From: Nageia nagi | Lineage: Eukaryota > Plantae > Pinophyta | Length of the DNA stretch: 64,000 nucleotides | NCBI GenBank assembly: GCA_050084985.1 | Contig: JBITNC010000001.1 | Span: 179,366,001-179,430,000 of the forward strand | Direction of reading: 5' to 3' | In this document: piece after piece, positions 1-64,000 of the stretch | How the letters are laid out: every line of letters starts with the position of its first letter | How positions within the stretch are numbered: the first letter of the stretch is position 1 | Position numbers and translations under genes: made by a program | The notes under the pieces: model-generated | What the model was told of the DNA's origin: nothing | Databases searched by the model: none | Seen by the model: only the letters and a program-made list of their open reading frames with translations

Positions 1-74
1 TATTATAGAAAAATATTGATGTGATATATGATTTGGAAAATGTTTCTTGTATCATGATCCATATATTTTGAAAC

Positions 75-375
75 TGTTGACACCTAAAAGTGGTCCCCTT
101 AACATGATCCTAGTTAGGTGCAACTTTACATACATGTCTAATCATATTTTATCATATTTCATTCATATTTTACCTTATTATCATATATTTCTCATGTTTT
201 ATTCTTATTTTTATGTTAGGTACATTGGAATGACTTCAACCTACATATAAGGGATTAAATGGTGATATCGCACCTAATATAAATGTAAGTATCTCTAACC
301 TAGGGAAAGCATATCAATATTACATATCAATAGTTTGTACCCTACACATGGGTGTTTTTAAATGCCACCTATTGA
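75..375 (+). repeat. 5' LTR, part shared with 3' copy; true end possibly near 887
   Basis: Aligns to 3941-4244; starts TG. Confidence 0.75.
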
Positions 376-2599
376 TACTAGAATCCTATTATCACTCAAG
401 AAAATACCTATCATCAATAATTTCCATCATATGCTTGGTTTGACATGTATCATCAATCATTGTTGGTAGATCTCATTCTATCATAATATTAGTTACCATG
501 CTAAAGTGCACATCCAAATTGAGTTCATTGAGACTAGCACCCATGCTAAGATTATTTTTGTAGCTATTGATGGGATTTGAACAACAAGGAACCTCTCTTT
601 GATAATTTTTTCATGCAAACCCTTGAATATGATACAAGTAAGGACACACATGTATTTATCCTACACTTGATTCCATCTCTTTAATGCATGCATCTGTTTT
701 ACATATTGACATCAATGTAATTCATAATTCTATGACTACACTATTATATTTATATTTTCCCATTATTCATGTATGTTTATTTTAGTTATATAGCTTAGAT
801 AATATGTACCTAAATTTTTATGTGTATTTAGTTCATTTAGGCCGAAACCCTAAGTGTACCAAAATACATATCAAAATATTAGCACACATTTTTTTATAGC
901 TTTTTCTTTCTCTTAATTAGGAGGAGAATAAAAGTACTTTTGAACCTATAATTCTACCATAATGTCAAAACTATTAAGGGTTTTATTTACACATTATATT
1001 CTTAAGGTATTTTTTGTTACTAGTAATGAAAATGCACATATTTCTAATAAGCGTGTAGCCAAGAAGACTCCCAAAAGAAGAAAACTTGGTAGACCAATGG
1101 TGGTTCAATGATGAAGTAAGAAAATTTGTACAAAAAAACCATCTATATATGTACAATAATAAATAACCAAATATGCTAATGATAATGCTTCAAATAGGGA
1201 GATTTTTGTAGAAATCTCTAATAATTCAGCATAAATAGTAAATCAAAGGGGTAATTCAAATAATACTACATATTAACCACCAAATGTAGAACCTCATATT
1301 ACAATTGAAGAAGAGATCATTTCTTGATTAGTGATGATGAGGTATTCAATAAATTTATGATTTCTAAGGAAAATAAGCATAGGTTCATCAAGCTTCTAAA
1401 TGGATTTCTAGTTGAAGATAAAGCTTATGTAGTTGACATACTTCAAGGCAAAGAAGTATTAAAGCAAAATTAATTATGGCATTCTAACAAGTACAAGGAG
1501 AACATACCTCCTAATGATATGACTCTCACATCAGTAAATATGAATTTATGATTCTTTGCAAATAGGTACTCACCCATTTTAAGTGTTTACCTATTTATCC
1601 TTCTAGATGTGAGCACAGGTACTCACATCAATATCAAAGCTAATCCTAGTGTGTACATTGAGCCTCAAGTAGAAATAGCAGTTCTAGTTCCTTACGTTAT
1701 CTCCATAATAGATGTAGACCAAGGAAATTAAGAAGAGCTTATTAGTATAATATACAACATTAGTGAATAAGTTTCTCAACCTAGCATATTGCAAGATTTT
1801 CTTCATCAAGAAACTTAGGTTGATAACTTAATCCCAACAAATAATATCAACAATATAACTACAAAAGATGAACAAAATTAACAAGATAAATAAGTTCCAA
1901 AATTTGATGATATAGATATGTTTGTTAATGATGAGTGTGATCAATAAGATCCTACAAATTATGAAGTAATCAACAAAATTCTTGAAGAGGTTGATACACC
2001 ATATCTTGATTAGTAAGAGGAAGATAACAAGATTAGATCCAAATTTCTTCATTTAGTAGATGACCTAGCCATTACAAACATGAGTATACCAAAGAAAATA
2101 TAATATTATAATTGGTTGCTTCAAAAGGTTAAAAATGATTACAAGAACAAGATATGATTATTTCAATGTAAGAATAAGCACCCAACCCAATGCACTTGCA
2201 CAAATGAGCAAATATATCAAGAAGAAAATGTTGATAGACTACTTTATCAAGCTATGTAGCCTATTACTAGATGGACTTAAGAAGAGAATAAAATCAAATA
2301 TGAAATTTTACTAAAGTGTAATAAGGATAATGTGATATTGATGCCTCATAAAGATAGAGAATGGTTAGTTTTATCAACTTCGCACAATATCATTCATCAT
2401 AGAAATGATAAAACTAGAGCTTTCCAACATTGAAAGAAGGACAATATTCTTAAAAATCATTATAAAATGCAAGGAAAAATATTTAGGTAACTATACCAAT
2501 GCCAACATCAGAAAGAGAATTACCAATGATAACTCTAGAAAGATATGAGGGTATATAGCAAAAAGTATTGAAAATAGAAAAATATCAAGGTCTAGATCC

Positions 2600-3570
2600 C
2601 CAATGAAATGAAGATAATAATCCCTTATGTATATGAATTAGATCTACCATTCTACATTCTAGCAAATCTTTGAAGTTTACAAAATTTGATGGTATTACTA
2701 ATCCTTATCTTCATTTATGTATTTTCTTCTATGAAGCATCATTAATCATTATTTATGAGGACTTTCTTGCAAAGTTATTTCCTTTTTCTTTAAAAGGAGA
2801 AGATACAGAATGGTTTGGCAAGTTACCACATGCTACCATTAATAATTTTGCTCAATTGAAGACTATATTTTGTGATCATTATCATATTCACATTGTGAAA
2901 AATGTAACATTTAGTGATTTCCTGAAACTAAATGATAATCCATTAAGTCATTTATTATATTTTGGATTAAAAAGACTAATTAAGTTTTTGAAGATAAATA
3001 GTATGAAAATCCTATCCTTCATTGAGGCTCTTTTGATAGAATGCTTTGACTATCATAAGTTAGCTCTTTAGGAATTTCTACAAGCATTATTAGAAAAAAT
3101 AAAGGTTTAACATTATATATGGATAATAGAAACCAAAATCAAAGAAAAAATAGAATAAATCACCTTTACAACCTTAACATTGGTACAAAAAGGAATAGTC
3201 CTAAGAAGCATAAATAGTAGCCAAAGTAGAATCAGTACAAACACACAGTAGTAGCAAATGAAGTTAGAAAGGTGGAAAAAGATGTAAAATTAATCTACAT
3301 AGAATGTCAAAAATTTCCTAGATAGAAATTCATGCCTATACATGATGATATTGAAGAAGTCAAAAAGGTCTTGATCAAGAACAAACTGCTAGTTCCATCA
3401 CCCAAGTATATAACTTAGTCATCCTTTATAGTAGGTGTGCTAAGAAAGTATAAATTAGATGAGTTATATCAATATCACCAATATCAAGGATATGCAACAA
3501 AGTATTATGTATGGCTACTTAACATGATTCAGGATTTGATCAATCAAAAGGTGTCTTTTTCAAAACCTAA
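2600..3570 (+). pseudogene. gag: Retrotransposon Gag (capsid core plus decayed C-x-x-H..H..C knuckle region), Tat/Ogre type
   Basis: ORF 2670-3071 KFDGITNPYLHL..LAKLFPFSLKGEDTEWFGKLP..INNFAQL. Downstream LYQYHQYQGYATKYYVWLLNMIQDLINQK resembles the Tat/Ogre CxYHxxxGHxTxxCxxLxxxIQDLI motif. Confidence 0.8.
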
Positions 3571-3940
3571 ATCAAATGAAAAGCCAAACTAATTATGAGG
3601 TCCTTAGCATGAGAAGAATAAGAACATGGGAATATTTAATAATATATTCCTCAATTTTGTCAAATCTAAATCATCAAAAAAAGCATCAACTTTGTGAGTA
3701 ATTTTTTATCTCATTTTTAGGTCTCAATATTTTCTCTTGATTGATTCTACTTCATGCAATCCATTACATCTCTCAAATAAGGAAAAGAGGGAGTAATATA
3801 CATCATAAATCCTTCATGATTTAGATATTTATATAGCTAAACCAACAAAGTATATAATTTTAATTCTCTCTACCTTTACTTCCTTTGCAAGCAATATCAT
3901 TTCAAAATTCAATTTAATTAGACTTACAAATGGGGGCATC

Positions 3941-4244
3941 TGTTGACACCTAAAAGTGGTCCCCTTAACATGGTTCCACTTACAAAAAAACTTTACATAA
4001 ATGTCTTAATCATGTTTAATAATATTTTAGTCATATTTTACCTTATTATAACATATTTCTTAGGTTGAATTCTTTTTTTTTATGTTAGGTACACCAGGAA
4101 GACATCAACCTTCATTTAAAGGAATCACATGGTGATATCATGTCTAATATAAATGTAAGTATCTCTAATATGGGGAAAGCATATCAAGATTATATCTCCA
4201 TAATTGAGACCCTAAACTTGGGTATTTATAAATTCCACCTATTG
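3941..4244 (+). repeat. 3' LTR (truncated), preceded by PPT at 3928-3940
   Basis: Copy of 75-375. Confidence 0.75.
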
Positions 4245-4299
4245 AACTTTAGCTTGGGATGGATGTTATGGAAAAATATTGATAGGTTTTGCTTCCTCA

Positions 4300-5430
4300 T
4301 TGAAAATGACATTCATCGTGAGAGGTTCTAATTCTTTTGAATCCACTACACCACTTCATACTGTATGCTCATGTCATCTAGTAATTTCCTAATTATTTCC
4401 TTATGATAAAAAAAGCATCAATTTTGTGATCTTTAACTTTATGATATTCATAAAATTCTACTTCATTGTACAAACTAGGTTTATCATCATGAGGACCTAA
4501 CTCTTATTTTGGACTAGGTTTTATCAATTCCTTTCATAGATAATCTTTGAACATAATGGAAGGAGCTAAGAGTAACCTTGGATTTTCCTAAAATTTTGCT
4601 TTGCTTAACTCTTTTGTTTCTCTTTAGTTTGTGGTTCATCTATGGAATGTACCTCTTTATATTCTTTTTTTTTTTAATATCTCCCTCCTTTTATCTCTTT
4701 GGGAATATATCCATATTTTAATCCACCCATTTCAACTAAGCATTTCTTTTTCTATGTTATCCTATTTACAATCTTAGTGAATGGAAGGATCATTTAATCA
4801 AAGGTTGTGAACTTTAACTTAGGATGGATGTTATGAAAAAACATTTATGTGATATGTGATTTGGATAATGGTTTTTGTATCATGCTCCATATCTTTTGAA
4901 ACCTTTATCCAAATTTGTTAAATATTTCATTTGGACCTTGAATAACACCTACTAAATTTAAAACTATCATTTTCACAGAATCATGATATATGGAATCCAT
5001 GTAGAATTCTAATATATGTTGTGCATAGTAATTAATGAACTTAGTAGGCAAAGAGAAGTAACAATTTAGTGAACCACCCTTGAATGTAGTTGGGTAATAT
5101 TTTACCATCAAAGTATCATCCATTCCAAAATTCAATTCAAATTTCATCTCAAAATCCTTAATGTGATCCATGGGATCTCCTTAATCCTGATATGTATCAA
5201 ACATAGGCTCCACTTTAAGATAAGGTTTTTTAGAGTTACAAGTTTTATCACATAGTGTATTTGAATCACTAGAGTTAGTTGGGAAAATTCTAATTGACTT
5301 GTTGTTTCCACCAATGTTGAAGCTTTCACTTCTATCATCATTTTCATAAAGCATTTTATTTAGGTTATCTTTGGTTGCATCATCAAAGCTATTGAACATG
5401 GCAAGAAACTCAACTAGTTGCATACTTTAA
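4300..5430 (-). pseudogene. gag: Second Tat/Ogre-like Gag remnant
   Basis: Minus-strand ORFs 5181-5423 (PMFDTY) and 4905-5171 (DHIKDFE..DDTLMVKYYPTTFKGGSLNCYFSLP..I) match the Gag capsid core. Confidence 0.7.
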
Positions 5431-6487
5431 ATACTTTAAATATAATACCAATCCTATCCAAAACCCTAGGATTTTTGGTACAACTATTTATACACATAAT
5501 ATCATTCATATGCTCAAATTCCCTATTGAATTAATTTCTTCTTTGTACATATATACTATTTGTTTATTTTCATTTGTATTCATTAATAAAAAAAAACTAA
5601 CCAAATCATATCAAATTATATAGAATTCATAACAGTGTCACTACATGGAGCTCTCTACTAGTAGGGGCATGGTGACCATCATGGTATGTATTCCTGATTT
5701 TTTATATTAAATTTCTTTTACTAGTAAATTTATATGCTTATGGTTTTTCTTCTTTGATTCTCTACCAAGGGTTATTTCCCTCCATAACATTTGAAAAAAA
5801 TACATTTTTAAAGAGTCTTTGATATGTTTATAAACCCTATTACAAATTTACCAGTTTGGGGCATTGTTCAAGAATGTTTAGGGTTTAGGGTAAATATACA
5901 ATATTCTATTTCTTCTACTATTTGTTGCAATCTATGGAACTATCTTTGCATCATACATCTTGTCAAACAATTCCTATAGCCTATTATACTCTTCCTCATT
6001 TTTTATAAATCTCCAACAAAAAAATGTTTGTTACCATAAGCCCCCAGACTCCTACATTCTTATTTATATACATAGCAAAACTCATTTTAATCAAGGCAAA
6101 TGATATTTAGTTTAGGTTTATACTAAAAGGTTGTAAATAAGGGTTTAAATGATGATCAAATGGTTGGATCATGTAGCATGGTTTCCCTCTACAATCTTTC
6201 TATGTATTTTGGATCCTTATTAATGTAAATACTAATTTCCTAGTGCATTTTTATCACTACAAATACTAGTTATTTTTAGTTAAAAATATGAATTTTGTAC
6301 ATTAGATTGAATATGTAGTTATTACTACAAAGTGGTTAGTTCCCTAAAGTAAAGTCTATAATCTCTATGTTATTCATAATTTTAGTCCACTTATAAAAAC
6401 TTTCTTGCTCTAGATTGTAAATTATTTGTAAGCTTGGACTCAAACTTATAAACCCTTCATATTTGTAACTTTTAACCTTTAAGTTAG

Positions 6488-6859
6488 TGTTAGGTCCCTA
6501 TACTACTCATGTAACCCATATATTGTTATTATGTGTCCCATAGAAGTCCACTATGGTTATTGTTATTCCATTACATTATTATTGTTATGTCGGCCAGACA
6601 TTATTATTATTATGTCGGCTAGTGTCCTTTCATTGTAGTGGCACCTGTTGGACTCCTATATATACTAAGGAGGTATTATCATTTGTATTGTCTATTATTG
6701 AGTAATTGATGTGATATAAAGGAGGTTGCCCCCTTAAAGTGGCTTATTACAAAGGAGGTTGCCCCTCAAAGTGGCTTATTATATATTTTATATCTTACTC
6801 AACACGTTGAGCTCTTTCTATCATGATTTTATTCTATTTTGGGAACTTTGTTCATAACA
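6488..6859 (+). repeat. 5' LTR
   Basis: TGTTAGG...CATAACA; about 19 mismatches versus 8908-9279 by eye. Confidence 0.97.
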
Positions 6860-6861
6860 TT

Positions 6862-6873
6862 TGGTATCAGAGC
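6862..6873 (+). promoter_or_regulatory. Primer binding site, tRNA-iMet
   Basis: TGGTATCAGAGC two bases after the LTR end. Confidence 0.95.
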
Positions 6874-8003
6874 AAATGATTCTAGGGTTTCACAGCTCAA
6901 AACTAGTCATTGTGGCATTTTCACTACTAATTTGGTTTTACAAAGATTTAGATTATTAAATTTTTTGGGTTTTTAGAAGACATACCAAAGAAGTTTTAGT
7001 TTAAATTTCATATCCTAACTCGCTAAATTTCTCAAGTTACACTTGGAGAAAGTTAAGGTTTGTGACTAGTATCAAAAGTAGGTTTGAAACAGGTGTTCTA
7101 GATAAAAAGGGTATATCTGAAGTTTTATAGCTCCAAACTAGGTGAAACCTATTTTATTGGTTATTTTATATACTGAAGTTTATCTGTTACAATTTTCAAG
7201 GTTTAAGAATAAATAGGTGACACAATGCACTTCGTACAATTTCATTCTTCAAAAAAATCCAAAAATCAGCACATTTTGGGAAAATTGCAGCCATTTCCTC
7301 TTGGACTATCAAAATTTGACAAAATATATGGCATTGAAAATAAGACATCTGAGGCTACCACAGGTAGAAATGTCAGACTCTAAAGGGATGAAATTTCATA
7401 TTTACATTAGTTGGAAGGTCAGATAATAGAATAGTCTCCAAATCATGGTTTAAAAAGGTACAATTTATTTATTTATTTTTTAAATTTGCATATATTTTGA
7501 TTGGAAGGTCTATTTGAGGTGATTCATAAGCTATTGGAAAGAGAAGAAAGAGGAGAGTCTTGTAGGTATATATGTGTTTTGGCATCTTTAAACATAGGAG
7601 CTATTGTTACTTTGCTAGCACTGCATCCCGAGGAATTATGGTCTCCTACAATGTACTCGCAGTATATCGCTTAGGCCACTGTTGGATTCTCTCATGTACC
7701 TTGAGTATATAGAGAGGCCATCATCATCATGCACATACATTGTATATAGAGAGGTCCTTTAGGATTCCCTCACATACCATGAGTATATTAGCAAGGGCCC
7801 TTTTCGAACGGTTGTGCATTAGATAGCACTAGCACAGATTTGAGCTCCCATGTACCTTGTGTATATAGGGATACCCCTAGAATCTTGAAACCAACCAAGT
7901 TAACCTTTTGACCATATGGGAAATTCCTACTCCATAGTAATACTTAGTCAAAATGCCATAAAAAAAAATTGCTACACCAACTAGACCTCTAAAGGGTTCA
8001 TCC

Positions 8004-8879
8004 ATGACTATAGCATAAAGTGAAGACATATTCTTCCGAATAGCCCAAGTGGAAGAATTGGTTAAAGGGTGTGTAAAAAAGGGTGATATGGGGGAATTAA
8101 AAAGGGATTTGACAAAAGAGTTGGTGACTAAAATGGATCAAAATATGGAAAAGATTTTTCAACTCATACAAAACCTAGAGGGAAATATTCCTAAAGATGT
8201 TGATATGACCCAGGGTTATCAGGAAAATAAGGATATTGTTCAAGGAGATAAACCCTTCATTAATAAGCCTAATTCAGGAGGATATGCTTCTACTAATGGA
8301 AGTAATCAAGCATGGTTCTCAAGGGGAATACAAATCCCCAAGATCAACATGAGGAAGTTTGATGTAAGGGACCCCATCACTTGGATATTTCAAATGGAGC
8401 ACTTTTTTGATCTACACCAAGTACCAACATCACAAAAAGTAACTATTGCATCCTTGTATCTAGAGCCTAAGTAGGTTGTATGGTACCAATGGCTTTGTGA
8501 AAGTAAAAATGGTTCTATTATATCTTGGTCCATTTTTATAGAGGAACTGATAGCCTACCATGAGGATGTTAATAATAATTCCTTCTTTACTCAATTGACA
8601 AATCTAAGGCAAAAAGGTTTAGTGATGGAGCACATTCAACAATTTCAAAAGTTGAGTCTTAAAGTGAATGACATACCAGATGATAGATTATTGGATCTCT
8701 TTATGGGAACCTTAAAGGATAACAATCAACATGAGGTGCATCTATTTGAACCAACATCCTTAGAGATGGCTTTTAGGATGGTAAGGAAGGTTGAAAGTAA
8801 AAATATGGCAATGGCTGAATATTCCACATGGGAAGATGAGAAATTTCTACAGAAGCATCCAGAACTACTAAAATGTTGA
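8004..8879 (+). pseudogene. gag: Gag fused in frame to the C-terminal tail of the integrase chromodomain; two premature stops
   Basis: One frame from ATG 8004, with stops TAA 8016 and TAG 8472. Gag motifs PKINMRKFDVRDPITWIFQMEHFFDLH, WYQW and LRQKG..FQKLS are followed by EYSTWEDEKFLQKHPEL. Confidence 0.9.
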
Positions 8880-8893
8880 GGACAACATTTTTT

Positions 8894-8907
8894 GAAGGAG
8901 AGGGGCA
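8894..8907 (+). promoter_or_regulatory. Polypurine tract
   Basis: GAAGGAGAGGGGCA directly before the 3' LTR. Confidence 0.9.
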
Positions 8908-9279
8908 TGTTAGGTCCCTATACTACTCATGTAACCCATATATTATTATTATGTGTTCCATAGAAGTCCATTATGGTTATTGTTATTCCCTTACATTATT
9001 ATTGTTATGTCGGCCAGACATTATTATTGTTATGTCGGCTAGTGTCCTTTCATTGTAGTGGCACCCCTTGGACTCCTATATATACTAAGGAGGTATTATC
9101 ATTTGCATTGTCTATTATTGAGTAATTGATGTGATATAAAGGAGGTTTCCCCCTCGAAGTGGCTTATTACAAAGGAGGTTGCCCCTCGAAGTGGCTTATT
9201 ATAGATTTTATCTCTTATTCAATGCGTTGAGCTCTTTCTATCATGATTTTATGCTATTTTGGGAACTTTATTCATAACA
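8908..9279 (+). repeat. 3' LTR
   Basis: Copy of 6488-6859, followed by TSD GTTAG. Confidence 0.97.
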
Positions 9280-10151
9280 GTTAGGGTTTATCTTTCACTT
9301 GTAGGAACTATCCTTCTCTAGAGATTAACAATTAGATGTAAAATAACAACTCCCACATTAATGATTTTTTAATAAATTCTTTATTTTGAAAAGTTAATCT
9401 ATTCAATATATGAAGAAACATAGTTTTAATGAGTCTTTGATGTATTTATAAACCACATTGCAAATTTATTAGCTTGGGATATTATTTGAGAATTTTGGGA
9501 AAGGTGAATTGAAATAGTTCAAATTATGCTACTATTTGTTGCATTCCATCTCCTATAAGAAAAATATTTACCCTTTTATGAACTTCAATCCAACTTCATT
9601 AATATCCTTACTCCATCATCATCCTAGTTTCCCACTTTAGCATAAATATTTGAAATAAGAACATAAGATAAAGCATATTTAGTCTCTAGAAAATAAAATA
9701 TTTCTTCCATAAGTCCCTCGATTCCTACATTCTTATGTGATGTAAAAGCACCAAGGATAAACATCCACACACACAATTTAGTTTTTTTTGTGCATATTAG
9801 CAATAACTTTCATAGCTTACTCAAGTGTTTCATTAGATGAAAGAGTTTAATTGCATCATTGTTGTATCCTTGAATTGCATATCCTCCACTCATTTCATTC
9901 TATGAATTTTTGTTTTCATCATGTCTAGTAGGTAACTCAAAACCATAACATATGATAGAAAAATGACTTCAATAAGTCTTTGATGTATTTATAAACCCTG
10001 TTACTAGTTCATTCTATCCACGATGGTATGTGCCATATACTACACATTTATTCTTTTATTATTTTATGTGGGTAGTACAAGTATACATTGATTTTATTTT
10101 ATGATTCACTAATGTATATACTGATACTTATAATGTTCATCACAAGCCCTT

Positions 10152-10722
10152 ATGAAAATCATCATACACCTTATTGAAAAGGAATTTAGGAGAATGCATT
10201 TGATACCTAATAATAGAGAGGTATACCTAGATTATAATGGAGGACAATGGATAGATACTAGGAAGGGTGATAAAATACAATATTTTTTCCTTTTGGGGAA
10301 GTGTGCATTGGTCAATGGAATTTGAAAGGATAATAGGTAGAGGTTAAATATGCATTGGAGTCAAGATCATGATGATGCAACACCAATTCCTCCTCTACCA
10401 AGAGGTAGGAGGCTAGATAATGGCATTCATAAGCCATCAATCTATAATGAAAATAAATATCTTATAGATAGGAAGGATATAAATAAGGTGCTTTGGATAT
10501 AATTTAATAGTAAATGTTATAGATTGTCTGGAGGTCTATATTTTTAGTATGATGTAAAGGGTAGGAATAATTTGTAATAAGTAGCCTTTGTTGAAATGCA
10601 AATAAAGTTGAAAGAATATAATTCTAAGGATAGGAAGAAAAGGAGAAAATTAGAACACTTAAAATAAGAGTTCACAAAGGGTCATGTTAACTATTTTACA
10701 CAAGGAAAGATAATAAAATAGT
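10152..10722 (+). pseudogene. Probable decayed coding exon of unknown function, possibly the N-terminal part of the TnpA-like gene
   Basis: About 190 codons in one frame (MKIIIHLIEKEFRRMHLIP...PIPPLPRGRRLDNG...RKKRRKLE) with only ~7 stops in very AT-rich DNA. No family recognised. Confidence 0.35.
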
Positions 10723-11493
10723 AGTTCACTAAGATTTTTTTAATCATTTTTTTCAAAAAAAGTATTGTTATTAGATATTTACATACAAATAGAAAATATT
10801 ATTGATTTTTAAAATCATAAATTATCCACATGATGTACAAGATTTTTCAAATGTAGAAGGATCTTTATATCAATTGATGAGTTAATTATTGGATTTTAAT
10901 TATATTTTACATTAAGTACAAATATATTATTTGATTATTAATTAAATTTATGACCTCCATTTTTTATAGTATGGAGTCTCAACCTCTATGAATCTCTAAT
11001 TTTATAAAGGCTCCTATTTTTCCACATCATCTATATGATTTATCAAATATTGAAGGCTCTTAATGTCATATTTATTTGGAGCCTATATGAAATGCTTGAT
11101 ATGATGATGATCAAGTGAATGTTTTCCTTTAATTGTAATTTATATTTAGAAAAAATAAATGTTTGATAGTGAATTCAGTTGGTGGCCTTAATTTTTGATA
11201 CTATGTAGTGACAATCTTTAGGAGTATTTAAACTTATAAAGGTTAAGTTTTTTCCCATTTTGTCTATGAGATTTTATAAATACATGAGAGTCTTTACATT
11301 AAACTGAAGTAGACCCAAATTTGACTACTATAGATGATGATGATCAAGTAATTAAATTTTATTTTATTATATTTGGTATTAAGTGGAGCTAACTTGTATA
11401 ATTATGAATTCACTTGATGGTTTGTAAAACATCATTATTTTACATGCAAGTAAGACATGATAATATTGGACCATTTCCTACCAGAAATGGTAA

Positions 11494-11718
11494 AAGGTAC
11501 ATCTACTTAACCCTCATGGTAATATAGTGGGGTATGGAAATGTGCATAATGATGATCTTACTAGCACATGCCATGGTACCACTATTGGAGAGGGGCATGT
11601 TTCCATAGAGGTGATTATATGTAATTTTAGTGGTTACAAGCTACCCATACCTAATGGGGATGCTACTACATTGGGAGAAGCTCTTTAGGGATTTATATTA
11701 TAGGACACTAAATTATTG
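11494..11718 (+). pseudogene. En/Spm (CACTA) TnpA/Tnp1-like C-terminal domain; related domains also occur in some MULEs
   Basis: KVHLLNPHGNIVGYGNVHNDDLTSTCHGTTIGEGHVSIEVIICNFSGYKLPIPNGDATTLGEAL*GFIL*D fits the VAxG..CHGxxLG..VxV..LPxP..LGDAxGxFIxW pattern. Confidence 0.75.
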
Positions 11719-12287
11719 TAACTTGATTACCAACCTTTAATTATAACCCAACATGTATAATCATTCTTACTTTTATATTAAATATTTATGTAATTAATAA
11801 TAATTTTATTTTATAGTAAGTATGTTTTTTAATTAACTATTTATTTCATTTCCTATGCATCCAAATGATGGATCATAAGGAAAGTAACATGTAAATGAAT
11901 TCAAAAATGTAAGAAATGAAGAGCAGCCAAATGATGCAGAATTTGTAGAGGCTAGTCATGATGATCAGGCAAAAATAAGAAGTGTATCAACTAGCATAGA
12001 GGTAATAGAATCAAGCCACAATCTAGTTAAAGTTGATTTAAATATTTTTAAAGTAATGTACATTAAATAATCATATTTTGTATGGTATAGTATAATATGA
12101 ATAAAGTAATGGAGTAGAAGGAGGATTTAAATGAAGAATAAGATCATGAAGAGGAATGGTTCTTATAATAACATATTGTAGATGTTGCAAATTGGACCCA
12201 ACATGATATGTAGTTGACACAAGATGCCATAAATAATATATAACATGTGTTCTTCCATATTTGTAGGGAATCATTTTTGTATTCTTA

Positions 12288-12835
12288 TACATTTTTGCAT
12301 ACATGTATATTAGAGCTTTCAACACCATAAAATTTGATTAAAAGTCATTTCCAACTAATTTTTAATGGATCTTCATACCTTCTTCTAGAGCTCCCATAAT
12401 TCCACATGCTAGAAGAATGATGCTAAAGGTTGTAGAGTCTAATTTTACATTTGCTAATTACATATAGCAAATGTATTGAGGACCTTTTCTAAAAACCTAT
12501 ATTATGCATATCATGTGATCATTACATTCCACAAAACTATGTCTACATCATGCATCTTGTTAAACAATTTACTTACCTTATATGTGCTTCCACATTTTTC
12601 ATACATGTATATTAGGGTATTCATAACCTCAACATTTGATGCAAAACTATTTCCAACTACTCTTTGATGGATTTCCATACCTTATTATAGAGCTCCCATA
12701 TTGGTACATTCCTAAAGAATGTTGGCAAAGGTTGTAGAGTTGGGTTTTACGGATGATAATTGCTTCCACATTTTGCATACATATATATCACAATATTCAC
12801 AACCTCAACATTTGATGCAAAATCATTTCCAACTA
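12288..12835 (-). pseudogene. PLS-class pentatricopeptide repeat (PPR) gene fragment
   Basis: Minus strand reads VKPNSTTFANIL*ECTNMGAL**GMEIHQRVVGNSFASNVEVMNTLIYMYEKCGSTYKVSKLFNKMHDVDIVLWNVMIT*YA*..VKLDSTTFSIILLACGIMGALEEGMKIH..ALIYMYAK, i.e. L-S-P-L-S motifs. Confidence 0.9.
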
Positions 12836-12971
12836 TTATTAACAACATTTAAGGGTAGCCTTGCTATAGCTATGAATTTCTACATAAATAACATATGGAA
12901 TTTTGATTTTTTTCAATAGGTTTATTTGAGTTTAAGTGCATCCTAATTTGCTTTGTTATATATAACAATAG

Positions 12972-13750
12972 GATAATGAGGAAGAACATGTAGTGGAAGA
13001 TGATGGTGAATGTAATGGTGTTTTTATGGCCACATGAGAAGAATTTTTTTTAACAAATTTAAATAATAAACTTGTTCTAAAATATCATATTATTTTACAT
13101 CGATATACCAACATGTTGGTGGAGGGGTACGTGCTTGTTGAATTTGTTGTGTACTCATTGCAAGTTGGTTAAATGTAAACCCTAGTTTTTTGCCTAACCA
13201 AAAAAAACTTGATGAAATAATACAACATGGATGTGAAGAATGGAATAGGCTAAATGAGAATACATACTTGAAAGAAAAATTTCCAAATGCATATTTTGAT
13301 TTGGATTGCATTTTTGAGTAGAAGTTGAATACTATGTTTATGGAATTTATGAATTACAAACAAGATTTACTTAAGCCATAGGGTGTGTTGGGAAAGTTTA
13401 AAATATTAGAGGAAAATTTTTTTAACAAAATGTGGGATGCCATATAAAATACTCCTAGAATTTACATAGTTACATGAGTTGATCAAATCTTCATTTTTAT
13501 GGTTGAAGAAAATGCATATTATATTTTTGATATTCGTAGTGAAATATTAGATGAGAATTATAAAAAAGGATATATTTTGAAATTTGATGAAGAGATGGAA
13601 GTGTGGGAGAAAGTAATTTTTTTTTTTAATGAGGATGAACACTATAATATAGTAAAAAAAGGGTAAGGAGTATTCCAAATATTAGTTTACTACATTTTTA
13701 ATAGATTCATGTATGCATTATTGGGTCATTAACTTTAATGCTAGAACATT
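12972..13750 (+). pseudogene. Domain homologous to the C-terminal (putative cysteine-protease) domain of plant NT-C2 proteins (At3g11760/At5g04860-like)
   Basis: One frame from 13091: YFTSIYQHVGGGVRAC*ICCVLIASWLNVNPSFLPNQKKLDEIIQHGCEEWNRLNENTYLKEKFPNAYFDLDCIFE*KL..FNKMWDAI*NTPRIYIVT*VDQIFIFMVEENAYYIFDIRSEILDENYKKGYILKFD. It is collinear with the recalled family consensus FASIDQ..AGESAC..IADW..FDSLIREGS.EWR.L..FPDKHFDL..FD.IWDEI..YIVSWNDHFF.L.VE..AYYIIDTLGERL.EGC.QAYILKFD. Confidence 0.8.
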
Positions 13751-15019
13751 AAGTAGCCTTAATATAATTAGGAATTTTACTATAGACTTCTCTTACAAAA
13801 AAGTGAAGAATGATGAAAATATGTAGGTATTTAACTTACTATTTGATGTTTTATGACTCTTGTTCTTCCTAATAACATTGATTTAGGCCTTATCCCATGA
13901 AAGGAATTGATGAAGTGAACATAAAGAAAGGTAAAAAAGGAGCATTGATATCAACCATGGGGATAACTCTTGCTATCAAAAAGGATGAAGGCAAGGGAAC
14001 AACTTGGTATAACTCCAAGGTTTCTCTTTGAGGGACAAAGCCTACAAGGACTTGTACATTGCTATCAAATAAGGAAAAAAAAGGGGAACAACTCATTTTA
14101 GGAGGTGATATTGAAATACAACATTTATAATATCTTCATAGGAATTTTTTCTACCTCAAACATTTCTACATATAATTTATTACAATATAAATTTACAACT
14201 CTTTATTGAAGTAAATGAACATTGTACACTAAATTTGTATAATGTAATTTAAGTTTATTTGATGTTAGTCATGTATTCCATTATGTTCATATAAAAATGC
14301 AATTTGTTGCTTGCATATAGATGAATTTCATTAAGGTAAAGGAGTGTTCTATTACATTTTTGTGTGACCTCAATAGGATATTTATAATGTTTGAATTTTT
14401 GAATTCAAAAAATTATTTGTGGGAATTTTACAAGTATAATTTATTCTAGTTTGTGAGATATATCTTCTCCATAGATGTATTAGTGATAACTCTAATTTAT
14501 TTGGCTCTACTTTAGTAACCTATCAACCTTCAATCTGCAAATTCTCAATAAAAATACAATTTAAAAATACTAATATGTAACTTAAAAATATATTCTATGA
14601 TAACACATGAATCATAACATATGACATAAAATAAAATGACAAATTACTTCACAATGTTATGCTTGAAATATTCTCTAACAAAATTATGATATAAGTCTCC
14701 TACTCTCTCAATGTTGGGACCCCTATTTCATTCTTCTGTAGCTTATTTTGTAGCAATAATCAACACTATTTTAGTAGAATATTGTTATAACAAAGTTAAT
14801 AATAAAATTTATTATTTAACAATATCATAAACAAACTCTAATTTTATCTATGTTGACTAAGAAAATAGGGAGAGTAATCCCCTTTGTTTAGGATTATGAA
14901 TATGTTTTGTAACTCAACTTTGATATTAATAGGTGTATAATTCAATTTGATAACTATTTGAATATAGTATGTATATTTAAATTTTTAGATGTCACTTGTC
15001 CTTTTTCAACCATTCACCA

Positions 15020-15235
15020 AGTGGATGTTGATTAAGATGCAGACTAGGATGTTGACTAGGATGCCACCTAATGTGCTCACTAAGATGCCACCTAGGATAC
15101 TGACTAGGAAACCACCTAGGATGTTGACTAGGATGCCACCTAAGATGATAACTAGGATGCCATCTAGGATTTTGACTAGGACACCATCTAGGATTATGAC
15201 TAGGATGCCACTTAAGATGTTGACTAAGATGCCTA
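15020..15235 (+). repeat. Tandem array of alternating 12-bp units (GTTGACTAGGAT / GCCACCTAGGAT), 24-bp period
   Basis: Directly visible; it produces the spurious repetitive ORF 14989-15249. Confidence 0.9.
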
Positions 15236-16844
15236 TGTGGAATGATTAATATGGATACCTATGTAGCATGGTGATGTGATTACCTATGTAGGAATTGACC
15301 ATACATGCCATGTTATTATAGTGGGTCCCACTAAGTAATTTTCATTTAAGAATATTTAATATTTTTTAAAATCTTTATAAGACCATAAATCATAAACTAT
15401 AGCACCATTTCTTCACCATTTCAATTGTTAGAAAGAGGATGAAGAGCTCTTTAGTATATATGGTAATAAAATTAAGAAAATGATTAACTTGAAGCTTCCT
15501 CTTTTATTGAATTTGAAAACCTATGTTTAACAGTATCAAAGAATAGTCTTGAGCTAATGAATGAGTGTTTTATGATCTTGCACTTGATAGTTGACACTTA
15601 TGGTAAGAATCATGATTAACTTAATGTATCCTAAGTGAAAGGTACCAATTTTGGATGTGTACATTTTGATCCTTTTTTGAATTATCCAATGACATAGGTA
15701 GTGGATTATTCAAAAAATATTATTATATCACATGAATATTTTATCATTTGGTATTAAATGAGGCTTTCATGTATCTTCATATTAGGGTATCATCAAACTT
15801 AATTATCATAGATATAATTAAGTATGATTCAATTTTCTTTCAATTGATAAATTTTATACTATAGTAATCATGTATAATGCATCCTAAAGTTGTACTCATG
15901 TCTATGTACTTATGTCATTATTTGAGATAGGTACGTGATGATACTTTGGTTCATCTACATATGCCATTTTGAGGTAGATACATGATAGGAAGCCTTTTTA
16001 GGTATACATGTTCAAGTTTGAATGTTTTCTATTATCTTGCCAAATGGGATTTCATGATGATATTTTATAAGAAATCAAGCAAATCATATCATTTATGATG
16101 TAATGAATTTAACTTGATTAACCTCTTAGATGATTTATCTTGGGATATCAATGCTAAGAGAAAAATACAAGAGGTTTTCCTTTGGGTCATGGGAAATTGT
16201 AGTTGCCATAATCATGACCAAATATAAGCTTCTAGATTTTATAATCAAAGCATTCTGAAAACAAGTTTGTTGTATACCTTAATTGGTACTCAGGCTTGCC
16301 TACATATGCCATTATCTTGACATTTAGTCTAGGGAGTTATATGATGAGGAGTCCTTTCAATATGGATAAATTGTTTGATAATCATACTAATTACCCCAAA
16401 AGAGTGGGTTTCAAGATTATTTTTTGTAAAAGTTATTGGAATTATATTTGTTTATGATTAGGGCTTTTTAAATTAAACAAGAATTGATAGCAAGTCAATA
16501 GTATTCTCCTTAAAATGTTGAGGTGACAAGAGATAATCCAAAATGGGTGTGGATAGGATAGAAAATGATAAATAAAAATGGATATTTGATAAATATTAAG
16601 ATTGTATGAGGATTTTATTATTGATCCTTTATTATTGTTAATAGTATCTTGCAAAGATCATTGCAAAAAATGTCTACTCAAGATTAAATATTATTAGGTT
16701 GAGCAACACCTAAATAAAAATTCAAATGTATTCCCACTCAATTATTGAAGCAAGGAGAAAACACTAAGATTTTTATGAATATATCAAAAATGAATAAAAA
16801 ACCTAGTAATGTTTGATAAGGATACATAGTACATGTTTCATTAC

Positions 16845-18812
16845 AATCATGATTTCAATAATATCCTAAAGAGAGGTAAAACCCTAGGCCACCACTTATC
16901 CTTATACCTTCTTTGTAGTTGAATATATTTTACCCTCTAATTGGTATATGTTGCATGTTTACTTCTCATTTAACCTTGATAAAACCTATCTAACCTGATT
17001 CATACTCTTGTATGGTGAACATTGCATAATATACTCTGGTGGAAGTTTAATACACAATGGTTTGGGTGAGCAACCATGGTGGTTTGATAGTTCTATTAGG
17101 ATGTAGTACATTATGATGGGTACATATGGAAATTTGTAATAGTCATTTACATTTTGTTTTTTACACTCTATCATTTAATTATATTGATGTTATTTTATTA
17201 TTTTAATATAAATGATTGTTAGAGCAATTATGATATTTTATGAATGCTAAGGTGAAATATGTTTACATGTTGTAATGCTCTTTCATGCTATATATTTCAT
17301 TTGTGATGTTCATTACTATTTGTAGTGTGCATCATGTATTACAAACATGTTGCTTATTTACAATTGTAGTGCTATTACTATATATCATTTATTGTAAGCA
17401 ATGTTGACATGTCCTTAATATGGTTAGTATGAACAATGTTGAAAATGTGTTCCCTACTAAGATGATAAATATCATTATTATTATTTAATTTGAGGATAAG
17501 GGGAAATGGTTAAGGGTTGGTCAAATTTGGTTACTATTTTTAGCTTATTCGTTTTTGTTAAATCAAATTTATATATATGTACATCATTTTTGTATAAGGG
17601 GACTTAAATGTGTATATACTTAGGAGATAATTTTTATCAATGGCAAGTTATGAATTGTATGGTCAAATAGGACCTTGGCTCTGTATGTTTGGTTAAACTA
17701 TATTCATACTTAAATTTATTTATGTATTTCTAATTAATTATGCTCTATGTAAACTTTGTTTTGTATAAATAGATTTTGATATTATATTACTACTCGATCG
17801 GTAAATATTTTAGTCAGTTTAATCTCTTTTTATGTTTGGCATTATACTAAGTTAATATTTAATTGATTCAACTATTGCTTTAATTTCATTGAATAGGGAG
17901 ATAGTTTTCATGATAACTTGGTTGGGTAAAACTAATGAGCAATGAATCATTATATACTTAAAATAGTTATGGATATATTATGTTCAATAAGTTATTATTG
18001 TTCAAAATAATCATCCTATCTCTGGTTTGCTCATATTAAGGGGTCCATTCATGTTTAGAACTTGGGATATCAGGATTATTCTTCTAATTTAATATAATAG
18101 GAGGATTGTATCTATAATTCCTAGTATAATGATGAGTTATGATTTAATTATGGGCTCATAACAATCCCTAAGAGATCATTTAGGCTCTAAGAAATAATTT
18201 ATGTTCTATTCTACTCAATTCATAGTGTTGTAGTATCTTTAGTTGGCCAAGTATGTAACAAAACTCCTTAGTATTCTAGAATGAAAATAGGGATGGTTCC
18301 CTTGGGTTAGGCCATAACTATGAGTTCAACTCAGCTTGAAATATTTGTAGTTATTCCTTGGATATTTGTTATTTTTAGAGTTCCTTTTAATGAGAATTAA
18401 GTTTATGAGTGTGGGACAAGCCCAAACTCATAAACCATTAAATCAATATTGTATATTTATCATCTAAGTAAGTATATCTAGACCATAGGTGTTAAGAGAT
18501 ATTAATTCCTATTTTTGGTAGGCTAATACCTTTATTTCATTAGCATTCTATAGAGGAAAGAAGACTATCCATAGATAATATCCCAAGTGGAAACATAGAG
18601 TATAAACCTTAGGGGCATGCTAGGATGTTAAGTTCTATTCTCTTACATCCATCACTAAGACCTAAATTTTACATATAATAATGGTCATTTTGTAAGGAAA
18701 TGAATCATACTAGTATCCTTATCTATAGCATAAGGTAAATAATCATAGATACTTAGTAATGATCTGAAGTGAAATAAAATATTCAAAAAAAATTAAATTT
18801 TGGTTATTTACA
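16845..18812 (+). repeat. 5' LTR, 3' part only
   Basis: Collinear with 24965-27007; ends GGTTATTTACA. Confidence 0.85.
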
Positions 18813-18888
18813 TTCACATCATAGCCTTGATTAGGCCTAATGGTGTTATGGTGTCTAAAAACCTTTACCATGTTGTATTGCAAAGGAC

Positions 18889-21800
18889 ATGCCTCCTCAA
18901 CTTTGTAATAGATAAAATATACCTAAGAATGATCAATACGATGGACTAAGAGGTGGCCCCTATGGCGATCTTTATGGTGGGAATTAAGGTGATCCTAAAG
19001 GTATTTTTAATACTAGGAGGAATTAAACTCATAATATCAATAATAATCAAAGGATGAACAACATTTTAATGATGAGAAAGATTAGAATAATGATTAAGAC
19101 CAAAACTAGAGTCCAAAAAATATTGTCATTATAGCCATGAATGCTACTATGGGTGAGATGAGACAATAGTTATAGCAACAACATCAAGATTTAGAGTAAT
19201 TATGAAGAGCCCAACAAGGTGATGATAAAGTTATCATTACTCCAATACTTGTTTTGGAAATAAGGGCACATGTACCAACAAATTTGGCCAAGGATCTAAA
19301 ACATGTATGTATTACCAAATTCAATGGTAATGTACACCATGAAGAAGGGTGACTACACGAATTGGAATCTTACTTTATGATAAGAGGTTGTGGAGATTTG
19401 TTTTGCACTACTTATGCTAGTATTCACCTAGCTAAAGAAACTTTAGACTAGTGGATAACTTACCTTCAAGATACTAACCAATAGTTCCTAGATATTAACT
19501 AGGTGGATTTCAAGAAACTCTTTAGGGGAATATTTTTGAACAATCAATTCATGTTAGAAAGAAGAACTAAGTATTTAAGGTTGATACAAGGTAACTTGTT
19601 AGTGGAATCATACCATCAAAAATTTATATAGCTACTAAAATATATCCCTAGAACTAAAGCATGCCAATTTAACAAAACTCAAAAATTCTTGTTTAGTTTA
19701 GATGCCTAGATCAACACTGATGTAAATCAATTTGATCTATATGCTTTCCAAAAAGCTTATGAAAAAGCTAGAAGAGAGATTATTAGTTTGGAAACTTGTA
19801 GAGAGGCCTTTGATTAGTTTACAAACTCCCAAAAGAAGAATCAAGGAGGACATAATCATGGGTAGCCAAATAAAGGGTAAAATCATTGGTGGGAAAGTAA
19901 GAAGAAACATGAGCAATATTATAAATAGAAGAACACACCCTCTCAGAAAACTCCCAATAGTAAAAACTATTCTCTAAAAATGATATAGGAAAGGATGCAA
20001 GTAATAAACCAAGGTAAGACTCTCCTGCAAGGAACCAAAATAGACATGTTCCAAAGTGGGATCATCACCCCAAAGGTGGATGTTACCATTGTGGAGGACC
20101 CTATTATGCTAGGGAATGTAATAGAAGGGATGGTTATCCCTTTGGAAATAGAAAAAATCATAATATTTATGCAACTATGAATCAATAAGCTTTATATAAT
20201 AAATATAATATTATCATGTTTCAAGGTATGATTTGTAACCAAAAATTTTCCATTTTGATTAATTGTAGTGCCATTGAAATTTTTATTTCTTCTTATACCT
20301 TGGATAAACTAAGCCCTAAGGTTAAATATCTAAATAAGGTAAGGAAGTTAGAATTTGCATCAAGTTAAATTAGAAATTTAAACTAATATTTACCAAATGT
20401 AAAGGTGTTCATCCTTGAGTTTGTATTTAAAATACCTTTGTATGTGGTACCATCTCTAGTGTATGAGATCGTTTTGGTTCTTGATTGGCTATATCAATCT
20501 AAATTTCAAATAAATTTTCTAGAACATTGGGTTCATATTATCAATAATGAGGAGAAAAGGGTTATCATGTATAACACAATAAGTACCTTTGAACTTAAAA
20601 CCCTTTCCTCCATTCAGTAAAAGAGACTATGTAACAAAAAATGGTAGTTATTTGCTATCAGAATTGAGGAACAAAATGAAGAAATTTCTAAGTCTAAAAT
20701 GATATTAAGAAAATACCCTATTCTCAAAGAATATCAAGATGTGTTTCTTTATAAACTACCAAGAATGCCTCTAGTAAGGGAATTTGACTTTTCTATTGAG
20801 TTAATCCCTTGAATAGAACCTATTTCAAGAGTCCCTTATAGAATGAACACCATTAAATTGCAATAGCTTAAGATAGAGTTGTAAGAATTAATGGATAAAG
20901 AACTCATTAAACACAATGTGTCTCCTTGGGATGTACCATCCCAATATGTTTTATCAAAAATAAATATGGTACTCTAAGGTTATGCATATACTACCATACA
21001 TTAAACAAACTGATCATTAAAAAAAAGTATCTCTTACTCAGGATTGATGATCCTTTTTATTAGCTACGTAATGCCAACATATTTAGAAATATTGACCTAA
21101 GGTATAGATATCATAATTTGAGAATAAAGGATAAATACACTTTAAAAATAACTTTGAAGAATAGGTATGTTCATTATGAATTCATTTTGCTACCCTTTGG
21201 TCTTACTAATGCACCAATAGCCTTTATGAATATCATGAATGGTGTGTTTATAAAGTATTTGGATTAGTTTGTGCTTTTGTTTCTTAATGGTATTCTAATA
21301 TATTTTAAAATTATGGAAGATCATAATCAACATATAAAGATAAACTTTTAGGAACTAATAGAAAATTAGTTATATGGCAAATTGCCTAAGCGTGAATTCT
21401 ACACTTTTAGTGTATACTATCTTGGTCACATCATTTCTAAGTAGGGGTTAGCTGTAGATCTTAAGAAGATTAAAGTAATGAAAGAATGGTTGGCCCAAAC
21501 TAATGTGAGTTACATTTTAAATTTTATAGGACTAACCAATTATTATAAAAAAAAATTAAATATTTTTGGAAAATTGCTTACCCCATAGGCTAGTTATAAA
21601 AGAAGGACTATATGTTTGTTTGGTCAAAAAAATATTAGTAAACTTTTAAACTTCCAAAAGATAATTTAACCACTTACCCTAACCTTAAACTTCTTGATAT
21701 ATATAAGTAATTATCAATTTGTATATATGTCATTGGTTAAGGAAGAGGAGGCATGTTAATGCAAGGTGGTCATGTTGTCACCTATGAATCTAGAAAACTC

Positions 21801-23517
21801 AAGGACCATGAGATGAAACATGGTACTCGTGATTTAGGACTTGCAGCCATTGTTCATGCTTTTAAAATGTGGAGACATTACCTCATAGGTAGTTCAATGG
21901 TATTCAAGTATGATAATCATGATCTAAAATATTTATTTACCCAACCTACTCTTAATGCATACTAAAGGAGATGGATGGAATTCATAGGCAAGTATGATCT
22001 CAAGAATTAATACATTAAGGTTAGAGAAAATGAGGTGGAAGATATCTTAAGCAAAAAGAGGCATATATTATTTGATATTTCCAATTACAAATTTGATATA
22101 AAATGTAGGGTGCAATATTATCAATCAAGAGATAAATTCTACATTGAGAAAAGGAGAAGAATAGGGAATGGTACTCTAAAAAGTTTTAGAATAAGAGAAG
22201 ATAGCCTACTTTTTTTTAGCTACATAATAGTAATTACAGATGAAGGAAATTTGAGGAAATATATTCTATATAAATCCTATGTCACTCCATTCTCTACACA
22301 TCCTAGGGTAAATAAGATGAGAGAAAACCTTAAATAGTAATATTTTTTTATAGGGGAATAAAGAGGGATATAGTAGTTTATGTGACCAAATGCATTGACT
22401 ATCAAAAATTTAAGATTGAGCATAGAAATATAGATATTCTATTACACCCCCTTGCCATTCTTGAACAAAAATGGTATTCCATTAGTATGGAATTCCTTGT
22501 TGGCCTTCCAATAATAAGATACCAACATGATTCAATCTTTGTAATGATTGATAGGCTGACCAAAGTAGCTCATTTCATTCTTGGAAATACCACATACAAT
22601 GCATACATTATTTTTGGTAGGTTCATGAAAGAAATATTTAGATTACATAATTTTCTTAAAAGTATTATTTCTAATAGGGATAGTAAATTTACATATGAAT
22701 TTTGGAAGTTTTTGAATAGTGAGGTAGAAAATAAATTTCATTTTATTTCTTCATACCACCTAAAATCAGATGGAAAAACTAAAAGAGTAAATTAAATTTT
22801 GGAAGATATGCTCTAGATGTATTATAACCACCAATAAAAAAATGGGAGGACTACTTGAATTTGGTGTAGTTTGCATATAATAATAAATATCAAAAATCTT
22901 TAAACATGTCACCATTTGAAGCCTTGTATGGTTGAAAATGTAGAACTCCAGTATCTTAGGATAGACTAGAAGAGAGATCTACTTTTGGAAATAAAATATT
23001 ACAAAATATGGAATCTTAGCTTAAGATTATTCATGGAAATATTAAGGAGGCATTAGATAGATGAAAATGTTTAGCTAACCTCCATATAACCCATAAATAA
23101 TTTACTATTGTGAATAAAGTTTTCCTCAAAGTTAAATCTAGAAAAAGTTATATTAAATCATCCAAGTTGTCAGCTCATTATGTACTCCCCCTTACAATTC
23201 TAGAAACATTTAATCTTATAGCTTACCATATGAATTTTCCAACCAATTTTTCTAAATTGCATAATGTATTTAGTGTATCTTTGCTTAAAATGCACATGCC
23301 TTATCCCTCACATGTTTGGGATGTGGATAAATTGCAAATGATAAATCCTTTGACTATGGAGGTAAAACTAGTAATAATTCTGGAAACCTATACTAAGAAG
23401 ATCAAAAATAAAAATATGGACCAATGTAGAGTTTAATGGGATAAATATTATGAGAATAATTCCATGTAGGAAGACTTAAATGTGATGTAAAACTAATTTC
23501 TTGATTTATTTGTTTGA
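18889..23517 (+). pseudogene. pol: gag-pol polyprotein, heavily disrupted
   Basis: RT (LRLCI..LNKL..RIDD, HYEF..LPFGLTNAP), RNase H (VVTYESRKLKDHE..LAAIVHAFKMWRHYL), integrase (WYSISMEFLVGLP..IDRLTKVAHF..SNRDSKFT) and chromodomain remnant. Confidence 0.95.
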
Positions 23518-23566
23518 TAACTAGCCTAAAAACACATTAACTATGTTTAATCTTAGGAAGGGTGAA

Positions 23567-26500
23567 TGTGATGGATTACTTTGCTAAGGTTGCAACTCTA
23601 TGAGATGTTTTGTTTGTATTCATTTATGAATTTGCATTTTGGGTATTATGGTGCTATGATAGGGTTCTGTATGTGCATTAAGGTCTTATCTAAGTTCTCA
23701 TACTTGCATGATTTTATGCATAATAAAATGGTAGGGATAGGTGAATTTTGTTAATGCATGCTCATGTTAGTCTCTCTTGGGATCTAAAATAATGAGTATG
23801 GGTCAAGCCCAAACTCCTAATCCATTAATATCTCAATTTTCTATTATCTTCCCCCTAGATTTTATCATTTTAGAATGATTTTTTATAGGTAAGTAACCTA
23901 ATCTATATAGTTAAAACTTAACCTAAGATTAGTAAGCTAATCTAATAAGGTTAGTGGATTAGTTTGATTTTAATCTAATTTAAACTAAACTAACCATATA
24001 TTAGTATTGTTATGTTAGTAAATTTAATAAACTAAACCCAAATCTAATGTTAATACCTAAACACCTACCCACTCGACCACTTTGCTCTAATACCTAAACA
24101 TTCTATTATTTTTCCTCTAACCATAACCTAAAAACTAAACAAAACATTATAAACTAAACCTAAAACCTAGAACATTCTAAAAACATTTCCTTCTTATACT
24201 AATCATTCTATGTCATGAGATGAGCATGGGTAAAGTTGGGATTTTACAACTGGTATTATCGATGGTATACTCACATGAACTAGTTATTTATTCATTTATG
24301 ACTAAAGATGGTTTAGTAATGGTTATTTACACATCCTTTGAGCTTAAATTTGAGTGTTTAATTAGTTGATTATATTGCAAAAATCATTTGAGGTAACCTT
24401 TGAAACTATAGCTTTAACATCAAATCTTTGTAAATCATTTTCATGGAAGCTAGTAATGGAGGTATGTTTTGAGGAGGTGTTAATAAACTTTAAATTTGGA
24501 AGGCATGTAAACAAAGTGTTGTTAACCATAACTAGGGGTTGAGCCAAGGGAATGTGGGAGATTACTTTACATTAGTACATAAGATTGGAACATCCAAAAA
24601 TAGAGTACTTCAATCTATTTTCTCATTACTAAGGAATAAAGTATCAATTTATAATTATCATAAACCTCATAGGGTTATCACCTTTGCTTACTTGATTGAA
24701 ATTGATAAGTTGATATTGGGTATGGAAAAATAAGGTTCAAGGTATTTTCTTTGGATGGTTTTATATGTTTTTCTTACATGTTGTTGAGTTATGGTTATGG
24801 GTTCAAAATTGGAGTCTAATGTTTAAATGTTTACTAATTTCTAAAGATGTTTTCAAGTGTTATTATAGGTAATACTATTGCATTTTCTATGGAGGATTCT
24901 ATTAGGCATTGCATTGAAGTCTTATTTCATGTTCTACATTTAGAAGGAGATGAGTGGCTCACCTTTACATTGCATGATTTCAATGGTAGCCTAAAAAGGT
25001 AAAATTATAGACCACCACTTATACCTATACATTATTTGTAGTTGTAGACACTTGATCCTATCATAGTTATATGTTGCATATTGACCTCTTATTTAACCTT
25101 GTTAAAACCTATCTAACTTAATTCATACTCTTGCATAATGAATGCTGCATAATATACTCTAGTTGAAGTTTAATCAACCATGGTTTGGGTGAGTAGCCAT
25201 GGTGGTTTGACAGTTTGATTAGAATGCATTACATTATGATGGCTACATGTGGTAATTTGTAATAGTCATTTACATTTCATTGTTTACACTCTATTATTTA
25301 ATTATATTGATATTATTTTGTTATTTTAATATAAAAAATTGTTAGAGTAGTTATGATATTTTATGAACACTGAGATAAAATCTTTTTACATATTGTAATA
25401 CTCTCACATGGTGTATATTGTAATTATAATGTTCATTATTGTTTGTAGTGTGCATCATGTATTATGAACATGCTACTTAATTACATTTATAGTGTTGTTG
25501 TTGTAATGTTTATTATTATTTATCATTTATTGTAAGCAATGTTGACATGTCCTTAATATGCTTAGTGTGAATAGTTTTCTTAAGCAATATTTAATTGCTT
25601 AAGAAAAGGTGTCCCCTATTGAGATGGTAAATCTCATCCTTATTTTTTAATTTGAGGTACATGTAGGAACTGAAGGTTCAATGGTTAAGGATTGGCCATA
25701 ATTGGTTGTTGTTTTTAGCTTAATTTTTTTTATTGTATCAAATTTATATATGTACATATTTGTATAAAGGGATTTAAATGTGTACATCCTAAGGAGATAA
25801 TTTTGTATCAATGGCAAGTTATAAAGTTTATGGTCAAACAAGACCTTGGCTCTATATGTTTGGTTAAAATATTATTCAAACTTAACTAGATTTGTGTATT
25901 TTTGATTAATTTTACTCTATGGTGAAATAGATTATGACATTATAATACTACTCAATTAGTAAATATTGTAATTAGTTTAATCACCTTTTATTTTTATTAT
26001 TATATTGAGTTAGTGTTTACTTATTCAACTATTTCTTTCATTCAATTGTAGGGAGATGATTGTTGTGGTAGCTTGGTTGGCTAAAACTAACGAGAAATGA
26101 ATTGTTATATACTTAAAATAGCTATGGATATGTTATGTTTAATAAGTTATTACTATTAACAACAATCATCCTATCTTTTTTGTGTTCATATTAAGGGTCC
26201 TTTCCTATATAGAACTTGGGATATCAAGATTGTTTTTTTTATTTAATCTAATAGAAGGATGGTATCTATGATTCCTAGTATAGTGATGAGTTGTGGTTTA
26301 ATTCTAGGCTTGTTGCAATCCCTAAGAGATTATTTGGGCTCTATGTAAGAACTTATATTCTATTTTTCTTAGTTCATAATGTTGTAGTATCTTTAGTTGG
26401 CTAATTATCTGACAAAAAACAAGTTTTCTAGAATGAAAATAGGTTTGGTTCCCTTGGATAAGTCCATAGTTGTGAGTTCAATTTGGCCTTAAATAGTTGT

Positions 26501-27007
26501 AGTTATTTCTTGCATATATGTTATTTTTAGAGTTCCTTTTAATGGGAATTAGGTTTATGAGTTTGGAGCAAGCTCAAACTCATAAGCCATTAAATTAGTA
26601 TTAAATATTTACCCTCTAAGTAAGTATAGCTAGACCATAGGTGTTAAGAGGTCTTGATTTGTATGTTTGGTAGGCTAATACCTTTGTGCTATTAGGATTC
26701 TATAAAGGAAAGACGATTATACATAGGTAATCTCTTAGGTGGAAATAGGGAGTCTTCACTTGATGGGCATGCATGATAATGAGTTGGGAAAGGATTTTAA
26801 GTTCCATTATCTTCCATTGATCATTGAGACCTAATGTATGGATCTTGCAATGGTCATTTTATGGAGAAATAAATCATATCAATACTTGTGTCTATATCAT
26901 AGGGTAAATAATCCTAGATACTCAATAATGCTAAAAACTTAGAAAATATTAAAGAATTTTTTTTAAATTCCTCTTTTTAGTAGTAGCGAGTGGTTTGGTT
27001 CTTTACA
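23567..27007 (+). repeat. 3' LTR (~3.4 kb)
   Basis: TGTGATGG after the PPT, ending GGTTCTTTACA. Confidence 0.8.
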
Positions 27008-27039
27008 ATGCAAATGTTTCATATTATAGTAAATTATCT

Positions 27040-27845
27040 AATAGAGATAATTTGTAGTTACTATTATTTAATTAAGATCCTTACTATTATTTATTATAGC
27101 CCTTAGAGCAATATGATAGGAACTATTTTTTGGTGATCCTATTTGGATAATGTATATTACTTCTTTATAGTGCACTTAGATGTTGAATCCTTCATGCTTG
27201 GTGATGCCTTGGTAATGAATTTATAACATCTTATATTTGTATGCTTTTTTTTAGTTCTTTGTAAATGGATCAAAAGGAAAATGGCATTGGAAATTATTCA
27301 TGTATGTGTTTACATTTATGTATTATTGGTTTTAATAGTAGTCTATGTGGTAGATAAAATCACATATTGTATTAAAATAATTTTTGGTTAGAATGTAATA
27401 AGTTAACCTTGAAGTTTCATGTACACCTAGTTTAGCTATAGCACTATTTTGAAAGAACATATGCTTGTATCAAGATAAGAGTTATAATATTTTTATTATG
27501 GTTATAATGAAATATTATTAGGTAGCATAGCTACCAATGGTTTACCTAATGCAAAAACACCTAGGGTTTTTGCCAATCTTAGCTCAAATTTATAGTGTTA
27601 TATTAATGTCTTGTCAAATGGATATTTATGTTATATTTCACATTAGTTATTTCTAAATTTGTATGATAAATGTAATTGATTGAAATGCATAAGTAAAATA
27701 AATGAATGTTTTATCATAATCAATATGGTTGTATAGTTAGATTTATATTTCACATGAACCATAATAACTAATTTTTGAGTAAGCTTTAATGGTAAGGAGA
27801 AATAGTTTTATGGTTGAGAGTTTTGATTCCTTAAAAATGGACTAA
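27040..27845 (+). repeat. Dispersed non-coding repeat, copy 1 (copy 2 at ~51630-52440)
   Basis: Collinear similarity, e.g. GGTAGCATAGCTACCAATGGTTTACCTA versus GGTAGAATAACTACCAAGGGTTTACCTA. Confidence 0.8.
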
Positions 27846-27849
27846 TTTA

Positions 27850-30800
27850 TTTATTTTATTTATAAAAATAATTATTTAAGGATATTAGTTCCTAAAATTA
27901 GGATTATATAAATAAATAACTATATAATTTCATTATCAAGAAAAAGATATTCACTAACATATTAAACCTTGATAGTGGTACTAGACTAAAAAGGTCTAGT
28001 TACCCAAGGCACACTATGATTACTTAAGCTCAATCATAGTGTGTACCATGATATCTCTAAGGATAGGCTAGTGGAACTAATGAATTATTATTTTATCTTG
28101 TAACTTAATCATCCTAGTAGAACACTAGTGACACCCAAAGGAATGCCTAAGCATATGTCTATAATGGCCTAGTAGATGGGTATAAAATGATCCAAGTGCG
28201 TCATATGATATGACATGATCTAAATAAACTAATATATGATATGAAACCTCATGAAAGGGTAAATATGGTATTGAAAACCTCCAAAAAATTTAGACTTCCT
28301 ATTAAAATATCTAAATAGACCATGTGATATGAAATTATTTAAACTATATGATTCAAAACTATATTGAAGAAGGAAAGAAATTGTTGAATCCAAAAAATTT
28401 CTAAGTATAAAAAACTAGGACCCAAAAGTGGTAAGTTGGTAAAAATATACTTGTAATACTTGAACAAATATAGAACAAATATGTGGTTTCGAAGTGGATG
28501 CCATGTTGTATAGACATAATGATGATATAAAAATAATGAAACATGTTTTGGGCTCCTTTACTATCTATCCTATAGCAATATTTTAAAAAATATTTGAATC
28601 ATTTGATATAATTGAAACCATAGAGAATATATGAATAACTTGAGAATGATTATTTAATTCTTGATCATATAGGTATTCTTGATCATTTGAACATAATTTA
28701 GAGCATATTTGAATCTTATTGTTCTTATCTTTTTGTTCATGTGACTATTTTGAAATTTATAAAAAGCCTTTTCAAAAATGAATATATTTCCTTAAAATAG
28801 CCTAAATGAACATAAAGGTCAATAATGCATGTATAATAATTCATCAGGCATTTGGAAAGGTATTATGCATTTTGAGTTTTTTTTTAGTTTTAAAAAGGGA
28901 GGGGGTAAAGGAGAGAACATGTTGGAATTGGAATTTTGAGCATTTTGAGTTTGTAAAGGTGAGATGTATTTTAATATTTATGAGTGCCTTAATAACTCTT
29001 TACATGCTTGCCTAAATTACTAGACATAGTTTTATTGAATTCAACAATTTGAGGATATTCAATTCATAGCTATAAAAAATACTCCCTAAAATCTTTAATA
29101 TGATGAATTACTTAGGAACAAATCCCTAAAGTATAACATTTTTATACATTATTATATGTAAATAGTTTAATAGCACTCAATAACAATCCTCTCCTCTCCA
29201 TTACTCACTTCACCATAGCAGTTACACCAAATGCAAGATCATATAATAAATGAATCCTTCATTATGTTCATATACCATATAATCTTTAATTTAGCATAAC
29301 TCCTAGAGATAACCATTTAACATATCTTCCACTATATCAAATTCATTTATGTACTTGTATACTATAAGAAATAATGGCATGATTATAATAATATAATTAC
29401 AAAACCTAACTTCTACAATAAATATGATAAAAACATAGATAAAATACACAAGCCCTTAATAGACATGTATAAAAATATGAAATAATACATAAGGCTAGGG
29501 AGTTAATTGATAAAATAATACACAAAGCATCCATAAAAAGTATGCTTATGTACTTAGAATAATTGTATATCACATTTGAATATCATTGTGTTTATATTTA
29601 TGTTCATATTTAATCTAAATTACCTAATAGTCATGCCCAAAACCATGGCCCAAAAGATGATGTAACTTTTGTAATAAACCTATCAAAAAGTGAAAAACTT
29701 CATTTTTATGTTTGTGCAATTAGACCAATGCTAAACCAAAGGACATGCATGAAATCACAATTTTTTAGTTTAATATAATATATTTATAAAAAATCATATT
29801 ATTATAGAAAAAGGAGACTAAATGATGTATCAAAATGGGACCAAATATATGTAATATACATATGAGTATGAATATGGAATATGAACATGAACATGAAGAA
29901 AGATCATGCCAATGCAATGTTTTCTCAACATCATATATCATGTATATATAAAATAAATATAAATAGAATATTTTGATGCAAATGGAACATGTTAATGCAA
30001 TATTTTCTCAAGAGTATATGCTCATGAATATGGAACATTTGACCCACCCATTTTACTTTTGCTATAAACCTGATATCCTTGAGGAATTTCAAATAAATTT
30101 GTAATATTTATGTGATGAGATGAAATGTAAATGGTTATGTATGATACTTTTATTAGTTTGATGTTGGCTTTGAGATTGTTTGATATAGGTTATAGGTTGA
30201 CTCAACATGGGAGTCATATTTGAGATCCAAGTGAACCAAAGATGAGTTGGTTACATGAATGGATCAATAAGAGTGAGTAAATTATTGGTAATTGAATATT
30301 TGACATTCCATAGGGGTTACTATAAATCATGTAGTTGCATTTCATATTTGGTGTGTATGAAGTATGACCCCTACAATATTTGTGTGTGCACTAATAAATT
30401 TACCTTGCAGGATAAGTGATCTTTGTAAGTAAAATGATATGCAATAGTATTTATTATGAATTTTATTTCATATGGTGAATTAATAAATTTCAAGGGAAAT
30501 TAAAATAAAAATTTTAGATACCTAGATTTAAATTTTTACACCAAGGTACTTTATTTTTACCTTTAATAACTTAGGGATTGGTAAAAAATATCTATCTTGG
30601 GGGTACAATTGGCAAGATAATTAATAATCGACCATAGGGTCTAAATATTCCTCCCTCCCAAATACTTTGGAATTTTATATGATGTGTCCCAAATAATTGG
30701 ATACTATTTAAGCCTTATGGATTAAAAATAAATTTTGAATAGAGACTCACCATAAAAATAAAGCCTTGTGTCTCGCACTAGAAAAAGGTATGAGGTGATC

Positions 30801-32150
30801 AATAGTAAGTTTTTTTGAAGATATAATTTCCATTTTTGCTCTATAAATACCATAGGGGTTTTGAGAAAAATATACATCCCTTCTCATTCAAAATTTAGTC
30901 TTATGTATTGATGATTTAGGAGCTCATTATTCCCATCATTGCCTCATTTAATTTCATTACCAAGTTATCCTCTATTTATAGCATTTAATTTCTATAAATT
31001 ATGAATTTATTTCATAGTTAAGAGCATTTATCATATTTATTTTATTTAATAAGAGTTAAGTTTAATATTAGACTCTTAGCATCTAGATATGATTGGTACT
31101 ATTTTATTTTATGTTATTAGTTTTACATTATAGTAGAATGGTTGTGGCTGAAGTTAATTGGTACTATTCTATAACTCAAATGGGTAAGAATGCATTCATC
31201 AATGGACACACACAACTCATAATTTTGTTGAATATCAAATGAACTTGTATTAAAGTTTAATAACACACTTTAATAGTAATTACAACTTGGAACAAGGAAT
31301 AAATATATTTCATAGGTCTTGGGCTACCTTGATTTTCAATTCATATTCCATTACAAAGCAAAAAATGAGACATAAAGGAAGAGACAACAACTTTTTAAAA
31401 AATGTAATACTTAGTACCAATTGGTAGGCTAGTGAATTAGCTAATAGGTTAATTTTAATATGATCTAATTAGATGGCTACTTACACAACCATTCTCCAAG
31501 ATACCAACCATTAGTTTGAACATGAAAACTAAAAAATAGTGAGCTCAAATTTTGTGAGTTTTATGAATGTATGCCTTCAAAATATTCATACTCCCCCTTG
31601 TTGATAAGAGGACAAATAATTTAGTCTCTTAACAATATAAATTGAGTTGGAAAATACCTAAAACATCCATATAATTCTATCAAAAAAATTAATACAATAT
31701 TATTTCATACATATCCATAATCACACTTAAATTGTTTTATTAAAATAGGCTATGGTATTTCCATATTTGAGTTTTGGTTAGTCACTGTAGATGATCCTAT
31801 GGTGGATGAGGGTGATAAAACCCCATATGTTCTAATTCATATGATAGATATTTCTTCAAATATCTTCTATGTTCATTTAATTAACACTTGTAGTTCTATC
31901 ATATCCCATGCAAGAACTACCTTATACCTTTCATGACCTTTAGGTTATTCTTAGGGTCCATACTCCTAATAAGGGACACACATTTCCTGATCATCATTCA
32001 TGCTACCCTATGAAGTGGTACTCAATTTAAGCCAAGTGAATCAACTTTATATCACCTCCCATGATTTGAAATCAATGTTAATTCCACTACCTTAAGACTA
32101 ACTAAACTACCTTTACTTACCCATATCAATCATAAAGGAACATCACTAAG
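27850..32150. other. Unresolved mosaic of degenerate, probably LTR-derived sequence
   Basis: No coding remnant recognised; TATA-like CTATAAATA (~30841) and reversed PPT-like TACTCCCCCT (~31590). Confidence 0.3.
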
Positions 32151-33054
32151 CCATGAAGTAATTACCTACCCATAATTCTTGTAATTACTACCATTGATAG
32201 AAATAACCTTCTCATATTTCTTAGCTAGGTATTTATGGACTTATGGTAGAACTATACTTTCTTCTTTTTCTAGGTTTTTTGAAACATCTAAGGATTCATC
32301 TATTTTAGTTTGTACTTGTGATGAAATATCATGCACTTGATGTAGATCCTACTACAGGAGTTTTTTGGAGCCAATACTTCAAAGATATGAAATGGAGCTT
32401 GATTATTTCATGTGTGAGTTTAGCCTATATTTGAGTTTTACATTTTTACTCTCTAATTCATAAATAATTATTTGAAATATTATACCATATTAAATGCTTT
32501 TATATTTTTCAAGAATTAACTATCTTATGAGTTAAGAAATTGAATTCTAGATAACTTTGTATAAGGTTTTATATGATAAACATTTATTCAATTCATTTCA
32601 AATAACAATCAATCCACTTCAATATATTTATGAAAGGAAACTAAATTTATACATTATCTAATTTTCAAATCTTTAAATCATTTACAAATGTAATTCAAAC
32701 TCATATTCTCTTAATCCAAATTTAAAACATGATATCCGCTTATAATCATCATAATCAAATTTTCATCATACACTATATCTTTCACATTTGGGTATTCCAA
32801 ATGAATTTACAAAATCATCAAAATCACTTTCTTTACAGTACATAAAATATACATTTGTTGCTTCCTTGTTGAACTTGACAATTTTCTTTCAAGTTGAAGA
32901 TGAGCCTCTATCATGAATTTAAACTTTAAATGGATGAGCTTAACACTTATTTTGAGTTATAAATACATCTTATTGATATATCAACTTAAATACAAAATAA
33001 GTAATATTTAAGATAAATTCATGCTAAGAACTTCGCTTCTTAGCTTAATATGAA

Positions 33055-33588
33055 TGCACATCCTTCTTGATGTTCAAAAACAAAAAGTCTATCATCATAA
33101 CCTTAAAGTTTCCAAATATTTATATATATGCAATAATAATGCAAGGTAAACTCATGTGTATTTTCAATGATTTCAAAAATGCATATGTTTTTCAATTTAT
33201 AACTATCTTATAAATTAAGACATATAATATCTCTAAAAATAATATTCAATTTTTTTAAATAGAATTAAATATTTAATAATATTATATATATATAATATAT
33301 ATATTATTTTTACTTAAATATTTTTTTAATTTAAAAGAATATTGAATGCGAGGTAGGACCTGGTGCATGCCACGTGCCCAACTCCCTCACCCCATTACCA
33401 AGTAAATGGAGAGGGGGGATGCTAGCATGGGCCACACACTACCACCACCCCTTTCAACCACTAAGTATAGGAAGGGGGGTTGGTGTACACCATGCACTAC
33501 CTAACCTCCTCTCTTTCCCCTTACGAGTAGCCTATGGGGTGATGTGGGGTCAATCACCAAGCTATGTCACCCTTCCTCTCCTCGACCT

Positions 33589-33666
<78 letters not shown>

Positions 33667-34914
33667 ACAAAAAGAATGTCATAATATATATATCAATAGA
33701 AAATATACTTATTAAACATGAAATATTTTAACAATACATATTGCATCTTAGAATTAAAATCTAAGTTTAATAAAAACATAAAATAACTATTTTTTTGCAA
33801 ATTTAATAGATACAACTTTTTTTTTTACTTCTCTTGGCTTGAAAATAGAATTTTTTAGAGAAACATACTATGAAAACTCTACATAAGCCATTCTTTTACA
33901 TTCTTCTAAGTTCTTTACTAAGATCAAAGACTTCTAGAAACCCCCATTTCATTTCAAACTCATGAATTTTATTAATATGCAATTATGGAATTAACTAGAA
34001 CCTAGAATTTATTTTTAAACTAAATGCTCATCCTTGGGTTACAACCCAAATTATTTTTCCAAGAAGATAAATATCATACATGCATATAAATTTAGAAATG
34101 CAACTTTTGTAAATAAAACCCATAATGCATTTTCTAAATTATGTTTGGTTTATATTCCATATTTATGTCTCAAAGGTATTCATAAAACCAACATTCATTT
34201 CCAATTTAAAAATCTAAACCATTATTGAAAATCACTAATACACAGAACCATTTTTGTTTTCAAATTCTTACAATAATTAAATTTCAATTCTTAAAAAAAA
34301 AATATAGCATTCATAGAGAGCACCTATAATTTGCAAGAAATTCCTTATGAAGTTGTCTCACCTAATAAATGCAAGCCAAATCTAAATCTAGCAAGTATGC
34401 AAGCCCAAAAGTCTCCCAAATATCTATACAAAATAGCATTAAGAAGGGAAATATTTTGTAGTTGCAAAAAATGCCAAGAGTGTCATTTCAAAAACACCTT
34501 CTAAAAACTCATGGAAGCACAAAACTACAACAACTAGTTCACTCTAGTTTTTAAGTAGTTTATCTAGAAACTTATGGGCTAAGGCATCATTTTCATGTCC
34601 AATTCAAATACAATCAAATGATTCCATAAATATTTGGGATCATTTTTTATGCATTCATACTTCCCTTATGGGATGAGGCATCATTGTCATGTCCAATTTA
34701 CATCCAATTAAGGGAAGCACTCACTTTAGCACATATTCATGTAAATACATCAATTTCAAGCAATATCAACTTTATAATAATATATATAATAATCATTTAT
34801 AGTAATGAAATAATGCATAAACAAATGATCTCATTAACATATTTCAAACACAAACATGCTTATCACAAAATTATTCTACTTGCATAAAATAGTATAAAGG
34901 GGAGGGTCACCACA
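33055..34914 (-). repeat. 3' (shared) LTR, ~1.9 kb; boundary at 33055 inferred
   Basis: Start is fixed by the PPT. End GGATGTGCA is inferred from the adjacent PBS-like motif. Confidence 0.65.
33591..33666. repeat. Compound microsatellite (CA)27(TA)11
   Basis: Direct read. Confidence 0.98.
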
Positions 34915-34949
34915 TCCTTCCCCCCTTAGAAACAACACAATCCTTTATA

Positions 34950-35206
34950 TTCATATTATTAATGAAACATATTCATTAAAACAAGGAAATTATTCTTTCA
35001 TAACATAAATATTCTTCCAAATAGTGGAAGGCTTAGATTATTGATTCTATTTGATCCTATACCCTTATTTTCCTATTCCTTAACTTCTTAATTCTAAAAC
35101 CAAGAACTCACATAGGAAGTACTTCAATTGTCATTGGATCTGCCATATCCAAATTAGTTAAATCCAAAACATGTGAGGGATAAATAATATATTTCCTAAG
35201 TAGATA
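34950..35206 (-). pseudogene. pol: pol C-terminus (post-integrase and chromodomain remnant)
   Basis: LLRKYIIYPSHVLDLTNLDMADPMTIEVLP..KKLRNRKI; joins in frame to HDVFHIS at 42655 once the insertion is removed. Confidence 0.85.
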
Positions 35207-38200
35207 TGTAAATACCTCACAACCACTTAAAAATTATTTAAAAAAAATTTACAAATCTTACATTTAGCAAACTAAGTTCACTAGGGTGTTGCAAACCTTA
35301 AGGTTGTTAAAACCAAGCACTACAACACAAACTTGCACAATCTAGATATACTCTTTCATAAATATAAAGCTAGTATATCTAACATTTGATCATTCTGAAT
35401 CCTTGAACTAGGAATCTCATCTAATCTTGATGTTATTGTCTTTATTAGACATACATCCATCCAAAAATTTTACTACTCAACCTTGGTTATTCATTCTTCA
35501 AATAGTTCATGTTAATAATTGATTTTCAATCCCTACATATATATATATTCCATATCCCTTGATAATATATATGATATATTTAAACTATCTAACATCTAAT
35601 CTTAAATCAAAATCTCTTTATGAAATAAGGAATCTAATAGTGTCTTAATCAAACTTTACTTCTAACTTTTTCTAAATAAACAATACAAAAATTGTATGTT
35701 TTTTTTTATTTTTAAAAAAGTTCCATACTACTACATAGATTATAAGTAGTCCTTATTTGATATCTAAAAAGTTTGTTTCTAAAAGAAGAGATTAAATATC
35801 CATTTAGAACATACTTTTCTCATTATAAGAACCTTTAAGATTTTAATCATAAACTAGCCCATCCAACAATATACATAATTTAAAAGAATACTTTCTTGAA
35901 TATAAATAAAAATACCATTTTCGATTTTTAACCAAACTCTAATGGTATTATCATTACATTAAATATAATCAAGTTCTCCATTTAGTAAAGAAAAGTATTT
36001 CCTTTAATAACTACATAGTTTATCAAATACCAAATTACAAAATAATAAGAAAATATTCTAAATACAATATAATTCCTTGATTTACAAATGCAAAAATAAA
36101 AAACTTTAAAATTTTCTCCTTAAACTAAAGAATGTTGAGATTACAAGTTTACACTATTAACATATCTCACTAAAATATCTCCATTTACATACTTCACTCT
36201 TACATGGTGAATTGAAACTTTATAAACAAAAACAATTTAAATACTTTAGTTAAGAAATATTAAATGCTAGAAATACAATTTAATTTATTTAAATCTACAA
36301 CTAAGAATAATATTGAAGCCATGTTTACTTGTCTCTAACTACATTAAAAATAAAATTCCAGAAAAGGTGAGTTTATAAATAAACTCAATAAACCTACTCT
36401 ACTAAACCATAGTACTTAAAGTTACAATTCCAAATCTAATTTTCATATGCAATAATGTTATGCCAAACCATCCATGCAAATATGATAAAATGAAATAATG
36501 GTACTCCCTTTTCATCATTTCTCTAAAAATAAAGATTTAAATAATCATTCTTCTATAACTATGATTTTTTTTAAATGATAAAGCTTTAAGTTAAAGGAAA
36601 AATAAATTGAATCATACAAGGAAGGAGGGTGGACATAAAAAAACCCCATGCACCTCATGCAAGCCAACTGGAGGGAAATAACTAAGTAGTTCCAATAGCC
36701 ACCATGTGGCATAACAACAAAAAGAAACCAACATCAACAAAACTACAACATTTCTAAAAAGATCCCCACTACAATAGATGAGGATGAGAGTAATTAAGTT
36801 TCATTCATGGGAGATGGAGTAGTGGCAAGATGAGAGCTGGTAGGTGACATAGTGGATAAAAAAAATACAATAATCTCATTGATAGCTCCCATATTTTATT
36901 ATGTTTCCATGCATTGGAAGGGATCCGTGGCCAATGCATAACCTCCAAGGTATCTCTAAATTCATTCCATTTAAGGCCACCTTTGAAGGATGTGGAAACC
37001 CACCCATTTGTTATATCAATTTTTTCATTAATTACCTCATTAAATATATTATGCCATCTTCCACCATCTCCTTTTGACAAACCCCAACCTATAGCTTGAT
37101 GGGAGGGGCTTGCATTGCCACCCTAAGCATGATGTAGAGGAGACCTAGGATAAGAATCCCATCCTTGATTATTCCACCTTGTAGTTGGAGAAGGGATCCT
37201 GGTTACTTATGGTCTTTGGTCCCATTCTTATGATAGAGGGTGATAGTACTAACTAGATCATAAGCACCCCTATTGAATTGGGAAGGAAAGAGGGACTCAA
37301 CTCATAGAGTAAGGAGCATTTCCCCAATGATTGATAAGCTCCTATAAGTGACTGACCTCTAGAGAAACCTTATTAACTTGATCTTGAATCTGAAACTAGA
37401 TGTCATAAAAAATGGTGAGCTTATAAACCAAAGAGAAATAAACATTAGAAAATTTCCTAAAAAAATCACTGTACTTCTTTCTTTCCAAAAAAATATTCCA
37501 AAAAACTTCTGAAAATAAGGAAAGATTTGGTGAATCTCTAAGGAGATGATTTAGCCAACTAGAAAGAGGTTGATGTAAAAGAGGTTGGAAAAAGGAATTA
37601 ATCCAATTCCAAGCTTTTTCCTCTTTGCCAAACTTCTAGAACAAATGAATAATAAAATATTTAGAGTTGTGGAATGGGAAAATAGGGTTAATCACCCTAA
37701 AGTGAGTAAGCTTGTTGCCTATAGGTAAATCATGAAATAATAGATTCCATGCAAAGTATGCTTGCTTAGGCTCAACATAACTATCCCAAAGAGTTTTGAA
37801 CCATTTACTCCACTCAAAAATAGTGGAAGATAGACACTAACACTCATTAAGCTTGGGAATTATGGGCAAATTGGGAGAAATCCAATTATATCCTAGCTTA
37901 GTGTTGTAATATAAAATTGATGCTCCTAAAACCCACTTTTATTCTATACAAAATGGATAATTCAACTGTTGACCAAGCTCAAGCTATAAAGAGAATGGTG
38001 TGCAATTGAGAACTACTTCATAGGAATCTTTATCTTTAGCTTTTAGAGTAAATCTAGATTTGAAGGCTTCCCATGGGATCTACAATTTAGAAGAGTGATC
38101 AAAAAAATCAAAGAGGGAGGTAATTTTTTTTTTTTAATCGCTTGGATCAAATCCATTGGATGGAAGCAAGAGGTTGGTTTTGTATAGTAATAAATAGGGA

Positions 38201-41200
38201 GCACCAAACATTAAGAGAGGCTAGAGCCACTTCTTAGAATTAGCTAGTAGAAAAACCACTAAAGCCAAGGATTGATGCTCTTTCATGCTTTCCAAATACT
38301 ATTGCAAATAAAAGACCGAAAAACCTTGATGAAAATAGGGACAAAAATAAGGGAGGGGAAGGTCATACAATTCTAGATTATTTTACCAAGGGTAACACCT
38401 TGAGAAATATAATTTCATAAGAGCACTTTCCAAGCTTCTAATCCTTGTAGGGCTTGATATACCCACTTGGTATTCAATTCCACCCCTTATCTATAACAAT
38501 TAAAAGATACCCATACCACCCTTAGCTTTGGGGAGATAGCAGAATTCCCAAGAAACATGATGGAATTCTTTCTTACCTTTGTTATTTTCCCACAAGAAGT
38601 CCCTAAGAAGCTTTTTCAGCTTCTTGTAGTAGCTTTGGGAAGGGACCCAAAAAGATGAGTAGTATACGTGAGTGGAAGCCAACACTTTCAAATAAATCTA
38701 GAACTTACTAGATAAAGATAATTTCTTAGTGATCCAATAAAAAAGTTTCTTTTCTACTCTATATATAACATAGTTCCATAATTGGGCTAGGGTGCTTTGA
38801 AAGGTGAAGGGAATCCCCAAAAACTTAAACATATCTCAAGGGTTTATCCATTGCCATTGAAAAATAGAGATCTAGTTAGGGCATTCTATTTGAGACTGTC
38901 TATAACAAGTGGTTTTCCTCCATTTGATACTTGAACTAAAAGCTTTATAGTAGGTATGAAGGCACTCAAATTCCTATCCTCCATTAGAGTAAGAAAGGAA
39001 TCATAAAAAATGGCCATTAATCAATTGCCTAGTTTGTCCAGGAAGAGAGATTCCTTTAACAAGCTTATGAGAAGATTTTTTGGTGAGTAAATACTTGAAG
39101 GCTTTAATATGTAACACATAAGGTGAGGGACTAAGAGGGCACCCTTGTATAACTAACTAGAATAGGCCAATGGAGGTGGTTTGCATCCCATCAAGAGTTA
39201 ATAGAATAGATGCATCACTAAAAAGCATTTGAATTGAGGCTAAGAAAGTGGGGCCGAAGCCCAGAGCTTTAAGTATAGCCAAGATGAAATGTTATTCAAT
39301 TTTATCATAGGTTTTTTCAAAGTCAATTTTGGTAAAAAGAGTGTATTGCTGATATGTGCAAGCCCACTCCATACCTTCCCACACTACAATGACATTGTCA
39401 AGGATATACTGACTCTTGATAAAAATGATTTGCTTTGAATGAATAATCTAAGGTAACAGAGGTAGAAGTTTGAGAGCCAAGGCCTTAGCAATGATTTTGT
39501 AACTAACATTGAGAAGGATGATGGGTATCAAATTAGAAATGCACTTTAGGTATCTTGTATCATATATGAACTTATTGTTTCCTTGATTAATAATTTCTCT
39601 CAATAATACACATAGAGAAGATCAGGACCAACATTATCCCATAACTTCTTGTAAAACTCATATGGAAAATTGTTAATCCTTGGGGCTTTCTCATTCTCCA
39701 TACAAGTTAAAGATAATTTTAAGTCCTCCAAAGAGAGTGTGGACTCACAAGATTCTATCTAGATAGGAGAAAGTTTAGTGGGAACCACTCTATAGTATTC
39801 ATCTAGGGCTTGTTGATGCTCCTTTGTGAACTCTTGAGAAGCAAATACTTTGGTATAGTACTTTGTAATAACTTTGGATACATTAGTGGGATCAGTAACA
39901 CAAATATCCTCATCCTAAATGGCTTTGAACTATGTTACCATCCTCAGGGGTAAAATCTTTAGAAAGATTCTTTAGAAACTCGATCACCCACTTTAATCTA
40001 GTGAAGTTGGGATCCAATTTGAGCACCTTTGGATTAGTATAATTATACTTTATTAATTTCATGCCTAACTACAACAACATTATATTATAGATGGACATTC
40101 ATTAGGTATTCTTCAAGGCATAATGAGGCAAGTTCAAACTCCTCCCTAAAAGTGCAATCTAAGTGCTTACAAAGCTAGGCAATTTTGACATCCAAAATTT
40201 TCAACACCAAGGTGGTCCAAAGGATAGCATCGTTTGACCATTTAATCCATTTGACCTTATTCTTAGGTATTGGCATCAGGTTCTAAACTCTATAGATGTG
40301 GGATGTGGTGGCTAAGTGGGAAATAAAGGAGACATTTAGGTATAATTGAGAGAAAAATATGTACGATTGATGAAAAGGGAGGAAAACCTTAAAAACATTA
40401 GGAAAATTGTTAAAAATGGTATTTCTTGGGGAAGCTATAACTAAAGGTGCTATAGGGAATAAGCTTTGAAAAGAGAAGCTAACTTGATCAGTGAGCATTT
40501 CTCTATCCAAAATTTTAAGAACTCTATAATCATTTGACTAAAAATTCAACCAGGTGAACTAGAGAGAGTCTAGGAAGTTTTGCACATTGTAGCATGCATT
40601 TGGATCCACTAACCCATGTTTATTTTTAAGAAAAAATCATACATCTCTTTCACCAGTACATCATCTCATAGGAAGATGATCCATTTTGTCATCAGATTTA
40701 TTGATCATGTTAAAATCCCCACAAGAAAACCAAATAGCCTGGGGAAGAGATAAAGCAAGCCATCTCCATAACAAGCTTTTATGAAGACCATGATTAGAAG
40801 CATAGACATTGATAACCCCAAACAATTGGCTATCAATATCAAATAGTTTCCAAACCACTTGATTGGAAGATTCCACCCCCCATGATACCAATAGGGCCTT
40901 CCACCATGAAGGAATCAAAGTTACTACACCTCCTCTACCATAAACATGATTAATAAAATACATGGAGTTGCCAGAAATAAAGAAAGGAGCAAGCGCACTC
41001 CATATTAAAACCAAATTCTTTTTAATAAAATATCATGTAAAATAATGAACTTTTTTCCATATGTAATCCATTTTAACCATGAAATAACTATTTTTTTTCA
41101 AACTTTGATTTCATATAGGTATTAGATTTTACAACATCTAGTATTCATATTTACATGATGGGTATATATACTTCCATATTAATGATAATTTGGATTTTCT

Positions 41201-42654
41201 TTCGAAAGACCCAATATTTCATTAATTTTGGATTAGCTCAATGACATATATATGAAAACATATTCTCATATTTTACATAAGAAAAAATGAATATAAATTC
41301 TAAGTGAATGTAGACATTACTACACTATTTAACCCAACACCCTACATTCATTTTCAAATGAAAACCCATTATTATGTTAGGAGAACATGACGGTTCTAAA
41401 ATTTTAAAATCTTCAATATATTCAATTAAGAGAGAGAAAACTATGAATAAGAGTAAAACAATGATTACTCTCTAATCAAGAATAATGGATACTACAAGAG
41501 ATCATCATAATAATTTTTCACCCAAATATACTTGCACACATGATAGAAATAACATATATTCTCTCTTCAAAACATTATTATGAAACTTGATAAATTCATG
41601 TGATGGCATAGGGAACCTACTATAGAGATTTAGATAAGTAGGATTACCAAGAATATAGAGAACTATTTGAACTTAAAAATCATGAAGACCTCTCAATTTT
41701 ACCCCCTTAACACCCTCAAATACCTCCTTCCATTTCTTTGACAAAAAAACTCAAAGTTAAAAGTACCCTTTTCTTCAACCAAAATTAAAATACAAGAAGA
41801 ACCATCAAAGCCATGATCCCCATAACAACTAGTCTACCCCTTAGACTCATCAAAGAAACTCAAGATTGAATGATAGATATATTACCCATATTCTCAACTC
41901 AAACAAACCCCTTAACTCCTATTGGTAAAATTGCCTAACCAACCCTCCAAGATTGTGAAGAGAGAGAAAAAAAAGAGAAGTTTAAACTAATCCTTTCTTG
42001 TATGATTTCCAAAGTTCCAATCACTACCACCACCACATACCTTATTTATAAGGTTTAATCCAAATTAGAGGTCTTTAGTTTTAATAAAGCCTTTTACTAT
42101 TAAATTTATAAATCTAAAATTTAGGTATAAGGTTATTTAACCTTTGAAAAGGGTTTTTGAAGTACAATAGAACTTTACTAAGCTTTAACATAAGATCCAC
42201 ACTTTATTTGATTCAAAATATATATTTATTTTTTAAGATACATTCATTTATAATATAAAATGCACTTGTAGGGTGTATAATACAAGAAAGATGAAATGAT
42301 AAAGCAAATCAATTCAACAACTTTAAGAGAAAGTGCCTAGTAGACTCTCAATCTATAACAACCATGAAAAACATATTGATGAAATATAAAGTAACATGAT
42401 ATTTTAGTGTATAATTCAATATATTACTCTAACCATAAGTAAGGTATTATGATTTATACATACAACAAATGAAATGTTCAAAACATAGCATCATAATATT
42501 CCTCATATTAGGTTTTGAATCCATCAATTCATCCAAAACCTACAACATTGTTTCTCACAAATAATTAAATTTTGAGTTTAGCATAAACAAGAAATCAAAT
42601 TGAAACATAGTTCTTACAAAAGAATTGAGGTTTTTAGGGGCTTGGAACATTACA
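35207..42654 (-). mobile_element. Solo LTR (~3 kb net) inserted in pol and interrupted by a LINE; strand tentative
   Basis: TGTAAATACC...GGAACATTACA termini; TSD AGATA (35202-35206) / AGAGA (42655-42659). Removing it restores H-I-S-L-L-R-K-Y. Confidence 0.8.
36565..41014 (-). mobile_element. 5'-truncated L1-like LINE, ORF2 pseudogene (APE endonuclease, RT, C-terminal zinc region)
   Basis: INVYASN..LWRWL..WFSCGDFNM (40661-41014); KAP..FPYEFYK; IDFEKTYDKIE; QGCPLSP; KFLGIPF; LLRDFLW..HHVSWEFCYLPKAKGGMGI. Short A-tail at ~36565-36572. Confidence 0.93.
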
Positions 42655-45600
42655 AGAGATATATGAAAGACATCATGAATCTTTGAAAGAGTAGGTAGTA
42701 AGGATATTTTATAGGAAACTTGACTTATTTCCGCTACAATTTTGAAATGCCCTACAAACCATGGATCTAATTTAGTAGACTTTATGACACTTTTCATAGG
42801 ACAAACATGTAATAATACTTTTCTCCTATAAAAAATTCTCATGGAGTTCTTTTCAAATCAATGTAACTCTTTTAATGATCAGATTCTTCATTAAGCTTCT
42901 TCATAATCATTTTGAGTTGATCCTCTATTTCATTCAAATCGTCTAGTCCAATCACTACCTGATCATTTGGATTATACTATGATAATGGAGTTCTAAACTT
43001 CCTTCCATATATCAACTTGAAAGGTGCCTTCTCTAAGGATAAGTGATAAGAATTATTATAAGTGAACTCAACCAAGTACAAGTAATCTTTCCATTTAGTT
43101 CTTTACTATATACAATACATTTGCAATATATCCTCAAGGATCTTATTAACCCATTTAGTTTGACCATCTATTTTTGTATGATATGCTAACCTCATATTTA
43201 GTTTGGTGCTTACATCTTGATGCAAGGTTCTCCAAAATTGAGAAGTGAACTTAAGATCCCTATCTAAAACTATCATTTTAGGAAACCAATGTAACTAAAA
43301 AATTTCCTTAATAAACTTATACGCAAAAGTTGGAGCATCATCGATTGTATTTTATGGAATAAAATGAGCTACTTTAGTGAGATAATCAACTATGAAAAAG
43401 ATGACATAACGATGAAATCTCATTTTAGGCAAATTAACAATGAAATCCATTGATATCTTTTATCATTTTTATATAAGAATATCATGTGGATTTGATAAAC
43501 CACCTAGATGTTGATGCTTCACTTTAATGTTTTGATATTCCTAGCATTTAGTTACAAACTCATTAACATCCTTCTTCATTCCACACCAATAAAAAGTATT
43601 TTTGATATTTTCTTGCATTTTTTCACCACTAGGATTTACAAAAAAGAGGTGATTATTGTGCTTCCTACATGATTTGTTTTCTAAGATCACCAATCTCTAA
43701 AATAATAATCCTATCCTTGAGCACAAAATCCATCCTTAATCCCAAAATCTTTAACTATACGATCATATTTTTCAATTTATCATCAATATTAATATAATAA
43801 GAATAATGATTTTAAGATTCCTTAACCTGATTTAACATGTCAAAGTGAATTTTTTTCATAATCATAAGGTGTCTTTATCTAGTTAAACCATCCATAACCT
43901 TATGTCATTTACCCTTAATGTACTTCATTATAAAGTCATATTCAGCCAAGAAGTCCATCCATCTTCTTTAGTGTGCATTAAGGTCATTCCAAGTAAAAAT
44001 ATACCTTAAGCATTGGTGATTTGATTTTAACTCAAAAGGTCATCCTAATATATAATGCCTCCAAATATTTAGTGCATGAAAAATGGCTTCCAATTCAAGG
44101 TCATGTGTAGAATAATTCATTTCATGAGTCTTTAACTTGTGAGATTCATATGCTATAGGTCTATCACTTTGAGACAATACACCTCCCTAAAACAAGTAAA
44201 GAAGCATCAGTATACACTGTAAAATCTCCAAAAGGATCTAGTATAGAAAGAATTGGAGTATTTGTGACTTTATATTTTAGGGTATCAAAGGCTTTTTAAT
44301 ATTTTTGAGTCCACTTGAAAGATTTATTCTTCTTTTGAAGACTTGTAATAGGATTTGCTATTCTAGAAAAATCATTTACAAAGTATCAGTAATATCCTAC
44401 ATGTCCTATAAAATTTCTTACTTCAATCACATTGGTAGGAGTAGGACAACTCATGATAGCTTAGATTTTTTTATAATCAACTAACACACCTTTAGTAGAA
44501 ATTATATATCCTAAGTATTGAACTTACAAAACATAAAACTCACATTTGGAAAGTTTTCCAAAAAGTTAATATTTTATTAACACTTATAAAACCAACTTTA
44601 GATTATAATCATGTTCTTACTTTTTCATTAAATAAATAAATATATCATATGAAAATACTAATATAAATTTATCTATGTATATAAAAAATATGTTTTTCAT
44701 GAGATTTATGAAAGAAATAGGCACATTGGTCAATCCAAAATAAATCATAACAAATTCATAGTGACCATATCTAGTTTTAAAAGTTGTTTTATGAATTTAG
44801 AACTTTTGATTCTTAATTGATGGTATCTAGATCTTAGATCAATCTTTAAAAATATGGTAGCATATTTAAGTTTATTGAACAAATTATCAATTATTGGTAA
44901 AGGGTATATATTCTTAATTGTGACTTTATTCAACATTTGATAATCAATACATAAGTGCATGGATCCATCCTTATTTTTCATAAAGAGGATTAGAGCAACC
45001 CAAGGAGATGCATTAGGATCGATTATCTATTTTTCCAACAAATCCTTAAGTTGAACCTTTAGCTCCTACATCTTGATTGTTATCATTCTATAAGGAATAT
45101 TTGAAATTGGCTCTGCACTAGGAATTAGATCAATAGAGAAATCAAATTCTCATTTTGTAGGTAATCTTGGTAAGTATTTAAGAAAAACATCCATAAATTC
45201 TTACTAAAAGGAATATTGTTGAAAGAGTTTCTCCTCCTGGTTATCTTTTTCCGCTTCCTTAATCTTCACTACATAAATTAACTCATCCTTTTAGATAGTT
45301 CTTTTTAATTGCATAGTAGTAAGGAGATAGGGTTTGACACTACCTCTATCATAATGGATTCTTTACCTTTACAAGTTAAGATCAGTGAATTTGATCCATA
45401 TTTTATGAAACTCAATCAAATCTTTTTGAGCTCAAAGTAAATCCATTCCCATAATGACATCAAAGGAATGTAAAGGTGCTACATATAGATCCAATTCTAC
45501 AACTCCTTTAAGTAGTTTAATTTCAACATTTCTAAAACATTAATTAACTAAGAAGGTTTGTCTAGCTCCATACTTGATTGACCATCCTTATGTAAAAAAT

Positions 45601-47100
45601 TATAATGCTTTTAGAATATCTCTTATAATTGAAGAAGAAATAAAACTCTCTATTGCACCATAATCAATAAGAATTTCAAATGTTTATCAAACATTATACT
45701 TGAAATTTGCATAGGTATTGCTTGATCATTCAAATTAATCTTTTTGGTTGCTACAAAATTCCTATGTTCAGATAAACTCTTCTTTCCTAGGAACATATTT
45801 GCAAAATGATTAGGACCATCGCAAACCCAACACACTCCCTTATTAGATCCCTAAGTATTATTTTGATTATTATCATTTGCGACATCATTCCTCTTTTCTT
45901 AGAAATTTTTATTTTATCTTTGATCTTGATTTTTATTTTTATGATGATTTTTCTTATTATTGGCACCATTTTCATTATTTTTCTTTTGGGGTTGATTTTG
46001 ATTTTGATTTTGTTGGAAGTTATTTCCTTTGAACCTTTTATTGTTTTGTTGCTAATGATCTTTTTCCCATTTGATAAATCCTTTATTATTTATATTTTTC
46101 ATCTCTTATTTTTCATCCTTGTCCAATATGCTATAATTCATAAAGGATCTTTTGAAACCTAAGTTACTTTCTTCTTATTGAGCTAGGTCATATGCTTTTT
46201 ACAACATTTGTGGCTTGTGCATATTTACTGTTATTTTGATTTTTGAATCCAATCCCAAAATAAATCTATGAATCTTCAATTCATTTTTATCCTTGCGTAC
46301 ATATTTGAATAGTCTTACAATATTTTGGTGATATTGTTTGATTAAAAAATTTCCTTGTAGATGGGTGTAAAATTCATCATAATTTTCATAGTAAAATTAT
46401 TTCATTTTATATTTCTTCTTAAAAGTAACAATAAAATGCTCCCACTTAAGGTTCACTCATTAGATCTTTTGTTGAACTTTGTAGGATTTCGACCATTGCA
46501 ATGTGGGTTCAAAAAATTCATTGTAGCCTAAGAAGTCTGTGCTTCTGAAGAAATATTTTTCATGGAGAAGTATGTCTTCATTTCTTCCAACCAATCCTTA
46601 GTAGCTTCACCTCCATATTTTTCATTAAATCTTGGAACTAGAAGCTTCTTCAAATCTTTTGCATGTTCTTAATCTACCTAGATCTGATAGGATCAACATT
46701 ACTAATACTAACTCTTTCCTCATTATCATTAGTATTATTTCAGTTATTGGGATTTTGCATTTTTTTCATCAATATTTCTAATATTTCTTGTTACTTTTCC
46801 AATTGCTCCTATAATCTTACCATACTTACCCATAATTACTATGCCATCTAGTAATTACCTACCCATAATTCTCATAATTACTACCATTGCTAGAAATAAC
46901 CTTCTCGTTATTTCTTAGCTTATTATTTATGGAATTATGGTAGAACTAGATTTTATTCATTTTCTAAGTTTTTAAAAATATCTAAAGATTCATCTATTTT
47001 AGTTTGTACTTATGGTGAAATATCATACACTTAACGCAGAGCCCAATACAGGTTTTTTTTAGAGCCCATACTCCAAAACTACGAAATGGAGCCCAATCAT
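42655..47100 (-). pseudogene. pol: gag-pol polyprotein, disrupted
   Basis: Zinc knuckle CWVCDGPNHFANM; [48 protein letters not shown]; RNase [16 protein letters not shown]; integrase and the SYKISL..KIHDVFHISL motif. Confidence 0.95.
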
Positions 47101-48531
47101 TTCAAGTATGACTTTAACCTATACTTGAGTTTTATGGTTTTACTCTCTAATACTTAAATAGTTAATTGAAAGATTTTACCACATCAAATTCTTTAATCTC
47201 TTTCAAGAATCCATTATCTTATGCATTAAGAAATTGAATTCTAGATAACTTTGTCTAAGGTTTTATATGATAAACACTTGTTCAATTCATATCAAACAAC
47301 AATGAATCCATTCCAATATGTTGATGAAAGGAAACTAAATTTATGCAATTCAAACTCATATTCTCTTAATCCAAATTTAAAACAAAGAACTTGATCATTC
47401 TTTTTCAAGTGGAAGGTGAGTGTCTATCATGAATGTAAACTTTAAATGGATCATATCAACGCTTCTTTTAAGTTCTAAATCCATCTTATTAACATATTAA
47501 CTTAAATGTAAAATAGGTAATATAACACAAATTTATGTTAAGAACTTCCCTTCTTAACTTAATATGAATGCACATCCTTCTTGATGTTCAAAAATACAAA
47601 ATCTATCATCATAACCTTAAAGTTTCCAATTATTTATATATGCAATAATAATACAAGATAAACTCATACTTCTTTCCATAATTTTTAAAATGCATATATT
47701 TTTCAATTTATAACTATCTTATATATATATATATTCTATTTTTTTAAATAGATTTAATTATTTAATAATATATATAATATAATATATATTTTTTATTTAA
47801 ATATATTTTTTAACATTTTTTATATTTTAAATAATATTGAATGTAGGGTGAGGGTTGGCGTGCGCCACGCACCCAACTCCCTCACCCCATTACCAAGCAA
47901 CCCTTGGGGTGAGGTAGGGTCGACCGCTAGGTTGCTGCACCCCTCCTCCCATTGGCCTTCCACATAGGATCATAGAGCCTTAATTATATATATAAAGAAT
48001 ATATACATATTAAATACAAAAATATTTTGATAATACATATTGTATCTCATAATTAAAATTTGAGTTTAATAAAAACACAGAATAACTATTTTTCTAAAAA
48101 CTTAACAGATACAATTTTTTTTTTTACTTGTGTCAGCTTGAAAATAGAAAATTTTAGAGAGAAAGACTGTAAAAACTACAAATGAGTTATTAGTTTACAT
48201 TCTATTAGATTCTCTTCCAAGATCAAAGACACCTAGAAACCCCCATTTCATTTCAAACTCATGAATTTAATTGAGATGCAATTCTAGAAATAATTAGAAT
48301 CCAAAATATATTTTTAATCTAAATGCTCATCCTTGGATTACAACCAATATTATTTTTACAAGAAGATAAATATTGTATATGCATCTAAATTTTAAAATGC
48401 AACTTTGTAAATAAAACCTACAATGCATTTTCCAAATTGTGCTTGGTTTATATTCCTAATTTCTATGTCAAAAGTATTAAAAAAACCAACATGCATTTTT
48501 AATTTAAAAAGGTAAACCATTTCTAAAAATA

Positions 48532-51500
48532 TCATGACCACCCCTCATGAGATTTCTTTATTGATCTCCATGGGAGGATGGTAGAACCATTAATGTAGGT
48601 TTGTGGTATTATTTGATTGATCTGGTAAATTATAATATATATATTATAAGGTGGAGTGACTAAAAAGGTCTCTTGAAGTTTAATGAGATAAGAACAACTT
48701 GATGTTTGAAATATGTACATAAGACATCACATTCTTTTATGCGATAGAATTAATATTTAATAACAAATTTTGCATTAGACCATTGTTTGAAGTTATAACT
48801 ATTGTATTGATGATAATTAAAAATGATAATAACCTCAAAAATAAATAGTATTCATCATTAGTATTTATAGGACAATAAATACTTATGAATTTTTATAAAT
48901 TTAGACATTGAATTAAATGCTATAGAAACTTTTTATGTTATAACAAAATTGGATATTGATAGATCAAGTATCCAAAAAAATCTTCATCTAGTTAAGTTTA
49001 TGATAATTATCTTTTACTCATAATCATCTCTTTTGTATGTGAAATGTGAGGATGGCTGAATGTATGTTGACATTTTTTTAAATATAAAATAGAATTCAGT
49101 TTTATGTTAGGAGATTATTAGTTGGTAATTTATTATTGGAACCGTGAGGTATAAATAGTAATACTTTTTGGGATATGGATGTTATCTTATTTTAAAATCT
49201 CCTATTTGGAGTTATGTCTTGTAAATAACTTCTTGTTATGAAAAGAAGTGATAGAGGTAGCGATTTGGACCCATAGTCATGGAGTAATTAATAAGACAAC
49301 ATATCAATCTTCCATCAAGAGATACAGTTTACTTCAGTTTTCTTTACCACTCTTGCATGCAGGAACATAAGTAGCTCAGTGAATGCAAGACTACAAATTT
49401 ATGAGGGAATCAATAACTAATCTCCTTGATTACAAAAGCTTCATCGGAAGTAGTGGATTGGCCTTCCATTATTAAAGACCCATGATTCCAAGAAGGGCTG
49501 ATGGTTTTGAATGACAAAGTGGGTATTTCTATAAATACTTCAATGAAATGACTTGGAGAGAAACATGAAAATAGCATCTTATTGTTACCACCTGTTATCA
49601 TCTTGGAAACAATAACAGAGAGGGATACAAAGCATGATCTACAAGAAAGTGTTAGGATAAAAAAATATCGAAGTGAGAAAAAGTTGACGGAATATAGAGG
49701 GGAATGCCTTTGAAGGGGATGAGAAGTTGTGGAGAAATAAGGGATTGACAGGATACCAAAAAGATGGACATCATAGATTAAGCCAAGAAATAGACTTAGT
49801 ATCAGAAAATGGAATGAGCAGGATATGTACAGAAAGGGGTTTTTCTGAGAAGGTGTAAGAGACTTTTTCACTGATACAATAAATAGTAGTAGAATTTGAA
49901 TCAAATAGATTCACCTTTCCCTACGCTTTTAGAGTTCACACTAAACTCGAAGTTTTGCATCGCGATTTATATATATACATAAAATAATCTTTGAAGGCAT
50001 ATCCCTATCACATGTTGTGGCTATGGAAACCATAGTAAACTATTTGCAAATTTGCATTTTATAAAAAAACATCATGAGCTCTACGAGTAGGCACGAGAGT
50101 AATATGTAAATCCAAACTTTGTAACCTTTTCCAATATTCTTTTAGCTCGTACCACCATGGGGGTTTTTGAAGAAGGTTTGGATATTTTTTAAGAGTAGTC
50201 TAAGCTTGTTTCTTCCGAGTGTGAGTGCATAAGTGAAAATATATGTTAAATTTCAAAATCTTTAGAATGGTTGCATTATTAGGTTGCATTGTCCATAAGA
50301 AAAGCCATAGTTAGTATTCTAAAAGGGCTTTGAATTAATTTGAAAATACTGCATTGTGATGGAGTATTACGGGCAGTAATGAATGCTGAAATGCAAAGGT
50401 TCATAAGTTCAAAATGGAATACATTTTATTCCATGAAATGCTTTATCAAAAGGCAACTTTAGAGAATACTATAAAAGGAGGTTATGCACATCGAGATATA
50501 TTGGAAAAATCTGGAGATTGATAAGCCAAACTCGGTAACATTTACCAACACATTTCCAATACCTACCAATATGGGATATCTAGAGAAAGAATTTTTAGTC
50601 ATGCAGAGTCTCAAAAGAGACTGATTGCACCATGATGGGAAGTATTTTCCATATGCTTGACGTGGAAGGTTATGAACAAGGATCAAATTCTCTTCGATAT
50701 AGCCTAGCATGTGAAGCCCTATGGATGAAATCTACCTATGTAGGACATTGTATGAGTCCAGCTAGAATGTGGAGGCTTTTTATATGAGATAAAGTGGGTT
50801 TGTGGCAATAGCTTTGGTGTGAAATCTACTCCAATTTGGATCTGGTTTAGGTAAGCTATGCCAAACTCCTTATTCTAAATGATTGCGTTAGCTTGCATGT
50901 GATTTTTTATGTTAAGTATGTGATATCATGAAATGTTTAAATTAAATATTTAAACATTTATTTAGTATCATCTATTCTGTAGATTTAGAAAATTATTGAG
51001 AAATATATATCTTCCCAGTTCTTCAACAGATTCTATTCAATAATATAGATATAAAGGTAGACTTAATAGTGTTGTCTTGCCATTAGAAAAAACCAAAGAC
51101 TTTTCCATAATTTAATATAAAGGCTTGTGTTAAATGATTCTAATAATTCTTCTAACTATATTTAAATATAGCCTTTGAGTACCCTAGAATGCAAGTTTTT
51201 GTTCAAATATTTGAGGAATTGATTCATATAATTTATTTAATGTTTAGATGAACCTATTCTTGATGATTATTTATAGGATATGATTATTAATGATTTAGAA
51301 TATTAGATCATTGAAACCATTCATATCTTTATTTTAGGAATCCATGATATAATGACTCCAAGTTATGATGGCCTGGTATTAATGCTAACTTGATGTTAAC
51401 ATAATGTTAGCTAGTCTTACCTTCTTAAGATAACAAAGGCTAAAAGGATTCACCTAGTTAAGCTAGCCAATCTTGTGGTAAAATTCTTGATGCAAGTGAC

Positions 51501-52434
51501 ATACCCTTGATTAGTCTTAATATTTACTTATGAATAATTATAGAACTCCTACATGTTTGTGAATATTTACTTAAGTTCTTCAATTGTAGTAGTATTATGA
51601 TGCGATTATAACATGACAATGTAAGGATTCTAGTTATGGTAATTATTGTTACTACTATTTATTTGGGATCATTACTATCATTGTTTATAGCCTTTTGTTC
51701 CATATGATAGGTACTTATTTTGGGTGCTCCTATTTTTATATTGTATATTATTGCATTGTAGTGCATTTGGATGTTGGATCCTTAATACTAGGTAATGCAC
51801 TTAATAATGAATCAATGACATATTATATGACTATGTTTCTTCATATCTTATTATTTGATCAAGGAAACATAGCATTGTTTAATGTTTATATTTACATTTA
51901 TGCATTTGTATTTTGCATAGAAGACTATGTGACACTTGAGATCTTCTATTGTATTCAACTAAATATTTGGAGGTATTGTAATAGGATAACAATGTTATGC
52001 TAAGTAGACCTATTTTGGTTGTGGAACTATGCTAAAAGAATATATGCTTGAATGAAGAAAAAAAATGTAAAATATTTATTATAGTGATAATAAAATATTA
52101 TTAGGTAGAATAACTACCAAGGGTTTACCTAGTATGGAAATGCCTAGGGTTTTTCTCAAGCGTAGCTCAAACTTGTGGTGTTGTGAGAATATCTTATAGA
52201 TTGGTTATTTATATGATGTTTCACTTTAGTTATTTCTAAATTTAAATAATTGATGGAAATGTATGAGAAAAATAAATGATTGTTGGGTTTCCATAAATCT
52301 TATGGAATGTTTATATTTTTGTTTATGTTTCATGTGTAACAAGTCCTAAACATATGATCTCTAATAACTAATGTTTGAGTAAGATTTAATGGTTAGAGAC
52401 AAATTTTGTTATTGAAATTTTTTTGTTCTTTATA
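48532..52434. mobile_element. Unclassified 3.9-kb insertion carrying gene-like fragments
   Basis: Absent from the sister LTR; flanked by TAAAAATA (48524-48531, 52435-52442). No TIR or LTR recognised. Confidence 0.7.
50520..50725 (+). pseudogene. Short degenerate PLS-PPR fragment
   Basis: KPNSVTFTNTFPIPTNMGYLEKE at 50523 resembles the L-motif KPNSVTFASILPACANMGALEQG. Flanking similarity is weak. Confidence 0.45.
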
Positions 52435-52440
52435 TAAAAA
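51630..52440 (+). repeat. Dispersed non-coding repeat, copy 2
   Basis: Aligns with 27040-27845. Confidence 0.8.
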
Positions 52441-55123
52441 TACTAATACCTAGAACCATTTATATTTTCAGATTCTTGCAATAATTAAATTTCTTTTCTT
52501 AAAGCAAATAAAACTAGCATGCATAGAGAGCACCTGTAATTTGTAAGCAATTCCTTTTGAAGTTGTCTCACCCAACAAATGTAAGCCAAATCCAACTCTA
52601 GCAAGTATGCAAGCCCAAAATTCTCCATAAAATCCACACAAACTAGCATGAAGAATAAAAATCCTTTGTAGTTGCAAAAAAACTACCAAGGTTGTAGTTC
52701 TAAAAACCATTTCTAAAAACTCATGCGAGCACAAAACTAGAACAACTAGTTTACTCTAGGTTTTTAGTAGTTTACCTAAAAATGCATTTTTAAATAAATA
52801 AAAATACATTATATATTAAAATTCTTAATTATCCTTTTAAAACTATCAAATATCTAGTCATTAATGCTATATATATTTAGATACTTAATTAAACCATTAA
52901 ATATCTAAACATTAATACATGTAAATTATATATCAAACAATATATTATATATATACCTTTTCATTAACTATTTTATTTTTATTTTGCAAACTAAAGTAAA
53001 TAAGGAAACAAAGGTAAGCATTTTTTGTCAAACATAGATAAGCATGCAACATAAGGGAAAAATAAATCTCTTTTGCTAATAATATAACATCCTTGCTCTC
53101 AATCACACAACATAATAAAATACCTAGATGAATTCATATGTTCCTTATGGGATGAGGCATCATCATCATGTCCAATTTTCATCCAATTAAGGGACCCACT
53201 CACTTGGGTACCTATTCCTATAAACACATCAATTCCAAGTAGTATCAAAATCATAGGAATATATGTAATAATCAATCATAATAATGAAAGAACATAAAAA
53301 ATTGATCTCATAAACATATTTCAAACATAAATATGCTTATCATAATATTTTTCCAAATGCTAAAATCATCTTAAGGGAAGGGTCACTACAATACCTTAGT
53401 TTTACTCTACTCGTCTCATCAAATTCTAGATGAAATGAGTCTTCAAATTGAAATGATTTATTCTAGAATGATGAATAGGGTTTTGTGTCAACATAATGGC
53501 ACCTTGGTTGCAACAAAAAATGGTTGTTTCATCTTTTTGCTTCCCTTCAATATCCTTTAATAGTTTTCTCAACCATAAAGCTTATGTTGAAGCACTTGTC
53601 ACTGCTAGATACTCAACTTAGTGCTTGAAAGAAATACAATGGATTACTTTCTTGAGCTCCATGATATCAAAACTAATCTAAGAGAGAAGTAATTCTCATA
53701 TTTGCTCTTTTTATCATCCAAATTGCTACCCTAATCACTATCACTAAAACCTATGAGTTTGAATTTGTAACTATATGTATAATGTATTCCAAAATTGACT
53801 ATCCCCTTGACATATATGAATATTCTATTTTCTTCCTTGAGATGAATAATATATGGATCACTCATATACATTGCAATCAATGAAACACTAAATTGCAAAT
53901 CTAGTTTTGTGTTTGTTAGAAACATGAGACTTTTAATAATACTCCTATACTCTTTCTTGTTCACTTTGGGTTCTCCATATTCTTTACAAAGATGTTCTCC
54001 ATGGTCTATAGGTGTTGTAACAAGTGTCCAATTATCTGTTTTGAACTTCTTCAACATATCATATGCATATTTCTATTAACACACAAAAATATCTTATTTT
54101 ATTTTATACACCTATAAGGAAAGGAAGTAGCTCATAAAACCAAGATATTTCATTTCAAACTCAGCCATCATTTATGTTTTGAAATCTTTATTCATCTTGT
54201 TATTGTTATCCATGAAGATCAATTCATATACATATAAACAAATAACCAAAATATCAAATCCATCTTTCTTAAAATACAAAGTAGGATCACTTACACTTTT
54301 TTGAAAGCCCACACTTTGAAAGCCCACACTTTTGAATTATCCATGAATTCTAGTGTACCAAGCTCTTGGATATTTCTTCATCCCATACAGTACCTTCTTG
54401 GGTTTGTAAACTTGGTCTTCTATTCCTTGAACCTCAAAGCCTTGAGGTTGTGATACATACATCTATTCATAGATGTACTAATTGAGAAAGGCACTCTTTA
54501 CATCCATGCATTAAACTGTCTAATTCTTTATTGCAACCAAAGAAAGTATTAATCTTATTATTTCTTATCTTGTAATAGGTGTAAACATCTCCTAAAAATC
54601 CATACCATACTATTGTGTGAATCCTTTTTCCACTAGCCTTGCTTTTATCTTTCAATGCTCCTATAACATTTGCATTTTATTTTATACACCCACTTGGAAC
54701 CAATAACCTTTTTATCTTTGGGATACTCATAATATTTCCAAGTATCATTCCACTCAATAACATCAATCTCCTCATTCATAGCTTGCATCAAAATAGTGTT
54801 AGAATAAGCTTCTTCATAACAATATTGATCAACAATAATTTGAAATATATTTTGAAATAGAAGAGTAAAGTGCATACTTTACCATTTCTCCTTTGGGATC
54901 TCCACTATCTTCACCTCCATAGAACTGAATTTTCTCTAGCCTTGTTACTAGATTTTTAATAACTTAGGTTTGGATACTTTTAATTCTTCTCATGGTGTTA
55001 CCATCTATGTTTTGATTTTGTGGGTGATCTTTCAACCATCTCTTGCCTTTGTTACCTTGATTCATCATCCTTGCATTGGGTGAGCTTGGTGCACTCACAC
55101 TTGTTGGAGTTGTGGGGGAGATA

Positions 55124-55620
55124 TGTTGGAAATTATAATGCATTATTGTGTAATATTTTTCTTTAATGTAAATTCATTTAGTGCTTGAAGTATTTTTAGA
55201 TACATAAAAGAATTAAAGGAATAAATATAGAAAGGGGAATAAATATAGAAATATCTTTAACCTTACCCTTAGGTTAAAGGGAGGTTAAAGAGTGGGTTTT
55301 ATCTTATAAATAGAGTGGTAACTCCTCTCATTCTATATGATTGAATCATGGTAATATTTTTCTTGTAGGAGTACTCTTGTAAGAGCTTTGTAGAAGAATT
55401 CTTGTAGTAGAATTATTGAGAATTTGTATGATAGTTATCTTATGAGAAGTAAGAGAAGAAATGGTTCAAAGTGGATGTACTCTCAAAAGTTGGAGGAACC
55501 ACTATACATGGTGTGTTATCTTTTGTGTGATTATTTTTTTCTTTGCTAGATGGATAAATGTTAAATTTATTAGAGAATATTTGAAGAGATATTGAATTAT
55601 GGAATCCTTCAATTCCATCA
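55124..55620 (+). repeat. 5' LTR
   Basis: Aligns to 60468-60944. Confidence 0.92.
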
Positions 55621-57534
55621 AGTGGTATTAGAGCTTTCCTTGTGGTAATTCTTCTCAAATTTAAGGTATATCTAACCTTTAAGCTTGTTTCCATTTTTTT
55701 ATTTGAAACTTCATGGTTAGTATATTTCAATTTCTTATTTTAAAGTTGAAATTTGATTTCTATACTAACATGTGTTATCTTGAGATTAATGGACTAAAAT
55801 CTAAGGTAAATATTACCTTAGTTACATGTTAGTACTTTTTCCTTTTTGTTCAAATCTAACATGTGATATATGGTTAGATTATAAATCTTGTGATTTGATA
55901 TCTAGACTAATATATTTATGCTAGAATTCTTGGCTAAGATCTAACATTTTTTTATCTTAGTAACATGTTAGTAGTATTTGAAGTTAGATCTAACATATAG
56001 TATATGGTTAGATTTTTAAGATCTTAAAAATTAGTGCTTCTAATTATTTTTACATAGTCAAATCTAATATTTCTTAATTAGATTTTTAAAACTATACTAA
56101 GATCTTACTAAGTTGCAAGCTTACAAAAATCTAATTTATGATTTTTGAAATAAATTTTCTAGCAAGAAAGTTAAAATATTATCTTGCTATATTCATGCAA
56201 TTTTTTTTCTTGAGGTTACATTTTTTTTCATTATAACAAAAGTTTGCAAATTTTTTATGGAAATTTGATGAAATGTTTATATATATAATTTTATGTACAT
56301 ATATATAAAAATGGAAGGTTTATATATATATTTGTTAATAAAAAAGAGAATTTTTTTTACAATTTAAAAACAAAAAAATAAAAAAAGGCACATGCACGTA
56401 GCCTCGAGTGGGTGGCTCATGCAGCCCCTAATGGGCATGGCCCCTAGGTGGCTTGCATACCCCCTAGTGGGTGTGTAGCCTTTGGGTGGCATGCAACCCC
56501 TGGTGGTGTGCACAACCTCTAGTGGGCATGTGGACCCTGGGTGGTGTGTTGCCCTTAAAGGGCATGCGATCGCTCAAGAGGCATGTTGCCCTTCTATGCT
56601 GCACACATAGCCCTAATGGGTGTGACCTTGATGAGAGGTAGTGTGCATGTGACATACTTGCCAATTGTAATTTTTTTCCCATTCTCTCCTCTACTCCTCT
56701 CTTTTTGCAAACTTCCTGCAATTTTTTTCCCTCTAATATGATAGAGGGTTTCATATAGAACCTCTATATTTAATGAGGGTTTTTTTTTTTAAATTTTTGG
56801 AAGGTAAATATTAAAGTTAATTTTTTTTTGGAGCACATATATAAAGCATGCATGGGCATTTCTAATGGATGCACATATATAAAGTTGATTTTTTCCATCT
56901 TTACTTTTTATAAAACTTATGCTTTCTTTTTTTTTATCTTATAATATTATTATAAGATATATAAAATACAAAGGGATAATTAATTTTTTTCTTTTAATCT
57001 TATTGTATTGGAAATAATAAGTGAGGATAATTTCTATGCTTTTTTATTATTTTTTTAACTTTATGGCAAAGAATGTGGCCTTTAAGTAAAAGCTTAAATA
57101 TTATTATTTAAAACATTTTGTTAATGTTATTATAAAATTAAGTTTTTTTAAAAAAACTTGCCAAGTTATATCTTTTATTGATCATTATATATTTTTTTCC
57201 TATGGTTAATTTTTTTTTTTAATCTTAAACAAATGATAAAGGTAACAATGTAAAATTTTCAATTGGACATATTTGACTCAATTTTGGAAGGCAAATTTTT
57301 TAAAAATTAATTAATAATGTCCAATACATTTCACACCAATTTTATGCACACTATTTATTATGAAGTTGCATAATGTTAAATATATGCACTATTTATTGTG
57401 AATATGCATAATGTTTAAAATGCTTTAATGTGCATAGTGTTTAAAGTAAAATTTAGGTAAAAATTTCTTTCAACCTATGATATGCACTATTCTTATTGGT
57501 TGCAATGCTATGCAATTTTTTTGTGGATATGCAT

Positions 57535-59749
57535 AGTCTTTGAAGTGAAAATTTAAGTAAATATTTATTTTAAACTATGATATGGACTATCCTTAATGGT
57601 TGACATATTGTTAAAATAGACACTTCTATATGGATTGATGCCACTATACTTACATAATTGGAAAGTTAAATCCATGTTTATAGATTGATGCCACTATACT
57701 CCCATGATGGATTGATTACCTCATTGCTATTTGTTAGTAAGTTGTAGTAGATGGAGTGGTTAAAAAAGTTCATCCTTTTCCATGATTATATTATTGGAAT
57801 GGCTAAAAACATTTTCCCTTCTCCATGATTTCACATTGCTGGGGTGGTTAAAAATGTTTTATCTTATCCAAAATTGTAATTATTTGATTAAATTTGAATC
57901 CATGTTGATGGATTAATGCTACCAAATTTTATCATATGCATATTGACTAGTAGCATAATCAAGTTGGTATTAGGAACTTATGCTTTGCCTCATTAATCTT
58001 GGATTTATGTCTGGTCAAGTTGGCATTTGTAACTTAAAAATCTTAACTTGGTGGTTTAGTTAAGTTAGGTTTTGTTAGTTTATGACATGGTTAAGATAAT
58101 ATGGTAACATAAGTATTTTTTTGGTGAAGTTATCAAGTTGGTATTAGGAACTTATGCTTTGCCTCATTAATCTTGGATTTATGTTTGGTCAAGTTGGCAT
58201 TTGTGACTTAAAAATCTTAACTTGGTGGTTTAGTTAAGTTAGGTTTTGTTAGTTTATGATATGGTTAAGATAATATGGTAACATAAATATTTTTGGTGAA
58301 GTTATCATCATGGGGGAGAATTATGTTATGAAAATATTATGATGTGATGACACCCTCATATACCCTCAACAAATACTAAATAAAAAGTTAGTCTTTGAAG
58401 TGAAAATTTAAGTAAACATTTCTTTCAAACTATGATATGCACTATCCTTAATGGTTGAAATATTGTTAAAATGGACACTTGTATATGGATTGATGCCACT
58501 ATACTTACATGATTAAAAAGTTAAATCCATATTTATGTATTGATTCCACTATACTCCCATGATGGATTGATTACCTTATTTATATTTTTTATCAAGTTGT
58601 AGTGGATGGAGTGGTTAAAAAGGTTCACTCCTTCCAATGACTATATTATTGGAATGGCTAAAAATGTTTTTCCTTCTCCATAATTGCACTTTGTTGGAGT
58701 GGTTAAAAAGGTTTTCCCTTCTCCAAAATTGCAATTGCTTGATTAAATTTGAATCTATGATGATGGATTAATGCTACCAAATTTTATCATATGCATATTG
58801 ACTAGTAGCATAGTCAAGTTTGCATTAGGAACTTATGCTTTGCCTCATTAATCTTGGATTTATGTTTGGTCAAGTTGGCATTTGTGACTTAAAAATCTTA
58901 ACTTGGTGGTTTAGTTAAGTTAGGATTTGTTAGTTTGTGACATGGTTAAGATAACATGGTAACATAAGTATTTTTTTGGTGAAGTTATCATCAAGGGGGA
59001 TAATTATGTTATTAAAATATTATGATGTGATGATACCCTCATATACCCTCAACAAATACTATATAAAAATTTAGTCTTTGAAGTGAAAATTTAAATAAAC
59101 ATTTATTTCAAACTATGATATGCACTATCCTTAATGGTTGACATATTGTTAAAATGGACACTTGTATATGGATTTATACCACTATACTTACATGATTAAA
59201 AAGTTAAATCCATATTTATAGATTTATGCCACTATATTCCCATGATGGATTGATTACCTTATTTATATTTGTTAGCAAGTTATAGTGGATGGAGTGGTTA
59301 AAAAGGTTCACCCTTTTCCATGACTATATTATTGGAATGGCTAAAAATATTTTTCCTTCTCCATGATTGCACATTATTGGGGTGGTTAAAAAGGTTTTTT
59401 TTTCTTCAAAATTGCAATTTTTTGATTAAATTTGAATCCATGATGATGGATTAATGCTACCAAATTTTATCATATGCATATTGACTAGTAGCATAGTCAA
59501 GTTGGCATTTGGAGCTTATGCTTTGCCTTATTAATCTTGGATTTGTGTTTGCTCAAGTTGGTATTTGTGACTTAAAAATCTTAACTTCATGTTTTAGTCA
59601 AGTTGGGTTTTGTTAGATTGTGACATGGTTAAGATAACATGGTAACATAAGTATTTGTTTGGTGAAGTTATCATCAAGGGGGAGAATTATGTTATAAAAA
59701 TATTATGATATGATGATACCCTCATATACCCTCAACAAATACTAAATAA
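57535..59749 (+). repeat. Three tandem ~683-bp units; unit 1 carries an internal ~173-bp duplication
   Basis: AGTCTTTGAAGTGAAAATTTAA at 57535, 58390 and 59073; duplicated block ~57959-58131 / 58132-58303. Confidence 0.95.
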
Positions 59750-60467
59750 TGATTTAAAATAATAAAATAAAATAAAAAATCATTTTTTTTTTATATTTTT
59801 TTTATTGAAAATAAAATTATATCACTTGGTTGATAGTGCATTTGTTGATGTTGTGCACATATGATATTATTGATATCATATTATATTGATGTTGTGCACA
59901 TATGATATTTTTAATATCATGATATGTTGATATTATGATATTATTAGATATCATTTTTGATGATGATGTTGATTTCATGTTATGAATGGTATATTTTGTT
60001 TAATATGCACATGTCATATTTAGTTGATGATGTATGTCATATTTGATGTTGTGCATATGTGTTAACTGAGTATATTTTATCAATTTATAGGCGATATCTA
60101 TCTTAAATGAATGTATATGATACATCTAATTGATCTTGTTGATGAGTTACTTATAGATTGTAGGTTTCTTCTTGAGATTATAGGTTACTTTGGGTATGCA
60201 AGCTTATTTCTAGAGGCTCATCATATAAACATATTGTTAAATGAATACTCTTGTACAATAAAACTATTTTTTAATTAATGATTGTCAAGTAAAACTATTT
60301 GTTAAAAAGGTTAAGTAATTGAACCATTATAGAACCATCTATATTCTATTACTTTTTTAAAGATGTAAAAGTTATCATCTCCACTTATATCTATATGAAG
60401 GAGAACTCTCTCTTACTATTTCTTTTTATATTTTCTACTCTTTACTCAATATTACATTAAGGGGGAG

Positions 60468-60944
60468 TGTTGAAAATTATAATGCATTATTGTGTAATAT
60501 TTCTATTTAATCTAAATTTACTTAATGTTTGAAGTATCTTTAGATACCTTAAAGTATTAAGAAAATAAATATAGAAATATCTTTAACCTTACATTTGGGT
60601 TAAAGGAAGGTTAAAGAATGGGTTTCATCTTATAAATATAGTGCTACCCTCTCTCATTCTATATAGATGAAACATGGTAATGGTTATCTTGTAGGAATGC
60701 TCTTATAGGAGCTTTGTAGAAGAATTCTTATAGTAGTTTTTTTAAAAATTTGTAGGAGTTATTTTATAATAAGCAATAGAAGAGATGGTTTAAAGTGGAT
60801 GTACTCCCAAGAGTTGGAGGAAACACTATAAATGGTGTATTATCTTTTATGTGATTATTTTTTGCTTTTCTAGATAGATGAATGTTAGATTTGTTGGATA
60901 AGCTTCAAGGAGATCTTGGTTTATGGAATCCTTAAATTCCATCA
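60468..60944 (+). repeat. 3' LTR
   Basis: Follows the PPT; aligns to 55124-55620. Confidence 0.92.
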
Positions 60945-61171
60945 AGCTAGAGGTTCTTGGTGAGATTGTAACACTCACATTTGATGGATTTAACTAATTT
61001 TTCTAAGTCATAACATGGTTGGGATTCACTTTTGATGGTGTTATTTTCTCCAAAATCTCATATACAAATACTTTTTGTTGCAATTTTTGATTAATAGTCT
61101 CTCCCCCTTCATCAAAAATGGTATCTCTAGAAATAATTATCTTGTGATTCTTGGAATTATAGAATTTATAA

Positions 61172-62019
61172 TGTAGACACCTAAAAATGTCCCCTTTTTA
61201 ACTAGTAAACATTGAAATAATCATAACTCTTTATACAAGCCTCAAATAAGCTTGAAAAATCCATTATTGGATAGCTCTCATCGAGTACATGCAAAACGAG
61301 TGGTCACATGACCCCTTTTCGATAAAAATTGACTATTTGGCGGTCATTTTAATATTGTTATAAAATTGTTAACCAGTCGCTGGCGACCCAAAACAAACGC
61401 CGACATTTTGAGCCAGTCGTCGGCGTTCGTCTTCTAGTCGTCGGTGACTCTGTAACAGCCAAAAAGACACCAAAATAGTGAGAGAAAGTTGAAATGTTTT
61501 GACTTTCCAAAATGAGGTGGATAGAGGGGGTCAGTTACGACCTACAGTGGCTGTTCACTTCCTCTTACCAGCCTTGAAACATCTCATCCAAAATCTATAA
61601 TTACAAGCTAACACAAAGCAAATTGGAGAGGATCTTGACCCAATTTTGGAGTAGGGTAATGCTGCCAAAATCTTGTGAGCTCATACCTTTTATTGTTTTA
61701 TGTTAGCTTCAATTTAATACATGTAATACATAGATGCTTTGATGTTATTGTCTTTTGCATGTGTGTAGGATTTACAGGTTGTTCATATCAAGGAGAGAAG
61801 CAAGCAAATCAAAACAATGGAGATCTAATAATTTTATTTTGGCAAATGGCATTTGTAAAAGTCCCTTCCAAGGGAAAATTGTAGTTTGAGCTAAAAATCA
61901 ATATCAATTCATAATTATAGCATTTTTATCTATTTTGTATAATTTGAGGTTCAGTGAAGATTTAAGAATAATTTGTATTTCATGTTATTCTACATTCCAG
62001 CTCTATTTTCACTGCAACA
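61172..62019 (+). mobile_element. Young solo LTR (848 bp), Tat/Ogre-like terminus
   Basis: TGTAGACACC...GCAACA; perfect TSD TATAA (61167-61171, 62020-62024). Removal restores copia SKVY-KFYN. Many CpGs retained. Confidence 0.92.
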
Positions 62020-63644
62020 TATAAACTTTTGAATTCTTATAATATCCTATAAAAAAACAAGCTTTAGATTTAGCATCCAAATTTCTCCACTTCTCATCAT
62101 TTACTTGCACATATTCAAGAAAACCAAACACACTCAAGTGTTGCAAATTTTCATTTCTTTGAAACCAAGCTTCATATGGGGTAATTTTATCCAAACTTCT
62201 TGTAAGAGACCTATTCAAAATGTACATATTTATTCCTACTTATTAAGTCCAATAAATATTGAACTTTTTTTTCTTTGCATCATGCTTCTAGCCATCTCAA
62301 CCAATGTCCTATTTTTCCTTTTCACTGCACCATTTTGTTGCGGTGTTTAGGGATAGGTGAGGTGTCTCCTAATACCATTCTCTTTGCAATACTGACATAA
62401 TTCATTGCTAGAATACTCTTCTCCTCTCTCACTTCTCAAACACTTCACATGATATCCACTTTACATCTAAACAAAAAATTTGAACTTCTTTAAATAGTAA
62501 ATGCTTCATCCTTTCTCTTAATGAAGTAAACTCAACACATTCTAATGAAATCATCAATGAAAGTGATAATGTAGGATAATTTATTAAAAATTTAATTTTA
62601 CATAGGCACATAAATGTTGATATGGACCAATTAGAGAGGGTTTTGGTCTCTCCATGCTTCTTCCTTTGAAAACTTTCTCCTTGCTTACTTTCCAAGTGCA
62701 CATCCCTCATACACTTCTTTACAATCTTCTACTTATGGTAGCCCTATCACAATTGATGGAAGAGTATTCAAACACTAAAAATTCAAGTTCCCAAACCTCA
62801 TATGATAAAGTGCATTTTTATATTCAATTCCCACAAATACAAAGTGTCAAATACCACTTTTTGATGCCTCTTTTTTATCCTTGATTTTATGATTAGAATT
62901 TGTCTAAACCTAGGGGTTGACTTGATAAATGCATACTTTGGGTTCTTAATATTTGGAAGATGTTGTATTTTCATGATATATATATTAGAGGGTAAAAAAA
63001 TATGGTTATAACATTTTTTATATGCTCATCATATTAAGTTTTATAGAGTTATGGATCCACTATAATGGATCTTATAGATAAAATGATATCTTATAATTTT
63101 AGCACCAATGTTATTTAATGTTGAGCTTCATATTAATATTAGGTTACATGATTACTTATTTAAGGATCATTATTGTTTAAATAGTATGTTTAAATAATAA
63201 TAGATTATACCATTAGAGATATTAATGATAGTAAGTATTTATTTCTTTATTCTTAATGATTAATTTTAAAAAGGGAGTATGTAAATAATATGACAATGAT
63301 GATATTTGTGTGCACCATATTTATTTCAAAATATTTTAAGTTCTAGTTGGCACTTCTCCCATGTGGATATTTAAAGTAGTTATTTTTTAATCATATGGAT
63401 GTTACTTCAAATTTCTTACAAATATTGGAGAAGAATATAATGGATTTTTTAGTTAATCTTAAAACAAGTAGCTAGAGTGATGTGTAAAGGAAAATAGGAT
63501 GAGTTTTGATGGCATGTGAAGGGGGTTTTATTTTGGAAAAAAAGGGGGTAAGCAGATAGGGGAGCTAGGGTATGATATTCTACAATGCTTGCAAGGTAAG
63601 GGAAGCATATATTTAAATAAGGTTCAAGGCACTTTGATATGGGT

Positions 63645-64000
63645 TGTAGACACCTCAAAATGAACCTTTATGTATTTAATAAATCATTTTCAACCTTTAA
63701 AAATGTATTATTTTAAAAAGGATTTAAAATGTATAAAAGAGGTGTAGGCTATATATTTGACCCTTGTGGATTATACGAGTGGTCAAATCCTATAATAGAA
63801 GCATCCTTATATAAATGCATTAAATACATACAAAGACAAGGGATGGGATTATTATTAGAAGGATACTAGATAAAGGATAAATTATAGAAGATCCAAGGCT
63901 TCTATCAACTGAAGATTGAATAGAGAATCAAGGACTCGAACATCATTTGCAAAGTAAATCTTTACAAGGTCTTCTTATCTATAGCAAGCAAATATCTTAT
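63645..64000 (+). repeat. Start of another LTR, running off the window
   Basis: TGTAGACACCTCAAAATG matches the termini at 61172, 75 and 3941. Confidence 0.65.

Follow-up and report, generated by a model that had tools for sequence, protein, structure and literature searches.

The domain annotated as the "NT-C2 C-terminal domain" is a known enzyme of the DUC family, plant deubiquitinases with K63 specificity represented by AtDUC1-3 (Lachmayer et al., bioRxiv 10.64898/2025.12.04.692294, Dec 2025). DUC enzymes adopt a papain fold with a Cys-His-Asp triad and an aromatic gatekeeper, and their closest fold is the VTD/tegument class, in which the VTD active site is Cys-Asp-x-His without such a gatekeeper; a host DUC structure has been solved, and the DUC paper makes no mention of transposon-borne members (bioRxiv 10.64898/2025.12.04.692294). 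VTD and OTU deubiquitinases are carried by animal Helitrons/Helentrons (PMC9741609). On plant DNA transposons, the known captured protease for ubiquitin-like modifiers is ULP1, a C48 domain carried by KI-MULEs (Kaonashi, VANC-ULP1) and by CACTA/MULE elements of grapevine, melon, and rice, which was captured early and has been retained in eudicot MULEs ever since. A DUC domain on a plant transposon would be a protease class new to transposon cargo, and the copy described here is dead.

The sequence analyzed is a 64,000-nt stretch of Nageia nagi DNA (GCA_050084985.1, JBITNC010000001.1:179,366,001-179,430,000, forward strand), referred to as the window. The surroundings of the locus in the window are nearly all retrotransposon debris. 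The open pieces between stops were each searched separately. Our main reading, to which we give a probability of roughly 0.72, is that the region holds what decay, and probably truncation, has left of an accessory gene from a multi-copy DNA-transposon-like element, with a DUC catalytic exon in it.

The protease-like block of the window is real and lies far above chance. When host DUC/NT-C2 proteins were compared with the 64-kb window by tblastn, the sole matching site was 13091-13621, with E-values from 1e-24 or 2e-24 to 4e-20 and 29-33% identity across 173-189 residues. A profile of 48 host proteins matched the window only at 13142-13318 (E 6e-18) and 13478-13663 (E 1e-6), and its N-terminal (C2) part had zero matches across the window, in keeping with the claim of the sequence-only reading that no C2 domain is visible. 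A phmmer search returned 53 matches, mostly DUC-type host proteins, the exceptions being short top fragments and one PPR-repeat protein; with that PPR-repeat protein excluded, 52 matches were scanned for domains, and Pfam NT-C2 was present in 20 of these. The homology to the NT-C2 C-terminal domain proposed for 13091-13615 is therefore borne out by both the tblastn matches and the domain scan and, judged by homology of the ~300-residue catalytic domain, the window domain is a member of the DUC family. Three other searches returned nothing: a PDB sequence search with two DUC pieces matched no DUC entry (9T71 is apparently absent from the PDB copy searched), a homologous-protein search with the His-region piece gave no candidates, and the viral contigs scanned for DUC fragments held none.

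The exon spans 12972-13663 on the plus strand, as delimited by tblastn, the host profile, and translation. Homology begins ~40 codons upstream of 13091, near 12972, after an AG, and the 3' boundary is a GTAAGG donor at 13664. Translation of 13091-13615 gives a single frame with five stops, which was the earlier count; in the added 5' stretch a Trp codon has become a stop (13035-37) and one nucleotide is deleted near 13090, so that the exon carries six stops (13035-37, 13139-41, 13319-21, 13379-81, 13445-47, and 13475-77) and one frameshift. Translation and alignment place the Gln at 13109 and the catalytic Cys at 13136-38, the positions first proposed. The Cys-His-Asp triad with its aromatic gatekeeper is incomplete: Cys and Asp (13529-31) are retained, the catalytic His position reads Gln (13484-86), and the gatekeeper Phe position reads Ile (13487-89). 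The copy is non-functional because of the stops, the frameshift, and these two replacements; the earlier verdict of a dead copy with His replaced by Gln thus holds, with the stop count and the start of homology corrected.

The window domain resembles plant DUCs in its motif order, S-I-D-Q ... A-C ... W-N-D-H-F ... D-T-L-G, and in the 15 residues that separate the His position from the Asp. Unlike plant DUCs, this stop-broken copy has Gln/Ile for His/Phe, has transposon-type exons upstream instead of an NT-C2 domain, and belongs to a clade on a very long branch. Its suggested likeness to the VTD/tegument deubiquitinases agrees with the published relation of the DUC fold to VTD but fails at the active site, since the alignment lacks the Asp-x-His motif and the His position stands before the Asp; it also differs from the VTD/OTU domains of Helitrons in having a plant rather than an animal host and in its transposon class. 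It shares with the ULP1 elements the capture, into the accessory gene of a plant DNA transposon, of a cysteine protease that in the host handles a ubiquitin-like modifier, whereas its class is DUC, not C48, and the host enzymes act on ubiquitin K63 chains rather than SUMO. Farther 3', a putative last exon at 13887-14130 (plus strand), first described as a last block from 13889, would be the C-terminal helix of the DUC domain. The host C-terminal profile gave no match to it; by eye, its KKG...L..DIEIQHL-stop looks similar to KKG...LH.RLQIEFHYT of the host proteins, and its place in the domain is unsupported.

Upstream of the protease domain and, as first described, on its strand lies a transposon-like gene that is repeated elsewhere (10012-12235). 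This unit, which makes up the 5' portion of the accessory gene with its exons and introns, was delimited by blastn to three metagenome contigs (L001-L003). The window is 72-78% identical to L001 and L002 at 10012-10846, 11037-11111, 11333-11898, and 12071-12235, and the unit is 69% identical to L003. Between the window and L002, exon identity is 81% and intron identity 76-79%, a near-equality that matches the expectation of neutral decay of inserted copies. The flanks of the unit vary by locus; in L002 they are another repeat at the left and a copia reverse transcriptase at the right. On these alignments, the upstream blocks form a unit that exists in several copies, is homologous across its non-coding DNA as well, and has different flanks from locus to locus.

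Block 1 (10134-10722, plus strand, by translation) consists of exon-like pieces of an uncharacterised N-terminal domain with in-frame stops. Its peptide motifs recur in L003 at 9162-9398 and in L002 at 790-981, so that the block first described at 10152-10722 is common to both contigs; Pfam gave no match to block 1 or to the window pieces of blocks 1-4. The second conserved block, an exon at 11467-11753 (plus strand) recognized from homologues and metagenome copies, contains two stops (11686-88, 11701-03) and ends at a GT donor near position 11754. It is present in L001-L003, duplicated in L002, and 73-83% identical to three homologues, the two longer of which (P0054 and P0056) carry the label PF26133, precomputed by the database and absent from the local Pfam copy. 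This exon, in its part at 11494-11718, had been called TnpA/Tnp1-like, and by eye its short beta-rich motif pattern and its position ahead of a protease domain resemble Transposase_23 (TNP1/En/Spm). The exon is real and conserved, but the Transposase_23 model (PF03017) gave no match at E up to 1 to P0054-P0056 or the window piece, nor at E up to 0.1 to the intact L002/L003 reading frames, and the label of the two longer relatives is PF26133 instead. The ESM Atlas had nothing usable for the upstream exon or P0054 and an AlphaFold model of the exon family had a pLDDT of 37. The acidic linker (11858-12235, plus strand) comprises exon-like pieces, the first at 11888-12067 and then an E/D-rich part at ~12090-12160; L002 has lost the first piece by deletion and L003 has part of it, and the second is 78% identical to L002 2102-2269.

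Relatives of the DUC exon lacking a C2 domain occur in other assemblies as six short fragments (P0001-P0004, P0057, and P0058), with 43-70% identity among themselves and 45-54% to the window, and Pfam NT-C2 is absent from all transposon-type DUC fragments. In a tree from which P0058 was dropped, the other five fragments and the window piece form one clade (SH-aLRT 99), whose stem is 2.3 changes per site long. The window exon thus belongs, as far as this tree and the domain scans reach, to a multi-copy, monophyletic, C2-less lineage. Columns conserved among host DUCs are better kept among the copies, with a mean pairwise identity of 0.64 vs 0.41 at variable columns and a Spearman correlation of host conservation with identity among copies of 0.34 (p 9e-4), in an alignment fitted to the host profile and hence favouring conserved columns; this is a moderate sign of past selection. 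The catalytic Cys is retained in six of the seven transposon-type copies, and P0057 has an open stretch of 147 codons. The His column is reached by two of these sequences, neither with His (Gln in the window, Tyr in P0057), and each of the seven copies known is either a fragment or a pseudogene.

Absent from the earlier account are antisense PPR pieces between the linker and the protease exon, at 12278-12850 on the minus strand. Minus-strand translation reveals pseudogene fragments of a PLS-type PPR protein, ~2.5 repeat units long, with direct repeats (D7 and D8) at a 302-nt spacing and a weak Pfam PPR match (E 0.0013) under the curated cut-off. A PPR E-motif pseudogene fragment lies just 5' of the repeated unit (9627-9809, minus strand; weak Pfam E_motif match, E 0.0056). 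Its motifs YVLISNIYA and SWIEV occur in the window and again in L003, where a stretch with 75% DNA identity (8367-8480) likewise lies upstream of block 1. Since PPR fragments stand between the linker and the DUC exon and this further one upstream is shared with L003, the element also carries captured pieces that are plainly without function, and the DUC exon could be one more of these. Under this explanation, the exon would be passive cargo, a transduplicated host fragment in a Pack-type element that was never used; the lack of the catalytic His in both copies that reach it and the broken state of all seven copies fit, and the long stem branch could mean relaxed constraint. Against it, the DUC exon is sense-oriented, has AG/GT boundaries, and lies 3' of the element's exons, while the better preservation of host-conserved columns, the retained Cys, and the open stretch of P0057 argue for use, with ULP1 in MULEs as the precedent for retained captures. 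We regard unused cargo as unlikely, though the strongest of the competing explanations.

Evidence that the upstream exon and the DUC exon are paired at other loci is indirect. The two domains together were never directly seen elsewhere because the other loci that have the upstream exons stop, or are interrupted by a copia insertion, short of the expected site of the DUC exon. P0056, which has the upstream exon, and P0003, which has the DUC exon, are each found on a single Logan contig, 2726 nt long in both cases; by our estimate such a match in length has a chance of roughly 1% over 18 pairs. It speaks against chance adjacency, in which a transposon-gene fragment (10012-12235) sits in or near a PPR pseudogene with an unrelated DUC pseudogene 0.7 kb on. 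That account draws on the end of DNA homology with L002 at 12235, followed by PPR sequence, on the order of the minus-strand pieces (PPR repeats from 12850 to 12278, then the E motif at 9809-9627), which is that of a PPR gene split by an insertion, and on the lack of any outside locus with both parts. It is nevertheless improbable, as the DUC exon falls in the transposon-type clade rather than among recent host pseudogenes and both domains are on the same strand in the expected order. Least credible of all is a host gene family, a decayed C2-less DUC paralogue with a new N-terminus spread by segmental duplication, for which annotated C2-less DUC proteins such as Rhodiola P0046 and a window without detected transposon ends or transposase could be cited, but which is opposed by introns conserved equally to exons, differing flanks, copies that are all broken, and the retrotransposon debris around the locus.

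Inverted repeats of at least 40 nt, terminal inverted repeats, and target-site duplications were not found in the window, and the CACTA-type end pairs at 10107/14485 and 6255/17327 are within chance expectation. Inspection by eye of the long open pieces of the whole window, and of shorter ones near the DUC exon, showed no transposase-like frame.

For the decayed accessory gene of the main reading, the proposed architecture is an N-terminal domain of unassigned kind, the PF26133-labelled exon, the acidic linker exons, and the DUC catalytic exon. The DUC exon may have been captured once, at the DNA level, from a host gene whose membrane-targeting C2 domain was not taken along. It would then have been spliced to the element's own modules and held under some selection while the element was active. 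The protein of an active element would deubiquitinate targets set by the transposon-specific N-terminal modules, not at the plasma membrane, in parallel with ULP1 in KI-MULE/VANC genes and the VTD/OTU domains in animal Helitrons. In its widest form, the proposal would make DUC an integral, selected accessory module of a DNA-transposon family that is active in large seed-plant genomes rich in AT. The N-terminal domains would direct it away from the plasma membrane and to the element's targets, and its service to the element would be the one proposed for ULP1 in KI-MULE/VANDAL; DUC and VTD, as sister folds, would then have reached transposons independently in plants and in animals, or else transposons would have helped to spread the fold. 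As a whole this extension is tentative and rather doubtful.

If true, ULP1 would be joined by another protease class, unrelated to it and defined biochemically, which would broaden into a testable idea the notion that transposons gain from removing ubiquitin-type marks, and the plant DUC case would mirror the VTD/OTU domains on animal Helitrons. To this the window copy contributes only a dead example and the domain pairing. Annotated C2-less DUC proteins do occur, P0046 from Rhodiola among them; as a donor lineage P0046 was rejected, its position beside the clade being probably due to long-branch attraction. C2-less DUC matches in large plant genomes are likely transposon debris and hence should not be counted as host family members.

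The degraded exon at 12972-13663 is rated as a dead copy from a C2-less DUC lineage carried by transposons; DUC is the plant deubiquitinase family formed by NT-C2 proteins of the At2g25460 type. Each of 11 tblastn queries, of which four are short fragments of the transposon type and seven are longer proteins of the DUC type from plant assemblies, yields one significant match in the window, all at 13073-13639; the six full DUC domains align with E values of 2e-24 to 4e-20 (29-33% identity, 173-189 residues). A profile of 48 host proteins, searched separately against every stop-to-stop piece of the window on both strands, matches 13142-13318 (E 6e-18) and 13478-13663 (E 1e-6), which are the longest two of the open pieces, and no further piece. 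Judged by these alignments, the DUC resemblance at 13091-13615 is not due to chance. The profile search also detects no C2 domain in any piece of the window on either strand; the sequence-only reading had seen none with the domain. In a database of 1.84 billion representatives, phmmer with a 59-residue piece returns 53 matches; Pfam NT-C2 is present in 20 of the 52 that were scanned, and the named DUC-type members come from Cryptomeria, Canna, Diphasiastrum, Pteridium, and the alga Mesotaenium.

The NT-C2/DUC family has now been characterised: NT-C2 proteins of the At2g25460 type are reported to constitute the DUC family of K63-specific deubiquitinases, with a papain fold, a triad of Cys318, His441, and Asp456, and a gatekeeper Phe442 (bioRxiv 10.64898/2025.12.04.692294, preprint, December 2025). 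The S-I-x-Q...A-C motif had thus led the earlier proposal to the right kind of enzyme. The preprint makes no mention of transposon-borne members.

In the window, the frame at 13091-13615 translates as first described, with five stops in that span. The catalytic Cys (13136-38) and Asp (13529-31) are kept, the latter 15 residues past the His position as in AtDUC1; the His position reads Gln (13484-86) and that of the gatekeeper Phe reads Ile. One short C2-less fragment, P0058, extends the homology upstream ("GVFIATWEEF...KSHIYF"), and its counterpart in the window lies in a different frame, from ~12972, after an AG preceded by a pyrimidine-rich stretch. In this stretch, the codon at 13035-37 has changed from Trp to a stop, and near 13090 one nucleotide is deleted; the DUC exon therefore spans ~230 codons and contains one frameshift and six stops, and a GTAAGG donor follows at 13664. 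The last block of the proposed gene, 13889-14130, is not matched by the host C-terminal region of the profile; its "KKG...L..DIEIQHL-stop" resembles the host "KKG...LH.RLQIEFHYT" by eye only. Lacking a C2 domain and a complete triad, the window copy belongs to the DUC family through homology of its catalytic domain only.

The transposon-type fragments are six short reading frames, each on a small Logan contig: the best four of the 53 phmmer matches and two from a further profile search. They are 43-70% identical among themselves and 45-54% identical to the window, and share the derived features IDQQ-VGG (replacing IDQRSE-AAGES), LIQHGCDEWN, and EEKLN...LLKPKG. A maximum-likelihood tree that took in 49 DUC-type proteins, with P0058 dropped for too few filled columns, places the window piece and the other five fragments in one clade (SH-aLRT 99) within the seed-plant DUCs. 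The stem of this clade is 2.3 changes per site, and the identity of its exact sister is not reliable, as long branches join at that point. Mean pairwise identity among the copies is 0.64 at columns at least 80% conserved in hosts versus 0.41 at variable columns, and host conservation correlates with copy identity (Spearman 0.34, p 9e-4), for few sequences in an alignment fitted to the host profile. This pattern suggests that, for part of the time in which the lineage spread, the DUC fold was constrained. The catalytic Cys is retained in six of seven copies. Only two of them, the window (Gln) and the fragment P0057 (Tyr), extend to the His column, and neither has His; with hosts as outgroup, His is the most parsimonious ancestral residue. 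A model of P0057 (147 residues, open frame, alignment of relatives as input) reaches pLDDT 69, and Foldseek with this model gives no significant match, with 8ADD and 2J7Q among the top rows.

Three proteins among the phmmer matches of the 59-residue piece display unusual host architectures. In P0045, NT-C2 and the DUB domain stand together with a methyl-CpG-binding domain; in P0051, a U-box and ARM repeats are joined to an N-terminal portion of the DUB domain; and P0046, from Rhodiola, has a basic N-terminus without C2. Any of these may be an annotation fusion.

Close relatives of the upstream exon (11467-11753) number three, at 73-83% identity; the longer two of them carry a precomputed PF26133 label. 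Pfam does not confirm the earlier assignment of this exon to the TnpA type: Transposase_23 never matched the window piece or its relatives. A metagenome contig scan with this exon family reveals three loci, L001-L003. L001 and L002 are the same sequence, which matches 10012-12235 of the window, exons and introns alike, at 72-78% identity; L003 is ~69% identical in this unit. Peptides of block 1 (10134-10722) recur at L002 790-981 and L003 9162-9398, and L002 harbors the PF26133-type exon as a tandem duplicate (1280-1627 and 1827-2027). Between the window and L002, identity is 81% in exons and 76-79% in introns, and variability at third codon positions is only a little higher, which argues for neutral decay of the copies after insertion. 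By this comparison, the upstream blocks behave as a repeated mobile unit and not as a conserved host gene. L003 also contains a Plant Mobile Domain (PF10536, E 1.5e-15) at 4-261, on the same strand and 10 kb upstream of the accessory-gene exons.

None of the three loci extends to the expected position of the DUC exon. The left flank of L002 (1-316) is a different repeat, with two minus-strand copies in the window (55124-55470 and 60468-60794); the right side of L002 is interrupted by a minus-strand copia reverse transcriptase, and L003 stops 400 nt past the upstream exon. As indirect evidence of linkage at other loci, a relative of the upstream exon (P0056) and one of the DUC exon (P0003) each have one Logan contig on record, in both cases exactly 2726 nt long, a length that would fit the 1.4-kb spacing of the two exons in the window; we estimate the chance of such a coincidence among the 18 pairs compared at ~1%. 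The proposed capture of the DUC exon works like the known one of ULP1 in plant MULE and CACTA elements, and has a further parallel in animal Helitrons, which carry VTD and OTU domains.

Antisense pieces of a PLS-type PPR pseudogene lie between the linker and the DUC exon (12278-12850, minus strand). An antisense E-motif piece (9627-9809, minus strand) is also present in L003, upstream of block 1, and hence at least part of the PPR material travels with the unit. The element thus includes captured pieces of host genes from which it could draw no conceivable benefit, and the DUC exon may likewise be such a piece, captured and never used. Much less probably, the DUC exon is an unrelated pseudogene that lies by chance near the unit (10012-12235): on the minus strand the PPR repeats precede the E motif with the unit between them, an order that would also fit a split PPR gene. 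Further PPR-type pieces antisense to the accessory gene occur at 9335-10009 and 5710-6063, and a second set of E-motif-like and PPR-like pieces at 5782-6063, ~3.6 kb upstream, parallels 9400-9736.

The window copy looks like an isolated, truncated piece. The window has no inverted repeat of at least 40 nt, its candidate CACTA-type ends are within chance, and no transposase remnant is seen by eye in its open pieces. A minisatellite at 15024-15238, 0.9 kb downstream of the gene and nowhere else in the window, has a 12/24-nt unit (ACTAGGATGCCACCTA-like; seven matches versus 0.2 expected) and may represent a subterminal repeat of some element.

The window has an AT-rich composition (27-33% G+C), and nearly all of it is decayed retrotransposon sequence, with several LTR pairs and remnants of gag, integrase, and reverse transcriptase. 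An LTR retrotransposon at 16874-26949 has LTRs of ~1.9 kb that are only 72-90% identical and ~8.15 kb apart, with integrase-like frames at 22011-22792. A short LTR-bounded element at 6488-9207 is much younger than the sequence around it; its direct repeats, at least 300 nt long and separated by 2420 nt, are 96% identical, and they enclose gag-like frames (8019-8876) but no polymerase. At ~33600-33700 there is a compound (CA)n(TA)n microsatellite.
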